A stretch of 63,972 bases of DNA, counting the filler, from Gonapodya sp. JEL0774 (lineage: Eukaryota), in NCBI GenBank assembly GCA_027604505.1. It is 4 parts of 4 records of this genome, joined end to end, with 100 filler letters (N's around TTAATTAATTAA, not from the genome) between each part and the next. Parts side by side here need not be neighbours in the genome. Positions count along the whole stretch, not along the records: positions 52,582 to 63,972 come from JADIIX010000360.1; 3 more parts are not named here. One strand, 5' to 3'. This document shows, one piece after another, positions 1 through 63,972 of the stretch (positions are counted from its first letter, which is position 1; the number at the start of each line of letters is the position of its first letter). Made by a program: the position numbers and the translations under genes. The notes beneath the pieces are model-generated. The model did no database searches, was not told the DNA's origin, and was given only the letters and a program-made list of their open reading frames with translations.

Positions 1-465
1 CACCAGAACGAAACGGATCGTGGAAACCAGAGACTTTGTTCGCGGTGACATCACGTTCTATTGACAAGCCGCCAGCATATAGCGACAGTTGATTTTGCTA
101 TCAATGAAGTCTTTCGAGCTCCTACAGGGGAAGAATCCAGTCCGCGCGCGCACTATTTGACTTCCAGGGTGTGTTTGAGACTCAAGATCTCTCCCCGTCA
201 CGGTACTCATGAGACAAAGTGCCAAAAATCAAAAAGAGCGCTAGATTTAAATTCTTCTTGTTCAATCTTCAGAAGCACGTTCTGGCCTTCGGGAGGAGTG
301 GTGCGCACGCATAAACTGAAAATAAGAGTGGCGGAAGCAAACGTTATTTCGATCACACTCGCCAAATTAAACTTGATTATTACAAGAACCCGACCATGAT
401 ACACGAGTCACCTTCCCCATTTCTACCGTACCCTCGTGTTCCTCCTTTTAATTTACTTCCAAAGC

Positions 466-1812
466 ATGGCTACTTCAGATGGCAAGGCAACAACAACTCA
501 CGAGACCCAGGGAACCGAACAGGAAGCAATCTTGGATGCAACCAAAGCTATACTGGACGGTGACAATGCCGATTCCATGTTTATTGTGGACAATGTGGAG
601 GACGATAGCAGAGCGATTTCCAAAGATGCCGCTCCGATTGAGTACACACCATTATCCTTCGCATTGCTCTTTGTTGGGTGAGTCTGCGATGGCATCGTAT
701 GTTGCGTCCCGCTATTCTCGAATCTTTCGTTTTGCTTTGTGTTTCCACAGCCTCCTGTGAGTCTCGGCAAACTGCCATTGTCATCCGGTTTCGTCCCAAT
801 AATCACACTAACCACACTCGTTGCGTCGATAGTCTTGCCGTTTTCCTCGCATCCTTGGATCAGACAATTCTGGCAGTCGCGATTCCCAACATCATCACGG
901 ATTTCCAAACGTTCGTGGGAACTTCATGGATCTTCACTGCATTCATTCTGACCGCGACATGTGAGATTGGCCATCACCAAGTTCCCATCGCCACTTCAGG
1001 CTGATTGTGCCTTTATTTGCAGCCTTCATTCCTGCTTATGGAAAAGCTTGTGACATATTCGGTCGAAAAGCTGTCATCCTCTTCGCGATCGTCGTCTTTG
1101 AGGCCGGATCCGCCATCTGCGGCGCAGCAACAAGCATGAACATGCTCATTGTTGGAAGAGCTGTGGCGGGATTGGGAGGTGGTGGCATCTTCTCGCTCGT
1201 CCAGGTCATCATCAGCGATATAGTTCCGTTGGAACGGAGAGGGACGTATCAGGGACTTGTCGGTGGTGAGTGATAACAAAAGTGCTAGTGAGTTTCTTGT
1301 GCACTTAGGGTCTCACTCAAATGTGCACCCAACAGGTGTGTTCGGGTTGGCATCCGTGGTGGGTCCCCTCATGGGCGGAGCCTTCACGTGAGTTTCTTTA
1401 GCTTGTCAATGGTGCAACGAAGATCACACTCATAGCAGTTTATCTCGATGACAGTGATCACGTGAATTGGCGTTGGTGCTTGTGAGTACTAGTGTCGGAC
1501 GCGATCTCTTCTGATGCCACATAGAGACGCTGACACGGCCTCATATTATCTCAGCTACATCAACCTTCCTCTTGGCGCCTTCACCTTCATTGTGGTCGTC
1601 TTCTTGCTCAAGTTGCCCGTCGGTTCCGGTGATCTGAAGAGTCAAATCCGCCGAATGGACTTCATCGGAACCTTCTTACTCGTTCTCGGAATCGTTCTCG
1701 TTCTCGTCCCTCTGTCGGAAGGGGGTAACGACTACACGTGGGACTCTGGATTTGTGATCGGTTTGCTCATCGCTGGGAGTGAGTCGAATGTCCAGATACT
1801 CAGTAGAGTTAA

Positions 1813-1848
<36 letters not shown>

Positions 1849-3168
1849 GGGGGGCGTTTCGTTACCCCCCCCCCGGTGGTGTTATTTTGGCTTAGGTTTG
1901 CGGGGANNNNNNNNNNTGGCGGTGCCTGTGGTGTGGTCTCGTGGGGGTGGGCCCCTGTGGCCCGCCCCGCCGGCCGCCGGCGGGCGCCGGCGGCGGCCCC
2001 GCCCCCGCCCCCCCCCCCCCCCCAGGTAGGGACCGTACGGCGTTTCGTTTCGCCACTCCAGCTGTTGTTCTTGTGGCTTTCGTTTTCGTGGAAGCCAAAA
2101 TAGCAGTGGAGCCTGTCATTCCTCTTGACATGTGAGTGTCGGAACGCGGTTGTTCTGCGTGGTTAAACTCTGACACGCATTATCCTCTGTCCCTTGTATT
2201 TCCGGAGGTTTAAGAACCGCTACGTTGCAATTGTGTTCTTTTGCGCTTTCATGAACGGCCTCTCCTTCTTCACGCTCTTCTCTTACGTGCCGAGCTTCTT
2301 CCAAGTCGTCAACGGGGACACACCCACGCAAGCCGGTGTCGATTCGTTGGCACTAGTTCTCTCGCTGGTAGTTTCTATAATCGGATCGGGAGTTTTCATA
2401 TCAGCCACCGGAATTTATCATCCCTTGGTCACAATGGCTGGGATACTCGAGACGATCGGAGCAGGCCTAATGTTCACTCTGGCAGAAGATTCATCTATAG
2501 TGCAAAAAGTGGTCTACTTGATGATAACTGGTCTCGGTGAGCTCTGACAGATGGTGTGGGAGCGCTCCGATGCGGATTCATTCGAGTTCCGGGCTCGTAA
2601 AGGCCTTGGTATGGGACTGCAGGCGCTCTTGATCGCGGGTCAGGCTGCCGCAACACAAGATCAACAAGCAGTAAGTTTGATTTTGAATGTGGTCTGTGAT
2701 TGCTTTGCCCACCGATCGCACCATTGCAGCTCGTCACCGCGAATGTGAGCTTCTGGCAACAAACTGGTGGTGTCATCGGAGTCGCAATTGCATCAGCAGT
2801 GAGTTTCACATGTTTGGGGACGAACTGATAAGGAGCATCGGGTCTGACGTGTTTATCTTCACGTCGCGATGGCGCGGCCCTCCTTTTAATAAAAGGTCTT
2901 CTCAAACAAACTCACCAATACCCTGGCAGAACTCGCTCCTCACGCAGTTGTAGCTTACGTCAAGAATAACCCGTCGGCTCTGCGTTCCGCTCCCGCTGAG
3001 TTTGTACCCCCGGATGAGCTCGATGGAGTTATTCGCTCGTATGTCACAGGTTTGACGTACATGTTCGTCCTCACTGTGCCGTATGGGCTGGTGATGTTTT
3101 TCTGTAGCTTCTTTGTTAAACGATTGAGATTGCCCAAGGCAACAGACGTTCCGATTGGAGCTGCCTGA
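466..3168 (+). CDS. MFS drug:H+ antiporter (DHA2, 14-TMS type), tandem copy 1; multi-exon
   Basis: Exon translations LAVFLASLDQTILAVAIP, YGKACDIFGRK (motif A), GRAVAGLGGGG, INLPLG, EPVIPL. GT-AG introns, including a 6-nt microexon at 751-756. ATG 466, TGA 3166-3168. Confidence 0.93.
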
Positions 3169-3986
3169 GATCGCGGCGACTTATCAGGTCATGGAAACTA
3201 GGATTACGCATTTAAATCATAACAAACCCGTCAGCATGGGGTACAACCCAGTTTTGTTAGAAATTGACAGGTTCGAACACTTATCCTATACAAGTCAGTG
3301 TCCAGTTCAGCGGAACCGTCGGACTTGAAGGTGGAACACCAATGAACACTTCGTCAGCCGTCTTCTCTGTTTCCAAAATTCAAGATCATTCACCAACACA
3401 GTTCTCTAGTTGGTAGTCCTGCATTGCCTGAGGGTGGAGAACTGTGATTCGCATTCTTGCTTATTCGAACTTAGTGAGGATCCCAGTCATCCCTAGAGTG
3501 TATGAAGTGGATTTCCCGGTTCATGGAGCTGACAATCAGCTACCAACAACAACCATTGGCACCATGCTACGAAACGGATCATCAAAAACTTGTCTTAAAT
3601 TTTGAAAATCTCTTGAGTGTTTGGTACGAACAGATATGTGGCATGTACTACTCAGACTACGGACTCCCGTTCCCACGGAATCATGGAGAAAACTGACCAA
3701 CACGGAAGAGACCCTGTACTGAATTTCGTTGTGAGCGCTTCAATAGGCGGCGTACTTAATTCCCTGAAGGTGGAGTGTGAAAGCGCCGTGGCCGGCAAAA
3801 ACGGTTTTATCGGATCGGAGAAACAGAGGCACGCAATATTACAAAACATGCGAAGCTTTTTTGGACACCACGCTAGTTCCCTCGCCACGTTCGCATGATT
3901 ACTAATAAACGAGCAACCAAGATTTAAACAGACGTCCTTCCTTGTTTCAAACGTATTCTCGCTTTCTGTCTTTTGATCCTCCAATT

Positions 3987-6481
3987 ATGACTTCTATTGA
4001 CGTCAAATCAACAACTCACGAGACCCTAGTCACCGAGCACGAAGCAGTCTTGGAGATATCTAAAGCTGCATCGGACGGCAACAAAGCCGATTCGAAGCTC
4101 ATGGTGGACGATGTGGAGGACGATGGCAAAGCGATTTCGAGCAAGGTCGCCCCGATCGAGTACACACCGTTATCATTCACATTGCTCTTCGTTGGGTGAG
4201 TTTCGTGCTCGCATCCCATGTTAGATTGGGGTATTCTAAGTTTTTGTTCGTTTCATTTTGTGATTCCTCAGCCTCCTGTGAGTCTTCGCACATCCCCGCC
4301 AAATCATCCAATTTCTGTCCAAGATTCTGATTATCTTATTCCATGCATCTGTAGTCTTGCCGTTTTCCTTGCAGCCCTGGATCAGACCATTCTGTCAGTC
4401 GCAATTCCCAACATCATTACGGATTTCCAAACATTCACGGGAACGTCATGGATCTTTACTGCATTCATTCTCACTGCGACATGTAAGTTCGACCGTCATC
4501 GTGGTTTCCATCTACAATCTCCTGATTACAAAAATACTTGCAGCCTTCATTCCCGCTTATGGAAAGGCATCCGACATTTTCGGTCGCAAAGCCGTCATCC
4601 TTTTCGCGATCGTCGTCTTTGAAGCCGGATCCGCCATCTGCGGTGCGGCAACAAGCATGAACATGCTCATCATTGGACGAGCAGTGGCCGGATTGGGAGG
4701 AGGCGGCATCTTCTCCCTTGTCATGGTCATCATCAGCGATATCGTCCCATTGGAGAAGAGAGGGATGTACCAGGGACTCATCGGTGGTACGTGATCACAA
4801 AGGCACTCTTAGGTTTCTAGTGGGGCTTGAGTCTCACTCGAATGTGCACCCAACAGGTGTTTTTGGGTTGGCTTCGGTAGCCGGTCCCCTCATGGGCGGA
4901 GCATTCACGTGAGTTGGTTTTCCTCAGTATGTATTGCAATCTCAGTTCACTCAGCTGTTTGTCTCGATGACAGTGATCACGTGAACTGGCGTTGGTGCTT
5001 GTGAGTGCTCTAGTCGGTTTGAGATCTGCACTGGTTTTGCACGGAGCTGACACGCATGACACCATCTCAGCTACATCAACCTTCCTCTCGGTGGCTTCAC
5101 CATCATTGCCGTTATCTTCTTGCTCAAGTTGCCCGTCGGTTCCGGTGATATGAAGAGCCAAATCCGCCGACTCGACTTCATCGGAATCTTCTTACTCGTT
5201 CTCGGCATCGTTCTCGTTCTCGTCCCTCTGTCCGAGGGTGGCAACGACTACGCGTGGAACTCTGGGTTTGTGATCGGATTGCTCATTGCCGGTGGTGAGA
5301 ATGTCTCGACTGTTCGTTTTGGAATTCCCATTGAGTGTCTAAACGGTCGTTGTTTCATAAAAATCCAGCTGTTGTTCTTGTGGCGTTTGTTTTCGTAGAA
5401 GCCAAAATAGCAGTGGAGCCAGTTATCCCTCTGGACATGTGAGTGCTATCGGATGGTTTTTGATGTCCGGTCGTCCAGATCTGATACTTGGCGATCTCAC
5501 GTCGGACTGTATTTCGAAGGTTCAAAAACCGCTATATTGCCATCGTGTTCTTCTGCTCCTTCATGAACGGTCTTTCCTTCTTCACTATGTTCTCCTACGT
5601 GCCGAGCTTTTTCCAAGTTGTCAATGGTGACACACCCACACAAGCGGGTGTCGATTCGTTGGCTCTGGTGCTCGCGATGGTCGTTTCCATGATTGGAGCG
5701 GGTATTTTTATCTCCGCCACTGGAATCTACCAGCCCTTGGTCGCGTTGAGCGCCATACTTCAAACGGTTGGAGGGGGTCTCATGTTCACGCTTGTACAAG
5801 ATTCATCGACTGCGCAGAAGGTCGTCTACTTGATGATCACTGGTCTCGGTGAGTTACGACTTGCTATTGGTATTATTGATCGAATACCTATATTGTGTTG
5901 TTTTTCGCGCACCAGGTCTTGGAATGGGAATGCAGGTTCTCTTGATCGCTGGTCAGGCCGCCGCACCGGCAGACCAGCAAGCAGTAAGTTTCATCGTTGC
6001 GTAGAGAACAGATGCGTAATTATGTCGCTCATCGATATCCTATGCGGCAAAACAGCTCGTCACCGCCAATGTGAACTTTTGGCAACAAACCGGCGGTGTC
6101 ATCGGAATCGCGATTGCATCATCGGTGCGTCTCGCCTGCTCTCGCTTTCTGAACAAAAAAAGCATTGTTGCCTGACTAGTTTATGTTCTTGTTTGATCTC
6201 TCATGAAGGTCTTCTCGAACAAGCTCACCAACACCTTGGCAGAACTCGCTCCTCACGCGGTCGTCGCATATGTGAAGAATAACCCCTCAGCTTTGCGTTC
6301 CGCTCCCGCTGAGTTTGTGCCCGCGGATGAGCTCGAAGGTGTTATCCGGTCGTACGTCACGGGGTTGACGTACATGTTTATCCTCACTGTACCCTACGGT
6401 CTGGTGATGTTGCTTGGCAGTTTCTTCGTGAAGAGGTCGAGACTGCCGAAGGGAGCTGAGGTTCCGATGGGAGCAGCGTGA
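3987..6481 (+). CDS. MFS drug:H+ antiporter (DHA2), tandem copy 2; multi-exon
   Basis: Protein closely similar to copy 1 (LAALDQTILSVAIP, YGKASDIFGRK, ...LPKGAEVPMGAA*), with the same intron positions. Confidence 0.93.
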
Positions 6482-6876
6482 TATCGAGCGTGCTCGATGA
6501 ATATTGCATATCTGAGACTATAACGACAGCGACGTTTGCATTGTCATCATTTTAACATCATAACCACGTCATTATAGGGTAGAAGTGAATATTGTTAGAA
6601 GTGAATACTGTGATATCTCAATAGCTCTCAGAGTCTTGTTATCCCGCTGAGAATGGTACTTTAACTTTCACCCCGGGACAAGGCCCCAAAGCATTCGTTT
6701 AAGAACATACTTTAAGAGAGCGCACAGACTGGCGACGATCGTCTCTGGAGAGAACAAAAGCTTGCGAAAATCGATGTTTTATCCAAAAGCGGAAATATGC
6801 CGCTCGCTTGTCCCTGACATGAAGCTCCACCACCCGACCGCACAGATCGTTTGCTTTCAAGAACCCAACCCAGACA

Positions 6877-9206
6877 ATGGATTTTACAGCGGACGAGAAC
6901 CCGTTTGAACAGCCTCCCCCTCCATATTCGGCCTTGAGCGACCCCAGCGTGAGTCGGGTCTCAGCTATACCGCTCCAACAAGAAAGGTCCACGAGAGCTC
7001 CGTTGCCACAATACCCACCTTCAACTCCACCTCATGCGCACACGGGGAGCTGGCGCCAGGTTTCGCCATCTTCGTCCTTTTGCATGATACCGGATTCCCG
7101 ATCTGCAGACTGTCTCAGATCAATGGCCGACACAGCTATTACAGCATCGGGGCTCAGCCCTCCAGAAATTGGAACTGAGCAACGAAAGGGTCGAGATTTG
7201 TGGTGGATTCTCTCCTTTCTGGTCGTAGTCGCTGTATTCGCAAGTATGCCGTCTAAGTCCATCGAGGGGCAGGGATAATGTGGTCGAAGCGCCGCTGACT
7301 CTCGCATTTCTTTTCCATCGACACCAAACATAGTTCTTGCGCCGTTTTCCGTAGTAGTTCTGCGTAATCGTCCGGTGCAGGATACCAACATCATGTTCCC
7401 ATATATGGACGCACTGTTCTTGTTCGGATTCTTAAATCTGCTCGCGAACGTGATGAGCTTTTTCTATTTTTGCGTGATGATATAGTATGTAAATCTTCTT
7501 TGATTGAGCTGAGCTCGGTAGGACTTGCACGTGATGATGATACCCTATCACACAGCTGGCCCCGATTCTGCCACCACGCAACCATCTTATTCCACTTTGT
7601 TTCCTGCCCTGCATTAGCCATGGCTTTGATATACAAGGGCCAACTACCTATCGCCGTTGGGATTACAGTTCCAATTGTGGTGGCGATGACTGCGACGTAC
7701 ATAATCATTCGGAAACGAATATCATTCTCGGTTCTCGTGATTGAGCATAGCCTTGAGACAATGAAGGAGCGTGAGTTTATTGACGTGCGCATTTGCAACT
7801 ATCGCCGTGAAATAAGCTCCAATACCAACCATTTGCAGATGGTTCGATATATCTGCTGGCCATGCTCCAATTGCTCGGCACACTTGTGTGGCTGGCAATA
7901 TGGTGTGTCGCCTCCATCGGTATTCATGTCAAGTTGTTTACGAAATCTATGACGATCGGAGATTTGAGGAGCGCGACAGGTTCCAAGATATTCGTATATA
8001 CATTCTTTACCTTTGGAGCGTATTGGGTGGCACAAGTTATTGGATCCGTTCTCCACGCCTCGGTTGCAGGTGAGCGGTGCTTCTGCAAGCGAACGTAGGC
8101 GGAGTCTCCATGCACATTTGAATTCGCACGTAGGTCTCTATCGACAGCTCTATCTACCTTGGGAGAACGGAGCCTCCAAAATAGTCAAGACACCAACCGA
8201 AACGCATACAATATGGTCTTCTTACAAACGAGCGATGGGCAAATCGTTTGGGACCATTTGTTTTGCGAGTCTTCTGGTTCCCGTCTTCCAGTTCTCCAAA
8301 CTGTACACGAGACCAAATCCTTCTGTGAGTTCCGCGACTCGATTAGATATTTCAAGGCTCGCTCGTTTGTCATCACGTTTCGGCATGAAACTATGCACAT
8401 TCCAGCGTGGAGCTATCGGTGGGATTGTGTCTCCGCCCTCCTGCGTGAACACCAACGCGTCGCTCAATGGATGCTCTCTCGCCTACGCTACCACACATGA
8501 TAAGGCGTTTTGTGAGGCGGCAAGTGACACAAGTTCTTTGCTGCGACGAAGAGGTTTAGAAGTTGTGCTGAATGAATCTATCATACACATTGTGAGTTGG
8601 GTCATCACAGGTCGCGGAGACACTTCAACCTATTAACAGTAATAAGTGCAGGTTTTGGCGGCCGGAGCTTTGTTGGTTGGAGGATTCACGTCAGGAATAG
8701 GCGGTTTATACGTGGGCAGGTCTTTACAGATCCAGAGTGAATGGTGAGCACCTCGAAGCGAATGAAACGAGTTGATAATGGACCGAGGACTTTAAGTTAC
8801 GCAATTCCCTCACCTAGGATGGCTTGGACTGGGGACGCTCGCGGCGATTACGAGATTACAATAATAGCGGTCGTTGTCGGCCTCATTATCGGCCTCACTA
8901 CTTTCGGACTCACCTCATCTTTGATATCTGGTGGAGTCTCTGCTATGCTGGTGTGCATTGGTGAGTTGCATCTTCACGGCAACCTTTCCGAATTGTGAGG
9001 TCGAGGCTTCAATAACCATCACACGCCAACCAAATCTATACAGCCGAGGATCCACAATCTCTTGCGGTGGAGAAACCAGACCTTCTCAAGGCAATCCAAC
9101 AGGTGAGTGACAGGCGCAGTTTTTCAACAGAAGGTCTGTGTATCCAAAGCGCACAAACGCGAATGATCTGCAGAAGTATCCTGAAGTCAATTACCGATCC
9201 ATCTGA
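6877..9206 (+). CDS. PNS1: Choline transporter-like (CTL/SLC44, PNS1 family) membrane protein
   Basis: Pro-rich N-terminus, RDLWWILSFL, multiple TM exons, KRAMGKSFGTICFASLLV, AFCEAASDTSSLLRRRGLEVVLNESII, C-terminal EDPQSL...KYPEV. Confidence 0.8.
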
Positions 9207-9487
9207 GAAGCAACATTCCCTCTTTTCAAGTCCGTTACCAGTTCACAATGGCGTCGCTTTGGAATAATGCACAAGTTTTGAGCCAAGATAATCCTTATTC
9301 ATGTTGCATTCAGTTTTTTCACAATACAACTCCTTCCCGTTATCAATTCCTTTCCAGTCAGCAAAAGGAAGCTCTGATTAAGATATTGCGATATATGTAG
9401 GATAATGTATGACTGCGGTTTGAAGAAGTCATTCGATCACTGTGCATAGATGCAGAGAGCACTTTCAGTTTGAACACAACTCTAGGA

Positions 9488-10315
9488 ATGGCGCGACCAC
9501 CACGACTATCAACCTCGTACATCCGACGACTCACCCTCCTCATCTTCGGTGCACTGCTTATCTCGTCCTTAATCCTGGTGATTGGTCCCTCTCCGTCACC
9601 GGAAAATTCTGCAACTGTCTTTCAGACGAAACGACTTTCCCCTTTCTTCCCGACATTCTTACCTTCAGCCATCCCTTGCCGCTGACAAGACACTTTTCTG
9701 TAAATGCTCTTGTGACCAAAATGTGACCATTATAGTCGTAGACCGGTGCGGGGATTGTACCAAGTCGATGTGTGTCCAGAAACAGGTGAGTGAGCTCTTC
9801 CAAGACCTGAATAGTGCGGTAAGGTCGCTAAACGTTTCGCTGATTGATTGCTGGTGCTGAAATACCCTGCGCGTGCTGTCAGGCATGCTCTCTGCCTCAA
9901 AACTCTACGATACCCGGAGACCCTACATCTCCCTCACCAGCCCCTGCAGCCGGCAACTCATCGTGGACGGTTTCGTGCTTTCGTGAGTGCTAGACTTCAG
10001 TCCGAACGGACATTCACCTTCTTCTGAAAACCCGACCCCTCTTCCCCTCCTTTGCGGATGCGTACTGCAACAATCGCACAACCATTATGTAACACGCAGA
10101 ACGCGGCAGTGACAAAGACGAAGCTTTCGTATGGATCTTCATCATAGTGACTGGCGCGCTTCTTGTGTACGCCATGATTGAGCCGTTGATTAATTGGATC
10201 TTTAGGGTGAGCCATTCTGAAGTCTGACAATAGCTGCCTGTGAAAGCTCAACTTGACCCTTTGTAACGTTCTCGTTGGTATGACAAAGCCTCGATATGTT
10301 ACCCTGGACTCGTAA
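9488..10315 (+). CDS. Small conserved fungal membrane protein with a Cys-rich luminal domain (uncharacterised)
   Basis: N-terminal hydrophobic segment, FCKCSC...CGDCTKSMC, VSCF-RGSDKDEAFVWIFIIVTGALLVYA (C-terminal TM), last exon PRYVTLDS*. Confidence 0.7.
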
Positions 10316-10560
10316 CCGGAGGATATGGCGGCTGATGTTGGCTGCACGCGTGATACAATAGAGTTCCGAGATTTCCACTATCGACAAGAGTTACATAATT
10401 TTTTCACGGATACCAATCGTTCAATGATACATTATTACGACAAAGAACAGATGAATTATAAACCGTGCTCCTCCACATGAAGAATGTCAAATGTTTGTGG
10501 ATGCAGTCCATGCAAAACATCTACTTGCCCTGAAACACCGGACCGCCACTTTCCTTCGCT

Positions 10561-11617
10561 CTAATCCTCCTCTTCCTCCTCTTCGTCATCATCATCATCA
10601 TCATCTTCGTCGTCTTCGTCATCTGACCCCATGTCAAACTCCAGATCACCATCATCGTCCTCCCCTCCCTTCCTCTTCAGCTTCTCTGCAGCCTCCAGTG
10701 CTTCGGCATCTGTCCACTCTTCTTTCTCGAGTTTCCGCAGCACGGTGCGGCGATGGCGTTCGGGGAGGAAGGGGAGGATGGAGGAGAGTTCTGGGGAGAG
10801 GGGCGGCCCAGAGGAGGAATCTGGGCGTGGAGGAAGGGTGCTAGGATGCAAAAGCAGGGGGAAATATGCGGAATGGATAGAGGGAATGAGTTAGAAGGTA
10901 AAGTGGATTGAGAAGGGTTCCGGCCCACGTTTCAATTATCTCCACCGTATCAGCAGAGATTTGACATTTCGCGCTGTGAGAACGTGAGCGAGGTGCAATG
11001 AGACCGGGGGCCGCAGAGTCTTCAGGTTAAAGTTCCTACAGAGTTCAACATGAGGTCAAAGTGATACATACCAAACTTGCTTCTCGTGGGCGCATCGGTC
11101 GCAAATGATGTGATATGCATCCTTGACAGACTTTTGACCGCACGATACGCTTTCAAGTAAAGATAAGCGGCACCGTTCGAAGTAGGAATCACTATGTTAC
11201 TGGGAGAGAAGAACGCACCACTTCTTGGGGACTGTTAAAGGCTTGTACTGTCCCATACGTTTCTTCCACTCCACGATATCCCGACATTTGGTGCAGAGCT
11301 TTCTGAAATCAGATTGATGTGGACTCGTCATATAAACGGTCGAGATTGTGTCTGAATCGAGTTGCCCGTTGGTAAGCTCACCTGATGGGTAGTTCCCTCA
11401 AGGCAGCTACATGACCAGTCTTAGGATTGTGGACCCATGCGGTTTTATTCTGGAGAGTCACGATGTGCGGCCAGTGCGTAATGTTTCAAGTGAATGGATC
11501 TCAACGAGCTTGAGACATGATGACTTTCGCACGAAAGCACGATGGCGCCCATTTACGAACTTGATGCTTCGTAGCATGTTTCCCGCCTTTAGAGGAGGAG
11601 ACTTTCGTGGGTGGCAT
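10561..11617 (-). CDS. C9orf85/DUF2039-like Cys-rich protein with acidic tail
   Basis: Spliced MPP...KHQNKTAW, CTKCRDIVEWKKRMGQYKPLTVPKK, CGQKSVKDAYHIICDRCAHEKQVC, matching the C9orf85 family pattern; D/E-rich C-terminus. Confidence 0.85.
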
Positions 11618-12670
11618 TATTTCTTCCCTTTTACTTGGTCATCGACAAGTGGTGCGCAAGGTGATCGGCAGAAGCTCCAGCTCCAGAGCTCATCCTCAGT
11701 CCCCAAGCCGCTGGAAATTGACACTGAAACGAATTTCTCCCATGCGATGTACGTTGTGATGCGCAGTGCTGAACACCGAGAGGCGGGCCGGGGAATGTCA
11801 CATTCTTTCATATTTGTTCCAGATACTGTCCACCATGCATTCTGACCGTGATTGAAAGTACGAACGATGACATCGTGATGCCACTATGTGAGACAATACC
11901 GCAATGTAATATAAAAAATATTTTGAAACACAATGTATTGGTCCACCCTCCCCTGTTCTCGCAGTATGTTTATGTGAGCTTTCCATCCACAAGCCGAGAG
12001 GCTTCCAGGTCAACTCACTGTCCAGCGAGAGGAAATTGGAGCTGTTGATCACAATATATTCATGGGTGACGGGAATACTACCCATTTTCGGGCAATCAGC
12101 CATTGTTCAGGGATCTCCGAAGACATCCCAGAAAAGATCAAATAGCCCGCCTGGTAATGTGTATTATTTTTCGAAATGGCAGCTGTACTTGTGCGCTATC
12201 TTCAGTCGATTGGTGCTTTTTGTCTTTATCAGGAAAAATGGAGTTCTCATGAAGCACCATTGGAGTAAAAGTTGTAGCAATGGCCCAGTTCGGGGCGTGT
12301 TATCAACGAGATAACACCCTTAGTTGTCCATAGTCACAATTGGAAACTAAGTTTTAGTCATTGGTGTCAACCATGGGGGTTTGATCCTGGACGTGGCTGA
12401 GCACGTTCGCAGAACCAGTCCTGACACATTTCATCTCAACCGATCGACCTCAAGCAACAATTTTTAAAGAAATAGAGCGCTTGTGGTGTCAGGTACGTTC
12501 TGTTTCGACTGTGGATCGATCCACCAACTTTGCTCATATGTGCGTGGTGACGGTTTGGATGCGGCTGTGGGCATCAAAGCATTCAAGCAGTGTGATCGTG
12601 CAATCGAAAAGCTCGCGTATCTGAAGTCGCAATCCACGCCCTCTCTTGCTTGTCCGCCTGACTTTCGATC

Positions 12671-14413
12671 ATGCTGGGACACTTTCTTGACCGGCCAACA
12701 CCCCCTCGACCACGCGCTGTTCCTGGACCCATTCCGTCACCACCAACCAAAAAGCATAAAAGAGTATCTTCTAATCAATCTCTAACCTCGAAGTCGGCGT
12801 CACCGCGTTCTGGGCGGGTCGCTTTGGATGACTCACCTGAGGTGGATCAGGTCTCTCCCAACGTGAGCAAACCAACAGGGAATCGGCCCGACTCGGGATT
12901 AGACATTCCGTCTCCAGTGTACGGTGTGCAGGCTGCGGGTGATGTTGTGACAAGAATTCGAGAGGAGTCGCCAGTATCCCTCTCTCCTGGTCTTGCTCCC
13001 ACGGCGGACAAGGGTACCAGGCGAACCGAACGTGGTAATATTTCGGGAGAGGAGCCTAAACCTCCTCAGCGCCGTCAGAAAAAGCGCAGTCCCGGTCTGA
13101 AGTCCAGCAGAGCCGGAGCTCTTTCAGACAAAGAATCCGATCAACTTGGTCGACAAACATCAAGTGCCAGGTTTTCTACAAACGAGACCCGCCTCGTGTC
13201 AGGAACGGATAATGCTGACGCGCCAATAGTTGTAGTTAGGCTACAGAGCAAATTGGATGCGGACGACGAACGTCAGTTGGATTCTTGTCTTGCCGAAGCC
13301 CACCGAAACTCCTGGGCCAATACCGGTGCATACACTCGGTTCAGTTCTGGGGTGGAGTATTCATCTGCTCGAATTGTGAACTTTGACGATTTGACTGACG
13401 AGGAGGCGCACATGTTTCGCGGTGGAGCCCATCACGTGAAATCAACAGCTGCCGAGTCGGGAAGTATCGTCTCTGAGGAACGCAGAGGCAGGACTACTAT
13501 CTCCTCCACGGACCCTGCGAACTCTACTCAGATTGTAATTGTGACTAATCCTGAGCCACCGATAAAGCTCGTCCACTCAACTGCACCGGTTCCATCCGGA
13601 ACTGACAACCAACTCTGGGCGCGAGCGGCTGTTTCCGCAAATCGCAATTCGACCAAACGCTGGTCCACTGGGTCGCCCACTCTAAAGCCAATGGAAACAC
13701 GCAATGCAAACTCCAGCACGAACACACGATCTTCGTTACCATCGTCTCCGCAGTCGAATGGTGTCCCAGCGCTGTCTGCATCCACCCACCATACACTAAG
13801 CACAAGCGCATCACCTTCCGGCATTGCAAATATTGTGCTCTTTAGCTGGACGGCACTGGACAAGAACGGAGCGATCAACCGTCTCAGCATTGACCCTACC
13901 TGCATTCGAGCTCAAGGTAGAATTCAAAAGCTCACCACCAGCAAGCGTCAATCTCAAATATGGATTGGAGGCATTGACGAGAGGACTTGTCCGGTCTATG
14001 AGTTTCTTGTAAGTGTTTATGACTGGTGCCCTGCAGTGATCTTGCGGTGTTGAGTACACTCATTCGGAAACATTGCTCTCACTATCAGCACTGCGAAGTG
14101 GATCTGGATATGAATGGAGTACGAATTGTGACAGAGTTCTGGACCATTGTCTTCAGCGGCATTGCATGGACAAGGACTGACATGTAAGGTGTTCTTCTCT
14201 GTGACTAAGTACATTCGGATCACTCAGTGTTACTTTTTCTCGGCGCAATTCAGAATCAACTTGCGGACGGTTATCAATCAAGCAATCTCCTCAGCGAGGA
14301 TTCTCATGCAGGCGATACCCTCACCCAACAAGCCCAAGAATGTACCAACCAGTGGAAGCGTATCCGACGGGCTATTGGGAAGATTCCGGAGTTTGCTGCG
14401 ACGAACGGAGTGA
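12671..14413 (+). CDS. Hypothetical protein, Ser/Pro/Arg-rich with a globular C-terminal region; 5' end uncertain
   Basis: 460-codon ORF, then a GTAAGT donor near 14009 and further exons ending ...RSLLRRTE*. No family recognised. Confidence 0.5.
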
Positions 14414-14586
14414 GCAAACAAAAGTACCGCGCAAGAACTTATAGTGCAAATCGAACAACTATTAATACCAGACAAAGGACCTGCAGGGAACTGAAAAGCC
14501 GGAGCTGATACATAAGTCTTGGTAAATCGTATTAGCAAACCCTTCATATTTGTACAGAACAGCTTAAACAAAGTCGGCGCTCCGTT

Positions 14587-16300
14587 TCAGAAGTCTACTT
14601 GAGGTCGGTAGTGCTTTTGACTGTTTGCTTGCATGCCCCACATCAACTCCTGTCGCCTTTGCTGCCTCTGTGATGCCATCTTGGCTCTGCGCTCCTTCCG
14701 TGCTACCTTGGCGATTTGCTCAAAGGTCCTCAGACTGGCGAGTGCTCCATGAGGGCCTGACATACCAACAGGTACGAGTGCTCCGATAGAGCTCGGTGAC
14801 GTTGAAGAACTGAGGAGGCGATACTGCTGGGCGATTTTTCTGATGAGTAATCGGTTCTTGGCATTCCGACCTTCCGCACTTGACGAGGTAAGCGGGCCGC
14901 CGAAATTTTGTTTGTAGTAAACCCGCAGCGAGCGATGACCAGCTCTGCGCCCGTCCGGTAGTACAAGATCTACACCATGTTCTGGAGTCACTCGATTTTC
15001 ATCTTGCTCGGAGTCCTCGTCCTCGTCGTCTTCCGATTTCTCCTCATCCGAGAAAACGTAGAACTTTGAAATCTCCTCGTCTGCTTCTTCGACCCCATAT
15101 GCTACCTTGGTGTGCCCTTTATCGATCTAGGGAACAGAGAATGTTAACGAGCGAACAGCGTATGCAGGGGAAGACACTTGCCCACGCACCATGTGCTTCC
15201 TAACTGCTTCCAGAGAATGAAGCTGTCGTCCTTTTCCATCGCAGTAAATACATGTGTTGCCAATTGAAATTTTCTCTCCCAAGTAAGAGATAAGGCCCTT
15301 CAAATCCTCCAGGTAATCAACATCGGGTACGAAAAAGCTATGAGCACTCGACATGTGATCCATATTCCTGAGTTGCCGAAGGAGGCTTGATGAAGTCGCT
15401 CATGAAAGCAGCCCAAATCGCGAAACTCACGCTTCCAAGTCAGCACTCGTCGTAGTGCAGAACAGGCAATCGGACTCTGGGTCCAGTCGAGCGGAAGCCG
15501 CAATTTTCTCGTCAGCAATCTTTTCAATCTCTTCTTCCGTTTTAGCATCAGCTAAGCGACGTCTCCACTCCATAATTTGGTGTTGGGTGGGGCCCTTGAT
15601 CCGTGATTCTGCGGTGGTGGAATCTGACTTCGTGGTTCCGGCATCCGAGCTAATCTCATCCATTCGAGTTCTGTGTGTGTCTTCTATTGGCTTCGTGTTG
15701 GCACGAGGTGTTGTCGAAGTTGTGCCCTGTCGATGGCTTCCGTGCTTCTTCTCGAACAGAGCCATGGCCTCACGGTGCTTGTTGCTCTGGAGATGGTTCT
15801 GGTAGGCATTGTGCGTGTAGTATGTCTTGTTACATGCGACGCATTCTGCGGAAAACTTGGCTCTCTCAACGTCCTCCCGGGTCTTGTTCTGTTGGGCTAT
15901 GTGCAGATTGATTTAGTGAAACTACATCAAAGGCCCCATCAAACTCGTAATATCAAGTGAGAAGCCGCACCTAGCATCCTTTGTTTGAATGTGTCTTCAG
16001 AGACCGCAGGCAATAATGCGACCTTCCGTTTGAGATTGTAGCGATGCCAATCGGTTTTGTAATGATCTCGTCTTCAATTCATGGAGCGAGGTGGCCCATC
16101 AGCAGCGAAAACACATCAAGATTCCTAACGAATACTCACTGTGCATCTGGAGTTACAAAGCCGATTTGGCAGGAAATGCACGTGTATAGTCCTTTCGCAC
16201 TGATCAACGATTCGGGCTGCGAGACGGTCTCTGAGAAGTGCGTTCCAGTTTCCACATCATCTGCAATAGAGTGAGCTGGTTCAAGATCGTATGCAGACAT
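14587..16300 (-). CDS. REI1: Pre-60S ribosome maturation C2H2 zinc-finger protein (Rei1/Reh1/ZNF622)
   Basis: YTCISCQ..HYKTDWHRYNLKRKVA, CLFC, HMSSAHSFFVPDVDYLEDLKGLISYLGEKI, CIYC..SLEAVRKHM, LVLPDGRRAGHRSLRVYYKQ. Confidence 0.93.
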
Positions 16301-16422
16301 GCTGATTCGACGAGAGGTTGTTGATTGCTTGGCGAGTGAGAGCAGCTTTTTTGTTTTTGGGAACTTGCTGAGCAACAAACCGATTTCGAACCACAATCAA
16401 TTTCAACCTCGTGATATATAAA

Positions 16423-17512
16423 TCAATCACCGAAGGCTGTTTCTGCGTCTACATGTTCTGCTGACAAGAAATCTCCCACTACCTCCCAAAATTCGTTCTG
16501 CTCCTCGACCATGGGATATACTCCACTTTGTTCAAAAATGTAGCCCTCTGAGTGAGGAATTGAATCAACCAACTCAACAGTGCACTAAAGAGATGGGGTA
16601 TAATCCCGTAAGCCGCTGAGAACAACTTGCGGACTGGTCGACTTACTGGAGGAGGGCACTGCGTATCATGCCGTCCGCAAACAGCCAGAGTAGTTACTTG
16701 AACGTCGCGAAGACGAGCGCTGTAACTGCAAAATTGGTCAGTGAAATGGTGAGTCCGAGGCCCGCATTGCTTCGAGATGTAAGATCATCAGCTCACTCAA
16801 GTTCCGTGAGAACTCTCGCATACCAAACTGTTCAGCGAAATCAAGAGTATAATGTGGCGTAGACTCGCTTGGAGCTATTTCAAAGTTTCACTTACGTGTT
16901 CGGGGGCGAACAGATTGAAGAAAACTCCGAATAGAGAATGGGCGGCCTGCGTAATCTGTGGACCAATTTCGATCCGGCGGTGCTCCGTAGCCTGCCTTGT
17001 CCGAACCTTCCCATCTACTCCAACTGATAGTTTTGATAACCGCACTCTCAAATCCACGCCTTCGGAAGACGTAGAACAAAGCCATTCTCCGCAAGAACTC
17101 GCCATGAAGTGGGTGCGAGGAGTTCCAGACTGCGCCAGGCGCATGCGACATCGCAGGATAGCCAGAAGCGCCTGACACAAGGACAAGTCGACGAACTAGA
17201 TCCGGTCGCTGAAGTGCAAGCGCCAGGGCAACGATCGCAGCCTGCCCGTGGCCTATAAAATCAATAGGCTGCGTAATCCCAGCCAGAGAGATGGTTTCTG
17301 CGTCCATTAGATTTATTTGGTGAGAGCGTTCTCTCTTTCTCCGCGAACTATTGGTGGAACTCAGTCCATACCTTTTATAGTTGACAGCATCTCCTCCATT
17401 GAAACTCGTGGTTTTCGTGTAGAAGCTCCTGCACCCGGCGGGTCAAAGCTGATGACGCTGCGATCGCTACCCAGCTTTGTGAAGAGAGGGCGGTGTGCCA
17501 AGTGGCGAGCGA
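16423..17512 (-). CDS. Alpha/beta-hydrolase fold protein, 5'-truncated by gap; catalytic Ser and His replaced
   Basis: VISFDPPGAGAS, IDFIGHGQAAIVALALALQRPDLVRRLVLVS, TTLAVCGRHDTQCPP, IFEQSGVYPMVEEQNEFWEVVGDFL; stop at 16423-16425. Confidence 0.85.
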
Positions 17513-17612
17513 NNNNNNNNNNNNNNNNNNNNNNNNNNNNNNNNNNNNNNNNNNNNTTAATTAATTAANNNNNNNNNNNNNNNNNNNNNNNNNNNNNNNN
17601 NNNNNNNNNNNN
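17513..17612. other. Assembly gap/linker (N44-TTAATTAATTAA-N44)
   Basis: Six-frame stop linker flanked by Ns; identical blocks at 35038 and 52482. Confidence 0.95.
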
Positions 17613-19025
17613 AGCTCGCATGACCCCCTTCACTTCTTAAAATCAAAAGAATGAAGCCCCGCTTCGCTTTCGCTCAGCGAAACTTCGTCTTGGGGACTCA
17701 GCTGAGAGCAGTGCCGCTGATGCTCAGCCCTTGGAGAGTCTCTGGGAAACAGAACTTTAAAGCAAGTCCGAACGTTGTCATCAAGGCCAGAAAATTCATT
17801 TACACTCTTGGGGCAAGCACTCAGCGCCAGGCAATGCTGAAGGGTGCCTGTGCTATCCACACCATCCAATATCTCTCCCCAAACCTGGATTCTCGAATAC
17901 GATGGTGGTCCCTCTCACAGCTTACCTCCAACCTTCCTGCGATGCAGGATGCTGCAAACACTGTTGCTAAACATTAACGTAGCATCTCTGAGTGGGCAGA
18001 TCTTGAAGCAATTGACAAGTTTTTGAAGGTGAGCTCTCATTCAATTGGTGATGACCCTGCAGCACATCTCATTGTGCCAATCTTCAATCATCTCATCAAT
18101 TGATTGGAGCGGCGAGCTCTGAATTCAATTGCCCTGAAGGAGGGACCAACAGAAACCAATCTCCTCCTGCATCGCCTTGCAAGTGGAGGGCTCCCTCCAT
18201 TGTACAAGTACTATTCCAAGACTGATGATACTGATGCTTGGGGAATTGCAACTGGTATGTCTTCTCTCATGCCCTCTGTGTTATCATTATTCATGCTCAT
18301 ATTTCAGACCTCAGTTCTTAATCCTGCTCTCAAACTGTCGTATGCGAAGGAGCATCGTTGGGAAGAGCACATTGTGGACAAACTTGAACAGCAAGTCAAG
18401 AACTCATGGAGAACATTCTACAAGCCTCAATTGGACTTGCATCTCAGTTCTCACCGGGCAGCGATTTCCAGTGGCATTGACGCAGATGGCTCTGAGGAAC
18501 TTCAGACCCACACCTTCAAGCACTTGAAGCGTCAACATTTGGAAGAGAAGGATGAACTTGAGGTGTACCTATCCATGCCAACTGTTGAGATGAGTGCTGA
18601 TGCATTTTGGAGACAGTATGTCTTAAAGCCAAACTCTACAGAGAGGTCAAGCCAGTTCCCAAACCTCTCGTTGATGGCAAAAGACTACCTTTCCATTCCT
18701 GCAACAAGTGCATCTGTTGAGAGACTCTTTTCAGCAGCAAAGCTTGTCATTACTGACAAACGTGGGGGCTTGCTGTGAATGCTCTACTTTGTCTCCAGAG
18801 TTGGTAGTTGGTACAAAGCTGGATTTATGTAAAACTGAATTTTCAGTACAGTGACTCAAAATCAACTCGACTAAAGTTTTGCCATCTTGGCTCGAATCAA
18901 ACTCGGCTTGATGCAGTTTGAAATCAAATCGAACTCGACTCGGGTTCCTCAAACTCGACCTTGGCTCGACTCAAGGACCTCCAAAATCGGCTCAGCTCGA
19001 CTCAACTCGACTCGTAGTTGCTTTA
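17613..19025 (+). mobile_element. Degenerate hAT-superfamily DNA transposon (3' part) with subterminal repeats
   Basis: DSRIRWWS (DxxTRW-like), KYYSKTD, and the hAT C-terminal dimerisation motif FPNLSLMAKDYLSIPATSASVERLFS. Premature TGA stops, CpG depletion, and clustered ACTCG(A) repeats at 18862-19015 ending at a probable TIR near 19025. Confidence 0.88.
18862..19015 (+). repeat. Subterminal ACTCG(A)/GCTCG(A) repeat cluster of the hAT element
   Basis: Many CTCG(A) units and CTCAA/CTTGA variants within about 150 bp. Confidence 0.75.
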
Positions 19026-20140
19026 GAACTGAGATTACATCTCGTATTGAATCATTTACATTTGGGATATCTGAATTATCAAGTCTTCTTGTCTCGGAGG
19101 TGGAGGTGATGACGGAGAAGTTTAAGAGGAAAATGACAAGCACAACGACTGCTACACTGCAGACCTTATTTCACCACAGGAAAGAAGCTTGTCGAGTTTG
19201 AAGACCGACACTCTTGCTGTTTTTGATGAAACAGTGATTCCACATGCATTAGTGATCGACTGATTGTAATGATGCTACACATCCTGAACGTCAAACACTT
19301 CACATCAAACCCCCAGACTCCCCAGACTCATTCAACCCGTCCATTAACATCACCCCAGACACGGAAATTCACGCCTTCCTGCTGTCTGTCCAGAAACTGC
19401 GGCAATGGTCACTAGAAGCATTCGCAGTCAAATGAATTATGGTCCTCCAAATTGCCACAAGCATCGGGAACCAGCGATTAGAGCTCTGCTTCCTCGCTGC
19501 AAGACCCTATACATTCCCTTTTCTGCCTAGTTCCCGAACTGAGGCTGTGAAAGCTGGTCGATCGACTTGAAACTGCGAAAATGAGACAATGGGCTGCGGT
19601 CAGTGAGCTGCTACGTCTACTTGCGGCACATACAGGGTTGGAAGAGACGAAGATACTCCAAAATGCATGGTGTGTTTCTCTAGGTTTCGTTTGGAAACAA
19701 GATCACTCACCTGTTGATCGTTCGACAGACAGAGCTGTGTCCTGCGACGTTTGGTTGCTCCCGAGTACATCCAGTATCACTAAATGTGCAATTTGTTATC
19801 TAATCTGATCCAAAATCAATCCCACTTCGATCATCATGCGCAGGTGTCAATCAGTGGTTGGTCAAGTTGCCGTCGACCCCCCAGAAAGCTTCACGGTCGT
19901 GAACGGTTTGTCCACGTGGAAACAAAGGAGCCTAGGGTGATGGCGGAGGACTGCCTGTGAGCATCAGGGTGATGTCATGGTTAAGTGGCAGTTTATATGG
20001 AGTGGGAGGCCTCGAAATGCAGCGACTGGCCTGGCCGATATGTATGTGAAGTCGACGTAAATGAAGTATTACCGAGAATTACAAAAAAACAAGTAGGAAA
20101 CGAAACAACAAGGAATAGCTATTAAATTGTCAGCAGACCT

Positions 20141-21358
20141 TTACTTGCAGGGGCTTTTCGGACCTCCGCCTTGGCACTCATCCTTCACCGTCACTTTCGG
20201 ACTGTAAAAGCAACCACAGTTCTGGTCAGTGCAGCTTGGAAGAAAGCCGTTGATTTGGCCATCAATCTGAGTAAAAGCACGACCGATGAAAAGGAATGCT
20301 TCGCATGAGAACATCACGCACGTCGTGAACATGCGCATTTTGAAGTTTGCCTCACCAAACCACATTCCAGTCCCACCAAGAGACCGATTGGACCCAAGGC
20401 AGCTGAGACGATGCCGCCTATTAGAGGGCACTTGAGCTTGGAAAAGCCGTACCTGGAGTTGGTGAAAGCAGGATTCCGGTTCGGATGTCTTAGTACACAA
20501 ACAGAAACGTAAGGCAGAACTTGAAAACACACTCAATATAGCATTCGAGGGACGACTTGCATCCGTAATACCATCCGCCCTCGCCGTTCGCAAAATCGGG
20601 CGTCTTGCCATGGTTCTTTGCGTTGCAGTCTCGCACAACTTGTGGCATACAACTACTGTCGAGTCCGGAACATTTCGTTACCGGAGCAGGAGGTGGAGGA
20701 GTGGGTGGTGATGGCGGTGGTGGGGCTGAGGAAATGCCAGTTATTCTGCCACAGACGTAGTAGTTTGGATCTCCAGAGATGGGGCTAACGTAAGCAATGG
20801 CTGACGAGGACTTCAGCCGGACGGCAAGAAGAAAAACATCACCTGGTCAGCGCAACCGAGACACAACTTCGATTACAGAAGTAGGTACAAGGTGCTCACC
20901 TTGAGGTAGCACATCCCGTCTGCGGTCCTCACATACGCTCGACATGGGTCAGACTCATACGCACGCAACGCGCACTGTCTTCCGCAGTCGCGGTCTAAAC
21001 TGTTAGTAGCATGGCTGATATCGATCACCGCCCTAAATTTAACCAGGTGATGTTTGGACATGATCAGTTCAATGATTGTCTCGGATGTAGCGTCCCATAC
21101 TCAGAGGACGCGAACACAATATGATCACTCACATGTTCGGGACACTTGGGAAGTGACAACCATTCGCCCAGTACCATGTCACGCCGGAACCACCTTGCAA
21201 GGATGCAACGTTTTCGATTAGCTCTGCCGGGAAACGGTGCAATCGGCAGTCCTTTCCATGTTCAGAAACTCACCGATCACGGGACCTTGCCAATTGAAGT
21301 CGGCTAGAGCGCTTGGCAGAGCAAGGCTTAGGAGCACAAGTGCGAAAATGCCGATCAT
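20141..21358 (-). CDS. Secreted Cys-rich protein: signal peptide, PAN/apple-like domain, Pro linker, second Cys-rich domain
   Basis: MIGIFALVLLSLALPSALA; DCGRQCALRAYESDPCRAYVRTADGMCYLK; SAPPPPSPPTPPPPAP; C-terminal ...CTDQNCGCFYSP..ECQGGGPKSPCK*; multiple GT-AG introns. Confidence 0.72.
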
Positions 21359-22864
21359 CGCTGGCGCAGTAGCTAGTGGAGAGATTTGGAGCGGTTCGTG
21401 CGCGATTACTGGTGGTCTAGGGGAAATGCCGCGTCGAGATTCTCGCGGGATGTGCTTGATGTGGATTTGAGCTCAAACATGCGGGGCTGGTGATTTTATA
21501 TTGGATGTGAAGAATGGGCGACAGGGGCTGTTGTGCCTGGGAAACTGTTCTCTAGTGCACAGTCCGCGGCTGCTGATTGTTTTTGATGCGGCGGTACCCG
21601 AAAGCGTTCTTTGGGTTCCATCGGGGAAATTCTCAATTTCACATGTTCTACCTGGGCATTTTGTCCTTGTGCGGGAAGGACGGATCTCCCAGTCTTACAC
21701 GATTCGTACCGGTGCCGAGTTTCGCCATTTCTCGGCCCTCGCCAGAGCCCTGTCCAAAACGCTGATTCCTCCCGTTGATAATACCTTTCGCACCCTCACG
21801 AGTCATGCGCAAGACAAAAATGAGCGAAGAAGCTGTGTGAGCTCGGCACCTCGTACGGGGGCACCTTGGCGCAGAACGGGGTGTCACGAATTGCAGAAGG
21901 TCGATCGATCTCACACGACCAGTCGAATGCAGGAGTAGCCAAATCTTTATCGACAAGCAGCAAAGAGCTGTGATTTACCATTAGTGCATGCGTTAAGATA
22001 CATTCATGTTTTCAGGGTCGCCGGCGACCGATGAACACACCCGATTCTGGCCGGGGCCACGACCAAGCCACGCAATATAGCAGTTTCCACACCTACTTCA
22101 CAGTGCTGGAGTGCTGGGAAATCCTGAAAAGTGATACGCTACAGGAATTTAAATGTCTACCTTGTACTTCGCGCACTGGTCATTTCCAGTCGAGCTCATC
22201 CGATGTACACTTCGACAATCACGGCTATGTATCCATGGTGCAAGTCACCATTGCACTCGAGGAACGACTTCTACTTCATTGATTCTGTCCGCGATTCCAT
22301 TTCATTTACCAAGGGAGTCGGATGGTAGTTCTGTCAAGAGTCCCGAGTCAAGAGGTTGACGGTCAGCGTCTTCTACTCAGTATACTCAGAAGCGATAGTT
22401 AAGTTGGCAGCTAAATGTGAGAGAGATTGCCGGAAACTCCCATGAAGGTGAAGATCGAGTCTCGACGCAGGCTAAGGTCTGAAGTGCGAAATGCATACGA
22501 ACGGAATGGTTAAATGAGAAGTACATTTCTACATATGTCGATGACTGGGCGAGGAAGCCTAAAGGGTCGATGCCGAATTGCAGCTGCTGGTTCAGACAGC
22601 GGCACTAAAGGTGTACTTGTGATCAAGGTACTAGGAAGCTCACTAGCGTTTTGCACAATCAATCAAAGGGAATGAGAGCGCCAGTCCCGCCAATCAACCA
22701 GCCCTTTTTAAGCGACAGTTCCCCTGAATGTGTGGAATGTGTTTTTTTGTTGTTTGGCCATCGGGTGTGGCGGAATTACGAAGCCTCCAATAATTGCGGC
22801 GAGGACAGACCTGCCATAATTGGCTCTCCACTAACGTTCCTTCCAAACCAATATACCCCAAATA

Positions 22865-25569
22865 ATGATTCACTCGCATTCTCATCAAATACCGTACTGG
22901 ACGATTTCAGCGCTGGTCGCTTCTGTCCTCTCGATCGTATCGGGTCCCGGAGTTCGAGCTCAGAATCAAGCAGCCGATTGCGCAGTGTTCGAACAGTTGT
23001 TTTCCCAAGCAAATGTGGAGCTTCCGTGGACCAGAGGAAGCTGCTGCGGATGGTGAGTGGTCGATTTTCTGCACGGTGGTGATTGGTCGACTTGCTCATT
23101 CTCACCAAATTCTCCACAATTTGCGCACCAATGTCGGTCAGGGCAACTGGACTCTCTGACTATCAACAGATCACATGCACCAATAACGGGACAGATGGTC
23201 GAATTGTTGAGGGTTTGCTCAGCAAAATGGGGTTTCCGGGGGCGACCATCCCGCCTCTCGCATCGCTGGACAGACTGCAACGACTGGATCTCGATACCAA
23301 CGGTCTCGTGGGCACCATCCCTCCACTCGCGTCGCTCATCAGGCTTCAGTACCTCTGGCTACACAACAACTCGCTCACCGGTCCCATACCCGACATGTCC
23401 GGTTTGGTGAACTTAGGAACACTCGTCCTCTACTACAATAATGTGAGTGCTGCTGCACTGGATGTCATAGCAGCGAGTAAAGTGGCGGAGAATGCCCTGA
23501 GACCACTGGGAGTGGAACAGGAACATGCCGGAACTTGCATCGTTACATGACTCTTGAGTTGTTGGGCACCGACTTATCCGTTTTCGTATACTTCACCAGC
23601 TCACCGGAAATATTGATGGTGTCCTACCCCCAAACGTCGGTACCTGTACGATAACATACGGGGAAACTAATCAGGAACTCTACACCTGCAACAGCAGCTA
23701 CCCTGCAGAATGCAACTCAGTAGCCAGCAGAGCACAGTACTTTACGAAACAAACCGCCCAATTCTGCGCAGCTGCGGCTGCGGCTGCTGCAAGTGCATAT
23801 TCGACTGCATCAGATTCTCCTACGACTGCTGCAAGTGGGGCTGCTTCGACCATCGCATCGTCGGGCTCTCAACCGACTTCAACGGCTGTCGTAGCGCGCC
23901 AACCCTCAACTTCTACGGTTTCTGTCGTCAATTCAGCGTCTGGGACCTCCCTATCGTCGACCGGCGCATCCGATCTCAACGCCAACAATGACAAGGACAA
24001 GAAGGGATCGGGAATCTTGATTCCGACCGTTTCCGCAGTCGCGGCAGTGCTCGTCATTGGAGGTGCTCTTGTGGCGTTTGTTTTTGTTCGCCGGTCTCAG
24101 CTTAGAAAGGAAGCTGCTGGAAATGGAGGTAAGTTGATCGTCCCCATCCGAAACCTGTTGGCCGGACTCTGCCCAACAACTGGCCCACCGACCAGCTTCC
24201 CCAACCAACACTTCGCCCCCGGGACCCTACAAACAACCAACAAACACATCCATGTCTCTTTCAACGACAAGTGACACTACATTACGGAAAGACGGCGTCA
24301 GTTCTCAAGGAAGTAAGCGCACTCTCGTGTCCGGAGGCTCAAACAACGGATCACAGCAGATTTCGGGGACCGAAGACTTGATGAGCGAGGTATGTTTTTC
24401 CGGTGATTGCTCTTTCGTTGCATTGATCCATATATTATTGAACAATTTCGTCGGCCCCATTTTGACATATTCCCGTTCGTTTTGTACGTCTCGTAATATC
24501 ATTTAGTCGCCTCACTGGACGTTCATGTACTTTGCCGGAGTGAACAACAAGTACGCCCGACAGATTGATTTGCCCGCTGGGAGTCCTGTATTGTGGGTCG
24601 AAGAGGAGGTGAGTGTTTCGGGATGATAAGTTTTCGGAGGATGGCGAAACGAATGGAGAGGGACAGAGTATCGTGAGCGAGGATACATCTCTCTATCTCC
24701 TGCTCTATTGCTCGCTTCGCTTGGAGTTGGTACCGCGGATCAACATCACGACGGTCCCGACTCCCGACGTTGGTTGTCGGTTCTCAACCCATGTTTCCGA
24801 TCCATGTTTCCTCTATCCGATCCCCATGCGCCTTTAGTTTGTTCCAAACAATAGCGACGAAGTCGCGGTGCGCCCGGGTGACCAGTTTAAACTTCGAACG
24901 GCCTTCCGTGATGGTTGGGGGTACGGTCGGAACGTGGAGACTGACGAGGCAGGATTACTTCCCCTGTAAGTCACGACATTGCACCAGACCTCAACACGGT
25001 GGCATTTTCATGCACCTTATGGTGTCTGTATTCCCTCAATACTCATGCATGCGTACGTATCCGCCGTATGTGCACAGCGACCATCTCCGTCTCGGCACAG
25101 AACCACAACCACCTCCCTCAGCATACCCATACGGCCGTGTAGAGTCATCAATGCGGTTCCCCAAACAGCAGTACCAACAACCAGGCTCTGGTCGGTCCAA
25201 TACCACGGCGTACGAATCCAGCCCGAGTTCGTACTCGCGATCCAACTCGTCGCCCGGAAGCGGAGTGACCCTGCAGGGTGGCCTCGTCGCTCCGTCGGAT
25301 GCCCTTCCTCTGATTCCCTCGGGAGTTGCGATGATGCCAGGGTACAGCCGACGGCAAGAAGTGAGTGTAGGGTCACACATTCTTAGTAATTTCAAAGTGC
25401 TGATCATCGGCGACAATGTGTGTGTGAACCACAGTCACCATATTCGCAAGCAATGGCGGAAAATAGTTACTCGCAATCCATGGGGTACACCCGAGACGCT
25501 CCTAGCAGACAATATCCGCAGTCTGGAGCTTGGGGAGACGTACGCGGTCCGGAACAAGCAAGGCGCTGA
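22865..25569 (+). CDS. Single-pass receptor-like protein: signal peptide, plant-type LRRs, Ser/Thr stalk, TM, SH3 domain, Ser/Tyr-rich tail
   Basis: 8 exons (22865-23052, 23142-23442, 23600-24128, 24196-24389, 24507-24608, 24838-24965, 25078-25360, 25435-25569) splice in frame. LQRLDLDTNGLVGTIP and LQYLWLHNNSLTGPIP; TM VSAVAAVLVIGGALVAFVFVRR; SH3-like FVPNNSDEVAVRPGD..RDGWGYGRN..GLLPL. Confidence 0.88.
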
Positions 25570-26544
25570 GTGGCACGAAGCTGAAAGCAGTTTCTATTGG
25601 AGTACTGCTTTAATGGATCCGACGAGACCGCTGCTGTGCAGCGTGCCCACACGCCATTATTCGTGTCATGTAACTTCCTGAATTTATAATGCTGCAGGTT
25701 GGCATCATCTTGATTGAGTTCAACATGTTGACCGGCATTTTTGATCAAGTGCGCGTCATTCATATGATTCGAAGTCATATTTCGTTCCGAAAAAAGCAAA
25801 ATGAATTGAGCTGTCCAACCGAAGTTCAAGAGTCTCATCCATTGACGATATAAGTCGACCCCATCACAACCATACTTGGTTCCCGTGAGCGCAACACACC
25901 AACACCTCTAACACACTATTATACACGAGCACTTTAGCAATGTGTGGTCCGTTTATTCCAGAATTCGATTTTGTCCCTGTTTCGGACGAATCGCTTGGCG
26001 GGTCTGGGCTGGATCGGGATCAACGTGGGGGCGAACCAGGGACCGACAAAGTTCGGGGGACAGGGAGGGACAGGCAGTCCGGTGACAAACGAAAATACAA
26101 CACGGCCAGCACTTTCATCGCGTTTTGATTTGTTAATACAAATATTGCTAAGTCGTAGCTTTACAATTTTTAGCCCCCCCTTTCCGGCTTAAACGACCGG
26201 ACAAACCGCGCCTGGGTTCTGTGTTGGAGCCCACAGTTGGAATGTTCCGGGAGGCGCCAGTCCTGAGATTCAATGCGCCTGTGAATCTGACACTTAAGAG
26301 CGACACGAACAAGAAATCGCGCAATTTGAGTGACGCTGGACGGGAAATGTGAGCATCTGCTTGGCTATTTCGGCGTGGCAGAAGCCATGATTGGAAACTG
26401 TTCAACCTCCCCGCCAGCATCGACCCCCAGGCACGGACAGTGCGATCTCCAGACTCCACCTATCGCTGCACACTTCCAGCAGTTCCTAGGTGTCGCTGGC
26501 GGCCTTCACTGAGTGCCAATCACCTCCGATCCGCTGGTCAGACC

Positions 26545-27219
26545 ATGCCGGCGATGCTCGATCTGTTCAACGACTGGATCGACATCTGGATCGGAAAACT
26601 TCGATCAGCAAGACTCAGACACGCACGACCACCGTCACCACCAGTACAGGAATACGTCCCCGTTTCTGGTCGCAGTCTGGACGTGGACTCGCTTCGCGGT
26701 CGTGACAGTGGTGCAGCCCCTTGCACTGCTACCACAACCGGCTCTTCCCCCGGAATTACCTTACCTCCTCCCTCCCCACCACACTCCAATCGAAAACAAC
26801 ACTCACATTCTCCACATCTTATAGCACTTCCAACTCCCCCACCATCTCGAAATTCGTCGCCTGTGGTTCCAATGCCACCTTCGGTGCCTGGCAGACCCCG
26901 CTCCATCGCGTTGAATCCACCGACACAGCCCCAGCCCTCCACTATATTGCATTCGTCGCACCATCGATCCCCTCCACCCGAACGCCATATTTCTCCCAAA
27001 AGTGCAAAACCCGTCAGTGTCACCTCACGCCGTTCCTCTGCGTCGAAAATATCATCCGTACCGGCACCTCTACCACCCGTCACAGTAACACTGGTCCGGG
27101 CGGACTTGCATCGGAAACACGTTCAGCCTGTGGAAGTGATGAGGAAGCAACAGTTTGCGCTCTCAAGGCCTTCGACATGGCATGGGTTGGACGATGAGGT
27201 ACACCACGCGGATCGGTGA
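26545..27219 (+). CDS. Hypothetical Pro/Ser-rich protein
   Basis: Uninterrupted 224-codon frame from MPAMLDLFNDW; no family recognised. Confidence 0.5.
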   Translation: MPAMLDLFNDWIDIWIGKLRSARLRHARPPSPPVQEYVPVSGRSLDVDSLRGRDSGAAPCTATTTGSSPGITLPPPSPPHSNRKQHSHSPHLIALPTPPPSRNSSPVVPMPPSVPGRPRSIALNPPTQPQPSTILHSSHHRSPPPERHISPKSAKPVSVTSRRSSASKISSVPAPLPPVTVTLVRADLHRKHVQPVEVMRKQQFALSRPSTWHGLDDEVHHADR

Positions 27220-27739
27220 TCTCGGAGACGGAGAAAAGGGAATTGCGGACGGTGAGTGTGTGTATAAATTTCACAGTGATGGGCACTCTGCTGATATACT
27301 GCGTATCCGCGTTCAACACTTTTATCAGAATTATAGTCGACTCGTGGCTCTCGACAGTCGACACAGAGGACGTTTGCATGTTTGACTCGACGGGTCTGGA
27401 ACCCAACTCGATTCCCATCTATTTTTGTGACTTCCTTCCAACTAAATTTCTTATTTTCCCGTGGGAGGTGGTTCCGGTGGAACTCTTTCTTTGTCGTCGG
27501 GTCAGGAATATTCAATGCAAGGGATCATAGTTACAGCTTACACAGTACCCATTGACAATTGTTCGTGTATACATAATAAAAATCGTTTGGCTGTTTGAAA
27601 TGCAACTTGTGTCCCAACAATGGATGCGTTTGTTAATTCAACGTCACATCGATAAAATGTATGGTTCCGGTCCCAATCTGACGACATCGGAAAGAAGCAA
27701 CAAAACACAGATCACAGGACACCATTTGGCAATCATAGT

Positions 27740-28798
27740 TCAGTGTATTGAAGGCGACCACGAGTCCTCAAGCGACAAGCTCTGGTTGAGCACTCGCGTG
27801 TCCACCTCGGTCCGCGCGTCACCCACTACCGCTCCGGGTAACCATCCACCCGTTTCCTCCAGTGGCGAGTTCGGGATCATTGTCAAGCTCGTCGATTTCC
27901 CAAGGGGTTGCGGCGAACGCTCGGTGTGCACTTCTCTTCCGGAATCTCCGTCGAGGTTCATTCGAGGCTGCTCGCCGACCGTCGGCGCTATCCTGACTGG
28001 GGACGGACCAACACTCGCTGTCGGGTCATGCGGCGGGATAACAAGCAGTCGGGGGAGAGGTGGGCTCGGTGGTGGGGAGTTTGGAGGCGGTGGGAATGAG
28101 GAGGACAGACTGGTCGAGGCAGAAGATGTCGGCGAGAGAGGTGGTTGCGAAGGAGGTGGGGGAGTGGAAGGGGTTGCACAAGAGCTTTCAAGAGGTCCAA
28201 CGTCTGATACAGTCTCCAAAAATGTGCCTGGATGCCACGGTGTCGTCGGAGGCGGCGAGGTCAAGCCAGTCTGCAACCCTGATCCGTGTCCCGAAAACAA
28301 CGAGTTCAAACTTCGTGCGGCTCTGAGAGGCCACTTGCTGTGACCCTCTAGTCCCAGATGGACATCAAGCGCGGATGTAGGAGTGGTGGAGGGCCCATTC
28401 GCTTGATCTTGTGAGGGAGACCTCACGTGCCCACTTGCTCGACTCTTGGGGTAGTTCGCCAACTTTTCTCCACTACTGGTGTTGCTAGACACGGGGCTTA
28501 CAGGCAAACTTATTCTGCGATCGCGAGAGCTCTCACGATTGATTCCCATGGTTTGGTTTCCGGGAGATTTACCGTTTGGAGTTGGAGGTGGTCCTTCGAA
28601 CCCGGCAGGAACCGCAGGGAAACTGCTCGCCGCTGAGCTCGTCTGACTGCCAACAGGAGACGATGTACTTCCATGCTGAGTTTTCCGCTTGAAGATGTTG
28701 GTGAGACTCGGCGGTTTGATATGCATTGGTTGAGACGGGTAGAGCAGGATCAGAGTGCCTGCAGTGATGAGACACCAAGACGAACCGATTGATTGCAC
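27740..28798 (-). CDS. Hypothetical Ser/Pro-rich protein (start may be the MHIKPP codon near 28726)
   Basis: 352-codon ORF, low complexity. Confidence 0.5.
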   Translation of the reverse strand: MQSIGSSWCLITAGTLILLYPSQPMHIKPPSLTNIFKRKTQHGSTSSPVGSQTSSAASSFPAVPAGFEGPPPTPNGKSPGNQTMGINRESSRDRRISLPVSPVSSNTSSGEKLANYPKSRASGHVRSPSQDQANGPSTTPTSALDVHLGLEGHSKWPLRAARSLNSLFSGHGSGLQTGLTSPPPTTPWHPGTFLETVSDVGPLESSCATPSTPPPPSQPPLSPTSSASTSLSSSFPPPPNSPPPSPPLPRLLVIPPHDPTASVGPSPVRIAPTVGEQPRMNLDGDSGREVHTERSPQPLGKSTSLTMIPNSPLEETGGWLPGAVVGDARTEVDTRVLNQSLSLEDSWSPSIH

Positions 28799-29270
28799 GA
28801 ATATTCGATGATGGCGATCCCGATTTGAATATGAATATGGTACAGCGATTTAAGAGTGGACGTGCGAAGTCTGTGCGTCGACAAATTGTGATCCCAATCG
28901 ATCGGTTGATGCCTCACTTCACCACCTGCCGGGAACAAACATACAAACATAAGGCATCACACCCAAAGTAAAGTTGCCAATTGTGCAGGTCAACAGTACG
29001 GAGTTTGCCGTGACACGGTGTTACAGTAGGTATGAGAGAAGTAGCATTCAAGACAAGAGCTAATGGGTGGTAGCCCTTTAGCTTCATAGATATAATGCGC
29101 AGACTACGAGTATCCTAGACATAGTGACCAAAATTGCCTGTACGGACACTATTAAGTGTTCAATAAGGTTATCGATCCATCTGAATTTCGCAGCGGCAGT
29201 AGTCCATGCGCATATCACAGCACACAATTCTGCCGTGACCACTTTACCCTTGGAAATCTATCGCGAATAC

Positions 29271-32201
29271 CTAAGACCCTCGAGTATCCTCCACCACCTT
29301 CTCCAGTTTCGATACTGCTGGCTCATCCGTCGGTGCCTCTCCATTTTTGCCGACCAATTCATCGCGGTGGGGTAACTTCGATCCATCGAGGCCCATCTCA
29401 ATGAGTAGTCCATCGGCCCATACTGCTCCTGGTTCCGCTGGTGTCTCAATGACAAGTGGAGATGGGGGTGGTGGTGCAGAGATGGGCGACGCGCGGGGTA
29501 GGTGAGCGATGTCGAACGATCCAGATTTGGTTCCAGATCGTCTCCTGATTGCGGCTCCGAAAAAGTCCAGTCGCAGTGAGCGTGGTCGAGACATCGAAGG
29601 TTGAGATGCGGGAGATGTCGGTGACGAAGGAGCTGTTTCATCCGGTTGTGGGGGTTCTCCACCAGTGTTGACAGATCCAGGTGCTGATTCAGTTGCCTTA
29701 TCGACTGGTACAGACTTGGCCCTGGATCGTCGGAAAGTATTTCGTCGACCTAAACTTCCGAACCAGCCGCCTCTGACATCAATTGCACTTCCGTCTGGGC
29801 CAGCTGCTGATGTGGCGTCTTTTGTTACCGTTTCCACTACGAATGCTTCGCCGTCCCCATCAACATTCTTTGCCACGCTCATTCTTTTGCGCCCCGGTGG
29901 TTGATCATTTCCTCCAGCTGAAAGGTGCCCCCCAGCATCCCCCCACCCGTCATGCGAATCGTAGCTCACGCGCCCCTTGACGCCGGAATGACCGAGCACT
30001 ACATTGGGGACAGGAATACTAGGCGGAATTGGTGCCGGAGGTTTCGCCACCGAGATGATCACGTGCGATGGTGCGTGATACGAAGGAGTCGAGGACCGAG
30101 GTCTTGCTCCACGGCGACCAGCCAGAGTAGAGGCAGACGATGTCTTCCGCTGGAGAGATGAAGAATCATAGTGGCTGCTGCTTCCAGAGTTCAGTCCACT
30201 TGTAAACGAAAGACGTGAATCTGGTCCGGCGAAAGATTTGCCCAATACGTCGGTGGGAGATACTGCGACTGCCTGGTGTTGAGTGTTTGTCGACGGCGCC
30301 ACTTGCAGGTCCAAATCTGGTAAGTCTCGTCCCTCTTCAAAGTTCCAGCTGAGTGAAGACGGTGCACCGATTGACGAAATTGATGTCATGGACGTTGTCT
30401 TTGGGATAGGACTCGCGGGGGGCAGTCTGTATCGCTCCTCGATATTCGAATTCGAGTACATGACAGACGAACCACCGAATGACGAGCGGGGAGCTGGGCT
30501 GCCGGACAAGCTTCGACGGGATGGGTCTTCAGTGGACTGACGAATAGCTGACCGAGGTCTCGACGAGGGAGTGGAAGGTCGACCCGAAACAGGGGACGGG
30601 GGATTCTGAATGTGCCCAGAAGACACCAAAGCCGGTGTGAGAATTTTAGGTGATGCATCAGTGGAGTCTAGGCCAGTCCCGCCGGTGGATATACGTGCGA
30701 GCGGTATAGTTGCAGAACGGGAGCGAGGTAAGACAGCCACCTCCTGGGTATGTGACAAAGCGGTTTGGGTTGCAGCGCGAACAGGTCCCTGAGACCGAGG
30801 AAGTGCATATGCGGATTGGGGGCTTGAAGAGTTCGCGGGGTTGTCGGAAGCCAGGGGGACGTGCGTGAGGTGTCGTGATGCTCGCAAGGAGATTGGCGAT
30901 GACGGCGGCCCATACTCTCCGCTCGTCGGGGACTCATTCAGCACCGCCATGTGATGTTCGAATGATGAAAATGCTGCACGTAAGCGTCCAACATCGGCAG
31001 ATTCAGGGAGGCGAGGCGGTGACATTGAGACTGATCCCGATTTACTGGACAATCCGCCCCCAGTGTCGGGCGTGCGAGAACGTCGATTAAGGGAGATTGA
31101 GCGTCTTACGACCGCCTGCGCTACACGTTCTTCGAAAGTTGACATGACACGCGCTAGACCGGTATCTGACAGGGTATCCGGATTGAGGTCTGGAGGAAGA
31201 ATTGGTAAAGAGGGTGGTATCGAAGGAATCGTTGGAGGACTGGAATGCCTGACTTGATCTGAGAGAGTGCGAGAGGATGCACCGTGTATAGTGGCTGCCC
31301 GACTCAACGACCGACTGCGACCACGGTTTACCGAAGAAGTGGATTCCGCCGTGAGAGACGAAGCAGATTTGGCAGAGGGCGTAGAGATACGCTTCTCAGG
31401 GTCCGTTACAGCGCGTGTGGGACCTGGGTTACTGATGGGCCTTGTACGACTCTTGGTCGCCTTCACAAGGGAGCCGGCTGAAGCATACCGGCGCAAAGAT
31501 GGGTCTGGCTGTTGAAAGAATTCGCGCGGGTTTGAGGTGGAGGCTTCACTTTGATCGATGGGTGTCTTTGAGATCGATTGAATAGCGTCAGCATCCTGGG
31601 TACGGCGAACATTGCCTCTCTTCCAAAATGCTGTCCGATGGCCCAACGAGCCAAGCGAAGGTGGCGTCCGGGGTACTTCGGCAATCTGGGGTCGATCATC
31701 AAACGACACACGCGATCGGGATGAAGGGGCAATGTGGGCCGAACTCGCAGCGGAGGGTGCCCTGGTGTTGTTGGTCGGTGGGGGTGGTGCGAGGTTGTCA
31801 GCATCGCCTATGGGTGAGGTGTGATGCAAAGCATGGTGCACTGTGGTCGATTGAAATGATGTAGCATCTACAACGGGACTTTGTGGGGGAGATGGATACT
31901 GCTGGTGCGAGGATGTCACGTCTGTAGGCGGTGGCATCGAAGTATGTTGTCCGGAGGGCGCCTCACGACTCCCGACAGGATTCCGTCTTGCAATCTGTGA
32001 CTTGGATCGAGATAGCACAGCTTCTGCACCCCGAAGACCTGTGAATCCTGCTTTGTCCGTGTTGGTTGCATGTGGCTTCTCAGACTGTCTCCCGCCACCT
32101 GCAACTCCATTACTGCGTCCGCGGGATCCAAAAAGTCCAAGAAACGATTTCAGTATCGGATGGCTGGATGGATCGGAAGCCGTGCTTGGGGAGGAAAACA
32201 T
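29271..32201 (-). CDS. Large, apparently intronless, disordered Ser/Pro/Arg-rich protein
   Basis: 976-codon uninterrupted ORF; no recognisable domain. Confidence 0.7.
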   Translation of the reverse strand: MFSSPSTASDPSSHPILKSFLGLFGSRGRSNGVAGGGRQSEKPHATNTDKAGFTGLRGAEAVLSRSKSQIARRNPVGSREAPSGQHTSMPPPTDVTSSHQQYPSPPQSPVVDATSFQSTTVHHALHHTSPIGDADNLAPPPPTNNTRAPSAASSAHIAPSSRSRVSFDDRPQIAEVPRTPPSLGSLGHRTAFWKRGNVRRTQDADAIQSISKTPIDQSEASTSNPREFFQQPDPSLRRYASAGSLVKATKSRTRPISNPGPTRAVTDPEKRISTPSAKSASSLTAESTSSVNRGRSRSLSRAATIHGASSRTLSDQVRHSSPPTIPSIPPSLPILPPDLNPDTLSDTGLARVMSTFEERVAQAVVRRSISLNRRSRTPDTGGGLSSKSGSVSMSPPRLPESADVGRLRAAFSSFEHHMAVLNESPTSGEYGPPSSPISLRASRHLTHVPLASDNPANSSSPQSAYALPRSQGPVRAATQTALSHTQEVAVLPRSRSATIPLARISTGGTGLDSTDASPKILTPALVSSGHIQNPPSPVSGRPSTPSSRPRSAIRQSTEDPSRRSLSGSPAPRSSFGGSSVMYSNSNIEERYRLPPASPIPKTTSMTSISSIGAPSSLSWNFEEGRDLPDLDLQVAPSTNTQHQAVAVSPTDVLGKSFAGPDSRLSFTSGLNSGSSSHYDSSSLQRKTSSASTLAGRRGARPRSSTPSYHAPSHVIISVAKPPAPIPPSIPVPNVVLGHSGVKGRVSYDSHDGWGDAGGHLSAGGNDQPPGRKRMSVAKNVDGDGEAFVVETVTKDATSAAGPDGSAIDVRGGWFGSLGRRNTFRRSRAKSVPVDKATESAPGSVNTGGEPPQPDETAPSSPTSPASQPSMSRPRSLRLDFFGAAIRRRSGTKSGSFDIAHLPRASPISAPPPPSPLVIETPAEPGAVWADGLLIEMGLDGSKLPHRDELVGKNGEAPTDEPAVSKLEKVVEDTRGS

Positions 32202-33052
32202 TCTCGGATGGCGGATATCGAGGGGAGAGCCACTTTACAAGGGGGACGTGAACCGAGAAACAGAGATATCGGCACGCCAGAGCAAAAATACAAGCAACAT
32301 CGAGCTATGAGTCTATCGTATGATTCCTGAGGACCTTTGACGTTGAACTTACAGCTATTTTCAGCTCTCCCAAGGATCGGCGAATTGCCCCGCGATACCG
32401 TCCCCGGCGATCTGACACGTATACAAGGAGTTTATTCGAAGCTTGAAGAGCGATTGCGTTGTCGTTTCGACTCGTCTCCGGATGATGGGCCGTTTAATGT
32501 ATATTGGATTCAAAATATACACAAACGGCGTCGTGGTGAAGAGTGTGGTACAGTTTCTCTCCCCGCGAACTATATCCCCGTCTCGTGAGAACAAACATTG
32601 AATATACAGTTCAATACCCAGTTCTCACTCGTCTTATGTCTCTACCTTGTGTCTCTTCCGGTGGTGTGCAGTCATTCTTTAAGAGTTGACTGTCGGACTG
32701 ACACCCTTATTGGGACTCAGCCGTTGACCATCTCAAACATTCCAGCCACCGACGTCCTAGCAGTCGACATCACCAGACCAAATGAGTACCACTTCACGAA
32801 TATTGATTACTGACTACTGTTATATTCAAAACGGATTTACGTTCTGTACCACTTTTACTACAGGACAATGCCTGTTATTAGTCCATTGGCACGTCCATTC
32901 TTGGATCTCGAATATTAAATCGCACTCTGATACTTTGGTTCCTTAGGCACCGGTTGACGAAGGTCACTCCGGCGGCCCACGTACGTACTGTGATCAATCA
33001 GAGTCCCATAACAAGAACCGGAACATTATGATCCCAATCAATGCGACCGCAA

Positions 33053-34350
33053 TTACGTGCAGAAAAGACCCACCACTTGAACTGTGTCCGGTGGTCCCAA
33101 ATTGTCAGAAAGCAGGCGGCTTCCTGTGCCAGGTCTGATCGATCTCACACTCCCCGCTGCTCTCTCTTGTCGAGTTGCTATCACCTGACTGGTAATCTCG
33201 GATGCACGGGAGTCAACGCGTGTTTGTCCAGAAGAAATGGAGTGTGACGCGGTTGGCATAAAGTCAGAGAGACGCAGGCAGTCCCTGTGAAAACAATATG
33301 ACATGATATGTGTCCCGCACGAACGGTAAAACACATCACGAATTCCCACAGTGGAATAAGCCCGTACGCTCCAGTGTCAACCTTGAACATACAAGTGCTG
33401 AGCGCGTCATGGTAACTGCATTTTGCAAGATGGATGACTCACGTTCCCGGCAAGCCCCCAACCATCGCGGACAACATATTTGACTTCGAGAAAGTTTCCC
33501 TACATGCTTCAAATTAGATAAAATCTTTAACATGTGCAAAGAAAACACACCACTCACGGGAAATACGGCTATTTCATCCGCAGCAGTGGGGTTGTAACCC
33601 CCCAGAGCAATGATCGGATTGCCGGTATAAGGAACCATCTTAGCATCCATCATACCCAAGGGACCGGCTATCCGCGCAAAAAACCACTATTACGAGGCAA
33701 GAGTGTGGGCAAGTTTACCGCGATGCACAGTATGGTACTCAAAGCTTACGTGCGGTGCCTGCCAGGATTACATAACAAGTTATATTGATGTTCACATCTC
33801 GCACTCCCACACGCAACGAAAAAACGCAAACAACGTACTTGCAGATTTGCCTCGACAGATCCTGAAACTGGTCCATGAATCGGTCCAAGGGGAGGAACGG
33901 TCTTGTCTTCCAAACGGGCGCGACGTCCACGCCTGTGGATAAAGAAAGCGGCCACAGAGAGCGCAATCACCGCACATCCCCCAACCACCGCTCCGACAAG
34001 CACACCAATAGATTGGGAGCTGTCGATAAACAGAGAGATCTTCTTAAATGTCGTTGGCGGCGAATTGCAACACGCCACCCACCTGTTCCCGGGGGAGGAT
34101 ACTTGATCAGCAGAAGTTAAAGGGACGGAAGAAGGGGCCTGGCTCTGAAGAGGAGATGTTGGTGGTGGAGTAGGGCCGACAGTAGGTGGTGGCGGTGACG
34201 AGCCAGGTGCTGGAGTGGGGCCGCCAGTAGGTGGTGGCGGTGACGAGGCGGGTGGCGGTGGGTAAGGGGGTGGTGTACGGTAACCAAACGGAGGGGGGGG
34301 TGTAGTTGGAGGAGGAGGAGGAGGAGATATGTGATCGAGACATTTTGGAC
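33053..34350 (-). CDS. Pro-rich stalk + TM + SH3 receptor-like protein, paralog of the 22865 gene; both ends uncertain
   Basis: SPPPPTGGPTPAPGSSPPPP stalk; TM IGVLVGAVVGGCAVIALSVAAFFIHRR; APH (9-nt exon 33750-33758)-WFFARIAG; YNPTAADEIAVFP-GNFLEVKYVVRDGWGLAGN-VDTGAYGLIPL-DCLRL. Confidence 0.75.
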
Positions 34351-34716
34351 GGGAGACAGGAGACAGGAGACGGGAGATGGGAGACGGAAGACGATAATGC
34401 GGTCCTGTTCCGGTTCCCGTGCGCGTGTGCGTGCGTGCGTGCGTGGATGGGTTTGGTGGGTGGGGTCTAGGTGGTCCAGACCCACCCTACCCCAGAGCAT
34501 CGTTTCGAGGCAGGGGGGCGAGGCTCCACGGCATCGGGGGGTCATCACTCCACATCCACCCCAATGCACCCACCGCGCTCACCGCGCTACCGCGTCGCGT
34601 CCGTCCCTCTCGCGGGTCTCGCGCACGTGTGTCTCTCCCTCCTTCACGCTCTCACTCTCCCGCCGTGCCGCACACTCTACCCATTACCCATTACCCCCAC
34701 CCCGCCCGGCCCCCAG

Positions 34717-34908
34717 CTTCCTCCGCTTCGACCCCCACTCGATCCGCTTCATGCAGCTCCGCTCGATCCCGCTGAACCCCTCCGCGGCCCGCGTGGGGCT
34801 GGCGGTGCGCGTGCCCGGCAGCGACGCGGGCGAGAAACTGGCAATCTTGAGCGGGATCGTGGCGAGACTGGACAGACCGGCGGCGAGTTATGGAGTCGGG
34901 ACGTATAA
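34717..34908 (+). pseudogene. NMA111: Isolated exon of an Nma111/Ynm3 (HtrA-like PDZ serine protease) gene
   Basis: FLRFDPHSIRFMQLRSIPLNPSAARVGLAVRVPGSDAGEKLAILSGIVARLDRPAASYGVGTY matches the Nma111 VGNDAGEKLSILAGxISRxDR region. Flanked by CAG and GTGAGT; no upstream exons recognised; gap downstream. Confidence 0.7.
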
Positions 34909-35037
34909 GTGAGTAGCGTGGGCGGGTGGGGGGGGGGGGGGGGGGGGGCGCGGGCGGGCGGGGGGGCGAAGTGGGGGAGCCGCACAGTTGGCTATGGGTT
35001 TTGGTTTGGGGGGAACGTACAACCCTTGAACCTTCCA

Positions 35038-35137
35038 NNNNNNNNNNNNNNNNNNNNNNNNNNNNNNNNNNNNNNNNNNNNTTAATTAATTAANNNNNNN
35101 NNNNNNNNNNNNNNNNNNNNNNNNNNNNNNNNNNNNN
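35038..35137. other. Assembly gap/linker
   Basis: N44-TTAATTAATTAA-N44. Confidence 0.95.
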
Positions 35138-35288
35138 CAGGCCCTACATACGTCTCTGACCTAGATACGCACTAACGTACCCACCCCCAGGAACCCCAGG
35201 ACAACCCCTCCACACGCACCACAGCGCGTCCTGGATCCACACCCCCACAATACACCTGGCCCGTCATCGTGATGGCGCGGGTCACTTG

Positions 35289-36500
35289 TCACCGCACCTC
35301 GATGCCCTGGAGCAACCCCTCGGTCTCGGCGTCCCACACATCTTCGACCTCGGCGTCAAGTGGGGATGGGGAGACCGGGTCGATGGTGGAGTCGCCGGCA
35401 ACGGTATCGTTGTGATGAGAGATGCGGGAGGATGGGTCCGCAGGTGGTTCGTGAGTCGTCATGTTGGTTACCCATCGAGGATGCGGTCCCGGGAGATGAC
35501 CCATCTGATTCGAATGGCCGAGCTTACTCTCGGCCACGTCTCCCATGTTTTCGGCCACCGTGCAGTGCCACCCAGCGCGGGCGAGAATGCGGCGGAGGGA
35601 GGTCCATGTTTGTGGTGTGAAGGCGCACTGGCGGATGGAGACGGTGGGAGTGGGGGAGAGCGAGCGAGGGAGGTTGCGTTGAAGTAGAGGGGACGTGGTG
35701 TAGGTGGTGCTATTATCAGTAACTAGGTCGTGGTTCTGGGAAGTATGGTCAGTAGTAGTGGAGAAAGCAACAGGAGTGGGATCCAAGAGGGAGCGATTGT
35801 GAGCAGGCAGAGAGGGGGACCGGATGCGAGCGAGGATGCGGGCGATGACCAAGGCAAACGCAGTTCCGTCAGTTGGGTGGAGGTGAATGATGTCTACTTT
35901 GGTGCAGTGGGCGTAGAGTCTTGATCTGGTGAACCCTGATGAGCCTGAGATGAGGTGGGCGAGAGATCTCGAGAACAAGAGAGCGCGGGTGAGTGAGTTG
36001 ATGCGGATTGACGAGTAGATGAGTGGAGTGGCGATGAGAAAGAGAAGACGGCATGAGCGTTGGATGGGGAGAAGGGCATCTTTGGACTTGTGGTGCTTGA
36101 TGGGTTGAGGTTTGACGGGGGAAGCAGTGCGGCATAGTGTGCCGGGAGGAGACGGGACAGGCGGCCTGTGCGGCAGAGGAGGGAGATGTGCGGCGCAGGT
36201 GGGAGACAAGAGATCTGTAGCCTGTGCGATCAGCTTGTGGAGGAGGGATGTGGTGTGGGGAGTACTGTGGCTGTGCAGCGTCGACGCCATCACAAACTCC
36301 AGAATGTGGCGGAGCAGCTCCGGAGGGAGAGAGAGCAGGGATGCGGCCACGGACTGTGGCTGTGGTTGAGAGTTGCGTGCGGTGCAGGCGACCAAGGGTG
36401 GGAGAACGGGAACGGGATCACCCGGGTCTGATGCGGTGGGTGTGATGGAGTCCTGTGCGAGTGTATGCGGTACGGCGGGTAGTTGCAGTGCACGGATCAT
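35289..36500 (-). CDS. F-box-like protein, probably continuing 3' into the gap
   Basis: SLLSLPPELLRHILEFV and RSCRLLFLIATPLIYSSIRI (typical fungal F-box region) in a 403-codon ORF. Confidence 0.7.
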   Translation of the reverse strand: MIRALQLPAVPHTLAQDSITPTASDPGDPVPVLPPLVACTARNSQPQPQSVAASLLSLPPELLRHILEFVMASTLHSHSTPHTTSLLHKLIAQATDLLSPTCAAHLPPLPHRPPVPSPPGTLCRTASPVKPQPIKHHKSKDALLPIQRSCRLLFLIATPLIYSSIRINSLTRALLFSRSLAHLISGSSGFTRSRLYAHCTKVDIIHLHPTDGTAFALVIARILARIRSPSLPAHNRSLLDPTPVAFSTTTDHTSQNHDLVTDNSTTYTTSPLLQRNLPRSLSPTPTVSIRQCAFTPQTWTSLRRILARAGWHCTVAENMGDVAESKLGHSNQMGHLPGPHPRWVTNMTTHEPPADPSSRISHHNDTVAGDSTIDPVSPSPLDAEVEDVWDAETEGLLQGIEVR

Positions 36501-36739
36501 CTGTGTCTCTGTCGCTCTCCCGTGGCTGTTGCTGATGATGCTGCGTGTGTGTGCTGTGTGGATGGCGTGATGGATGAGTGGCCCACTGATCGAATGATCA
36601 AAGGTTCTGCTGCATCCCTCGATCGATCAAGGACTCTCCCTCCTTCCCTCTCTCTCCCACACAATGCATTCATCCAGTATTACTCTCTCTTCTCTCTATG
36701 TCCACCTATGAAATCTATTATTCCTGCCACCCCACCCCT

Positions 36740-38584
36740 TCACGCCCTCCCCGTTTCCACCACATAATAATCGTACACCAACCTCGCCGCGTCCGCAATC
36801 CCCCGCTCCCGAACACTCATCGGCGTAGCCTCAGTCGCATCAGCGGCATTCCGCGTGTATATCGCCTGTTTTGTGGTGGGGGAATGAAATTGCGTGGGAT
36901 GGGGTGGGAATGGCGTGCGGTGGGGTAAGTGTTACGGGCGTGAGTCCACGACACGACACAAGGACAAGAATACCCCTTCCCTTCCCCCTGCCTCGACCGA
37001 AACTCACCATAACAATCCACCCCTTCCCCTGCACCTCCACCAGTCCCACCTCCGAATGGTTCCCCCTCACACTGCCCCCCTTGACGCTAGTCTTGACTCC
37101 CTGTCTCATCCGGCCCCTGATCCTGGACTGGGACAGGCACCGAGACATGACGGATAAAAGGTAGGTGCTTGAGCTGGGGGTGAGGGACGAGGAGTGCGGG
37201 GTGGAAGGGGTGAGTAGGGAGGAGAGGGCGCGGAGGAGGAAGGTGTGGTAGGCGGACTGGGGTTGTGGGGGTGTGGGGGAGGGGGGGCGGGGGGGAGGGG
37301 GCGATGGAGATCAGCAGAGTTGGGGGAGCGTGGTGGTATCAGCTGATTTTTCTGGTGGGAGGTTTCGGCCACGAGTGCGCGAACGTGCCCTCCTGCACCC
37401 AACGCCAATCCGCAATTTCCCGAACCGACCGCCAAGCCCCGTCTGCCCCGCTCCCCTTTCCAACCCCCAATCACCATATCCCTCTCCCTAATCCCTCCAC
37501 CCCGTACCCCCCCACCCCACCCACCGGCGTCGTCGAGTCCCTGGGATCCCCCTCCACCGCCGCGGGATTGGGCGGGTAGGTCGACTCCTGATACCGCTGG
37601 GCCACCGCGGGGTGGTCGCGCTCGATGAGGGCGTATTTGGCCAGGAGGGAGTCGGTGGGGTTCTGTGGGGACCGGGGGGTGGGGGGGGCGGGATGATATT
37701 GTGGGGCAAGTGTGTGTGTGCGGTCCGGCGTCAGAACGCAGTCACGCAACGACCTAATCGCAACAACCGAATCGCAACGACCGAATCGCAACTACCCCGT
37801 CGCAAGCGGCTCCTCGTTGTTCAACCCCACTCCCGCACTGACACCCCCCGGCTCCCCACCCTGCCCCGTCTTTCCCGCACACCCCCCAACCCAACCCCGA
37901 CCCCAACTCACCCAGTCCCCAAACACCTCAGGATACGCCTTCCACAAGTTATCCCTCATACTACTGGTGGGGTTCATCCCGCCTCCCAGCCCCACCTCCA
38001 CCTCCAACTCGGCCAGGTACTTGCGCACGGCGACCGGCCCGCCGGCCAGTTTGAGAAGCACGTCGGTCGCGGTGTTGTCGGAGCGGGTCAGTGACATTTC
38101 CAGGAGGTTGGACACGGTGAAGAGGGCGGGGAGGTGGCCGCCCCAGCTGGTGAGGGGGTGGGGGGGGGGGTGTGGAGTGTGATCGACGCGGAGTGATCAG
38201 CTGCATCCGTCTCCCACTCCCACCGCTCCCACCACGCCCGGCCAACCCCCCAACTCACACAATCTCAGGATACTCAATACACAAATCCCCCTCCTCCACG
38301 TCCACCAACAAGTCCAACGTGACCGGTTTCCCCTTTGCCGGTCCGGCCTGGGCGACCTGGCCCCGTTCGACCATCTTGAGCACGGTGGCGGCAAGAACAA
38401 CCTTCACCGTGGACGCCATGGGGAAGCGTTGGTCGGCGTTGTAGGAGATGGGGGGGGGCGGTGGGTGGGATGGGGATGGTGACGGGAGGGGGACGAAGGA
38501 AGCGCAGAGAGCGAGGGTGCCTCTGACCGAGGATTCGATGGCGGAGAGTTCGGGGAGGAGAAACGGCGGGCAGGAATGCGTCAT
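36740..38584 (-). CDS. Class A beta-lactamase-fold (serine beta-lactamase/PBP-like) protein, 5 exons, ~357 aa
   Basis: Exons 38584-38259, 38146-37912, 37662-37525, 37256-37008, 36865-36740 splice in frame. Motifs: QRFPMASTVK (SxxK), MSLTRSDNTATDVLLKLAGGP (SDN), DPRDSTTP, RIRGRM..SVKGGS (KTG position), REREGIADAARLVYDYY-type C-terminal helix (RERGIADAARLVYDYY). Confidence 0.9.
37745..37796 (+). repeat. 14-bp tandem repeat (CGCAACGACCGAAT, ~3.7 copies) in beta-lactamase intron 2
   Basis: Units start at 37745, 37759, 37773 and 37787. Confidence 0.8.
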
Positions 38585-38880
38585 CGCTGGGGCGGGCAAA
38601 GTCGGTTTGTGTGCGGGAGTCGGGTGGGATCGGCGGGGCGGGTTCAGTGCCGAGAGAGAATTTGCGAAGACCAAAGCATCCACTGTTGGGACGTTTGTTC
38701 GACATGTTCTGTACAGAAGCACTAATTTACCGTCGATATTTATGGGAAGAACAAAGTAATGAATACCTAAATAACAACGATACACACATCCAAGAAAGAA
38801 CCACTAATTTTACGTAAGGTCGACCCTGCTCCGTACTCGCTACCACTCCACCGCCCGCCCTATCCCTGTCGAGTTCCTGC

Positions 38881-41800
38881 TCAAACCACCTCCTTGGCCA
38901 ACTTCTCCCCCTCACCTTCCCCGACCTGGTGGATCTCCTCCCCGGTCTCCAAGTCCACGTGCAAGAGATCCGCGATCTCTCCCGGCCCGCCAGGCGCCAT
39001 CTGCTTCTTCCAGTGTTCCTCCTCGTTGGGTGGGAGGATCGGGATGAAGATGGATGGGAAGGCGAGGCCCACAAGGGAAAGGGCCACCATGCATACGCCG
39101 ACGAAGAAGCTGGAGTGGTGGGGATGAGGCGGGAACGGAGGGGAGCACGGTCAAAACTAACGGGTGCGGTTCGCGCCAACGACGTGCATCGGCTGGACAC
39201 GTACCCGAATCCGACAAGCTGCATGGGGAGTCCCTTTGGCTCCTTGACACGCGCAGCAAAGTCGGCGAGAGAGAAGGACGCGATAACTGCGTGGTTAATT
39301 CGGTAGGAGACCCACCGTCCGTCACACGTGCGTCAGCGATCTCCCAGGTGCACTCGAACGCAAAAGCCACAACCCCCACTCAAACGCACTGAGCAAGATT
39401 GGTCCGGTGACAAACTTGACGATGACCGCCCACGCGAGCGGAAGACCCCAGTTTCCCGGCGTCCGCTCGACGACGGCATTGATGTCCTTGCGGAGTTGGT
39501 CGATAGAGTAGAGGTTGAGGTAGTAGGCCTTGGCCAAGGCTGGCGAGAATCCGAGGGTGGTGGTGGGTTCCTTGGCCAACAAGTAGGATCCGAGGAGGCC
39601 GACAATGGCGAGAATGATGCCGGTGACTGTTGATGAATTCGGTGCGAAAACATTGATTAGCTGGGAGGAAAAAAGCAGTCCGATTCTGGTCGAGCTACTT
39701 ACTCAGTCCTGCGATGGAACTTGCTTCGTAAGCCACGATGATCGCCACGGTGGGAGAAAGGATGTAGAACGCGGCGTGGGCGATGAAAGCCCTGGGGCCG
39801 ACCTGGCTGATGACATCTTGGTAGCGATAAAGATAGCTAGCTCCGAAGGAGTATGCGTAGCCGAAGAGTACCATGCCAAGCTCTATGTTCAGGAGCGAGC
39901 GGTGATCAGGTTTCCGTGGTCCCCTCCAAGAGACTCGTCGCATGAACACTGGGCTCACCGTTGGTGTACTTGTCAACGTAGTCGAGCGCGTCTAGACCAA
40001 ATCCAGTGGTGTAGAACAGACCTTCAACGATACATGAGCGGGGCGTGAGAACAGTTGCCACGCACACACGCGGATACCAGATGCACACCCATGAGGCAGC
40101 CAAAAATGCAGAGGAACAGCAAAATCACGTCCTTGCGCAACCCTTTGAAGAGTCGAGCGTCGTAGAGACTCGTGGAGAGCGTCTCGACGAGAGAGATCGC
40201 GGAGTCGATCCCCAACATGAAAACGTTGATAAAGAACAGAACAGACCATACGTTGGCGCCAGGGATTCGAGCCAGAGCCTCTGGATAGGTCAAGAATCCG
40301 AGGACGAACGTGCCGAGCGACGTTTGTGACGGGTCGAGGTTGAGGAATCCTGCGACACCGAACGCTGCGAAAGCGGCGAGCATTTCGAACGCGGAGTTGG
40401 CGAGGGCGACGATGACAGACTGTTGACGGATGTGAACAATCGGCACGGAAAATTGATCGTGTGACTGTGCCAAAGGTTACACTTACATCCTGGACCGCGT
40501 TTTGTGTGACGGGATTGTAACTGCCGTATGCTGAATAAATACCGCAGCAGATACCGATGGAGAAAAAGATTTGGCCGACGGCTGCCGTCCACGGTTTGGT
40601 CGACGAGATGTTGTCGCTTCGCCACGTGGCTGCAGTGGGTGAGATATGGTGGTTGAATGTCGGTTGATCCTTCCCAATACGGAACTCGGAAGCGATCGGT
40701 TCGCACATACCGATGTAAAGCTTGACTCCTTGCCATGCATTCTCCAGAGTGACACCACGAACAATGATCACGATCAACATGAGCAACGGGTAGCCCCTGT
40801 GTGATGCAATATACTCGTGAGAAATCACCTCGCAAGAGATCGAACGACCAGTTCTCACTCACATGGTGATGTACACGACTTTGCCGAGCAGGACGGGACT
40901 GAGAGCAGAACGCGCGGTATGTGCGTTGCAACTTTATTGTACGGATACAAATCTGACCGACGAGGGAATTCACTCACCCTCTGAACGTTGCAAAGTAGGC
41001 AAACACCCACACGAAAATGAGACAACCAAACAGAGCCCAATTAATAGATCCAGTACCTTCCTCGCCCGCAGAGAGATCCTTGTAGCCAACAATCGTTCTA
41101 CGAAAGTGTTGAGACTGTAGTGAACGGTAAAGCAGAGAAAAGTCTCTCTCATAGTGACAATTCACCCGAAAAAATAAGCAGCCACGCTCGGGGAACCACC
41201 ATCGACAGTCCAGGGTAGCGGTGAAGTAAACGATTTGATCTTAAGAAGTCAGGAAATGTTACTATTTCCGGAGACTTGATCAGAAAGAGGTGGCACACTC
41301 ACAAAATACAAAACGCCGTACGCAACGATTGGAACATAATAAGTGGCGACAATGTAGCCAGTAATTTGTGATGCCAACCCCTTCACACTCAGTGAACAGT
41401 AAGTTCGACCTCAATCTTGCAATCTCGTAACCGGATGAATTACCATTCCTCGCAATCGGGGATGCACTCGACCAAATGCAGTGACGGCGCCTGAACGCGA
41501 AATCTGACCAAGAATCATTTCCATGGCAAGAAGTGGAATTCCTGAAAAAGAACGAAAGTAGTACATGTTACGTGATTCGCCTGGCAATCTCCGAACGCAT
41601 TTGCTAACCGCACCAATCAAAAACAGGGCCATGAGATAAGGAACAAACCACTGGAGTCCATAGTTACGCCATGCTTGCGAGGGATCTACAATGATAGTCA
41701 AGACGATCCAGTCCAGTTGCTTCGATTCAGTGATGTGTGGACACTCACATCTAAACATGTTTCCAAGACCTTTCCGAGACAAAGCGAGGAAATCAAGCGA

Positions 41801-42127
41801 GTGAAGACTCCAAGATCGAAAGTCTGCGAGAGAAATGACCGTATGATATCTTACCGATCGCACTTCCCATAGCGGCCTAATGAATGAAAAGATGAAACTC
41901 GTTAATCAGTTGCCAGATTACTCCACGTGCACGCTTCAGAAACATTCAACGCCTATCTTCCGGGAGTGCCATTAGCTAGCCACAAGGAAGTACGACCCGA
42001 AGTGCCATGAGACGCTGCACTCCCTGTCGGTGGAACGCCTACTCACGAAGATAAATGAAAGACGGTTTGGCCATAACTCCCTTACGCCGCCGGCATGAAG
42101 TGCTGATGTTTTCGGTTCCGATGCCAT
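38881..42127 (-). CDS. SLC6/NSS (sodium:neurotransmitter symporter family) transporter, copy 1
   Basis: RELWPNRLSFIF-AAMGSAIG-LGNMFRYP, FVPYLMALFLIGIPLLAMEMILGQ, WTAAVGQIFFSIG, YGSYN, FLTYPEALARIPGANVWSVLFF..MLGIDSA. Confidence 0.92.
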
Positions 42128-42812
42128 TGATCACTGAAGTACCGCGTCGCGGGGGAAAGCTGTTTGCTTAAATGCACGACTCGACGAGAGAGGTATTGCA
42201 CCGTAGAGGTGGAAGCAGCAGATGCCTCAGGTGCACCGGACGCAAAACCCCGACACGTCTCCCAAGTTGCGAAATTCCTGATATGTGCCTTTGAATGTAA
42301 TTCATATAAGTCAAGGGAATGACTGATAAAGATGATGGGAAAGGCAGACGACAGGTTCTCAAACAACACAAAGTGGAAGGACGTGTCGATCACCCTGCAA
42401 AGATGCCTCATCAGCGGTGGTGCTTTGCGTCACCCACCTTCACCCACCTTCACGTCAACTTCATTATGTAATGACCATGAGCCCATGACATTCTGTTAAA
42501 CGCAGCTGATTCAAAAGTACCACACAGCGGCATATCATCTATCGTGTACCGGCAACTACTAATGACTGGTGATTATCGCGCCACACTCGGTCAACTAGCA
42601 GCCATTGGGCCGTTTTACCAAGGTTATACTGCCCATTGCACTCACCCGACGGTCAAATGACACCGAATAGTACTACCAAGGCGCAACTGGAAAAGTATGG
42701 TGCAATTTTCGAAGAACCAACTAGATTAAAACTCGATGTCATAATTGTTAACGTCAACGGTACACGATAAACAAGAATCCTCTAAATACAAGATTTTACT
42801 CGTCCCACTACA

Positions 42813-45800
42813 TTAAACTACTTCGTTCGCGAGCTTCTCTTTCTCTTCAATGGGAGTGATTTCCTCCCCGGTCTCGGCATCAACATGCAAGAGGTCTGCG
42901 GTCACTCCCGGAGTTCCCACGAGCTGTTTCTTCCAGTGCTCTTCTTCGTTAGGAGGAAGGATGGGGATGAATACGGAAGGGAATACGAATCCAAGGAGCG
43001 AGAGCAAGACCATCGAAGTCCCAACAAAGAATCTATGTAGTAGCATTGTGCAAGGTTAGAAAGCACAGTGTATCGTCAGAGGTGGTGAAGAAAGCTCTCA
43101 CCCGAATCCCGCGAGCTGCATCGGAAGTCCCTTTGGATTACGAACGCGATCGGCAAAGTCAGCGAGGGAGAAAGACGCAATGACTGTCCATTTGAAGGGA
43201 AAAGGATGAATTTAAGCAAACGAGCGAACGAGACCTTAGAACAAAAACAGAATACTCACTGAGAAGGATGGGCCCAGTGACAAATTTCAATGTTACGGCC
43301 CAGAAGAAAGGAAGGTTCCAGTTGCCTGGAGTACGCCCAACAACAGCATTAATGTCTTTGCGGAGCTGATCAATGGAGTAGAGGTTCAGATAGTAAGCTT
43401 TCGCTACTGCCGGCGAGTAACTGAGGGTGTTGGAGGGTTCTTTGGCCAAGAAGTAGGATACGACGAGCCCAACAACACCAAGAATAACGCCGGTGACTGT
43501 GGAAAAGGAGAGAATGGTTTGCAGATGCACGAAAAAGTGTCAAGCGGTGAAACACTTACTGCCGCCCGCAGTTGCGCTTGATTCATACGCCACAATAATG
43601 CCAATAGTAGGAGACAAAACGTAGAATGCGGCATGCGCGATGAACGCATTGAGACCGACCTGGCTCACGACATCTTGGTAGCGATACAAGTAACTAGCTC
43701 CGAAGGCGTAGGCGTAGCCGAAGAGAACCATGCCCAGCTCTGCAACGAGCAATCAGGAATACGGTGAACTTACCGTATTTCTTAGGGTGGGACTCCTCGG
43801 TAAACTCACCGTTAGTGTACTTGTCAACGTAATCAAGAGCATCAAGACCAAACCCGGCAGTATAAAGCAAACCTTGTGGTATAACACGAATGATGTCAGA
43901 TTAATTTGCTCCCACCACAGGCATCGCGAATACCAAAAACTCACCCCAGAGGCAGCCGATCACGCAGAGAACCAGCAAGATCACGTCCTTGCGCATGCCT
44001 TTCAAAAGCCGAGAGTCGTACAGACTCGTGGAGAGCGTCTCCACAAGAGAGATCGCCGAGTCGATCCCCAACATGAAGACGTTGATGAAGAATAGAACAG
44101 CCCACACATTGGCGCCCGGAATTCGAGCGAGAGCCTCTGGGTAGGTCAAGAATCCGAGAACGAATGTACCAAGGGAGGTTTGAGATGGGTCGAGGTTGAG
44201 GAATCCGGCTACACCGAAGGCAGCAAATGCCGCCAAGACCTCAAATGCCGAATTTGCGAGAGCAACGATGACCGCCTGCAACAGAAATCAGGTGCATTTG
44301 AGTCGGAAAACAATCAATCCATTTCGAGAATGGCTGCGCTCACATCTTGGACTGCGTTCTGTGTTACTGGGTTGTAACTGCCGTAGGCGGAATAAATTCC
44401 GCAGCAGATTCCAATGGAGAAGAAAATTTGGCCAACAGCAGCGGTCCACGGTTTGGTCGTCGAAATATTATCGCTTCGCCATGTTCCTGCGTGTGATCAG
44501 ATGATCACGATTGTGGCTGCGGAGTACGCTTTATCAACCAACGCGGCGATACTCACCAATATAGAGCTTGATTCCTTGCCATGCATTCTCGAGAGTGACA
44601 CCTCGCACAATAATAATGATCAACATGACCACCGGATAGCCCCTGCGTAGTTCAAAATTTTCGTGAGAAATAACCAATAAGAGATCTACCGCGAGATTAT
44701 CATCACTCACATTGTGACGTAGACGATTTTGCCAAGCAAGCCGGGGCTAGGGGCGCCAGTGTCGTTTAGTCGTGCTCGACGTCCAGATGATTAGTTGACT
44801 TCGCGATTCACTCACCCTCTGAAAGTGGAAAAATATAGGAACGCCCAAACGAAAACCACACAACCATACAGGGGCCAGTTGATGTCACCAGTCCCCGATT
44901 CCCCAGCACCAAGATCATGGTATCCAACGATTGTGCTATGAGCCCGAAATGGTTAGAGCTACTCTGGCGAAAGATTTTTGACAAGGCTCTCACCCAAAGA
45001 AGTATGACGACACACTGGACGAACCACCATCGACAGTCCATGGAAGAGGGGATGTGAAAGATTTAAACTTTTGCAGTGACATGTCAATACAGTGGACTGA
45101 TAAAGCAATCAAAATGGCGTTGACCCACAAAGTATAGGACTCCGTAGGCGATGATCGGAACATAGTAAGTTGCCACAATATAGCCAGTGATTTGTGATGC
45201 CAAACCCTACAACCAAAATGTGCGATTAAATGAACGTCAGCTTGTCAGCCACTAAGATGAAAGGCTCACCATTCCTCTCATCCTAGGAGATACACGACCA
45301 AACGCTGTGACTGCACCGGAACGGGAAATTTGACCTAAGATCATTTCCAGCGCAAGCAGTGGAATGCCTAGAGAGATGTGGATCCAGCACGGCTTAGAGT
45401 CGACACTGGTGTGCTACCGATTGGTATGTGGAAAGACTTCACCCACCGATGAGGAACAGAGCCATTAGGTATGGAACAAACCACTGAAGTCCATAGTTAC
45501 GCCACGCTTGGGATGGGTCTGATGCCAAAAAAGGAATTTATGGTGTTGTCAGATTGCTGTTGATCTCGCTCGGGGTTCGACAAGCAAGAGCGCAACTTAC
45601 ATCGGAACATGTTTCCAAGGCCTGACAGAGACAACAAAGAAAGAAGACAGGAGTTTCAGCACGGGTAATGGATCGAAGTGAGAGAGAGAGTTAGCTCGTA
45701 CCGATGGCGCTCCCCATGGCCGCCTGGGTGACAAGGATGATGAATCATTGTTTACATTCGCAATGAAGGAACAGACAATGTCAAAGGCAGTTCATGTGTC

Positions 45801-45958
45801 ACGAATCAGTCAGAACATCCCGCATATGACCATATCTTTTCTGCGGTTTTGTGACAATCTGATGGAGAAGCACTCACCAAAATAAACGAGAGACGGTTCG
45901 GCCATAGCTCCCGAACTCCTCCCGCGTGAAGAGCGGAGGTTTTCGGTTCGGTTGCCAT
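42813..45958 (-). CDS. SLC6/NSS transporter, tandem copy 2
   Basis: MATEPKTSALHAGGVRELWPNRLSFIL...; same motifs and exon layout as copy 1; ends ...EKLANEVV*. Confidence 0.92.
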
Positions 45959-47416
45959 AATGTAGATTCACGTACGCTGTGGGACCGTCGGGAAGTGTTC
46001 GATCGTGTGGAGAGATATTTAATGTGTACACAGTCTTATCTTATATATGAAAATCCAGGAGGAGTTATGAAATCACGCCTCAGGTTGGGGCGCCTCAAAA
46101 ACGATAAACGCAAAACCTTTCTCATGAGTCCCCCGTGTACTGAGTGCAGATTTCTGGAGCAGTTGGCAGATGAGATGCGTCGCAAGTCTGTTGAAAGATG
46201 AAAGTGAAATCAGGAGAGTTTCTGTGTCTGTTCGCGGCGAATTTGGTTATGTCTGAAAATGGACGAGGAACAATGGATGACAACACCTCTCTCGTCATCC
46301 TGTGCCCTTGGGATCGCATAACAGGCTTTGCGTCCACCCCGCTCACCGACCGCCTCAAATAGCCTTTCTTGCGTACACAATCGTTTTGAGATTTTAACAG
46401 TGATATGTATAATGTTTCCCGAACAGCCATGATCTCGTGTACCCCTGCTTCCCTGGCACACCAAAATAAAGTCTCCAACGTTTTATCCGTGGCAACTGCA
46501 CATAGAATTCTTGACCACCCCGTCAGCTCCATACAGACTCTAATACCTGTCTTGAATAATCAACAATTCAGTTCTCCAGTCCATGTCTACATAAAACCAT
46601 GATGTGGGGTAGACAGAGAGGACCAGTCCGCCCCGATCATTCGCTTTATAAACTCTTTAGTGTTCAATTGTAGTTCACGCAGGATCTAGCAACGGTTGCA
46701 TGTAGGCCCATTGCCGTGCAAAGCGACGAGCATCTTATTCAATTAATTGCAGCCCTACTGATCAGTGCCCCAAGTCCGATGTGCTTCAATTCAGCGGACC
46801 TTCTTCATGCACTGAAGGCCAACACGCACTGTCACCGTGAACGGGAGAGGATCCGGCAGAGGGACATCCGCGTTGTGGTTGTGAATGCGCGTTGGTGGAT
46901 TGAGACAGTCGAGGACTCGGGGTGCGCTAACGAGGAAGGGTTCGAGAAGCTGAAGTACTGTTGTGGGGATATCGACAAGCTCGCGCAGCAGGACACTGCT
47001 TGCGGCAATAAATTCTCGCGGGAGGGAGGTAAAAGTCCGTGTTAAAATCACGATCCCCGTGAGTTTGGGGGCATACGAACGGCACGAAGGCCAGCGAGCA
47101 CCAATGTTGATTTGGTGCCGTTCATTGGGTGGAGGAGGAGGAGCTCGTCTATTGTGCAATGGGTGTGGACCTGGCAATCATACGACGCGTGACCCGGTAA
47201 TCGGCAATCAGGTGATTGGGAATTATATTTATTCTGTGAGATAAAATGGCCTGTCGCTTGTAGCTGAGAAGCCACTCTGAGACGAGTCGCTGACCCGTTC
47301 GATGGAGTTCAAAGTGTCGGTTGAATTACGGTTCAAATCAGGCTGCAGGCCAAATACGTATAACCAAATGATCATCGCGGTTCACACTCAATCTCGCTTC
47401 TCGTCAAGCCGATACT

Positions 47417-48633
47417 ATGACTCTTCTGCGCCCTTTCCTAATGATATTCGACTTTGATATGTCTCTCATAGACGATGATTGCGACAACGTCTTCATGCGG
47501 TGAGTGGGACGTGTGTCTGGAACCTAGTGAGCCACATAGTGAGCACCCGCCCCCTCATCCAATGAACCACTTCATGTGGGACATGCGATGATGTCAATTC
47601 TAGGGAGCTAGTTCCCGATATTGTGGATGAGTTGAGCCGCCGGTAAGATCTTCATTGCTTCTGTTCGTGACCCGCCGGATCCCTACCTCCACATTGAGCA
47701 CACATCTTTATAAAGGCACAGGGCCGGTGAAGTATGGGTAGACCTAGTTGCTGAATCTGCAAAGGAAGCTGCCCGCCGCGGATTCACCGAGGAACAGATC
47801 GTAACTGCTTTGCAAAAGGCACCGCTGGTGAGACATTGCAATGCGAATGTTGCTTTATCGGCGAGAGAGAACACAATCGAGACACTGTACATGTTTTGAT
47901 AGCATCCGAGTACAGCAGAAGCTATTCGAACCGCCACAGAGGCTGGCGGTGAGGTTATCATCTGTTCGGATGCCAACACGTTCTTCATTGAAACTATTCT
48001 GAAGGTGAGTGATAAGACGACGCTTCCTCACTTGACAATTATCTTCTTGACGCTTTCCCCATTTGTGTGGGTGATTTTCCAAAGCACAATGGCCTACTGC
48101 ACCATATCCGACATATCATCACCAATCCCGCACATTTCTCTACCACATCTTCTCCACCTTGTGTAATGATTTCTCGTCGTACGCTCGCAACTGACCCGCC
48201 TCATGGATGCGATCTTGATCCGCCACGGTGTGGAGCGAACTTGTGTAAAGGGAAGGAAATCACCAGTTTCGTAGGCCCAGACTGGGACTGGAACTGGGCA
48301 AGAAGCAGCCGCGGCATGGAGCGTGGCTCGCCATGGACTGAAGGAAGTCACAACACCCTTGTGAAGGCTGAGAATGCCACCTCCACCTCCAGTCGCTACG
48401 GGAAAATCCTCTATGTCGGCGACGGCCGCAACGACTACTGCCCCATATCTCTCCTTTCAGAAAGGGACATCGCTTTAGTTCGACGTGGGAAGGCTCTGGA
48501 GAGATTGGTTGACGGGACACACGGTGGGAAGGTGAGGGCGAAGGTCGTCAAATGGGGCGACGGACGGGAGATTCTGGCAACAGTGAGGAGAGAAATCGGA
48601 GAATGGAAGGCAGGTGGGAAAGTAAGGGGTTAG
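47417..48633 (+). CDS. HAD-superfamily phosphatase, PHOSPHO1/PHOSPHO2 (pyridoxal-phosphate/phosphoethanolamine) type
   Basis: IFDFDMSLIDDD (motif I), ICSDANTFFIETIL, IITNPA, HGC..CGANLCKG, YVGDGRNDYCP. Confidence 0.9.
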
Positions 48634-49282
48634 CTGGGCGGACGAGTCGCCATTTCGAGTTGGGAGCTGTGTTCGATATAATCATTATTTGAACAAGAGA
48701 CTGATCACGAATGTGTTTGTGGCTATAAAATCGCAAGTCTGCTGCGGTTCTCGAAAGTTGCGACCGGCCGCACTCGACATTATCACTTAAATTGAAATTT
48801 TCTGGCTCGCAAGTGTAATTTTGGTCCGTTAAACCTTCGTTTGCATTATCGAGACCTTGGTGGTTCTCCAGCCAGTAGTAAAAGACCGAGGCGCCCACCA
48901 CCCCCTCAACCCAACTGTGGATTCCTCTGCTGAAGCCGCCTCCTTGCGCGCTGCGCCAACGCCGGCAGCTGCTGCGACATTGTTGTTTCTGCGCGCACAG
49001 GGACAGTCTCCCCCTCCAGAAAACTCGAGGAGATCACCAGGGCCGGTTCTCGGCTCCGTTATTGGACGTGGAAGCCCTCACCTGATTGTGCCGAATCGAT
49101 TAAACTCTCCTGCTCTTTCAATCGATTCCGTTGGGTCAAGCTTGCCGGACTTAGGAGACAGAGTTGGATTCGACAGCGACGGATCGTTTGTCAAACGCGC
49201 AACAACAGAAACTCAAATCCCAACCCCCAAAAGTCCACAACAAAGAATATTGCTTTCTCCTCTTGCCTCTGTTTCTCCTGCC

Positions 49283-51304
49283 ATGCCTCGCCCGACTCTC
49301 GATCGTGACGAAAGCAACCTCACCGAACACGATGACGAAGACGAAGCCGCACGTAACGGTGATGGCGATGGCGAACAAGGTGATATTGAGGACGAAGAGG
49401 AAGACGTGCAGGAGGAGGTAGTTCAGGAAGATGACCAGGAGGAGCGTGAGTATCAGTGCTGTTGTTTCTCTGCATGGCTGAGCGACCGGAGCCTTGTTTA
49501 CGGAGCATGTCGCCACTATCTCCTCTCTCGACAATGCTCTCAGAATGAATTACAATCGCATGTGTGGTGGGGAGGGCCATGAAACGAGCTGGACATTGTC
49601 GTTCACTACCCCTTGGTGTTATCAATCAGCTGCAAATTTCCACAATCTGCATGGTCATCATCCTCGTCATTGCTATCTCATTCCTCGTTTAATACACTCA
49701 ATTACCTGTCCCACCGCAATTGCAGTTTCCTCGGACTCCTACGACTCGTCCGGCACCTCAGGAACGTCCTCTGCCATTTCGTGGATAAGTTGGTTCTGTA
49801 CCCTACCCGGTTCGTTCAACTGCATCGCAAGTTATTTGAACGATCACCTTCTCACATAGAAGTAAATCTTGTCCGTGGTCTTGATTATTCCATGTACTAT
49901 CACCGTGGCTGCCGATTCATACATGACGTTTCCTCGGGGATTGGTGAACCCCATGATTCTCCAGGTCACGACTTCTTTATTGAAGTACCCGAAGATTTCA
50001 TCGAAGACGATTTCAACCTCTGTGGGCTTAACGCCATTGTTCCACACTATAACGAGGCCCTCGACATGGTGCTAGATTTGGAAGTGGAAGAAGGAAGCGG
50101 AGACGGAGGTGAGTTGTCGGTAACGGTCCTCATTGCGGCAATGGGGTGACGGACTATAATTGGTCGCATGGAGAAAGAGTACTCTTGGGGCGGGCGTCGC
50201 GGGTTATTGCAGCAACTTCAATCGTGCTCATCCTTTCGAACCCCAACCTTTCTCCGCAGGTGACCCTCGGCCACCCACCCCGCCGACAACAGTTCTCCCC
50301 GACGGCTCCCGATCCGTCTCCCTCAGTCCGGCCCCTCATCCGACCAATACTGCCACCCCAACCACTCGACCTCCCTCTGCTGCCATTGACCACTCTGCCT
50401 CGCTCTTATATGCTCTCGTCCACGCACGCTACCTTCTGACCAAACCTGGTCTAGCCACGATGGCAGAGCGGTATGCAAATGGGGATTTCGGTACCTGTCC
50501 TCGAGTCATGTGCAGAGGTGCCAGCGTGGTGCCTGTGGGAAGGTACGAACAAGCTGGTGTGGAAGGCGTCAAAACGTGGTGTCCGAGGTGTGGGGATGTA
50601 TATGTGCCGAAGGAAGTGAGTGGTCAGCCAAACAATCTTGTTTCCCATTCCTGACAAGCCGTATATGAGTGAACTGCCTTTAAATCTCGCGTTTTTCCTA
50701 GACGAAATACCACACAGTTGATGGTGCATCTTTCGGTCCCACCTTCCCTCACCTCTTGTTCCTTACCTACCCCGAACTCGCTCCACCAGACTCAATCGCG
50801 CTCCCCGAATCAGCACGGCGGTCCTCGCCAGCCCTCGCTGGCACACCACAAACTCGAGGCTCGGGTATGACTCCCAGCAGCTCTAGTAATACATTGTTTG
50901 GATACGGGCAGAGTGCGGCACTGGCACAGGCGGTCCAGGGCAGATCGGGCAGAGCCACGTCTGATTCCGACTCTGGTCCGGGACAGCAGCCCCCGCCAAC
51001 GTCATCATCTGGTTCACGGAGGAGACCCGGAGCCAACCACTCGTCAGCCCCTACAGGCCCCGGGGCTGCTCCACTTGGTCAGCAATCGACACCAGATCAG
51101 TTCGTATATCAGCCAAAAGTATTTGGTTTTCGCATGTCTGAGCATGCACGAACTGGGCCGAGAATGGGGTGGCTGAGGTACCGTCCCCCTCTCGATGAAC
51201 CTTCCGTAGTGTCTGCGGGAACTGCGAATGGTGGTGCGCAAGTTCAGAGTCAGTGGAGGGGGTCCCATATTGTATCTGGAAGAGGCGTGAGAGATGTCGA
51301 GTAA
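49283..51304 (+). CDS. CKB1: Casein kinase II regulatory (beta) subunit
   Basis: SWISWFC, FFIEVPEDFIEDDFNLCGL, LYALVHARYLLT, FGTCPRVMC..CPRCGDVY, DGASFGPTFPHL, YQPKVFGFRM. Confidence 0.93.
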
Positions 51305-52221
51305 GGAATCGGTGGTGAACCGGGGTTAAAGTTCTCTTCGGATTGAGGTACTTCGAATCGCAGGTGGTTTCGGGATGGTGGGTCCATATCAACCGTCAGA
51401 TACAAGGTGGGAATCATGTACATTAACAAAAGAGGGACCCGAGCCCGTCATAGGTGTCACAGGTGACAGAATGTCCATAGCGGTGAATGGAAATGCTCCA
51501 CGCATATCTCTTGTAAGATTGACAGAGCACAAGAGGGAATTCCCACACTTAGAAGGCCAGAACTTGGAGGTAATACAAACAGAACTTTTGGTAGTGAGAT
51601 CTTTGGCTGTATGGGGTAATGCAAAAAAGCGCGTATCCCAATACTTCCCGGTTGGACATGGACACAAGGTGGGGGAAACACTGCGCTCCCAGATTTCCAA
51701 AACATACCCGGTATTGTATGATACAATTCTGGGCTGTGAAGTTCGATAAAAATACAAGGGCTGAATAGTCCAGGTTCTCGCAATACATGGGGGCAATTAC
51801 AAAACAGCCCCCAAATGGCTCTGCCCCTTGACGGAAGCAATTATTAGACTCCGTCCAGCTGATGGTATAGCTTTTTTAGCTTAGGATAAAGCCATTATGT
51901 ATTCCATATATATATTGCGCCCAGCATTGTACATCCAAGCTACACTGCGTATTGAAAAGCCTGGGAGGGGACTGAGCCGTAAGGCGCAGCATGTAAAATG
52001 TCCTGTTGTATTGCGGGCTTATAAATAAAGCAAGCTAACAGTGCAATATGTTAGAAGCCGCAGCTTGGTGCGACTGGAGCTTGGATTGAGCACCGGCACA
52101 TTCGCCACAAACAAAAACCCGATGGACTTTAGGACTTGCGGGGAGTATTTTCTCTTTACGTACTTCGGGGGCATTACGAAATAGGCCGAGGGTTAGACTA
52201 TATAAACTCTGAGATACTAAA

Positions 52222-52481
52222 TGTATTCAGTGACCCTACAAGATGAGTACTACGCTACGGGGGTGTGGAATGACGGGGTGTGGGACGAGAATCAGGGTCC
52301 CGAGTGTATATGTATTCTGTGTGTCCAGTCCCCTCGGACTGCTATGTGAGCGCGTCATACAAAAATATATCTACACTACACTACGTCCCGCACGGCGACT
52401 CAGTGGTCATACAACACTCCCCCTGGTTCGTTAAAGCTCGCTCCACTCTAGCTAAGAGTGACAGTGCGCAAAGTGATAGCC
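52222..52481 (-). mobile_element. Probable 3' end of a Ty1/copia LTR retroelement (PPT + LTR), truncated by gap
   Basis: On the minus strand a polypurine tract AGGGGGAG (52424-52417) is immediately followed by TGTTG; a candidate LTR end ...TACA lies near 52222. Confidence 0.5.
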
Positions 52482-52581
52482 NNNNNNNNNNNNNNNNNNN
52501 NNNNNNNNNNNNNNNNNNNNNNNNNTTAATTAATTAANNNNNNNNNNNNNNNNNNNNNNNNNNNNNNNNNNNNNNNNNNNN
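52482..52581. other. Assembly gap/linker
   Basis: N44-TTAATTAATTAA-N44. Confidence 0.95.
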
Positions 52582-52599
52582 CACGATGGCTCAACATAC

Positions 52600-52712
52600 G
52601 AGGCGGTGGGGGTGGAGGCGGAGGGGGCGGTGGAGCTGCAAGGTAATACTGTGACATAAGTAACGCTTTCAAGGAAATACGCTGTTCAACTTACGAGGTG
52701 GTGGCGGTGGAG
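52600..52712 (-). other. Two orphan polyproline microexons (18 and 36 nt) downstream of DPBB gene A
   Basis: cag-CTCCACCGCCACCACCTC-gtaagt and cag-CTCCACCGCC...CCGCCTC-gtatgt; same phase-1 design as the stalk exons of the DPBB genes. Confidence 0.7.
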
Positions 52713-53007
52713 CTGGAGAGGAACAAATCGGGAATGACGCAAATAACGAGGACCCAAATCAGCTGATGCATCTCCCGATCACATGTTCCTAAATAGCTGG
52801 CATTCGCTCATTTAATAAAGTCCGAAAGAGGAAGACAAGGAGTTCGGGTTTTAGATATGATTGATATTTGAATCCATATTATTGTCTAATAGAATACTTT
52901 GGAGAAACGGTTCGGATGCCAGATCCAGAAGCCCCTTCGTGGTACTTATAAGTATACGCAGGTCTATTCTACTGTAAAAAATTTTCAGAGCAAGCTCGAT
53001 GAACCCA

Positions 53008-54511
53008 TCAACAACGCCACCACTGTTGAAGTGGTAGATTTCGCGAAGAAAAGGTCAGCGAAAAGCTTGGACAAACAGACGTTCCAATTCTGGTAAGACC
53101 CACCGTCACTCCACTCGTGACCACTCCAACACTCGTAGGAATCCCCAACGCATCCCAGACCGCCGGTGTGGTGTCCATATGACCGTACTCGCAGATCGCG
53201 TCTGGGCACATGTCCTTGATGACGGCGGTGGTGGTACGGCCAGTTGGTGCGTAGGAGATGCAGACTTGCACACCACACCAATCGTTGTTCATTTGGAGGT
53301 AGGTCTGAATGTGAGGGTAGAATTAGGATCAAGACACTAAGAGGCGGAGACGTTGGGCTGAAGACTTACTAAAGCGATGGCACGCTCGCCGTTTGAAATG
53401 CCACCAAGTTGCCAGCAGAAGCCCTGTCCTCCCTGATCGTTCAAATTCATTAGAAAGAGTAGTCAGCATAAAGATCAAATTTGACTCGAAAGCATGTGAC
53501 GTTTTGGTGCCACCGCTGCACAATTCCTGTACTCACGTTCGGATAGTAGTACGTAAGACGACCATTGTATGTCTGGCTAGTGGGTGGCGGTGGAGGCGGG
53601 GGAGCTGCAAAGAGGGATGCATAATCACGTGAAATTACTAACTCCAGCATATCATGTTTGAGACTCACGAGGTGGCGGAGGCGGGGGAGGGGGCGGTGGC
53701 GCTGAAAGGGGGATGATTTTCAGTAATAAACACGGTAAGTCTGGTTTTTTACCGAGACTCACGAGGAGGCGGGGGAGGGGGCGGCGGTGGGGGTGGTGGT
53801 GGCGGTGGTGGTGGGGGGGGTGGTGGCGGTGGTGGTGGGGCTGAAGTCCAAGATTCACTCAAAATTTGAGCCGAAATGAATGAAAAACAGAAGGTACTAA
53901 GACAACATACGTGCTGGCGTTGTTGTAGTGGTCGGTCTCGCGGTGGTGGTGGTCGTGTCGGGGACAACAGTTGTTGTGCTCGTGACGGGTGCGGCCGCAA
54001 TGGTCTCAGCAGCGTCCTGCGCCGCAACTTTGGCAGCCGGAGATGGCGAAGCAGCAGGCGGTGGTGCAGGTGCGACAGTCGCTGCGGCGTCTTGGGCCTT
54101 CGCTTGGGCAGCATCACTCGTGACGCCTGAGTCCACCGACGCTTGATTCCTCCTCGAAAGCGGGATTCCGGCCGCTAAGCCCAAAATAAGAACGAGTCCG
54201 AGCACTCCTACGAGTGCCAGAAGTTTCCGGCGGTGTTTCGGGTGGGTCAGGCTGCTCGCGGTCTCAGACGCTCGGAACCACATCGCTTCCGCCCGCCGGC
54301 TGAATACAGACCCTCGAGACCGCGATGGGACATCATCGACAGAAACTATTCCTCGAGGTGCGAATGAGCCTGTCGGTTCACCTCCCTGGGTCACTGGCGC
54401 TGGTCTTGCGGGTTCACGGGACCCAAACCCCCGCGGAACGTCCTCCGCCGTATCGAGATGGGGCTGCTCTACAATTTGACCCCAAGGTCGTGTGCTGATG
54501 GGCGAACTCAT
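53008..54511 (-). CDS. Type II membrane protein: TM, polyproline stalk, RlpA-like double-psi beta-barrel (expansin/loosenin-like) domain; gene A
   Basis: TM KLLALVGVLGLVLILGLAAGIPL; stalk exons of 78 and 33 nt; YNGRLTYYYPN-GGQGFCW..ERAIAL-WCGVQVCISY..TAVIKDMCP..C.YGHMDTTPAVW-WWRC*. Confidence 0.88.
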
Positions 54512-54852
54512 TTCCAACGTGTTTTCACGTGGAATTTTTATGTGCGGGCAAGGAGAAAACCTTTTTCGGGCAACGAGGGACAAAACAAAGCCTGAATCAT
54601 CAACTCGGGGGTGCTCGTCCCTGATTCCAATAAGAAGCCAAGCAAGCCATACCAGAAGCGGAAATTTAAATTGCCTTTCTATTTCTACGTATTTTTTGAT
54701 GACCTGCATGCATACTTTACGGAGATGGTACGGATTCCAGATCCCGCCGGACATACTTAAACTTTTCACACTTGTACCATGCTTGGCGGATTACGTCATG
54801 TGACTCAAAAGCGCTTGTTGAGTGCATGTTCCCAGCACATGCAGCCTCATAA

Positions 54853-56737
54853 TCAACAGCGCCACCACTGATAGAACGACAAGAGGCGTGGTGAACAAGT
54901 CTGAGTCAATTGGCTCTGTGGTGAGCCGCACAGATGACTTACGGTTACTCCGCTCGTGATTAAACCTGCACTGAGATCGATACCCAGCGCACTCCAAACC
55001 GCTGGTGTGGTGTCCATATGTCCGTAAGAGCAAATCGCGTCGGGGCACATGTCTTTGATGACGGCAGTGGTGGTCTTTCCCGTTGGCGCGTAGGAAATGC
55101 AGACTTGAACGCCGCACCACGAATTGTCCATCATGGTGTATGTCTAGATGCCAAAACCCAAAAGAAGAGATAGAATTGAATGAGGTCGAGGGTTCGAAAT
55201 AGTCCGTGACAATCGCTGGATAATGAATTACGGACCAGAGCGATTGCCCTCTCATCGTTTGATATACCTCCGAGCGTCCAGCAGTAACCTTCTCCACCCT
55301 TGCGTAGAGAAACAGCGTTGTAGTGCATGAGTTTGAGATGATTGTGAGATGAATTTGCGGTCGGCAACTTACATTGGGGTAGTAATACGTGAGACGACCC
55401 TGGTACACTGTTGAGGTACTCGAAGGTGGCGGTGGAGCTGATGACAAGATACATTAGAAGAGAATTCATCGAATGGGGCTGATGGACACTCACGGGGAGG
55501 AGGAGGCGGAGGAGGAGGCGGCGGCGGTGGTGGTGGGGGCGGAGCTGAAAAAATCGTCGAACTCTGTCAGAAGACTTGCAGGTTCATGCTACATCAGTGC
55601 AACCACACATACGGGGTGGCGGGGGAGGTGGTGGTGGAGGTGGGGGCGGTGGTGGGGGCGCTTTTGCGTTTGAAAGGACATAGGATAGTGGTAAGTGGCT
55701 CAGCGGTGGGCAATTATTTCACGGGGAACATACGTGGAGGAGGCGCTGAAAAACAGAGGGACATTAGCTCATTGCTAGATGACAATTTATTAGTATACTC
55801 ACGTGGTGGTGGGGGCGGGGGAGGTGGCGGCGGTGGTGGTGGAGGCGGCGGTGGTGGGGCTTCACGGAGTGGTGCGATCATGAGTTAAAACACCAACGAA
55901 AGCACCAAGCAAACGATACGAGCGATGAAAACGTACGTGGAGGAGGGGGTGGTGGTGGAGGTGGAGGCGGGGGCGGAGGTGGTGGGGGTGGGGTTGCTGA
56001 GAAACATTATAAAAGTATGTTGGAACACCTCTCGTCACGGATGGGTCGGGAAACAGTCAATACTTACGTGTTTCGGTTGTCGTTACAGGCGCAGGAGCCA
56101 CGATTGTCGTCGTAGCAGCTTGAATAACCGCCACGGTGGTTGCCGCCACTGGGGATGAGGTCGTAGCTGTCGTTTGCGAGATGACAGCGTCCTGCGCCGC
56201 GATTCCCGCTGCCTGAGAAGCTACCACAGGTGGTGGAGGTGGAGGTGAAGGTACGGGTTCGGGTGCCGATGCGACGGTCACTGTTGCATCCTGCGCCTTC
56301 ACGTCTGCTCCGGATCCGGTCGTGGAGTCAGACGCCAGGGACGACTGATTCCTTCTCGACAATGGGATTCCAGCGGCTAGTCCAACGATGAGAATCAGTC
56401 CCAAAACTCCGATTACGGCTAATAGCTTTCTCCTGTTCTTTGGTTGAGTCAGGGTACCCGCGGCTTCCAATCCCCGGGACACAAGGTTCCGCCCACTCGC
56501 GAGCGCAGACTGCCGAGATGGGACCGCATCAATCGTAGCATGCCCTCTGGAGGCAGTAGAAGCATCGGTGAAGTCGCTATCACGCGTCCAGGTTTCGGAT
56601 CTCGGCGTTGGTACCCTGCGACTGTTGGAGTCGCGTTCGTCGTAAAATCCGCGTGGGACATCCTGCGCCGTCTCCAAATGCGGATGCTCGTCAAGCTGAT
56701 GAGCGCCCCACGGACGCACGCTTGCCGAAGAACTCAT
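54853..56737 (-). CDS. Paralogous TM-polyproline-DPBB protein; gene B
   Basis: Same architecture as gene A; stalk exons of 60, 57, 12, 48 and 51 nt; DPBB nearly identical to gene A. Confidence 0.88.
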
Positions 56738-57450
56738 TGGCAAAGAGGGGAAAACGTGGTCGAAGGAAAAATTTCTGTTTTGAGACCAGACGGTACAAGT
56801 AAGGAATCGCCGTGCCAAGAAGGTCTCAGGAGACACGATCCCTGGCCCACCCTTGCAAGCAAAAGCGCGCGCGGGTCTCCGAATGTAACTAATTTGTATT
56901 CTACATGAAACTGCAGCTGGGAACTCAGCAGTATTTGTGTGGTTCCGAGTTTTCATATGTCAATTTGGATGCCGTTGATTTTGGAGATTGATGCCATCTC
57001 TTCGTCAGAATCCCTCTGTTAGAGAGTCGGAATGTCGTAAGAAAAGGGGCAAAGATTGTCCGGGAGATGCAACGTTGCATTTCATGGTTTGGTTGCGAAG
57101 GTGGTGAAGTGGTGACGTCATCAGGTCTCCGACATGAATCCATATCTGCGGCACGACATGAACACTTATTTGAGACCTCGATACATTATTAGCACTCCAC
57201 ACATTTGCGAATCTGTGAATTAGTGGTTGCTTTCCATGGTGGTGTCTCAGAGATTTTTCTCCCGAATCTAGAGATTCAAGTAAGTTCCGCAGTTGCCTCC
57301 CCAAAGCAAGAAGCGCATGAACTGTGCACGAACGGAACAAAATTATAACGTCACAAGTGATCAACGACTAAAAAACGAGGTGGAGAGTAATTACTATAAA
57401 CTTGAACTAAATAAAAAGCACCAGAACAAACGGCCTCGTTCCCCTAAAAT

Positions 57451-60400
57451 TTAGCGCGCGGCAGCTTCCGCCATCTTGCGCTCAAATTCGGATTCGAGCA
57501 TCTTGGGTTCATGCGGCGGATGGTTCTCACACTCTTCAATGTGCGACAGGAGATCCTTCTTTGTGATGACACCTTTGAGAAGGCCCGTATCCACAACTAC
57601 CACGTATCGTAGTCTGCGGAACAAACAACATAAATGAATACATGGAAAATACGGTCAGACAGACCATGGGACTCACCCAAGCTTGACGAAATAGTCAATT
57701 ATAACCTGTACGGATTGCTCGCTCTGCACACAAAACGGTGTGGTGTCGACCCAGCTCCTGAAATTCACCACTTGCTTGCCGCTGCTCGGTGTCTCGTCCA
57801 GATGCACCATACCAGCCCCCACAGTCCCTAACGCGACACCATCGCTCCCAACTTCGTTCTCTAAAAACGAACACGGTGTGGTCCCCTCGTGTCCATGGCC
57901 CCTAGCTTCTTCCACCGCACACCACAGATCACGCGCGCTGATGACACCGAGGAGCATGCCCTTACCGTCGATTATGGGATAGTGGTGGTAGGTGTGGGTG
58001 AGAAGCGTGCGACGGAGATCATCAAGGGTCGCACCATAAGATGGGAAGGAGGTGATTGAAATGAGGCCGCGCATAATGTCGGAGGCATGGTAAGGATGGA
58101 CGTAATCTAAGTGGGTGATATTGATATACAAGTTGGTCAAGAGTGACTTTTTCAAATCGGTAGGTGCCAAAGCAAACGGCAAACCTCACTCACCGATTCG
58201 AGTGCTAAGGTATGGCAGCTTGTTCACCGTGATGAGCCCCTCGTAGATGGACTCAGTTCCAAAAGCATCGCCGACCCATTTCGAAACCATAATTCCGAAC
58301 ATGATGGGCAAGACTTACCCACCCAGGAAATGAACACCAGCAACATCCCACGTGATCAGCACACATTCCACCGACAACGGTCAATATTTATGAATTACTC
58401 ACTATAGTCCAGCACTCCCGTCAATTCAAACACAATGACCGCCAAGCTCACCGTCATGCGCGTGACGCCACCCAAAGCCGCTGCGGCACCCACGAGGGCG
58501 TACAGCCCCGGTGAAATGCACTGCTGCTTTGGACTTGCGGCACTGCAGCGAGAGAAATACCAGTTGGTTGGGTCCGATTCTTGGATCGTTTGAATGACCT
58601 GGATGAAGGGAAGGATCGAGGTGAGAAAGAAGATGGTCAGAGTTGGTGTCTGAAGGGGGACCAAGCAGATTCAACACACCATGCCGAGAGCACGTCCAGC
58701 AAGTGCACCGATGGCGAGAGGGGGAAGGAAGATGCCCGCTGGGATTTTGATTCCGATGGTGAAGGTGAGGAGGAAGGCTTTCACCATGAAGGACCAGAGG
58801 AGCACGCTGGGGCAAAACGCAGCAAAAACAGTTGATCGAGCTCGCACAGTGGCAAAAAAACGGGATGTCGGAGCCACAACCACAATCTCAACTCACGCCA
58901 CGGTCTCGCTCACAGCCCCATCACCACACAACAACCCCTTAAACTCCTCATCAACCTCCTGACACTCCCTAAACAGGTTCCCTACCAACCGTCCCAGATT
59001 CGCCCTTGTCGTGAGCACGCCGTAACTCCACACAGCCGTCACGATGGTCACAGTGACCACATCGCGGATGGGCCATCGGCTCGCTCCGAGGTATTTGCGG
59101 ATCCGGGCCACGCGCATGTTGGCGTGGATCACGAAGGATCCCACGAGACCGCCGAGGATACCGAGAAGGATGAAGAAGGGAACGTCGTGGATGCGCCAGC
59201 CGATGGTGAAGTCGACTTCGTAGAGAACGATCCTAGGGTTGGAGTGAAGGTGCGTGGTGACGGGGTAATAAGGATGGGAATGAGTACAACACAGAGGTGC
59301 TTGCTACTTACTTCCCCGTTCCGAAAGGGTTGATCATCCTCAACGTGAACGCTCCAACGAGCGCACAAAAGAACGATCTGAAGAGTGCGGTGGGGCCAAA
59401 GAAGGTCGAGACTTCTTCGAGGGCGAAGAGCACCCCACCGACTGTGACGAATGACACAAAGGCGACAAGTGTTTAGGTCGCGGTCAGTCAGACTTGGGCC
59501 CAAACGACCAACTCATGGTAATGATAAAGGAGAACAAGGGTTCTGACGTACTTGGGGCCCCAAAGGCGACACTTTCGGGGAGAAACGGTGTTGGAAAGGT
59601 TGTCGTAACGACAGACATAAACACAAGGCACAAAACGCACCTCACTCTGAACGAATATTAAAAAAGCCGATTGGCAAGATGCATACGTCATAGTGGGTTG
59701 CACAGAGGCGAGGTGATCAGAGACGCTTCCTTGATGCAGCTCGAATACAAGCGCCAGTCCGCTAAGCGAACTTACCCCGCGGCACTTGCTGCAGAAAGGA
59801 TTTCTCGCCTTTTGGCTTCGTTCAGGTCGTATTTTGGGAACAACCTTTCATCGTGACCGGTATAGGGCACGTGTACGAAACGGTGATACGTTAGAACGCG
59901 TGAGTAGGTACGAGTCACGTCCTTCTCGCCCTCGGAAGCATAGACTCACTTGGTGGCTATATTGCCAATGGCACACGCAACGTGAACGAGCGGACCTTCT
60001 TTGCCGAGGTTCACGCCGGAAGCCGTACCGAGGGAGAGACCCAAGGTTTTGACGAACAGGGTGCTATGTATGATGAGGGGAAATGTAGGGAGCAAAGAGT
60101 GGATTAAAATCGACGTGGTACGACGGATTCAAGGTACGGAGTAGTGGGACGTACGGTACAGAGAGGAATTCATCGAGCACGAATCCGCCAAGGATGGTCT
60201 TGACTTCTGGAATGCCCGAGCCGGCAGCGTACGGTGCCAGGTACTGTGTGAAAAGAGTCAAAACATATCGACAGTCAGCAACTACATGATCATGTCTCAT
60301 CCAGACAGACCGATGCGAAACTCGAAATACTCTTAGTGATTACACCGATCGTTCACATCAACAAACCTTGACCATACCCGCTGCCGTCGCGCACATGGCA

Positions 60401-61233
60401 CACCCCACGAGTGTGTATGCGGCGAACCCGAACCAGAACTCGAGCGAAGGGTCACGCGACGGGTGGAATCGGGAGAAGTAGATACCCCACGTCGTCCAGG
60501 AACACGGTGCCGTCGGGTCTGCGAGTTGAAATTCATTGCGTCAAGCCAAGCAATGCTGAATCACTGGCGACATTGGTTCTTCAAGACACGCACCCTCGGA
60601 GATGGGACAACACGTCGCCTGACCCTTCCATACATTGGCCGCGCAGTACCCTTCCTTCAAATCGCTCAACCACTCCGATGCCACGTCGATAAAGGCCGCA
60701 AATACGGCGGCCACGACTCCAACGATGGTAACGAGAATCCATCCCTGGACAGCGTACATGCCCCGCGACACGAGTCCGCGGAACCCTCGTATGCGAAGCA
60801 CGGCACGACGGCGTAAAGACGCGCGGAGGAGGTCGTGAGACCAGTCGATGGACTCGTGAGATGCTGGGTGGGCACGGGTGAGTTTGGCGACGTGGGCGGT
60901 GTCGAAGGTGACGGGAGGTGCGCCTGACGTCGGTAAGAGAGAGTCTCTGGGATCGTCTGAATGCGTAGAGACCTCGGTTGTATCGGGCGCATCGCCAATA
61001 TTTTTGTTTCGAGATAGAAAAGCATCAACTCCGTGGTGTGCGGGTGGTCTCTGTCTCGGTTGTGTGAAAGGATCATTCGCATGCGGGTCGTCAGGGTGAG
61101 CGTCCGCGCGATGATATGCTGGTATCGATGCGGTGGCCGCACTTTCGGAGAGTGTGGATGATGCAGTGGAGAACGTGCCGTACACTCGACTCGAGTCGCC
61201 ATTGATGGATGACGTGGATCCAACAGCCGCCAT
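57451..61233 (-). CDS. GEF1: CLC family Cl-/H+ exchanger (Gef1/ClC-3-like) with CBS domains
   Basis: [40 protein letters not shown] (via microexons), [39 protein letters not shown], and C-terminal CBS repeats. Confidence 0.93.
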
Positions 61234-61852
61234 GTTCCGCAAAGAGAGCCAAAGCAAAGAAAGCAATGAAATCAATAAGAAAAGAAATCGATCCCGTGCA
61301 GCTTTCTCTTGGAAAAGAGCAGAGTCACTGAAATGACCGGGTGGGTTCTGATGATCGATGATCGTTTCCGTGGCTCGGGGACCCCTTTAAGTTATCTGTG
61401 TAAATTCGCCTTGCGATTTGCCGTGTCATAGGGGAGTTCTGTATCACAGTTTATCATTCACACAAACACATTACTGAACCAATCTATTAGTTCTTCGAAG
61501 TCTGACGATTGCTGGTCTTGGGGACCAGCCGCTCCCTATATTATATTAATATTACCATGTCCCTAGCAAAGCTTCTTCGTACTGGACAGCCTAAAAGATA
61601 TACACATAGCTCTTTTGGACAGTTTCAGCAGTGCACTGCATTGTTTTCCTTTCGAAGCGGGACGCACTCAACGAGAACCATTTCTCTGACCCATCTTGTG
61701 GGCAGTATGTCAAGTGACTTTTAACTGCGATTTCACAGAAATGATTCGTTTGGAGCATGTACTCACGTTCAGTTCTCAGCTGTGGGCAGTGCTGTGCGCA
61801 GTTATCGCAACATGTGGACAGTTTCTCGACAGCCCTCGCGTGAACGCCTGCA

Positions 61853-63136
61853 ATGCCCTCTGTTCCAACTCTTCCTTGGAGACGCTGGCTCCCACAACGC
61901 AAGAAGCACTCACTCTCAAAGCCCTCGCCTTTTCTGGCGCTCCCACTCGAAATTCTGCTCCTGATTCTGCAACACATCGAGTCGAGTTGGGCTCAAGGTC
62001 GCTTCCGACTCGGTCTCCCAGTCGCACTCATATCACGGGACATTCTACCGATCCTTCGTGATCCGGGTGCCATTGCCGATCGCGCCATTCGGCGTTTTGG
62101 AAACCCCCCTGGTGCTTTCATCAACGAGTGTTTCCGATTTCCCCAAATCGACCAACCTGTGATTGCAGCCATTGCAGTACGTGGCAACCAGGACTCTTTC
62201 CATATTGTTGGTCACCGTGATTGGGAGAAATGGGAGAGGATGGTTAATCACATCACACGTTTCAGTGGACTTTCAGTACTGAGGGATGCATTGCTGGTCC
62301 TTGCTTCAAGCGGAATAGTACCTAAGTACTCTTTTGGACCATATGATTCTATTTGGAGGGCTTTCCTTTCCCCGAATGACACGTACGTCCTTCAAGCGGT
62401 CCTCAGAAGCAATTCTTTCCGCTCATGGCGAGTCTTATTAGGACCTTTCAAAGAGGCCTGTGTGGATATGAAGAACTTGGTAGCTGCTGAGTTGCTTCTG
62501 GACAAAATGCTGGAGGGATATCATATTTCTGATCTTACCAACGACAGTGGATTCATCCACACAGTCTATGAGATCCTGGTTGTGTATCAACCCTCCAGTC
62601 GAGGCACCCAACCTCACCAGCAATACAAAAAAGAAAGAGCGTTCTATCTTTCCCTGACCGAACTTCTCATCAGCCGACAACTCCTATGTCCATCTGTCCG
62701 AGTACAGGGCTTAATGGGCTCAGGGTACGGGGGTTTGCATAATCCAACGCTATTTGAGGGCGCCTGCAGACGCCGTCATTTTGATTTGGTGAGAGCTCTC
62801 TTGAATATTGGTGTTCAGGACTGGAGATATGCATTGGTATTGGCAGCAATGTCGGATTGTGAAGAAATGGTGGAACATCTTGTTTCTCATGGTGAATCAG
62901 ACATAGCCTATGTCCTTCGTACTGCAAGAGGAACTTATGAGTGCTGTATATCTGCCCCGGTGGTTTGGGCCTTGTTGAAGGGTGTCAATGACAGAAACAG
63001 GGAGGATGTGAACAAAGTGTTGGACAATTATGTGAAATGGACAGCGTCACCATACCTGTGGACCACGATTAAATACTGGCGGCTGTTGGATCTGGCAAAG
63101 AGACTCCGAGCCAAGCCCGAAGAGCTCGATCAATAG
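61853..63136 (+). CDS. F-box + degenerate ankyrin-repeat protein, intronless
   Basis: FLALPLEILLLILQHI; LFEGACRRRHFDLVRALLNIG; ALVLAAMSDCEEMVEHLVSHG. Confidence 0.75.
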   Translation: MPSVPTLPWRRWLPQRKKHSLSKPSPFLALPLEILLLILQHIESSWAQGRFRLGLPVALISRDILPILRDPGAIADRAIRRFGNPPGAFINECFRFPQIDQPVIAAIAVRGNQDSFHIVGHRDWEKWERMVNHITRFSGLSVLRDALLVLASSGIVPKYSFGPYDSIWRAFLSPNDTYVLQAVLRSNSFRSWRVLLGPFKEACVDMKNLVAAELLLDKMLEGYHISDLTNDSGFIHTVYEILVVYQPSSRGTQPHQQYKKERAFYLSLTELLISRQLLCPSVRVQGLMGSGYGGLHNPTLFEGACRRRHFDLVRALLNIGVQDWRYALVLAAMSDCEEMVEHLVSHGESDIAYVLRTARGTYECCISAPVVWALLKGVNDRNREDVNKVLDNYVKWTASPYLWTTIKYWRLLDLAKRLRAKPEELDQ

Positions 63137-63420
63137 GGGAGGTGGGACAATAAATTGCGGGACATGACGTCTGATCTGCTATTATCTGAGTGTACTCGAG
63201 TGCGTTATGCGATTCTTTTAGTGTACGTAGTGCTTTGCGCTTTGGACTTTCGAGTTATATTATATGTTGCAAGTTCTCGCCGAGAGTCAGGTCAACTCGC
63301 GGATATTAATATATTATTCTCACATCGCAAGCAGTTTGACTCTTCTATCCAAAAGAATTGAAGTCAAGCGCAGAATCAAATTTCGCGGATCTCCCCCTGA
63401 ACGTGTGAAACCTCAACTGA

Positions 63421-63972
63421 ATGTGGATCAACCTCTCGACTTTCATTTCCGCGGTTCACTCGACTTACTGGGATCCTCCTGTCGATGATCCCTCACCACG
63501 CTCGATCTCTATCAAGGGTAACGAGGGCTGCAACTCAGATATCTCAAAATTCAGTATCTGCGAACTCCCGACTGAAGTTATCCTCGCTCTTGGCAAATAC
63601 CTGCCCTCCCGCCTGGGACTTCCCACACAATCCCTCAACACACGACTGCTCCCCATCTTCCGAGCTCCGTCCAGCATAGCTATTCGAGCACTCGCACACT
63701 ACCAGGATCCACTGGAAGCGTTGGTCTGTGAAGCGGGCCGATCGGATCTTGGGGCGTGTTCTGTCGTCGCGGCGATCTGCTCCTTGACATTGACCAAATG
63801 GAATGTGGGGATCCTCAACTCTCATTCAAAAGCCACCAAAGAGACGCCTCTCTCGGCTGCCGCCATGGGTGGAAATTCTCAGGTCGTGCGGACTCTGCTC
63901 CAGCTGGGAGCTGATGTTGATGCATGCTTCGGCCGGGCTCTCGCTGCAGCTGCGGTAGAAGGCCACTTGGAT
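63421..63972 (+). CDS. F-box-like + ankyrin-repeat protein, 3'-truncated by window end (absent from the ORF track)
   Basis: Open frame from ATG 63421: ICELPTEVILALGKYL; ETPLSAAAMGGNSQVVRTLLQLGADV; ALAAAAVEGHLD. Confidence 0.8.
   Translation, partial: MWINLSTFISAVHSTYWDPPVDDPSPRSISIKGNEGCNSDISKFSICELPTEVILALGKYLPSRLGLPTQSLNTRLLPIFRAPSSIAIRALAHYQDPLEALVCEAGRSDLGACSVVAAICSLTLTKWNVGILNSHSKATKETPLSAAAMGGNSQVVRTLLQLGADVDACFGRALAAAAVEGHLD

What the first reader, a model, noticed from the sequence alone, without database searches (positions are those of the whole stretch)
22865..25569. Plant-type LRR ectodomain coupled to a cytoplasmic SH3 domain instead of a kinase
Seen: signal peptide, Cys-containing cap (DC..W...CCGW..ITC), LxxLxxLxLxxNxLxGxIP repeats, Cys-rich cap, Ser/Thr stalk, TM, then an SH3-like domain and Tyr/Ser-rich tail. 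Known: the GxIP LRR type typifies plant/oomycete RLKs and RLPs, while TM-SH3 sensors (Sho1, Fus1) are fungal MAPK adaptors. Inference: a hybrid surface receptor for non-self or substrate sensing that signals through SH3 docking. I do not recognise this as a characterised system.
Basis: partly seen in the sequence, partly recalled or inferred. Interest (0 to 1): 0.8.

Follow-up and report, generated by a model that had tools for sequence, protein, structure and literature searches.

The report
Fungal LRR membrane protein with SH3
This is an intact gene of the aquatic fungus Gonapodya for a single-pass membrane protein with a small plant-style leucine-rich-repeat domain outside the cell and a predicted SH3 docking domain inside; it likely acts as a kinase-less surface receptor, one of a family of dozens in this genus, and its function is untested.

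Summary
Window 22865-25569 (+) is an intact eight-exon gene, all introns GT-AG. It encodes 619 aa: signal peptide, Cys-capped block of about four plant-type LRRs, Ser/Thr/Ala stalk, one membrane helix, a cytoplasmic SH3 and a Ser/Pro/Tyr-rich tail.

From residue 5 the product is letter for letter GenBank's "hypothetical protein HDU93_004725" of Gonapodya sp. JEL0774. That model starts inside intron 1 and lacks the signal peptide.

The SH3 misses Pfam's cut-off, but other evidence supports it:
- A 39-row family profile hits solved SH3 domains at 2.5e-14.
- AlphaFold gives pLDDT 86 and Foldseek matches SH3 structures at rmsd 1.0-1.7 A.

New here:
- It is one of 14 LRR-TM-SH3 proteins, all Gonapodya.
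- These sit within 36 proteins that share an extended "PHW"-SH3 module behind variable ectodomains.
- The peptide-binding face is non-canonical, resembling yeast Fus1.

No transcript data and no functional data exist. I found no paper on this architecture. This scan noted the same domain combination before, on other DNA (Basidiobolus: e1-9749233, e1-7322153). Whether the two are homologous is untested.

Verdict: a real, uncharacterised new variant of receptor-like proteins. The signalling role is inferred.

The parts
22865..23052 (+). Exon 1: first in-frame ATG, signal-peptide-like segment (aa 1-32), first part of the N-terminal Cys cap (Cys39, 60, 61); ends in phase 2
   Evidence: tblastn of ortholog P0016 residues 27-62 gives 67% identity here, and P0072 residues 19-63 gives 42%. 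This exon is missing from GenBank model P0006.
23053..23141 (+). Intron 1 (89 nt, GTGAGT...CAG). It contains the ATG (23131) that the GenBank model uses as its start.
23142..23442 (+). Exon 2: end of the N-cap (Cys75, ITC) and the leucine-rich repeats
   Evidence: Pfam LRR_4 2e-9 and LRR_1 2.2e-6, both above cut-off. 100% identical to P0006. Repeat starts at aa 105, 128 and 151.
23600..24128 (+). Exon 3: end of the last repeat, C-terminal cap with four Cys (179, 193, 201, 219), Ser/Ala/Thr stalk, transmembrane helix (aa about 301-326), RR stop-transfer
   Evidence: cap 68% identical to the ortholog, TM 70%, stalk 26%
24196..24389 (+). Exon 4: Ser/Thr-rich cytoplasmic linker
   Evidence: Of the acceptors tried from 24140 to 24259, 24196 is the only one that gives an open frame, and it reproduces P0006. 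45% identical to the ortholog.
24507..24608 (+). Exon 5: 'PHW' extension (SPHWTFMYFAG...) that precedes the SH3 and is modelled as packed on to it
   Evidence: HW motif in 24 of 28 Gonapodya rows of A2. pLDDT 78-91 for this stretch.
24838..24965 (+). Exon 6: core of the SH3 domain (FVPNNSDEVAV...DGWGYGRNV...GLLPL)
   Evidence: Pfam SH3_1 3.3e-4, below cut-off. Family profile against PDB SH3 domains 2.5e-14. SH3 fold.
25078..25360 (+). Exon 7: last SH3 strand (DHLRL), PQPPP motif, Ser/Pro/Gly/Gln/Tyr-rich tail
   Evidence: 58% identical to the ortholog.
25435..25569 (+). Exon 8: end of the tail and the TGA stop
   Evidence: Only 25% identical to the annotated ortholog.

Best explanation
The window holds an intact eight-exon gene whose product has a signal-peptide-like start, a cysteine-capped block of about four plant-type leucine-rich repeats, a Ser/Thr/Ala-rich stalk, one predicted membrane helix and a cytoplasmic domain predicted to fold as an SH3; it likely works as a kinase-less surface receptor that would pass binding outside the cell to partners docked on the SH3 inside.

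Shown:
- The gene structure and the domain order.
- Conservation of both folded parts in the sister species.
- SH3 homology and predicted fold.
- Membership of a Gonapodya family in which one constant 'PHW'-SH3 module sits behind many different ectodomains.

Inferred:
- Topology, with LRR outside and SH3 inside. This rests on the signal peptide, the Cys caps, four N-x-S/T sequons in the ectodomain and RR after the helix.
- O-glycosylation of the stalk.
- Ligand binding by the LRR face.
- Recruitment of a cytoplasmic partner through a non-canonical (Fus1-like, probably non-PxxP) SH3 surface. By analogy with yeast Fus1p and Sho1p, the partner would be a polarity, actin or MAPK-scaffold protein.
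For: Gene and product:
- Seven GT-AG introns with consistent phases, and the product contains P0006 residues 5-560 exactly.
- There is only one copy in the window.

LRR ectodomain:
- Pfam LRR_4 and LRR_1 are above cut-off.
- Ortholog P0016 hits 114 PDB sequences at E<=0.001. The top ones are plant LRR receptor-kinase ectodomains (FLS2 7e-42, GSO1, MIK2, PEPR1, BRI1).
- Its CCGW..VTC aligns with GSO1 CSW..GVTC.

SH3:
- Profile A1 hits 34 PDB sequences at E<=1, and 33 of these 34 are SH3 domains or SH3-domain proteins.
- Profile A2 hits 132 at E<=0.001. The best are vinexin 2.5e-14 and SORBS1 5e-13, and the 60 listed are SH3 domains or SH3-containing proteins.
- A1 matches the 11 Pfam-significant SH3 repeats of chytrid protein P0121 at 3e-112.
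- AlphaFold2 with 39 rows gives pLDDT 86.0 and pTM 0.73.
- Foldseek finds 173 PDB matches at E<=0.001. The listed rows are SH3 domains or SH3-containing chains, such as RasGAP, Fyn and c-Src, with TM(target) 0.8-0.89 and rmsd 1.0-1.7 A over 54-59 columns.

Selection pattern against the G. prolifera ortholog:
- PHW-SH3 85% identical, LRR 70%, caps 67-68%, TM 70%.
- Stalk 26%, linker 45%.

Family:
- The 150 best of 576 hits, plus ortholog P0016, include 36 proteins that carry the extended module. Of these, 26 have a hydrophobic helix before it and 14 carry LRR units, all 14 with the helix between LRR and SH3.
- Pfam confirms LRR above cut-off in P0132, P0142, P0189, P0251, P0255, P0246 and P0198. 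P0189 also passes the SH3_9 and SH3_1 cut-offs.
- Non-LRR members have unrelated Cys-rich ectodomains plus stalk plus TM. This pattern of variable outside and constant inside is what a receptor family looks like.

Binding surface:
- W36 and P51 equivalents are invariant in 39 of 39 rows.
- The first Tyr of ALYDY is Glu here, and Tyr in only 1 of 28 Gonapodya rows.
- Position 54 is His here (Cys in 24 of 39 rows, Tyr in 2).
- Yeast Fus1, which binds non-PxxP peptides, is reported to have Cys at positions 37 and 54 (PMC5823434, passages).
Against: - There is no transcript evidence for any exon junction. No sequencing run could be listed, and the ortholog's model is itself a prediction.
- The window protein's SH3 scores below Pfam's gathering cut-off (20.7 and 15.2 bits against 22.9).
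- Pfam LRRNT_2 is not reached for the N-cap.
- With only about four repeats the ectodomain is small, so it could be a co-receptor or a structural spacer rather than a ligand receptor.
- No ligand, partner, localisation or phenotype is known.
- No Fus1-type R[ST][ST]SL-like motif was found in the protein itself.
- On the SH3 tree, LRR-bearing members are not clustered: 10 changes against a shuffled mean of 12.0, and as low in 63 of 500 shuffles. The history of the fusion is therefore unresolved.
- Signal peptide and TM were judged from hydrophobicity, not with a dedicated predictor.
Confidence: 0.5

Rival explanations
1. It is an adhesion or cell-fusion protein rather than a signalling receptor. 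The LRR head would bind a surface (substrate, or another cell or gamete), and the SH3 would tie the site to actin assembly, as yeast Fus1p does with formins at the fusion zone.
For: - The topology is the same as Fus1p: a Ser/Thr-rich extracellular part, one TM and a cytoplasmic SH3. The Fus1p features come from passages of PMC3817587.
- The best PDB sequence matches of the family profile are SH3 domains of adhesion and actin adaptors: vinexin, SORBS1, nebulette, LASP1 and nebulin.
- The SH3 surface deviates in a Fus1-like way.
- Monoblepharid fungi have sperm-egg fusion (my own knowledge, not from a call).
Against: - A family with at least 36 members and many different ectodomains fits sensing of many cues better than one fusion step.
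- No orthology to Fus1 was tested.
- Sequence likeness of SH3 domains does not predict partners.
Confidence: 0.25
2. It is a cell-wall or mechanical stress sensor of the Wsc/Mid2/Msb2 type. The glycosylated stalk would be the working part, and the LRR head would only anchor it in the wall.
For: - A 76-residue Ser/Ala/Thr stalk lies next to the membrane.
- Every non-LRR relative inspected that has a sizeable ectodomain also has a Ser/Thr/Pro-rich stalk before the TM.
- Yeast mucin-like sensors work with the SH3 protein Sho1 (my own knowledge, not from a call).
Against: - The stalk is the least conserved part (26% identity), while the LRR block and caps are conserved at 67-70%. This argues that the head has a specific role.
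- No sequence relation to Wsc, Mid2 or Msb2 was seen in Pfam.
Confidence: 0.12
3. It is a small co-receptor or decoy that pairs with another membrane protein, like plant SERK/BIR or kinase-less RLPs, and has no output of its own.
For: - It has only about four repeats.
- Small plant ectodomains (SERK1/2, BAK1, PGIP) are among the PDB hits.
Against: - The cytoplasmic module is the most conserved part of the protein (85%), and it is the constant element of the family. That is not expected for a passive tail.
- No partner kinase is known.
Confidence: 0.08
4. It is a gene-model artefact. An LRR-TM gene and a separate SH3 gene lie head to tail and were merged by prediction.
For: - There is no RNA evidence.
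- Some relatives are clearly merged models: P0246 with RabGAP-TBC, and P0198 with GMC oxidoreductase and UvrD helicase.
- The GenBank model of this very gene has a wrong start.
Against: - The same order recurs in 14 of 14 LRR-bearing family members at different loci in two species.
- Exon 3 ends 3 codons after ...RKEAAG with a consensus donor.
- Phases match through all seven introns, and only one acceptor for exon 4 keeps the frame open.
- The SH3 half would be a gene starting without a plausible 5' exon.
Confidence: 0.05

Closest known systems
Plant LRR receptor-like proteins and small LRR ectodomains (RLPs, SERK/BAK1, PGIP; LRR-RK ectodomains such as FLS2 and GSO1)
   Same: - Signal peptide, CxW..(V/I)TC-type N-cap and LxxLxLxxNxLxGxIP repeats.
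- A Cys-bearing C-cap and a single TM.
- The best solved-structure matches by sequence are plant LRR-RK ectodomains.
   Different: - Repeats are 23 rather than 24 residues, and there are only about four of them.
- Pfam LRRNT_2 is not reached.
- Each cap has four Cys.
- A mucin-like stalk is present.
- The cytoplasmic part is an SH3 module, not a kinase or a short tail.
- The organism is a fungus, a kingdom reported to lack LRR receptors almost entirely (PMC2939053, passages).
Yeast Fus1p (single-pass membrane protein with a cytoplasmic SH3, needed for cell fusion)
   Same: - Type I layout: a Ser/Thr-rich outside part, one TM and an SH3 inside.
- The SH3 has a non-canonical surface I. The position-54 Tyr is replaced (Cys in 24 of 39 family rows, His here), and Fus1 is reported to have Cys at 37 and 54 and to bind R[ST][ST]SL rather than PxxP (PMC5823434 and PMC5417721, passages).
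   Different: - Fus1p has no folded ectodomain and no LRR.
- The SH3 here carries an N-terminal 'PHW' extension and is followed by a 132-residue tail.
- Orthology was not tested, because no Fus1 sequence was at hand.
Yeast Sho1p (osmosensor branch adaptor)
   Same: It is a membrane-anchored SH3 that is used as a docking site in a MAPK pathway. This is a working analogy only.
   Different: - Sho1 has four TM helices and no ectodomain, whereas this protein has one TM.
- No Sho1 chain appears among the PDB sequences listed.
Chytrid membrane proteins with tandem SH3 domains (such as P0121 of Siphonaria, P0122 of Entophlyctis and P0127 of Physocladia, auto-named 'Sorbin and SH3 domain-containing protein 2')
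   Same: - They hold the nearest SH3 relatives by sequence (E down to 1e-109 with the A1 profile).
- They share the DGW..G.N..T...G.(F/L)P(L/I)DCL signature.
- They share the plan of Cys-rich ectodomain, stalk and one TM.
   Different: - They carry 2-11 SH3 copies instead of one.
- They have no LRR units and no PHW extension.
- They keep the first ALYDY Tyr more often (5 of 11 non-Gonapodya rows).
- Their linkers carry R-x-S-S-I-Y motifs.
Basidiobolus LRR-TM-SH3 genes noted earlier in this scan (e1-9749233, e1-7322153)
   Same: According to those notes they have the same domain order and eight exons, and they are also in an early-diverging fungus.
   Different: - They belong to a different phylum (Basidiobolomycota against Monoblepharomycota).
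- I could not obtain their sequences, so homology against convergence is untested.
- No Basidiobolus protein was among the 30 hits whose names I looked up.

Membership tests
Leucine-rich repeat proteins, plant-type (LxxLxLxxNxLxGxIP) extracellular class | LRR units detected by curated profiles | tested here: met
   Pfam LRR_4 at 37.8 bits (cut-off 27) and LRR_1 at 27.1 bits (cut-off 20.6) on exon 2. LRR_4 also scores 35.3 bits on P0006.
Leucine-rich repeat proteins, plant-type (LxxLxLxxNxLxGxIP) extracellular class | Repeat consensus with the GxIP segment, and closest solved relatives that are plant ectodomains | tested here: met
   There are three regex-exact repeats at aa 105, 128 and 151. 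P0016 against the PDB gives FLS2, GSO1, MIK2, PEPR1 and BRI1 as top hits. The repeat length here is 23 residues, not 24.
Leucine-rich repeat proteins, plant-type (LxxLxLxxNxLxGxIP) extracellular class | LRRNT_2-type N-terminal cap | tested here: inconclusive
   Pfam LRRNT_2 is not reported at E<=1 on exon 1 or at E<=0.1 on P0016. However, CCGW..VTC aligns to the CSW..GVTC cap of GSO1 in the PDB search.
LRR receptor kinases (RLK) | Cytoplasmic protein kinase domain | tested here: not met
   Pfam finds no kinase family in P0006, P0016 or P0072 at E<=0.1.
SH3 domain | Passes the curated Pfam SH3 cut-off | tested here: not met
   SH3_1 scores 20.7 bits on exon 6 alone and 15.2 bits on P0006, against a cut-off of 22.9. 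Paralog P0189 does pass, with SH3_9 at 31.1 and SH3_1 at 27.3 bits.
SH3 domain | Profile-level homology to solved SH3 domains | tested here: met
   The A2 profile gives vinexin 2.5e-14 and SORBS1 5e-13, with 132 sequences at E<=0.001, and the 60 listed are SH3 domains or SH3-containing proteins.
SH3 domain | Five-stranded SH3 barrel fold | tested here: met
   The AlphaFold2 model has pLDDT 86.0, with blocks 31-80 at 96-98. Foldseek matches RasGAP, Fyn and c-Src SH3 domains with TM(target) 0.8-0.89 and rmsd 1.0-1.7 A. This is a prediction, not a solved structure.
SH3 domain | Canonical PxxP-binding residues (ALYDY tyrosines, W36, P51, Y54) | tested here: not met
   W36 and P51 are kept (39 of 39 rows). 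The first ALYDY Tyr is Glu, the second is Phe, position 37 is Gly and position 54 is His.
Fus1p-like membrane SH3 proteins | Single TM, Ser/Thr-rich extracellular segment and a cytoplasmic SH3 | tested here: met
   See for this protein. The Fus1p features come from passages of PMC3817587. Glycosylation could not be tested.
Fus1p-like membrane SH3 proteins | Orthology of the SH3 to Fus1, and binding of R[ST][ST]SL-type peptides | not testable with these tools
   No Fus1 sequence was available from any call. Only the shared loss of Tyr54 (Cys or His) is seen.
Sho1p | Four transmembrane helices before the SH3 | tested here: not met
   Only one hydrophobic helix lies between the ectodomain and the SH3.

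The most novel reading that the evidence does not exclude
Gonapodya has built its own receptor superfamily in which a non-catalytic, extended SH3 module (PHW-SH3) takes the place that the kinase holds in plant RLKs. Dozens of interchangeable ectodomains (plant-type LRRs, several Cys-rich folds) are wired through one TM to the same docking domain. This would give a zoosporic fungus a kinase-free way to sense substrates, partners or microbes. If the Basidiobolus genes prove homologous, the system would date to early fungal evolution.
Probability: 0.35. Interest if true: 0.75.

Novelty: new variant of a known kind. Interest (0 to 1): 0.6.

Why it matters
Fungi are held to lack LRR surface receptors almost entirely. 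The few found in chytrids and zygomycetes were reported to have no other functional domain (PMC2939053, passages).

Here an early-diverging fungus has at least 14 LRR-TM proteins with a conserved intracellular docking domain. They sit inside a larger family built on the same output module.

If the module signals, this is a receptor design not described in fungi, plants or animals. It would open the question of how zoosporic fungi perceive plant debris, algae or microbes. It would also give Fus1-type non-canonical SH3 domains a much wider role.

Practical consequences:
- The GenBank model of this gene needs a new first exon.
- Domain-threshold surveys such as Pfam scans will miss the SH3 in most members.

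Tried and rejected
- **Whole genome of the window:** not held, so I could make no genome-wide census. The counts come from protein libraries clustered at 50% identity and from the best 150 of 576 hits only.
- **RNA evidence:** The look-up of sequencing runs listed no run and no RNA holder. This is not evidence either way.
- **First structure prediction:** a 3-row alignment failed, with pLDDT 38.7. It was repeated with 39 rows.
- **Word-index search with the SH3 region:** it found only P0006 and P0016, which was too insensitive. The profile search and the exhaustive search were needed.
- **ESM Atlas:** I used these as leads only. The Atlas's own model of P0016 residues about 405-490 matched SH3 clusters (TM 0.55-0.64). 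The whole-protein feature hits were LRR clusters scoring under 0.8.
- **Tree of the SH3 module:** it is poorly resolved, with 26 of 41 inner branches open. The LRR label is not clustered (63 of 500 shuffles as low), so I drew no conclusion on one or many fusions.
- **Earlier findings by place and by sequence:** nothing was returned.
- **pdb_via second look at the fold:** the machine was busy, so it was not done.
- **Horizontal transfer of the LRR from plants or bacteria:** considered and not pursued. The high scores of bacterial and plant hits sum many repeats and say nothing about descent.
- **Functional link to neighbouring genes:** considered and rejected. The neighbours are unrelated housekeeping or transport genes and a hAT fragment.
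- **Paper searches for this architecture:** 'Gonapodya' + 'leucine-rich repeat' (2 papers listed; neither title nor abstract start concerns LRR receptors, and neither was opened); 'chytrid' + LRR + SH3 + receptor (2 listed, on choanoflagellate and animal gene families by title and abstract start, not opened); LRR + 'SH3 domain' + 'zoosporic fungi' (0); 'Gonapodya' + 'SH3' (0).
- **Nelson et al. 2004 (PMC1470681):** not held. Kim et al. 2008 and Tong et al. 2002 were seen only as citations.
Full report
**1. What is in the sequence**

The region is eukaryotic DNA with short introns.

I built a gene model from open frames, splice signals and two database proteins. The exons are 22865-23052, 23142-23442, 23600-24128, 24196-24389, 24507-24608, 24838-24965, 25078-25360 and 25435-25569.
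- All seven introns (67-229 nt) begin GTGAGT, GTAAGT or GTATGT and end YAG.
- For exon 4, of the acceptors tried from 24140 to 24259, only 24196 keeps the frame open.
- The product is 619 aa.

The product contains residues 5-560 of P0006 exactly. P0006 is GenBank 'hypothetical protein HDU93_004725 [Gonapodya sp. JEL0774]'.
- That model starts at an ATG inside intron 1 (23131), so it lacks the signal peptide and three cap cysteines.
- Exon 1 is supported by tblastn. Ortholog P0016 of G. prolifera JEL478 matches 22958-23065 at 67% identity, and P0072 matches 22898-23047 at 42%.
The corrected junction gives CCGW-ATGLSDYQQ-ITC, parallel to CCGW-AISDRQA-VTC in P0016.

**2. Anatomy**

- Residues 1-32: signal-peptide-like, ending VRA|QNQ.
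- N-cap with Cys39, 60, 61 and 75.
- Three exact 23-residue repeats LxxLxxLxLxxNxLxGxIP at 105, 128 and 151, with a degenerate repeat before them.
- C-cap with Cys179, 193, 201 and 219.
- Four N-x-S/T sequons in the ectodomain.
- Stalk, residues 223-298 (S 19, A 17, T 10 of 76).
- One hydrophobic helix at about 301-326, followed by RR.
- Ser/Thr-rich linker.
- A conserved module at about 404-487 (SPHWTFMYFAG..., then the SH3).
- A 132-residue tail (S 24, P 17, G 13, Q 12, R 11, Y 10).

**3. Is the LRR real, and is it plant-type?**

Pfam LRR_4 (2e-9) and LRR_1 are above cut-off on exon 2.

P0016 hits 114 PDB sequences at E<=0.001.
- The top ones are plant receptor-kinase ectodomains (FLS2 7e-42, GSO1, MIK2, PEPR1, BRI1).
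- Smaller ectodomains (SERK, BAK1, PGIP) come lower.
- The N-cap aligns with the plant CxW..GVxC cap.

Pfam LRRNT_2 is not reached.

The repeat type is not exclusive to plants. One search also lists bacterial, metagenomic and diatom proteins. Their high scores sum many repeats and say nothing about descent.

**4. Is the SH3 real?**

Pfam alone would say no: 20.7 bits on exon 6 and 15.2 bits on P0006, against a cut-off of 22.9.

Four other lines say yes.
- A 3-row profile (A1) finds 34 PDB sequences at E<=1, and 33 of these 34 are SH3 domains or SH3-domain proteins. The best is RasGAP at 1.2e-5, and the exception is a telomere resolvase at E 0.38.
- A1 matches chytrid protein P0121 at 3e-112. 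Pfam finds 11 SH3_1 stretches in that protein at 3.4e-106.
- A 39-row profile (A2) hits 132 PDB sequences at E<=0.001. The best are vinexin 2.5e-14 and SORBS1 5e-13, and the 60 listed are SH3 domains or SH3-containing proteins.
- AlphaFold2 with A2 gives mean pLDDT 86.0 and pTM 0.73. Foldseek then finds 173 PDB matches at E<=0.001. The listed rows are SH3 domains or SH3-containing chains, with TM(target) 0.8-0.89 and rmsd 1.0-1.7 A.

A first attempt with 3 rows failed, with pLDDT 38.7.

The stretch before the SH3 (helix at model residues 6-12, strand at 21-23) is modelled with pLDDT 78-91 as part of the domain.

**5. Are the two halves one gene?**

No RNA run could be listed, so this rests on comparison.
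- The same order is annotated in the ortholog P0016 and in P0072.
- It recurs in all 14 LRR-bearing relatives, each with a hydrophobic helix between LRR and SH3.
- Against P0016, the folded parts are conserved and the linkers are not. PHW-SH3 is 85% identical, LRR 70%, caps 67-68% and TM 70%, while the stalk is 26% and the linker 45%.

I put the merged-model rival at 0.05.

**6. The family**

An exhaustive profile search with A1 gave 576 proteins at E<=0.001 and 88 at E<=1e-10. I studied the best 150.

Thirty-six proteins (35 representatives plus P0016) carry the extended module.
- 32 have the HW motif.
- 26 have a helix before the module.

A local HMM of LRR units finds repeats in 14 of them at E<1e-7, and in none of the other listed hits. 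Pfam confirms LRR above cut-off in P0132, P0142, P0189, P0251, P0255, P0246 and P0198. P0189 also passes both SH3 cut-offs.

Names were seen for 21 of the 36, including all 14 LRR-bearing ones. Every one is G. prolifera JEL478 or Gonapodya sp. JEL0774. Fifteen were not looked up.

Non-LRR members have other ectodomains, followed by a Ser/Thr/Pro stalk and a TM.
- Several have Cys-rich types.
- One (P0253) has three tandem repeats of about 90 residues.
- Some have very short ectodomains.

The nearest outside relatives are chytrid membrane proteins with 2-11 tandem SH3 domains. They come from Entophlyctis, Physocladia, Rhizoclosmatium, Chytriomyces, Siphonaria and Quaeritorhiza.

On a quick tree the Gonapodya modules form one side of a branch (SH-aLRT 87). 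Inside that group the tree is unresolved, and LRR-bearing members are not clustered.

**7. How it most likely works**

*Shown:* the domain order, the conservation pattern, and a family with a variable outside and a constant inside.

*Inferred:* the LRR head and caps face outward on a glycosylated stalk, and the SH3 module recruits a cytoplasmic partner.

The docking face is non-canonical.
- W36 and P51 equivalents are invariant.
- The first ALYDY Tyr is Glu (Tyr in 1 of 28 Gonapodya rows).
- Position 37 is Gly or Ala in 34 of 39 rows.
- Position 54 is His here, Cys in 24 of 39 rows and Tyr in 2.

Yeast Fus1 is reported to deviate in the same surface, with Cys at 37 and 54, and to bind R[ST][ST]SL rather than PxxP peptides (PMC5823434 and PMC5417721, passages).

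I therefore favour a kinase-less receptor with a Fus1-like docking output (0.5). The rivals are an adhesion or fusion role (0.25), a wall-stress sensor (0.12), a co-receptor (0.08) and an artefact (0.05).

**8. Comparison with what is known**

Soanes and Talbot (PMC2939053, passages) found LRR-plus-TM proteins in only four of 49 fungal genomes, none with another domain.

A 2026 paper on a chytrid MAG speaks of LRR receptor-like kinases in chytrids (PMC13618815, passages).

Fus1p and Sho1p are the known membrane SH3 proteins (PMC3817587, passages).

Four paper searches found nothing on an LRR-TM-SH3 protein or on SH3 in Gonapodya. The library does not hold most subscription journals.

This scan recorded the same domain combination earlier in Basidiobolus, described there as confined to that genus (e1-9749233, e1-7322153). 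Gonapodya belongs to another phylum, so the combination is wider than those notes say. Whether this is by descent or by convergence I could not test.

**9. Verdict**

This is a real, intact, uncharacterised gene. I rate it a new variant of a known kind: an LRR receptor-like protein with an SH3 output. It is notable mainly as a member of a lineage-specific receptor-like family. The function is inferred only.

Noticed in passing
window 23053-23141 (ATG at 23131): The GenBank model of this gene (P0006) starts at an ATG inside intron 1. It therefore lacks exon 1, which holds the signal peptide and three cap cysteines. The annotation needs a new 5' exon.
   Followed up: yes
window 25435-25569; P0016 residues about 573-633: The last exon is only 25% identical to the annotated C-terminus of the G. 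prolifera ortholog, which reads like another frame or an unspliced intron. This is probably a model error in one of the two species.
   Followed up: partly
P0121 (Siphonaria sp. JEL0065) and other chytrid hits P0122-P0131: These are membrane proteins with a Cys-rich ectodomain, one TM and 2-11 tandem SH3 domains. In P0121 the linkers carry R-x-S-S-[ILM]-[YF] ten times, which resembles the yeast Fus1 SH3 ligand consensus R[ST][ST]SL. The SH3 domains may therefore bind their own linkers, giving a self-associating multivalent scaffold.
   Followed up: partly
P0224, P0230, P0231, P0245, P0257, P0260, P0266, P0267: A third SH3 group has the signature FDDGWAYAEN..GLFPIDCLR..LPAF near the C-end. P0224, P0257, P0260 and P0266 (416-473 aa) have a TM helix near the N-end, which is a Fus1-like layout. 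In P0267 (671 aa) the helix lies near residue 331. P0230, P0231 and P0245 (186-256 aa) have no predicted helix and may be fragments.
   Followed up: no
P0246 and P0198 (Gonapodya sp. JEL0774): These LRR-TM-SH3 units are annotated as fused to RabGAP-TBC (P0246) or to GMC oxidoreductase plus UvrD helicase (P0198). They are very likely merged gene models.
   Followed up: partly
P0253, P0263, P0240, P0237, P0214, P0234: These are family members with the same PHW-SH3 module; P0253 and P0237 are named as Gonapodya prolifera, and the other four were not looked up. Their ectodomains are non-LRR and Cys-rich. P0253 has three tandem Cys-containing repeats of about 90 residues. None has a Pfam family.
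   Followed up: partly
window 18104-18775 (+): An open frame here carries a hAT-family C-terminal dimerisation domain (Pfam 2e-13). It is probably a transposase remnant, about 4 kb upstream of the gene.
   Followed up: no
window 29274-32234 (-): An uninterrupted 987-codon open frame with no Pfam family at E<=0.001. It lies at the edge of a G+C-rich stretch (0.59-0.62 at 34-40 kb).
   Followed up: no
window 4282-6279, 7968-8633, 39995-40858 (-), 48016-48630, 49583-51301, 61844-63972: The other genes in the window are ordinary: an MFS transporter, a choline-transporter-like protein, an SNF-family symporter, a putative phosphatase, casein kinase II beta and an ankyrin-repeat protein. Nothing suggests a functional link to the LRR-SH3 gene.
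   Followed up: partly

What the first reader, a model, noticed from the sequence alone, without database searches (positions are those of the whole stretch)
33053..34350. Second receptor shares a 'PHW..AG-SH3' cytoplasmic module: a modular receptor family
Seen: APHWFFARIAG...YNPTAADEIAVFPG..VRDGWGLAGN..GLIPLDCLRL aligns with SPHWTFMYFAG...FVPNNSDEVAVRPG..FRDGWGYGRN..GLLPLDHLRL of the LRR gene. Both carry a phase-2 intron in the same PL|D position. The extracellular side here is a Pro-rich stalk rather than Ser/Thr-rich. The APH tripeptide is a 9-nt microexon (33750-33758). Inference: a conserved signalling tail is paired with variable ectodomains, as in immune-like receptor repertoires; the PHW segment may be an undescribed SH3 extension.
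Basis: partly seen in the sequence, partly recalled or inferred. Interest (0 to 1): 0.72.

Follow-up and report, generated by a model that had tools for sequence, protein, structure and literature searches.

The report
Membrane receptors sharing an extended SH3
Two genes 8 kb apart in the zoosporic fungus Gonapodya encode single-pass membrane proteins that share an SH3 docking domain carrying a conserved extra segment predicted to form a helix. The same module follows at least three kinds of outer domain in about 60 related protein groups, so it likely marks a lineage-specific family of kinase-less surface receptors.

Summary
The minus-strand gene B (34343-33053) and the plus-strand LRR gene A (22865-25569) lie on one 17,425-nt contig of Gonapodya sp. 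JEL0774. They share an 82-residue cytoplasmic module: 31/82 identical, local score 157 against 33 +/- 5 for shuffles. Two intron positions are shared, including the phase-2 PL|D intron. The 9-nt APH microexon (33758-33750) has good splice signals and restores a His kept in 54 of 60 relatives; no RNA data could be had.

A full HMMER scan found 60 representative proteins with the whole module ((P)HWxF..[LV]AG...VPY.G.P plus SH3). All 30 that I looked up, plus P0001 and P0002, are Gonapodya. 49 of 60 have a membrane helix upstream. Outer parts are LRR (13), Cys-rich (17), short Ser/Thr-rich (15), other (4), or none/fragment (11).

With this alignment AlphaFold2 folds the module as one body (pLDDT 95.1): a helix over HWxFxxxA, a short strand, then a normal SH3 barrel (Z about 10 to solved SH3s). 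Most members lack two canonical ligand-binding tyrosines.

"Immune-like" and all function remain untested. Gene B's 5' end is unresolved: its only ATG is one base out of frame with the rest of the gene.

The parts
33053..34343 (-). Gene B: single-pass membrane protein with extended SH3 tail (six exons as modelled; about 320 codons in the frame that holds the membrane helix)
   Evidence: Splice model with GT..AG at every junction. Module homologous to gene A and to 60 relatives.
34341..34343 (-). Only candidate ATG of gene B; one base out of frame with the rest of exon 1
   Evidence: The ATG frame stops at 34111-34109.
34293..34300 (-). Run of 8 C. One C fewer would join the ATG frame to the Pro-rich/TM frame
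   Evidence: Inference; not verified by reads.
34096..34342 (-). Pro/Ser/Thr-rich N-terminal (presumed outer) segment of gene B, including a 45-nt x 2.1 tandem repeat at 34161-34254
   Evidence: Composition P 34%, S 15%, T 10%. Tandem repeat.
33938..34009 (-). Gene B membrane helix (IGVLVG...AAFFI) followed by HRRGRRAR
   Evidence: Hydropathy up to 2.49 over 19 residues. Coordinates.
33750..33758 (-). 9-nt microexon GCACCGCAC = Ala-Pro-His, flanked by ..ctggcAG and GTAAGC
   Evidence: Chance 26/200,000. Supplies the His kept in 54/60 relatives. No RNA evidence.
33269..33758 (-). Gene B extended SH3 module (APHWFFARIAG ... GLIPLDCLRL), split over five exons
33285..33349 (-). Phase-2 intron in PL|D of gene B (GTGGGA..CAG, 65 nt)
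22865..25569 (+). Gene A: signal peptide, plant-type LRR ectodomain, Ser/Thr/Ala stalk, membrane helix, linker, extended SH3, disordered tail. Eight exons; the last is 25435-25569
   Evidence: model. P0001 (NCBI HDU93_004725) is identical from exon 2 on. Exon 1 is supported by P0002. LRR.
24014..24088 (+). Gene A membrane helix (ILIPTV...AFVFV) followed by RRSQLRK
24507..25093 (+). Gene A extended SH3 module (SPHWTFMYFAG ... GLLPLDHLRL), three exons
24966..25077 (+). Phase-2 intron in PL|D of gene A (GTAAGT..CAG, 112 nt)

Best explanation
Gene B (34343-33053, minus) and the LRR gene A (22865-25569, plus) are two paralogues of a large Gonapodya family of single-pass membrane proteins. Their cytoplasmic part is an SH3 domain with a conserved N-terminal segment predicted to form a helix, and they likely act as kinase-less surface receptors or anchors that dock a cytoplasmic partner at the membrane.

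Shown:
- the shared module and two shared intron positions;
- 60 representative relatives, with an upstream membrane helix in 49;
- at least three ectodomain types;
- two well-supported module subfamilies, with gene A in one and gene B nearest the other.

Predicted: HWxFxxxA forms a helix and, with a short strand, packs onto the SH3 barrel as one domain.

Inferred:
- N-terminus outside and C-terminus inside, from Arg/Lys after the helix and from the signal peptide plus LRR of gene A;
- the outer part binds something in the wall or medium, or simply anchors the protein;
- the extended SH3 recruits a partner through a linear motif that is probably not a classical PxxP, because two of the canonical groove tyrosines are absent in most members.

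There is no catalytic domain in either gene.
For: - Homology of the two tails: score 157 against 32.9 +/- 4.8; 31/82 identical; shared phase-0 intron before S/A-PHW and phase-2 intron in PL|D.
- SH3 identity: the tail profile hits 86 PDB sequences at E<=10, and the 60 shown are almost all SH3-domain proteins; best is the p47phox SH3 at 1.8e-5. Pfam SH3_1 gives E 2.3e-4 on one exon. The AF2 model matches solved SH3s at Z 10.1-10.5, rmsd 1.4-1.9 over 60-62 residues.
- Family: 457 hits at E<=1e-3 among 1.84e9 representatives. 60 of the 151 stored proteins (the 150 listed plus P0002) carry the full-length module.
- Taxonomy: 30 of 30 looked up are Gonapodya, 23 G. prolifera JEL478 and 7 G. sp. JEL0774.
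- Extension conserved: H 54/60, W 51/60, F/Y 60/60, A 43/60, G 35/60. It is folded confidently: pLDDT 95.1, pTM 0.83, helix 6-12, strand 21-23.
- Membrane helix upstream in 49/60.
- Ectodomain census: LRR 13, Cys-rich 17, short 15 (Pfam).
- Gene A ectodomain matches plant LRR receptor ectodomains; its orthologue P0002 hits FLS2 at 7e-42.
- Groove residues: Trp 58/60 and Pro 59/60 are kept. The first ALYDY-type Tyr is present in 3/60 and the PxxY-type Tyr in 4/56, where Cys is commonest at 23/56. The mapping of these positions onto the SH3 consensus is from my own knowledge plus the alignment.
- Gene B keeps every highly conserved module residue (sequence against columns).
Against: - No expression data for either gene.
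- Gene B has no in-frame start codon, and no protein containing its exon 3 was found in the public protein collection. It may be unannotated, mis-assembled or decaying.
- No ligand, partner or localisation is known for any member.
- Pfam SH3 scores are mostly below gathering thresholds. 34 of 58 members reach E<=1e-3 (my count from the table).
- I could not see model coordinates, so where the helix packs, on or away from the peptide groove, is unknown.
- Taxonomy is known for only 32 of 60 members, so 'Gonapodya-specific' is a sample result.
- Ectodomain classes rest on simple rules (Pfam or an LRR regular expression, Cys count, length) and on public gene models. Some models are clearly fused (P0045, P0144, P0094) or truncated (11 without a membrane helix).
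- The module tree has only 87 columns, and 38 of its 57 inner branches are unresolved.
Confidence: 0.68

Rival explanations
1. The family is the Gonapodya counterpart of yeast Fus1p-type proteins: membrane-anchored SH3 scaffolds for cell fusion, polarity or wall integrity rather than ligand receptors. The short Ser/Thr/Pro-rich N-termini would be glycosylated stalks, and the LRR and Cys-rich forms later elaborations.
For: - Same layout as Fus1p: a type I membrane protein whose long cytosolic tail has an SH3 near the C-terminus and a Pro-rich region (PMC2063912, passages).
- The Fus1p SH3 has a specificity without prolines (PMC2756588, passages). This family also lacks canonical groove tyrosines.
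- 15 of 60 members have only a short N-terminal segment before the membrane helix.
- Gene A has PQPPPSAYP right after its SH3.
Against: - No sequence comparison with Fus1p could be made, because no Fus1 sequence was in hand.
- No non-Gonapodya protein was identified among the full-length module hits whose origin I could check.
- A single-copy scaffold role does not explain about 60 paralogue groups.
- LRR and Cys-rich ectodomains suggest binding functions.
Confidence: 0.2
2. Gene B is a pseudogene or a mis-assembled locus. The shared module is real, but this copy is not translated as modelled.
For: - The ATG at 34343 is one base out of frame with the membrane-helix frame, which has no Met upstream.
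- None of the 19 GT..AG pairs that would restore the frame has a donor like the 12 used in genes A and B.
- No public protein contains exon 3.
Against: - All five introns keep GT..AG, and the frame is open from 34486 to the TAA at 33055 across six exons.
- All highly conserved module residues are intact.
- A single-base error or allele in the C8 run at 34300-34293 would give MSRSHISSSSSSNYTPP joined to the Pro-rich frame.
Confidence: 0.15
3. The HW segment is not a structural part of the SH3. It is instead a separate linear motif, for example an intramolecular pseudo-ligand that masks the SH3 groove until the receptor is engaged, or a site for another protein.
For: - It is short and aromatic, and linked to the barrel by a variable stretch (module positions 14-24).
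- Conserved residues fall on one helical face, at positions 5, 6, 8, 11 and 12. That fits either packing or ligand mimicry.
Against: - AF2 places it with pLDDT 90-96 and pTM 0.83 for the whole 87 residues, which fits a fixed part of the domain.
- The distance from the motif to the barrel is nearly constant in 60 members, with few gaps.
Confidence: 0.15
4. The likeness of the two tails is only the general likeness of any two SH3 domains; there is no special module.
For: Pfam sees only SH3_1 and SH3_9.
Against: - The likeness extends 26 residues upstream of the barrel, with H-W-x-F-x-x-x-A-G kept.
- Generic and multi-SH3 proteins in the same search match only profile positions of about 30-90.
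- Two intron positions are shared.
Confidence: 0.02

Closest known systems
Saccharomyces cerevisiae Fus1p (cell-fusion membrane protein)
   Same: Single membrane helix and a short Ser/Thr-rich outer N-terminus (as in gene B and 15 relatives). The cytosolic tail has one SH3 domain and a Pro-rich stretch. The SH3 has non-classical specificity (PMC2063912 and PMC2756588, passages).
   Different: No sequence relation was tested. Fus1p is single-copy, while this is a family of about 60 groups. No HW-helix is described for Fus1p, but I have not seen its sequence. Many members here carry LRR or Cys-rich ectodomains.
Basidiobolus LRR-membrane-SH3 proteins
   Same: Small plant-type LRR ectodomain, one membrane helix, divergent cytoplasmic SH3, no kinase. 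This is the same layout as gene A.
   Different: I could not obtain those sequences, so common descent and presence of the HW extension are untested. Those notes state the combination was found only in Basidiobolus; Gonapodya has it too.
Plant kinase-less LRR receptor-like proteins and small LRR co-receptors (SERK/BAK1-type ectodomains)
   Same: The gene A orthologue P0002 matches plant LRR receptor ectodomains (FLS2 7e-42, SERK1/2 about 1e-9). It has an N-terminal Cys-capped LRR block, a stalk and a single membrane helix.
   Different: There is no kinase; the cytoplasmic part is an SH3 domain, which plant receptors do not have. The organism is a fungus. A 2010 survey reported that fungi almost entirely lack LRR receptors: five LRR+TM proteins in 49 fungal genomes, none with another domain (PMC2939053, abstract and passages).
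Yeast Sho1 osmosensor
   Same: A membrane protein whose only cytoplasmic domain is an SH3 that docks a signalling partner (title and abstract of PMC4411306, from the search listing only).
   Different: Sho1 has four membrane helices and no ectodomain. The proteins here have one helix upstream of the module.
Classical SH3 domains (p47phox, RasGAP, Fyn/Src, JIP1) and the FUT8 SH3
   Same: Same barrel: Z 9.4-10.5, rmsd 1.2-1.9 over 58-62 residues. Profile E values down to 1.8e-5. The groove Trp and Pro are kept.
   Different: About 25 extra N-terminal residues, conserved and predicted to be ordered. Isolated SH3 structures align only from model residue 21-29 onwards. FUT8 chains cover 13-87 through parts of their catalytic domain, without a higher Z. 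Two canonical tyrosines are mostly absent.

Membership tests
SH3 domain superfamily (Pfam SH3_1 / SH3_9) | Significant sequence match to SH3 profiles or known SH3 domains | tested here: met
   The tail profile hits 86 PDB sequences at E<=10, and the 60 shown are almost all SH3-domain proteins, best 1.8e-5. Pfam SH3_1 gives E 2.3e-4 but 21.1 bits, below the 22.9 cut-off. 34 of 58 relatives reach E<=1e-3 (my count).
SH3 domain superfamily (Pfam SH3_1 / SH3_9) | Five-stranded beta-barrel fold | tested here: met
   AF2 model pLDDT 95.1. Z 10.1-10.5, rmsd 1.4-1.9 over 60-62 residues to solved SH3s. This is a prediction, not a solved structure.
SH3 domain superfamily (Pfam SH3_1 / SH3_9) | Canonical peptide-groove residues (two Tyr of ALYDY, Trp, Pro, Tyr of PxxY; consensus recalled) | tested here: inconclusive
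   Trp 58/60, Pro 59/60 and second ALYDY aromatic 54/60 (Y or F) are kept. First Tyr is present in 3/60 and PxxY Tyr in 4/56. This is a divergent groove rather than a missing one.
Fus1p-type membrane SH3 proteins | One membrane helix with SH3 in the cytoplasmic C-terminal part | tested here: met
   Genes A and B. 49 of 60 relatives.
Fus1p-type membrane SH3 proteins | Sequence relation to Fus1p | not tested
   No Fus1 sequence was available to any call. The searches returned no named Fus1.
Fus1p-type membrane SH3 proteins | Role in mating-cell fusion, pheromone-induced | not testable with these tools
   No expression or genetic data.
LRR receptor kinases / Toll-like receptors | Extracellular LRR plus one membrane helix | tested here: met
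   Gene A: LRR_4 at 1.2e-8, plant LRR ectodomain matches, membrane helix. Gene B has no LRR.
LRR receptor kinases / Toll-like receptors | Cytoplasmic kinase or TIR domain | tested here: not met
   Pfam finds only SH3 in the cytoplasmic part of P0001, P0002 and the relatives.
Sho1 osmosensors | Four membrane helices before the SH3 | tested here: not met
   One hydrophobic segment in gene A (besides the signal peptide) and one in gene B.
Basidiobolus LRR-TM-SH3 proteins (earlier notes) | Same domain order LRR - membrane helix - SH3 | tested here: met
   Gene A and 12 further representatives.
Basidiobolus LRR-TM-SH3 proteins (earlier notes) | Sequence relation and shared HW extension | not tested
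   The sequences could not be retrieved. A look-up by sequence found no look-alike window.

The most novel reading that the evidence does not exclude
Gonapodya carries a large, lineage-specific repertoire (about 60 paralogue groups) of kinase-less surface receptors. In it, interchangeable ectodomains (plant-type LRR, Cys-rich, mucin-like) all report through one dedicated, structurally extended SH3 docking domain with a non-PxxP specificity. This would be a fungal receptor system built on an adaptor domain instead of a kinase or TIR domain, and the first sizeable LRR receptor family in the fungal kingdom.
Probability: 0.3. Interest if true: 0.8.

Novelty: new variant of a known kind. Interest (0 to 1): 0.6.

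Why it matters
Fungi have been described as almost entirely lacking LRR-type surface receptors. PMC2939053 found five LRR+TM proteins in 49 genomes, none with a second domain. How zoosporic fungi sense substrates, partners or microbes is largely unknown.

This family offers a concrete set of candidates for that question:
- It has a recognisable 87-residue signature that can be searched for in other early-diverging fungi.
- It gives a testable prediction: one extended SH3 with an unusual groove should bind one class of cytoplasmic partner.
- It is a natural experiment in ectodomain exchange on a constant tail.

The extension is also a new, confidently predicted elaboration of one of the best-studied protein modules. 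It shows as well that the LRR-membrane-SH3 layout noted earlier in Basidiobolus is not confined to that genus.

Tried and rejected
- Whole genome: none is held for this window. No genome-wide census or synteny analysis was possible.
- Sequencing runs: none was listed for window 24401-34400 and no RNA holder was listed (after a length slip). Splice junctions, the microexon and the C8 run are therefore unverified by reads.
- Word-based protein search with gene B exon 3: 12 candidates, none at E<=10.
- Word-based searches with the gene A SH3 exon and with the P0001 tail: only P0001 and P0002. This search type missed the family that HMMER later found.
- Metagenome scan with the P0001 tail: 324 pattern matches, none confirmed. 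Searches were input errors.
- AF2 on the 4-row alignment A1 gave pLDDT 43.8 and was discarded.
- ESM Atlas: best scores 0.88 and 0.85, generic fungal and animal SH3 clusters. These are leads only and were not used.
- Earlier notes by place and by sequence: nothing found.
- Local profile scan of the six-frame window: no third copy. The next best piece had E 0.71.
- Nineteen GT..AG pairs could join the ATG frame to the membrane-helix frame. All have poor donors (GTTTGG, GTTACC, GTACAC, GTCACC, GTCGGC), so none was adopted.
- I suspected from memory that the plus-strand ORF at 34244-34909 begins a divergent protease-like gene, which would bound gene B's 5' end. Pfam and PDB gave nothing, so I dropped the idea.
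- Pfam at E<=0.5 on 16 members gave no credible family for the Cys-rich ectodomains. The EB module appeared at 0.0027 and 0.017, below cut-off.
- Literature: 'Gonapodya' + 'SH3' gave 0 papers. 'leucine-rich repeat' + 'SH3 domain' + 'transmembrane' + 'chytrid' gave 0. 'Gonapodya' + 'leucine-rich repeat' gave 2, both irrelevant by title and abstract. I found no description of this family in these searches. Subscription journals are not covered.
Full report
**What the window is.** The sequence is eukaryotic, with short GT..AG introns. The SH3 exon of the plus-strand gene is 100% identical to NCBI protein HDU93_004725 of Gonapodya sp. JEL0774 (P0001), recorded on a contig of 17,425 nt. The stretch between the N blocks at 17513-17612 and 35038-35137 is exactly 17,425 nt. 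The window is therefore several contigs set end to end, and both genes of the finding lie on one contig. Gonapodya belongs to the Monoblepharidomycetes, a zoosporic fungal lineage. No whole genome and no sequencing run could be had.

**Gene models.** Gene A (plus strand) has these exons (and for the last):
- 22865-23052
- 23142-23442
- 23600-24128
- 24196-24389
- 24507-24608
- 24838-24965
- 25078-25360
- 25435-25569

From exon 2 on, gene A reproduces P0001. Exon 1 encodes a signal peptide and an N-terminal Cys cap. It is absent from the NCBI model but matches the N-terminus of the G. prolifera orthologue P0002.

Gene B (minus strand) has these exons, all with GT..AG borders and introns of 58-80 nt:
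- 34342-33839
- 33758-33750
- 33686-33558
- 33499-33443
- 33381-33350
- 33284-33053

Each gene has one strongly hydrophobic segment followed by Arg/Lys (A...AFVFV RRSQLRK; B...AAFFI HRRGRRAR). I infer that the N-terminus lies outside and the SH3 inside the cell.

**Check of the observation.** The quoted strings are there. The two tails align with score 157, against 32.9 +/- 4.8 (maximum 61) for 1000 shuffles. Over the 82-column module 31 residues are identical and 47 positive: 7/26 in the PHW..AG part and 24/56 in the SH3 part. The PL|D intron is phase 2 in both genes, and the phase-0 intron just before S/A-PHW is also shared.

The microexon GCACCGCAC (Ala-Pro-His) at 33758-33750 sits between ..ctggcAG and GTAAGC. 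In 200,000 shuffles of the 152-nt interval, an AG-[A/S]PH-GT arrangement arose 26 times. It supplies a His that 54 of 60 relatives keep. It remains unverified by RNA.

**An open point at the 5' end of gene B.** The frame that runs through the Pro-rich segment into the membrane helix is open from 34486 but has no Met. The only ATG (34343-34341) is one base off and stops at 34111-34109. Nineteen GT..AG pairs could restore the frame, but none has a donor like the twelve used in the two genes. One C fewer in the C8 run (34300-34293) would do it. No public protein contains exon 3. I treat this as most likely an assembly or allelic single-base difference, with a pseudogene as a rival.

**What the tail is.**
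- Pfam sees SH3_1 just under threshold in gene A.
- A profile of the tails hits 86 PDB sequences at E<=10. The 60 shown are almost all SH3-domain proteins, the best being the p47phox SH3 at 1.8e-5, over profile positions of about 29-90.
- Nothing matched the first 28 positions.
- No third copy is in the window.

**The family.** Word-based searches found only P0001 and P0002. The exhaustive HMMER scan of 1.84 billion representatives gave 457 hits at E<=1e-3, 112 at E<=1e-10, and listed 150. Re-scoring the 151 stored proteins (the 150 listed plus P0002) locally showed:
- 60 match the profile from position 12 or earlier to position 80 or later, with more than 45 bits.
- The other 91 comprise 5 weaker full-span matches (25-36 bits; four lack the HW motif, one is P0029), generic or multi-SH3 proteins that match only positions of about 30-90, and a few truncated or intron-retaining members: P0029, P0088, P0103, P0118.

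The 60 share (P)HWxF..[LV]AG......VPY.G.P followed by the SH3. Column counts are:
- Extension: H 54, W 51, F 54 (+6 Y), A 43, G 35.
- Core: D/E of the RT loop 57 and 57, DGW 60/60/58, G75 60, P78 59.

All 30 members I could look up are Gonapodya: 23 G. prolifera JEL478 and 7 G. sp. JEL0774. The sources name them 'hypothetical', 'SH3 domain-containing', 'L domain-like' or 'RNI-like'.

**Ectodomains.** 49 of the 60 have a membrane helix upstream of the module, with 18 to 849 residues before it. My classification used Pfam or an LRR pattern, at least 6 Cys, or a length of 130 or less. It gave LRR 13, Cys-rich 17, short 15, other 4, and none/fragment 11. Three more show weak LRR signals. The Cys-rich parts match no Pfam family. 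A few models are evidently fused to neighbouring genes (P0045, P0144, P0094). P0137 has the module in front of a diacylglycerol kinase.

A quick maximum-likelihood tree of the module (87 columns) has two well-supported halves, both at 98 SH-aLRT:
- One has 21 rows: LRR 10, fragments 6, short 3, Cys-rich 2. It holds gene A.
- The other has 39 rows: Cys-rich 15, short 12, LRR 3, and others.

Gene B is closer to the second half, with mean identity 42% against 35%. Its best matches are P0019 (52%) and P0044 (51%), so it has no close orthologue among the representatives. Well-supported branches force at least 5 LRR, 6 Cys-rich and 4 short changes. Because gene models may be truncated, I read this as suggestive of ectodomain exchange or loss, not proof.

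**Structure.** With the 58-row alignment A2 (56 members plus two gene B exons), AlphaFold2 gives pLDDT 95.1 and pTM 0.83 for the 87-residue module of gene A. It predicts a helix at 6-12 (WTFMYFA), a short turn, a strand at 21-23, then the SH3 strands. The shallow alignment had failed.

- Foldseek returns SH3 domains.
- VIA-align gives Z 10.1-10.5, rmsd 1.4-1.9 over 60-62 residues for model residues of about 26-87.
- Isolated SH3 domains do not cover residues 1-20.
- FUT8 chains reach back to residue 13 or 1 through their catalytic domain, without a better Z.

I could not inspect coordinates, so the packing site of the helix is unknown. The extension alone was not folded and searched separately, so I do not claim that it has no known fold.

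**Binding groove.** I mapped the family onto the usual SH3 consensus, which is recalled and supported by the alignment. The groove Trp (58/60), Pro (59/60) and second ALYDY aromatic (Y 32, F 22) are kept. The first Tyr is present in 3/60 and the PxxY Tyr in 4/56, where Cys is commonest at 23. The second Trp of 'WW' is Ala or Gly in 50/60. I infer a non-classical ligand preference. The yeast Fus1p SH3 is a precedent, since its profile has no prolines (PMC2756588, passages).

**Mechanism proposed.**
- Shown: two paralogous genes, a conserved extended SH3 module, many relatives with different outer parts, and no catalytic domain.
- Predicted: one compact helix-plus-barrel domain.
- Inferred: plasma-membrane proteins with the outer part exposed, whose extended SH3 brings a cytoplasmic partner to the membrane. 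This is the logic of Fus1p and Sho1 in yeast (PMC2063912, passages; PMC4411306, search listing only).

Whether the outer parts bind ligands, wall polymers or other cells is untested.

**Comparison and novelty.** The layout of gene B resembles Fus1p. That of gene A resembles the Basidiobolus LRR-membrane-SH3 proteins noted earlier in this scan, which those notes thought confined to one genus. A 2010 survey found only five LRR+TM proteins in 49 fungal genomes, none with another domain (PMC2939053, abstract and passages). A 2026 paper mentions a few LRR receptor kinases in chytrids (PMC13618815, passages). My literature searches found no description of this family or of the HW extension.

I rate it a new variant of a known kind: a membrane-anchored SH3 protein family with a new domain extension and an unusual, apparently lineage-specific expansion. 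The 'immune-like repertoire' idea is not excluded, but nothing here tests it.

Noticed in passing
window 17513-17612, 35038-35137, 52482-52581: There are three N blocks, each 44 N + 12 bases + 44 N, about 17.5 kb apart. The piece 17613-35037 is exactly the 17,425-nt contig recorded for P0001. The window is therefore several contigs joined, and genes on different pieces are not neighbours.
   Followed up: partly
window 22865-23141: The NCBI model of gene A (HDU93_004725, P0001) starts at an ATG inside what I model as intron 1. It lacks exon 1 (signal peptide and the CAVFEQ...CCGW cap), which the G. prolifera orthologue P0002 has.
   Followed up: partly
window 34348-34445: Simple repeats lie directly upstream of the gene B ATG: a 7-nt unit (GACGGGA on the plus strand) x 6.6 at 34348-34393, and CGTG x 7 at 34418-34445.
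   Followed up: no
window 18104-18775 (+): An ORF on the same contig as genes A and B carries a hAT-family transposase dimerisation domain (Pfam E 2e-13).
   Followed up: no
window 29274-32234 (-): A 987-codon open frame lies between genes A and B. It is rich in Ser/Pro, looks disordered and has no Pfam match.
   Followed up: no
P0037, P0040, P0042, P0047, P0055, P0067, P0139 (HMMER hits, origin unknown): These proteins have one or two SH3 domains of the same FRDGW/PLDCL flavour but no HW extension. The SH3 is preceded by runs of short Tyr motifs (DSVY, DSMY, SMY). They may be a sister group of the family.
   Followed up: no
P0137 (Gonapodya sp. JEL0774), P0094, P0045, P0144: P0137 has the extended SH3 module at its N-terminus followed by diacylglycerol kinase domains and no membrane helix. 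P0094 (TMEM19/DUF92), P0045 (GMC oxidoreductase plus UvrD helicase) and P0144 (RabGAP-TBC) look like gene models fused to neighbouring genes.
   Followed up: no
P0019, P0002, P0036 (G. prolifera): Gene B's best match (P0019), gene A's orthologue (P0002) and another member (P0036) all lie on the same 1,043,345-nt G. prolifera contig. This hints at clustering of family members, as with genes A and B here.
   Followed up: no
other contigs of the window: 5485-6279, 7968-8633, 39995-40858, 48016-48630, 50702-51301, 61844-63972: ORF pieces here give Pfam matches to MFS transporter, choline transporter-like, sodium:neurotransmitter symporter, a putative phosphatase, casein kinase II beta and ankyrin repeats. 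These are ordinary genes unrelated to the finding.
   Followed up: no

What the first reader, a model, noticed from the sequence alone, without database searches (positions are those of the whole stretch)
36740..38584. Spliced class A beta-lactamase-fold gene in a fungal genome, with an altered catalytic set
Seen: five GT-AG exons splice into a ~357-aa ORF with FPMASTVK (38413-38402), SDN (38082-38074), DPRDSTTP and KGG (37082-37074) where KTG is expected. There is no signal peptide, a long insert lies before DPRD, and MNPTSSMRDNL stands where the class A DRxE166 motif normally sits. Known: class A enzymes are bacterial, Glu166 is the deacylation base, and PBP-A-type homologues lacking it acylate beta-lactams but hydrolyse them poorly. 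Most fungal 'beta-lactamases' are class C-like esterases or metallo-folds. Inference: a horizontally acquired gene that has gained introns, now possibly a cytosolic beta-lactam trap/sensor or peptidase with a new function. The introns argue against bacterial contamination.
Basis: partly seen in the sequence, partly recalled or inferred. Interest (0 to 1): 0.9.

Follow-up and report, generated by a model that had tools for sequence, protein, structure and literature searches.

The report
Bacterial Glu166-less lactamase-fold gene in fungi
This water-dwelling fungus has an intact five-exon gene for a protein shaped like a bacterial penicillin-destroying enzyme but missing the residue that does the destroying; it was likely taken long ago from a bacterial group that already lacked that residue, and it likely cuts small D-amino-acid peptides or amides inside the cell rather than antibiotics.

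Summary
The gene is real: five GT-AG exons, 357 aa, class A fold. A database protein of Gonapodya sp. JEL0774 equals its last 302 residues; orthologs exist in G. prolifera and Hyaloraphidium, i.e. both classes of Monoblepharomycota. The fungal rows form one group (99/98) that joins 12 bacterial rows (99/97) inside a large family of long-omega-loop proteins; AU tests did not reject a tie to canonical class A (p 0.34, 0.14). Fungal changes are KGG (Gonapodya only), loss of Arg164 and an invariant IEYPExxWGGH loop. In 28 of 33 loci, secreted bacterial relatives sit directly beside DgcN-like, amidohydrolase, serine-hydrolase or D-amino-acid genes; signal-less relatives mostly sit in catabolic operons. 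Best reading: a cytosolic peptidase/amidase for D-amino-acid peptides or acyl amides; beta-lactam trap or sensor less likely. No activity or expression was tested.

The parts
38259..38584 (-). Exon 1 (aa 1-109): first ATG, no signal peptide, S70-x-x-K73 (STVK 38413-38402), start of the fungal-invariant 104-110 loop (IEYPE, from 38278)
38147..38258 (-). Intron 1, 112 nt, phase 2, GT..AG; G-rich 5' third, C-rich 3' third. A Gonapodya-like environmental protein (P0136) ends at this same site
37912..38146 (-). Exon 2 (aa 109-187): SDN (38082-38074); Ambler 161-170 with Met166 (37959-37957) and Leu170 in place of Glu166/Asn170, Ser164 in place of Arg164
37663..37911 (-). Intron 2, 249 nt, phase 0, inside the omega-loop insert
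37525..37662 (-). Exon 3 (aa 188-233): rest of the 44-residue omega-loop insert and Asp179 (DPRD, 37548-37537)
37257..37524 (-). Intron 3, 268 nt, phase 0
37008..37256 (-). Exon 4 (aa 234-316): Arg220 (about 37124-37122) and K234-G235-G236-S237 (KGG 37082-37074)
36866..37007 (-). Intron 4, 142 nt, phase 0
36740..36865 (-). Exon 5 (aa 317-357 and stop): last strand and C-terminal helix
35138..52481 (.). The contig that carries the gene (17,344 bp, between two N-TTAATTAATTAA-N spacers); eukaryotic neighbours

Best explanation
An intact, spliced fungal gene for a signal-less protein with a predicted class A beta-lactamase fold that lacks Glu166; it was likely acquired once from bacteria before Gonapodya and Hyaloraphidium split, and it likely works in the cytosol as a serine peptidase/amidase on small D-amino-acid peptides or acyl amides, not as an antibiotic-destroying enzyme. 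Shown: gene structure; S70, K73, S130, N132, K234, G236 and R220 kept; Met166/Leu170 where Glu166/Asn170 hold the hydrolytic water; the 44-residue omega insert; these traits shared with the nearest bacteria. Inferred mechanism: K234/R220/S130 bind the substrate's terminal carboxylate, K73 activates S70 to form an acyl-enzyme, and K73 (as in DD-peptidases and PBP-A) would also activate water for release; the insert and the fungal IEYPExxWGGH loop would cap the site and select the substrate. Inferred role: scavenging or clearing D-amino-acid peptides, for example bacterial cell-wall fragments, taken up from the decaying, bacteria-rich material the fungus lives on. Gonapodya's introns 1-3 were likely gained after the transfer.
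For: Gene and orthologs. Fold: pLDDT 92.7 for the ortholog P0001; Foldseek top hit LRA-5, a Val166 enzyme; VIA Z 34.6-29.6 for class A enzymes, LRA-5 32.5, PBP-A 31.0, BlaB 29.6, against about 21 or less for low-mass PBPs. Position 166: all 15 reference A1/A2-type rows have Glu in the column where the fungi have Met or Thr; 0 of 15 sister rows have Glu; 26 of 308 long-loop rows do. Tree: fungi 99/98, fungi plus 12 bacterial rows 99/97 (100/98 and 97/95). Distribution: after six fungal-type rows (342 bits or more) the next hit is bacterial at 199 bits; ESM Atlas neighbours all bacterial. Signal-less bacterial sisters: 6 of 70 parsed loci lack a leader, all Alphaproteobacteria of the sister group (more); 8 of 11 such loci lie among solute importers and catabolic genes, one beside a penicillin amidase. 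Secreted relatives: 28 of 33 loci have an adjacent DUF1611 (8), amidohydrolase-3 (11), PF00144 hydrolase (16, four fused to D-Ala-D-Ala dipeptidase) or D-serine-dehydratase-like gene; DUF1611 genes best match DgcN and one epimerase best matches DgcA, just under cut-off. Family members are fused to amidohydrolase, M81/MlrC, Mur ligase or M29 domains. Precedent: wild-type LRA-5 has turnover below 0.05 per s, gives no resistance and lies among metabolic genes (PMC12777564); PBP-A, also without Glu166, is a DD-carboxy/endopeptidase (PMC11189452).
Against: No activity, substrate or expression was tested. The D-amino-acid operon context comes from secreted relatives outside the sister group; none of the 11 signal-less sister loci showed DgcN/DgcA in the genes scanned, their context points to organic acid or amide catabolism in general, 3 of 11 have no such context, and the 7 Syntrophales-type loci scanned share no neighbour. 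The 33 loci were my pick from 65 and are not independent. AU tests did not reject joining the fungi to canonical class A (p 0.341 with 3 references; p 0.136 with 10), and bootstraps had not fully settled, so the exact donor is not fixed. The fungal proteins are only 30-35% identical to the sisters and have remodelled the 104-110 loop, so the substrate may have changed. Gly235 removes a hydroxyl whose loss in CTX-M-14 sharply raises Km (PMC10139949), which would weaken carboxylate binding for peptides as well.
Confidence: 0.5

Rival explanations
1. Same origin, but the enzyme acts on some other carboxylate-bearing amide, ester, lactam or thioester (a detoxifying or catabolic amidase or acyltransferase), as the acyl-CoA synthetase, enoyl-CoA hydratase and CoA-transferase neighbours of the signal-less sisters suggest.
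For: Signal-less sisters lie beside AMP-binding enzymes, enoyl-CoA hydratases, MmgE/PrpD, CoA-transferase III, DHDPS-like lyases, penicillin amidase or a lactonase-like MBL. Fungal PF00144 proteins such as LovD are acyltransferases (PMC5610705, passage).
Against: The wider family is tied to D-amino-acid and peptide genes; no single partner recurs among the sisters.
Confidence: 0.22
2. A true beta-lactamase with a relocated general base: one of the two fungal-invariant glutamates of the 104-110 loop (window Glu104, Glu107) would replace Glu166 and let the fungus destroy beta-lactams in its habitat.
For: Both glutamates are invariant in the fungal rows and rare or absent in the 15 sister rows; the loop flanks the active site in class A (established knowledge); R220 and the core triads are kept.
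Against: Leu170, no Arg164 and, in Gonapodya, Gly235 all depart from working class A enzymes (PMC10139949); the protein is not exported; LRA-5 is nearly inactive (PMC12777564); distances in the model could not be measured.
Confidence: 0.1
3. One reading: a cytosolic protein that is acylated by beta-lactams and stays acylated, acting as a sink or a signal of nearby antibiotic producers, like Streptomyces BlaB (role recalled).
For: Glu166-less class A folds acylate but barely release beta-lactams (PMC12777564, PMC11189452); BlaB is a close fold match (Z 29.6).
Against: Fungi have no penicillin target to protect (established knowledge); no signalling domain is attached; no AmpR- or BlaI-type regulator was among the 65 adjacent genes scanned in 33 bacterial loci (one MarR adjacent, one convergent LysR two genes away); Gly235 would weaken beta-lactam binding.
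Confidence: 0.1
4. A decaying pseudo-enzyme, bacterial contamination, or an old vertically inherited eukaryotic family.
For: High GC (coding 0.64, third positions 0.81); a second eukaryotic pair exists in protist transcriptomes (P0148, P0343); long branch to Gonapodya.
Against: Four spliceosomal introns, eukaryotic neighbours, 71% identity and intact frame in G. prolifera, 77 invariant columns across fungal rows; GC is regional, rising equally in the neighbouring native transporter copy (third positions 0.76-0.84 against 0.53-0.59 in two of three exon pairs, 0.73 against 0.66 in the third); joining fungi and the protist row is rejected (p-AU 0.003).
Confidence: 0.05

Closest known systems
LRA-5 (soil metagenome, PDB 8EO5; PMC12777564, read: abstract, introduction, first results sections with kinetics, passages on structure, conclusions)
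   Same: Class A fold (top Foldseek hit, Z 32.5), SxxK/SDN/K234 kept, hydrophobic residue at 166, Arg220, metabolic gene neighbours, negligible beta-lactamase activity expected.
   Different: LRA-5 is bacterial, about 290 aa, without the 44-residue insert, with Tyr69 and KTG; this protein has Ala69, the insert, KGG, introns and no signal peptide; 23-30% identity in the structural alignments. LRA-5 itself could not be placed in my tree.
PBP-A of Thermosynechococcus elongatus (PDB 2J7V; PMC11189452, read: abstract and introduction)
   Same: Class A-like fold without the catalytic omega-loop glutamate (Z 31.0); model for K73-based peptidase chemistry.
   Different: 18% identity; cyanobacterial and acting on muropeptides; no evidence that the fungal protein belongs to that lineage.
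Canonical class A beta-lactamases, subclasses A1 (TEM, SHV, CTX-M, KPC) and A2 (PER, VEB)
   Same: Fold, three motifs, PF13354; NCBIfam bla_class_A is the best model.
   Different: Score 85.5 (P0002) and 106.3 (P0001) against cut-off 200; no Glu166, Asn170 or Arg164; omega span 63 against 19-21 residues; no export signal; 19-28% identity.
BlaB of Streptomyces cacaoi (PDB 2WUQ)
   Same: Class A-like fold (Z 29.6); recalled, from no call, as an intracellular protein linked to beta-lactamase induction.
   Different: 24% identity; no regulator partner seen here.
Fungal PF00144 and PF00753 lactamases (PMC5610705, passages) and the G. prolifera xenolog KXS12969.1 (PMC11291939, passages and supplement rows)
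   Same: Lactamase-fold genes in fungi; G. prolifera is known to hold intron-rich xenologs, one a cytosolic 'Beta-lactamase' of bacterial origin.
   Different: Those are PF00144 or metallo folds. PF13354 is not mentioned in PMC5610705, and the ortholog KXS10262 is not in the two supplementary files of PMC11291939.

Membership tests
Class A serine beta-lactamase (active enzyme) | Class A fold | tested here: met
   Ortholog model pLDDT 92.7; Z 34.6, rmsd 1.9 over 269 residues to a class A enzyme
Class A serine beta-lactamase (active enzyme) | S70-x-x-K73 and S130-D-N132 | tested here: met
Class A serine beta-lactamase (active enzyme) | K234-T/S-G236 | tested here: not met
   KGG in both Gonapodya species; KTG or KSG in the Hyaloraphidium-type rows
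Class A serine beta-lactamase (active enzyme) | Glu166 (with Asn170) deacylation base | tested here: not met
   Met166/Leu170 by alignment with 15 Glu166 references and 15 sisters; helix starts at that residue in the model; no coordinate-level check
Class A serine beta-lactamase (active enzyme) | NCBIfam bla_class_A cut-off | tested here: not met
   85.5 and 106.3 bits against 200; note that Glu166-less bacterial relatives do pass it (212-241 bits)
Class A serine beta-lactamase (active enzyme) | Export signal | tested here: not met
   48-63 residues before S70 in six fungal rows, no hydrophobic leader
Class A serine beta-lactamase (active enzyme) | Fast beta-lactam turnover | not testable with these tools
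   needs purified protein
PF13354 Beta-lactamase2 (versus PF00144) | Pfam gathering score | tested here: met
   PF13354 67.5 (P0002) and 81.4 (P0001) against 22; PF00144 22.7 against 27 for P0001
Long-omega-loop, Glu166-less bacterial class A-like group (undescribed as far as my searches go) | Omega span of 30 or more residues between 161 and 179, non-Glu 166, Ala69, Arg220 | tested here: met
   span 63; family median 55; Ala69 in 290 of 308
Long-omega-loop, Glu166-less bacterial class A-like group (undescribed as far as my searches go) | Placement inside the group on a tree without the loop columns | tested here: inconclusive
   99/97 and 97/95 for fungi plus sisters, but AU does not reject a tie to canonical A1
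PBP-A-type DD-peptidase | No Glu166 on a class A fold | tested here: met
PBP-A-type DD-peptidase | Descent from the cyanobacterial PBP-A lineage | not tested
   no PBP-A sequence was in my trees; structural identity 18%
PBP-A-type DD-peptidase | DD-carboxy/endopeptidase activity on muropeptides | not testable with these tools
   needs assay
Horizontally acquired fungal gene | Eukaryotic contig and spliceosomal introns | tested here: met
Horizontally acquired fungal gene | Narrow fungal range with bacterial nearest relatives | tested here: met
   named fungal hits only in Monoblepharomycota in four searches; word-index and candidate limits apply, so absence elsewhere is not proven
Horizontally acquired fungal gene | Spliced transcripts | not testable with these tools
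   no run could be laid on the gene

The most novel reading that the evidence does not exclude
A large, widespread bacterial family that databases label 'class A beta-lactamase' (one even 'KPC') is in fact a family of Glu166-less peptidases with a lid-like omega insert that feed D-amino-acid salvage (DgcN/DgcA, D-aminoacylase-like and D-Ala-D-Ala dipeptidase partners). It entered eukaryotes at least twice, once in the ancestor of a whole fungal phylum and once in marine protists, giving them a cytosolic way to use or clear bacterial D-peptides; the fungal copy built a new glutamate-bearing substrate loop. This would name the missing native function of LRA-5-like proteins and a living link between DD-peptidases and class A beta-lactamases.
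Probability: 0.3. Interest if true: 0.8.

Novelty: new variant of a known kind. Interest (0 to 1): 0.52.

Why it matters
Class A enzymes are treated as bacterial resistance proteins. This is an intact, conserved copy in an early-diverging fungal phylum that my searches did not find discussed in print. It also exposes a big bacterial group that passes the class A annotation cut-off without the catalytic glutamate, which would inflate environmental resistome counts, and its gene neighbourhoods give a concrete, cheap-to-test substrate class for Glu166-less class A folds, an open point in the LRA-5 work.

Tried and rejected
RNA evidence: no RNA holder listed, so no reads were laid. No whole genome is held for the window, so copy number in this fungus and synteny with G. 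prolifera were not checked. A scan of JGI metagenomes with the fungal-led alignment gave 80 loci, all intron-free bacterial-type matches, none fungal. Acetobacteraceae-level search: 7 of 401 genomes match at 1e-60, so the sister group is patchy. A fold of exon 2 alone was useless (pLDDT 51.7); the full window protein was not folded, only its ortholog. The second VIA look did not run. The first large alignment misplaced position 166 for P0003/P0004 and for the A2 references; the refined alignments fixed this. Rows dropped before the counts: 12 without SxxK or too short (L058, P0072, P0074, P0133, P0136, P0141, P0152, P0167, P0202, P0205, P0244, P0266) and L019 (no frame found); the 330 counted rows include near-duplicates. 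Ten of 80 loci were not parsed in the signal-peptide test. My first ORF calls in GC-rich loci picked shadow frames and were redone. GC richness as a donor signature: rejected. One shared eukaryotic origin with the protist copy: rejected. Literature: no paper held Gonapodya + horizontal gene transfer + lactamase; none held three of DUF1611, DgcN, dipeptide epimerase, D-glutamate, beta-lactamase; 'omega loop insertion' occurred in none of the 11 listed; none of the 20 listed held 'class A beta-lactamase'; some searches were seen as listings. Subscription papers are not covered. PMC5324141, PMC9146315, PMC12363236 and PMC10845958 were seen as passages only; the last two give the DgcN-DgcA D-glutamate pathway but do not name DUF1611. 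Earlier scan notes: nothing.

Full report
1. Observation. Each splice pair is the best of all nearby GT/AG pairs against the G. prolifera ortholog, and an independent annotation, P0002 of Gonapodya sp. JEL0774, equals the last 302 residues. The window is a join of separate contigs; the gene's contig runs 35138-52481, 17,344 bp, the same length as listed for P0002. It also carries two NSS transporter genes, a phosphatase, casein kinase II beta and an F-box-like gene. Contamination is excluded. Expression is untested.

2. Relatives. Orthologs: G. prolifera P0001 (71% over 350 aligned residues), Hyaloraphidium curvatum P0003 (39%), and four environmental fragments (P0004, P0133, P0277, P0136). 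The two named genera lie in the two different classes Monoblepharidomycetes and Hyaloraphidiomycetes. No other named fungus appeared in four searches; after the fungal rows the next hit falls from 342 to 199 bits and is bacterial. These searches have word-index and candidate limits. On trees built without the omega-loop columns the fungal rows are one group (100/98, 99/98) and join Acetobacteraceae, Acuticoccus and Syntrophales rows (97/95, 99/97). Against this, AU tests did not reject pulling the canonical enzymes next to the fungi (p 0.341; p 0.136), so bacterial origin and a single entry are well supported but the exact donor is not. Two protist transcript proteins (P0148, P0343) belong elsewhere in the family; joining P0148 to the fungi is rejected (p 0.003): a second, separate entry into eukaryotes.

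3. Introns. P0277 (46.8-kb contig) and P0004 read without a break across the sites of Gonapodya introns 1-3, P0133 (15.1-kb contig) across sites 2-3, and all three end or lose similarity just after the NDxG motif, where Gonapodya has no intron. P0136 stops exactly at Gonapodya intron 1. The simplest reading, an inference, is separate intron gain in the two lineages after an intron-less gene arrived.

4. Active site. The ortholog folds with high confidence (pLDDT 92.7) into a class A fold: LRA-5 is the top Foldseek hit; Z 34.6-29.6 for class A enzymes, LRA-5, PBP-A and BlaB, about 21 or less for low-mass PBPs. S70, K73, S130, N132, D179, R220, K234 and G236 are kept. Position 166 is Met in Gonapodya and Thr in the Hyaloraphidium-type rows, in the column where all 15 reference enzymes have Glu; the register is anchored by Pro162 and Arg167-Asp168, shared with the nearest bacteria. 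Position 170 is Leu. The span 161-179 is 63 residues against 19.

5. What is inherited and what is new. Among 308 non-eukaryote-labelled rows with a long loop (median 55), 26 have Glu166; Thr 146, Ile 83, Val 28, Met 10. None of 15 sister rows has Glu166 and four have Met. Six of 70 parsed genome loci lack a signal peptide, all alphaproteobacterial sisters, four with an in-frame stop 51-59 codons before S70; one search adds more. So the 'altered catalytic set', the insert and the cytosolic form predate the transfer. Fungal changes: Arg164 lost in all six rows that cover it; 26 of 77 fungal-invariant columns are rare in the sisters, chief among them the IEYPExxWGGH loop beside the active site; KGG in Gonapodya only (Gly235 in 3 of 308 bacterial rows). 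In CTX-M-14, losing the Thr235 hydroxyl raises Km to the millimolar range (PMC10139949, passages and tables), a further step away from beta-lactam binding.

6. Function. Wild-type LRA-5, also without Glu166, has turnover below 0.05 per s, gives no resistance when cloned and lies among metabolic genes (PMC12777564). PBP-A is a DD-peptidase on muropeptides (PMC11189452). Gene context points the same way. In 28 of 33 loci of secreted relatives the next gene is DUF1611 (8), amidohydrolase-3 (11), a PF00144 hydrolase (16; four fused to D-Ala-D-Ala dipeptidase) or a D-serine-dehydratase-like gene, often with TonB receptors, peptide or amino-acid permeases and racemases close by; 65 of 66 adjacent genes were scanned and none was an AmpR- or BlaI-type regulator. 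The three DUF1611 proteins tested match DgcN (389-468 bits, cut-off 480) and one epimerase matches DgcA (366, cut-off 400); DgcN-DgcA turns D-Glu into L-Glu (PMC10845958, PMC12363236, passages). Fusions with amidohydrolase, M81/MlrC, Mur ligase and M29 domains agree. The signal-less sisters are less specific: 8 of 11 loci lie among ABC or family-5 importers and catabolic genes, one beside penicillin amidase, without DgcN. I therefore commit to a cytosolic serine peptidase/amidase on small D-amino-acid peptides or related amides (0.5), then another amidase or acyltransferase role (0.22), a beta-lactamase with a relocated base (0.1), a trap or sensor (0.1), decay or artefact (0.05). The chemistry (K73 as base for both half-reactions) follows from established DD-peptidase knowledge and is not shown here.

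7. Known or new. The G. prolifera protein is annotated as beta-lactamase-like in databases, and intron-rich bacterial xenologs, including a PF00144 'Beta-lactamase', are published for that species (PMC11291939); this ortholog is not in that paper's two supplements. A review of fungal lactamases does not mention PF13354 (PMC5610705). Interest 0.52.

Noticed in passing
window 17513-17612, 35038-35137, 52482-52581: The window is four separate contigs joined by N44-TTAATTAATTAA-N44 spacers; genes across these points are not neighbours.
   Followed up: yes
window 38881-about 42100 and 42813-about 45950 (-): Tandem pair of sodium:neurotransmitter symporter (SNF/NSS) genes, about 70% identical in DNA; the first ends 296 bp upstream of the lactamase-fold gene on the same strand. 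A link through amino-acid uptake is possible but untested.
   Followed up: partly
window about 35100-40500: GC-rich stretch at the contig end (0.55-0.66 against 0.46-0.51): third-position GC is higher in the near transporter copy than in its paralog, a regional effect such as biased gene conversion.
   Followed up: partly
window introns 38258-38147, 37911-37663, 37524-37257, 37007-36866: Introns have G-rich 5' thirds and C-rich 3' thirds that can pair end to end; folding z-scores -0.9, -2.4, -3.6, -0.9 against mononucleotide shuffles.
   Followed up: partly
P0148 and P0343: Second eukaryotic acquisition of the family in protist transcriptome collections, with Cys166; P0343 has a long N-terminal extension that could be a targeting peptide.
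   Followed up: partly
L016:7773-8909, L029:3729-4859, L030:5915-7108, L035, L045, L049, L055, L066: A conserved membrane protein of about 380 aa with a GGGYATGRE motif sits in the DgcN-linked operons and has no Pfam hit at 1e-3 (5 tested) or NCBIfam hit (1 tested); probably an amino-acid or peptide transporter (YkvI-like, name recalled).
   Followed up: partly
L013:4986-6790, L120:4845-6722, L177:6561-8380: Signal-less sisters are followed at once by a second, different PF13354 gene, after a family-5 solute-binding protein: a possible two-enzyme or heterodimeric unit.
   Followed up: no
P0121-P0125, P0183, P0209, P0212, P0260, P0075: Family members occur as tandem double domains and as fusions with M81/MlrC, Mur ligase, amidohydrolase or M29 peptidase domains.
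   Followed up: no
P0022 / L011: A Glu166-less Syntrophaceae protein is named 'carbapenem-hydrolyzing beta-lactamase KPC' in NCBI, a likely misannotation; five of seven bacterial relatives with a single domain tested pass NCBIfam bla_class_A.
   Followed up: partly
window 35292-36500 (-): Long open frame with a weak F-box match (E 0.11) starting 239 bp after the gene's stop.
   Followed up: no
window about 490-3200 and 4000-6500 (+); 53100-53850 and 54940-56000: Other tandem duplicates on neighbouring contigs: an MFS transporter pair and a repeated unknown gene; also a hAT transposase fragment at 18104-18775.
   Followed up: no

What the first reader, a model, noticed from the sequence alone, without database searches (positions are those of the whole stretch)
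52600..56737. Membrane-tethered DPBB proteins with pure-polyproline stalks assembled from interchangeable microexons
Seen: in gene B the stalk exons (55996-55937, 55859-55803, 55745-55734, 55660-55613, 55544-55494) are 60/57/12/48/51 nt; in gene A they are 78 and 33 nt. All are multiples of 3 and phase 1-1, ending in C and starting with CN, so every junction recreates a CCN Pro codon. Full inclusion gives about 79 (B) and about 45 (A) consecutive prolines between the TM and an RlpA/expansin-like DPBB domain. Known: polyproline II helices are stiff rods, and DPBB/loosenin domains bind or loosen wall polysaccharides. Inference: a splice-tunable molecular ruler that sets how far the glycan-acting domain reaches from the membrane.
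Basis: partly seen in the sequence, partly recalled or inferred. Interest (0 to 1): 0.82.

Follow-up and report, generated by a model that had tools for sequence, protein, structure and literature searches.

The report
Membrane-anchored loosenin-like proteins on polyproline stalks
Two neighbouring genes of a chytrid-type fungus spell out runs of 45 and 79 prolines in small, interchangeable exons between a membrane anchor and a wall-protein-type (DPBB) head, a layout that would likely hold the head at a set distance from the cell membrane; whether splicing varies that distance could not be tested.

Summary
On the minus strand of the last contig in the window (52582-63972) lie two tandem paralogues. 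Gene B is 56737-54853 (10 exons, 413 aa). Gene A is 54511-53008 (7 exons, 352 aa). Each encodes a hydrophilic N-tail, one strong transmembrane helix, an S/T/A-rich linker, a proline run (79 in B, 45 in A) and a C-terminal six-cysteine DPBB domain. The proline runs are split over 5 (B) and 2 (A) exons of 12-78 nt. All are multiples of 3, phase 1-1, AG|CN...C|GT. Of 131 codons, 130 are CCN, with all four synonymous codons used. All 32 exon subsets of B stay in frame. A and B are old paralogues (dS about 1.8, dN/dS 0.07, introns unalignable), so the layout is maintained by selection.

A high-confidence model of a relative matches kiwellin, the loosenin PcaLOOL12, a papain inhibitor and expansin D1. 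Relatives in Gonapodya fuse the same head to chitin-binding or GH114 modules.

Public gene models break at the stalk. No RNA data, genome or relatives' DNA could be obtained, so the "splice-tunable" part is untested, and exon skipping is the rarest splicing variant in fungi. Most likely the stalk lengths are fixed per paralogue and evolve by exon gain and loss.

The parts
54853..56737 (-). Gene B, 10 exons, 413 aa. Exons: 56737-56068, 55996-55937, 55859-55803, 55745-55734, 55660-55613, 55544-55494, 55437-55373, 55298-55236, 55143-54943, 54867-54853.
   Evidence: The model is 1242 nt, in frame, with GT..AG at all 9 introns. Exon 1 equals a 223-aa protein held with source NCBI. The DPBB exons are found independently by tblastn with P0001 and P0002.
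56068..56737 (-). Gene B exon 1 (670 nt, ends in phase 1). It encodes a hydrophilic N-tail with the S-x-RPWG and DVPRGF motifs, the transmembrane helix and an S/T/A-rich linker.
56360..56425 (-). Gene B transmembrane segment (about residues 105-126), flanked by KNRRK on the N side and SRR on the C side.
   Evidence: KD19 maximum is 2.81 at residues 106-124. It is the only segment above 1.6.
55937..55996 (-). B stalk exon, 60 nt, phase 1-1 (P T P18).
55803..55859 (-). B stalk exon, 57 nt, phase 1-1 (P19), with an AAG acceptor.
55734..55745 (-). B stalk exon, 12 nt, phase 1-1 (P4).
55613..55660 (-). B stalk exon, 48 nt, phase 1-1 (P16), with an AAG acceptor.
55494..55544 (-). B stalk exon, 51 nt, phase 1-1 (P17).
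54853..55437 (-). Gene B DPBB head, four exons (65, 63, 201, 15 nt), ending in WWRC and the stop codon.
   Evidence: 81-82% identical to P0001 and P0005 over 103 residues.
53008..54511 (-). Gene A, 7 exons, 352 aa. Exons: 54511-53911, 53840-53763, 53701-53669, 53604-53537, 53432-53370, 53304-53104, 53022-53008.
   Evidence: The model is 1059 nt, in frame, with GT..AG at all 6 introns. Supported by tblastn.
54158..54223 (-). Gene A transmembrane segment (about residues 97-118).
   Evidence: KD19 is 2.74 at residues 98-116.
53763..53840 (-). A stalk exon, 78 nt, phase 1-1 (P26).
53669..53701 (-). A stalk exon, 33 nt, phase 1-1 (P11).
53008..53604 (-). Gene A DPBB head, four exons (68, 63, 201, 15 nt).
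   Evidence: 83% identical to B and 82% to P0001.
52600..52712 (-). Orphan pair of further Pro-frame phase 1-1 exons: 52712-52695 (18 nt, P6) and 52635-52600 (36 nt, P12), separated by a 59-nt GT..AG intron. They start 296 nt after gene A's stop and run into the contig end.
   Evidence: No upstream exon ending in phase 1 was found, so their status is unresolved.

Best explanation
Two tandem paralogous genes of a Gonapodya-like (monoblepharid chytrid) fungus encode single-pass membrane proteins in which a 45- or 79-residue polyproline run, split over symmetric phase 1-1 exons, joins the membrane anchor to a C-terminal DPBB domain of the loosenin/kiwellin/expansin-D1 fold. The run is predicted to act as a stiff extracellular spacer that places a wall-polysaccharide-binding or wall-loosening head at a paralogue-specific distance from the plasma membrane.

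Shown directly:
- the exon structure, phases and codon content;
- the hydrophobic anchor;
- the age of the duplication and purifying selection on the head;
- the DPBB fold of a close relative.

Inferred:
- N-in/C-out (type II) topology. This rests on 4 positive charges before the helix against 2 after it, six Cys in the head, and paralogues of the head that carry signal peptides.
- All stalk exons are normally included (constitutive, intron-by-intron splicing).
- The run forms a PPII rod of roughly 14 nm (A) and 24.5 nm (B) at 0.31 nm per residue, on top of an 80-97 residue S/T/A-rich linker.
- The head acts on chitin-containing or other fungal wall polymers.

On this reading the symmetric exons matter mainly over evolutionary time. 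Whole exons can be gained, lost or resized without breaking the frame, which gives paralogues of different reach (7, 45 and 79 Pro). They would not serve as a physiological splice switch.
For: Gene structure:
- The gene models and phases are given.
- 130 of 131 stalk codons are CCN, using all four synonymous codons, and 9 of 9 exons have AG|CN..C|GT flanks. This fits selection on protein and splice sites and does not fit a simple-repeat artefact.
- Seven of the 9 stalk introns carry in-frame stops and one more shifts the frame, so the tracts must be spliced to reach the DPBB exons.
- Both ends of A and B are homologous to one annotated 321-aa Gonapodya prolifera protein with the same order of parts, P0001.

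Age and selection:
- A and B have dS about 1.79 and dN/dS 0.073 over 101 codons.
- Among 120 intron pairs the highest z is 3.3.
- Third-codon positions show no clear shared pattern.
- The layout has therefore outlived complete turnover of neutral sequence.

Membrane anchor: one segment each with KD19 2.8 and 2.7, and hydrophilic N-termini.

Fold of the head:
- A profile of the head against the PDB hits kiwellin 6ti2 at 4.7e-8, PcaLOOL12 9ce9 at 2.2e-7, papain inhibitor 5ntb at 1.7e-4 and EXLX1 7wvr at 1.6e-3.
- The AF2 model of P0005, which is 80-81% identical to A and B, has pLDDT 95.5.
- Foldseek gives TM 0.78-0.82 to kiwellin, PcaLOOL12, the Streptomyces papain inhibitor and expansin D1.
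- An Asp and three Cys are invariant in 61 relatives.

Link to wall polymers:
- Relatives fuse the same head to three CBM18 chitin-binding modules (P0002, P0015) or to GH114 (P0009) through Pro-rich linkers.
- PcaLOOLs bind alpha-chitin better than cellulose (abstract of PMC9888185).

Against regulated skipping: the stalk introns resemble the homology-validated ones, and exon skipping is the rarest AS class in fungi (passage).
Against: - No transcript evidence of any kind could be obtained, so inclusion of the stalk exons is inferred from sequence alone.
- The only complete annotated relative, P0001, has just 7 Pro. Its length (321 aa) is like the all-skipped forms of A (315 aa, P8) and B (337 aa, P5). 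A short-stalk product is therefore a real possibility.
- The symmetric, mutually compatible junctions go beyond what constitutive splicing requires.
- Topology is predicted only. The charge bias is modest (+4 against +2).
- The head's nearest structures include a protein-binding plant defence protein (kiwellin) and a protease inhibitor as well as wall-loosening proteins. Its biochemical activity is open.
- All Pfam matches of A, B, P0001 and P0002 are below the curated cut-offs.
- Long polyproline is not perfectly rigid (recalled), so the nanometre figures are upper estimates.
Confidence: 0.5

Rival explanations
1. The stalk exons are cassette exons, and regulated exon skipping produces up to 32 (B) and 4 (A) isoforms. 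The polyproline spacer would then vary in steps of about 1.2-8 nm, tuning how far the head reaches, for example between zoospore, germling and walled thallus.
For: - Every donor ends in C and every acceptor starts with CN, and all exons are multiples of 3.
- 32 of 32 subsets of B are in frame and end in WWRC.
- Two B stalk exons have the weaker AAG acceptor.
- A 12-nt exon between 57- and 73-nt introns could be skipped as one 142-nt intron.
- The annotated relative P0001 looks like an all-skipped form.
- Schistosome micro-exon genes show that symmetric small exons can be used this way (passages of PMC4350168).
Against: - No transcript data exist for this locus.
- Exon skipping is the least common alternative-splicing class in fungi (passage).
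- An AAG acceptor is also used at a homology-validated constitutive intron of the DPBB part (B intron 7).
- Symmetric phase is equally expected from exon duplication history.
- Different paralogues already provide different lengths.
Confidence: 0.18
2. The stalk exons are largely unused or decaying. The real products join exon 1 directly, or nearly directly, to the DPBB exon and carry only 5-8 prolines, like the annotated Gonapodya protein.
For: - The direct join is in frame and gives 337-aa (B) and 315-aa (A) proteins that resemble P0001 (321 aa, P7).
- An orphan pair of stalk exons lies after gene A with no first exon. This shows that such exons can exist outside an intact gene.
Against: - With dS about 1.8 between A and B and unalignable introns, unused tracts should have lost CCN purity and splice sites. 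Instead 130 of 131 codons are CCN and 9 of 9 exons keep both splice signals.
- Three Gonapodya prolifera models of this family are 5'-partial or truncated exactly where a stalk would lie. P0001's short run may therefore itself be a modelling artefact.
Confidence: 0.1
3. Same architecture, different job. The proteins are wall-integrity mechanosensors or wall-membrane tethers. The Cys-rich DPBB head is fixed in the wall, the linker plus polyproline act as a rod or spring, and the conserved ~100-residue cytoplasmic tail signals inward. This is analogous to yeast Wsc1/Mid2.
For: - The N-terminal tail is conserved between A, B and P0001 (S-x-RPWG; DVPRGF is shared by A and B; A and B are 54% identical over tail plus TM). 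This suggests a cytoplasmic partner.
- The order head, glycosylatable rod, single TM, tail mirrors Wsc-type sensors (PMC2885430 and PMC9024836, seen as listing and abstract starts only).
Against: - There is no WSC domain and no known signalling motif. The tail matches no Pfam family and no named Atlas cluster.
- Topology is the reverse of Wsc1 (type II against type I).
- In relatives the head is fused to enzymes and chitin-binding modules in secreted proteins. That fits an effector module better than a sensor.
Confidence: 0.15
4. The DPBB head is a protein binder or protease inhibitor displayed on the cell surface, like kiwellin, the Streptomyces papain inhibitor or the Rhizoctonia RsRlpA effector. 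It is not a polysaccharide-acting module.
For: - The best structural and profile matches include kiwellin and the papain inhibitor (TM 0.79-0.82).
- RsRlpA is described as a protease inhibitor in the title and abstract start of PMC7662947.
Against: - The head is fused to CBM18 and GH114 modules in relatives.
- It matches the loosenin PcaLOOL12 equally well over the full length (TM 0.78/0.79, rmsd 2.1).
- The DPBB Asp is invariant.
Confidence: 0.07

Closest known systems
Fungal loosenins / loosenin-like proteins (PcaLOOL12, PDB 9CE9) and expansin domain D1
   Same: Single DPBB domain of about 100 residues. The profile E-value is 2.2e-7 and TM is 0.78/0.79 with rmsd 2.1. The Asp in the D-x-CP motif is conserved. 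The domain is extracellular and disulfide-rich.
   Different: Loosenins are small secreted proteins. Genes A and B add a cytoplasmic tail, a transmembrane anchor, an S/T/A linker and 45-79 prolines. There is no CBM63 (D2), so they are not expansins. Pfam DPBB_1 is below its cut-off for A, B, P0001 and P0002.
Gonapodya prolifera JEL478 hypothetical protein M427DRAFT_55074 (P0001) and its paralogues (KXS12369.1, KXS12371.1, KXS14991.1, CBM18x3-DPBB P0002, GH114-DPBB P0009)
   Same: P0001 has the same order of parts: an N-tail with RPWG, a TM helix, a T-rich linker, a Pro run and a DPBB head ending in WWRC. The head is 81-82% identical. Two partial models lie on one 286,942-nt scaffold with accession numbers two apart, which suggests a tandem cluster there too.
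   Different: P0001 has only 7 prolines. Among 120 family proteins the longest Pro run is 9. Three of the Gonapodya models are partial or truncated at the point where the stalk would lie, so their true stalks are unknown.
Schistosoma micro-exon genes (MEGs)
   Same: The coding region is built from very small symmetric exons, so that exon choice cannot break the frame (passages of PMC4350168).
   Different: MEGs are unrelated in sequence, restricted to platyhelminths and encode variable secreted peptides. Their alternative splicing is documented. Here the exons all encode the same residue, so only length could vary, and no splicing data exist.
Yeast Wsc1/Mid2 wall-integrity sensors
   Same: Single-pass plasma-membrane proteins with a Cys-rich head on a stiff, glycosylated Ser/Thr-rich stalk that reaches into the wall (PMC2885430 and PMC9024836, listing and abstract starts only).
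   Different: They have a different head (WSC domain) and opposite topology. Their stalk is Ser/Thr-rich, not polyproline. There is no homology.
Hydroxyproline-rich rods of plant and green-algal wall proteins (extensins, pherophorins, class I formins, PERKs). Recalled, not tested here.
   Same: Extracellular polyproline-II segments are used as spacers or wall anchors, in some cases on membrane proteins.
   Different: Those are Viridiplantae proteins with Ser-Pro(n) repeats that are hydroxylated and arabinosylated. Here the run is uninterrupted Pro, in a fungus, and joined to a DPBB head. Modification is unknown.

Membership tests
DPBB (RlpA-like double-psi beta-barrel) superfamily | Six-stranded double-psi beta-barrel fold | tested here: met
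   The AF2 model of P0005 (80-81% identical to the heads of A and B) has pLDDT 95.5. Foldseek gives TM 0.76-0.82 to kiwellin, PcaLOOL12, the papain inhibitor and expansin D1, all at probability 1.00. The test was made on a relative. The spliced A and B proteins themselves could not be submitted.
Pfam DPBB_1 (PF03330) / Barwin (PF00967) / KWL1 (PF24300) | Score at or above the curated gathering threshold | tested here: not met
   The largest exon of A gives DPBB_1 14.3 bits (cut-off 28.8) and KWL1 13.8 (cut-off 27). The same exon of B gives no hit. The P0001 and P0002 heads give KWL1 15.8 and 22.3 bits and Barwin 14.5 bits. More distant relatives found with the head do pass: P0010 scores DPBB_1 64.3 and P0011 31.9.
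Expansin / EXLX | Two domains: D1 (DPBB) followed by D2 (CBM63) | tested here: not met
   Both proteins end about 104 residues after the start of the head, at WWRC and the stop codon. Only D1 of the expansin structures is matched (TMt about 0.4). The definition comes from a passage of PMC12779228.
Loosenin / LOOL | Single DPBB domain with the conserved Asp | tested here: met
   The head aligns with PcaLOOL12 over 86-98 residues, including the D-E-C-P motif. The Asp is invariant in 61 sequences.
Loosenin / LOOL | Small secreted protein that binds or weakens cellulose or chitin networks | not testable with these tools
   The activity needs recombinant protein. The architecture differs: A and B are membrane-anchored with a long stalk.
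Kiwellin | KWL1 profile above threshold; larger barrel with extra loops and an N-terminal kissper region | tested here: not met
   KWL1 is below its cut-off. Kiwellin alignments need an 11-residue insertion and cover only the C-terminal 70-odd residues. TMt is only 0.48-0.64.
Micro-exon genes (MEG-like organisation) | Run of small symmetric exons (multiples of 3) between conventional exons | tested here: met
   9 of 9 stalk exons are multiples of 3 and phase 1-1, with sizes of 12-78 nt.
Micro-exon genes (MEG-like organisation) | Documented alternative use of the exons in transcripts | not testable with these tools
   No RNA holder was listed and no genome is held.
Type II (N-in) single-pass membrane protein | One hydrophobic helix, no cleavable signal peptide, positive-inside bias on the N side | tested here: inconclusive
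   There is one segment with KD19 2.7-2.8 and the N-terminus is hydrophilic. Charge is +4 before the helix and +2 after it, read from the sequence. Orientation is inferred and was not measured.

The most novel reading that the evidence does not exclude
A fungal 'polyproline ruler' gene design. A wall-acting DPBB head is tethered to the plasma membrane by the longest uninterrupted proline runs seen in this family (45 and 79, against at most 9 in 120 relatives, and at most 27 in the human proteome). The run is written in mutually compatible phase 1-1 exons. Exon choice, during splicing and/or by exon gain and loss between paralogues, would then set the reach of the head in 1-8 nm steps, giving up to 32 isoforms from gene B alone.
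Probability: 0.2. Interest if true: 0.8.

Novelty: new variant of a known kind. Interest (0 to 1): 0.6.

Why it matters
- If the stalk is made as encoded, these are membrane-anchored members of the expansin-related (loosenin-like) protein world. Searches of the held literature found no description of such proteins. They would point to wall remodelling or sensing done from the membrane side in an early-diverging fungus.
- Seventy-nine consecutive prolines would also be an extreme natural test case for eIF5A-dependent translation and for polyproline as a spacer.
- The symmetric-exon layout gives a directly testable case of protein length being adjusted in whole-exon steps.
- On the practical side, public gene models in at least two genomes break at this stalk: exon 1 only here, and partial DPBB-only models in Gonapodya prolifera. 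The family is therefore systematically mis-annotated.

Tried and rejected
Searches and jobs that gave nothing usable:
- RNA evidence: no RNA holder was listed for 52960-56800. This is no evidence either way.
- Whole genome: none is held for this window.
- Relatives' DNA: a metagenome scan with the head-exon alignment gave 88 pattern matches, none confirmed. A degenerate DNA pattern for GH[ML]DTTPAVW gave 0 matches.
- The single-sequence AF2 model of P0001 was poor (pLDDT 43.6) and was not used.
- The Atlas search with the N-tail gave only unnamed clusters at 0.90 or below.
- Earlier findings of this scan: nothing for this genome, this sequence or these words. A looser word search returned unrelated micro-exon arrays in animals.
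- The sigma-70 promoter and terminator scan is irrelevant to a eukaryote.

Ideas considered and rejected:
- Recent tandem duplication of exon-intron units. Among 120 intron pairs the highest z is 3.3. Among third-position strings one of 36 pairs reaches p about 0.005.
- A microsatellite or assembly artefact. All four Pro codons are mixed and splice signals are intact.
- A link to the giant-virus inserts reported for Gonapodya. The expansin genes in that paper belong to another organism (passages of PMC5294986).
- A cytosolic profilin- or SH3-binding polyproline (C-in topology). The head has six Cys, and its paralogues carry signal peptides with chitin-binding or GH114 modules.

Literature searches that found no description of this design:
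- 'polyproline' + 'microexon': 6 papers, none relevant by title or abstract.
- 'polyproline, stalk, cell wall, membrane-anchored, fungal': 1 irrelevant paper.
- 'DPBB, transmembrane, proline-rich, fungi': 1 irrelevant paper.
- 'Gonapodya' + 'expansin': 5 hold the terms, 4 listed, none on this family by title or abstract.

Full report
**What the window is**

The 63,972-base window is four contigs joined by N44-TTAATTAATTAA-N44 linkers at 17513-17612, 35038-35137 and 52482-52581. The finding lies on the last contig, 52582-63972 (11,391 nt). That length matches the 'longest contig' recorded for a database protein identical to part of it. The sequence is eukaryotic, with short GT..AG introns. Its nearest named relatives are Gonapodya prolifera JEL478 and Gonapodya sp. 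JEL0774, which are monoblepharid chytrid fungi.

**Checking the observation**

Reading the minus strand and assembling exons by coordinate gives two complete tandem genes.

| Gene | Span | Exons | Length |
|---|---|---|---|
| B | 56737-54853 | 10 | 1242 nt, 413 aa |
| A | 54511-53008 | 7 | 1059 nt, 352 aa |

B has 60, 57, 12, 48 and 51 nt. A has 78 and 33 nt.
- Each stalk exon is preceded by AG and followed by a standard donor (GTAAGT, GTACGT, GTGAGT or GTATGT).
- Each begins with C-N and ends with C, and each is phase 1-1.
- Full inclusion gives exactly 79 consecutive prolines in B (226-304) and 45 in A (201-245).
- Two more exons of the same type (18 and 36 nt, separated by a 59-nt intron) sit at 52712-52600, against the contig end.
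- In the nine exons 130 of 131 codons are CCN (CCA 49, CCT 30, CCG 29, CCC 22). The exception is one ACC.
- A regex for the exon signature over both strands of the whole window returns these nine plus one 15-nt match inside a long ORF at 35709-35695.
- Seven of the nine stalk introns contain in-frame stops and an eighth shifts the frame. Only B's 57-nt third intron could be retained in frame.
- All 32 exon subsets of B remain in frame and end in WWRC.

**Are the models real genes?**

Both ends of A and B are homologous to a single annotated 321-aa G. prolifera protein, P0001. P0001 has the same order of parts: an N-tail with S-x-RPWG, a hydrophobic helix, a T-rich linker, 7 Pro and a C-terminal domain ending in WWRC.

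tblastn with P0001 and P0002 finds only the predicted DPBB exons of A and B in the window. The breaks fall at the predicted intron positions. That validates three introns per gene. The stalk introns are 56-77 nt with the same donor types and CAG or AAG acceptors, and they resemble the validated ones.

A and B are old paralogues.
- The heads are 83% identical in protein but 75% in DNA.
- Over 101 codons dS is about 1.79, dN is 0.13 and dN/dS is 0.073.
- Introns cannot be aligned. Among 120 intron pairs the highest z is 3.3.
- The third-position strings of the stalk exons share no clear pattern.

Neutral sequence has therefore turned over completely, yet both genes keep pure CCN tracts with intact splice signals. 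I read this as selection for translated polyproline. This is an inference, because slippage and gene conversion could help to maintain the tracts.

**The protein**

- Each exon 1 encodes a hydrophilic N-terminus with no signal-peptide-like start.
- Each has one strongly hydrophobic segment: KD19 2.81 at residues 106-124 in B and 2.74 at residues 98-116 in A.
- The segment is flanked by KNRRK or KHRRK on the N side and SRR on the C side.
- An 80-97 residue linker follows, with 29% Ser+Thr and 21-28% Ala.
- The head has six Cys.
- Paralogues of the head in Gonapodya carry signal peptides.

I therefore infer N-in/C-out topology, with stalk and head outside the cell.

**The head**

- Pfam scores are all below the curated cut-offs for A, B, P0001 and P0002.
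- A two-sequence profile of the head hits PDB kiwellin 6ti2 (4.7e-8), 9ce9 (2.2e-7), papain inhibitor 5ntb (1.7e-4) and EXLX1 7wvr (1.6e-3).
- 9CE9 is the loosenin-like PcaLOOL12 of Phanerochaete carnosa (passage of PMC12779228).
- An exhaustive HMMER search of 1.84 billion representatives gave 119 relatives at E <= 0.001.
- An alignment of 61 of those relatives has an invariant Asp and three invariant Cys.
- With that alignment AF2 models P0005 at pLDDT 95.5. P0005 is 80-81% identical to the heads of A and B.
- Foldseek places the model with kiwellins (TM 0.78-0.82), PcaLOOL12 (0.78/0.79, rmsd 2.1), the Streptomyces papain inhibitor (0.79/0.77, rmsd 1.7) and expansin D1 domains.
- The Atlas searches agree.

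There is no expansin D2 domain.

In relatives the same head, always C-terminal and always preceded by a short Pro run, is fused to other modules.
- Three CBM18 chitin-binding modules in P0002 and P0015.
- A GH114 domain in P0009.
- An unnamed repeat in P0006.
- Another N-tail plus TM anchor in P0043.

PcaLOOLs bind alpha-chitin better than cellulose, and the authors propose a role in fungal wall processing (abstract of PMC9888185). These links make a wall-polysaccharide role the best guess. Kiwellin-like protein binding or protease inhibition remain possible.

**How unusual is the stalk?**

- Among 120 family proteins (P0001, P0002 and P0005-P0122) the longest Pro run is 9.
- A survey of the human proteome puts the longest spans in a 12-27 class (table passage of PMC3556072).
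- At 0.31 nm per residue for a PPII helix (textbook value, recalled), 45 and 79 Pro correspond to about 14 and 24.5 nm. Single exons add 1.2-8.1 nm.
- Long polyproline is not fully rigid (recalled), so these are upper estimates.

**Annotation**

- The protein collection holds, with source NCBI, a 223-aa protein that is exactly exon 1 of B (P0004).
- It holds no entry that contains the DPBB exons of A or B.
- In G. prolifera JEL478 three family models are defective at the same place.
  - KXS12371.1 (P0005, 'partial') starts just after where the stalk would end.
  - KXS14991.1 (P0123, 'partial') starts with what looks like read-through of an intron ending in ...A-PPPPPP. That is what an AG|CN acceptor gives when read through.
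  - KXS12369.1 (P0008) starts inside the large head exon and runs into the next intron.
- KXS12369.1 and KXS12371.1 share a scaffold and have accession numbers two apart, which suggests a tandem cluster there too.

This is indirect support that stalk regions like those of A and B exist in Gonapodya and defeat gene callers. I could not read that DNA.

**Mechanism**

The best-supported reading has three parts.
- A and B are type II membrane-anchored, loosenin-like DPBB proteins.
- A linker plus a polyproline rod holds the head at paralogue-specific distances from the membrane, where it binds or loosens chitin-containing wall material.
- The symmetric exons reflect, and permit, evolutionary change of stalk length by whole exons (7, 45 and 79 Pro in three family members; 2, 5 and at least 2 stalk exons in three loci).

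No RNA run was listed. Fungal splicing favours intron retention, and exon skipping is the rarest class (passage of bioRxiv 10.64898/2026.05.18.725946).

Three further rivals remain.
- A short-stalk or relic reading is kept alive by P0001's resemblance to the all-skipped forms (315 and 337 aa). The preserved codon and splice-site purity argues against it.
- A Wsc1-like sensor or tether reading is prompted by the conserved cytoplasmic tail.
- A protein-binding or protease-inhibitor role for the head is prompted by its kiwellin and papain-inhibitor matches.

**Comparison with known systems**

- The head belongs to the DPBB superfamily and is closest to loosenins. It is not an expansin, because there is no D2. 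It is not a kiwellin, because the profile is below threshold and kiwellin has extra loops.
- The exon design works like schistosome micro-exon genes, which use small symmetric exons so that exon choice cannot break the frame (passages of PMC4350168). It is unrelated to them, and here only length could vary.
- The overall layout works like yeast Wsc-type sensors (listing and abstract starts only) and like plant and algal hydroxyproline-rich rods (recalled), without homology.
- Four literature searches found no description of a membrane-anchored DPBB protein on a polyproline stalk, or of polyproline written in symmetric exons.

**Verdict**

This is a real and unusual gene architecture, and a new variant of a known protein kind. 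Its striking functional interpretation is plausible in part but unproven.

Noticed in passing
window 52600-52712 (-), with 52771: An orphan pair of Pro-frame phase 1-1 exons (18 and 36 nt) begins 296 nt after gene A's stop and runs into the contig end. No upstream exon ends in phase 1. An ATG at 52771 opens a signal-peptide-like ORF that reads the first tract in the Ser/Thr/Ala frame and then stops. This could be an alternative 3' cassette of gene A, a decayed third paralogue or an assembly break in repeats.
   Followed up: partly
window 17513-17612, 35038-35137, 52482-52581: The window is four separate contigs joined by N44-TTAATTAATTAA-N44 linkers. Neighbourhood arguments hold only within 52582-63972.
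   Followed up: yes
window 56737-56068 and 54511-53911 (-): The cytoplasmic tail is conserved. S-x-RPWG at residues 5-11 is shared by A, B and the Gonapodya protein P0001, and DVPRGF is shared by A and B. The tail matches no Pfam family and no named Atlas cluster.
   Followed up: partly
window about 56290-56190 and 54090-54000 (-), linker regions: A short motif [KA]-A-Q-D-A-x-x-T-[VI] occurs twice in the extracellular linker of both A and B and once in P0001. Its meaning is unknown.
   Followed up: no
window 55802-55746 (-): B's third intron is 57 nt, a multiple of 3, and has no in-frame stop. It is the only stalk intron whose retention would keep the frame. Retention would insert 19 non-proline residues in the middle of the rod.
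   Followed up: partly
P0004; P0005, P0008, P0123 (Gonapodya prolifera JEL478): Public gene models of this family break at the stalk. Here only exon 1 of B is on record as a 223-aa protein. In G. prolifera two models are flagged partial and one is truncated at or after the stalk position, and two of them lie on one scaffold.
   Followed up: partly
P0009, P0002, P0015, P0006, P0043 (relatives): The same C-terminal DPBB head is fused through Pro- or Ala-rich linkers to GH114, to three CBM18 chitin-binding modules, to an unnamed Trp/Cys repeat, or (P0043, unnamed source) to another N-tail plus TM anchor with Cys-rich modules.
   Followed up: partly
window 57673-58182 (-), 61853-63136 (+), 63421-63972 (+), 50160-50654 (+): Neighbouring ORFs are a CBS-domain ORF upstream of gene B, two ankyrin-repeat ORFs and, on the previous contig, a casein kinase II beta subunit fragment. 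None has an evident link to the wall.
   Followed up: partly
window 1812-1844, 1907-1916, 1999-2022: A G33 homopolymer run, a 10-N gap and a C-rich run lie within 210 nt on the first contig. This is probably a sequencing or assembly trouble spot.
   Followed up: no
window 54545-54515 and 56760-56745 (-): CACGTG- and CACGTT-type motifs lie just upstream of the start codons of A and B. They might be a shared promoter element.
   Followed up: no
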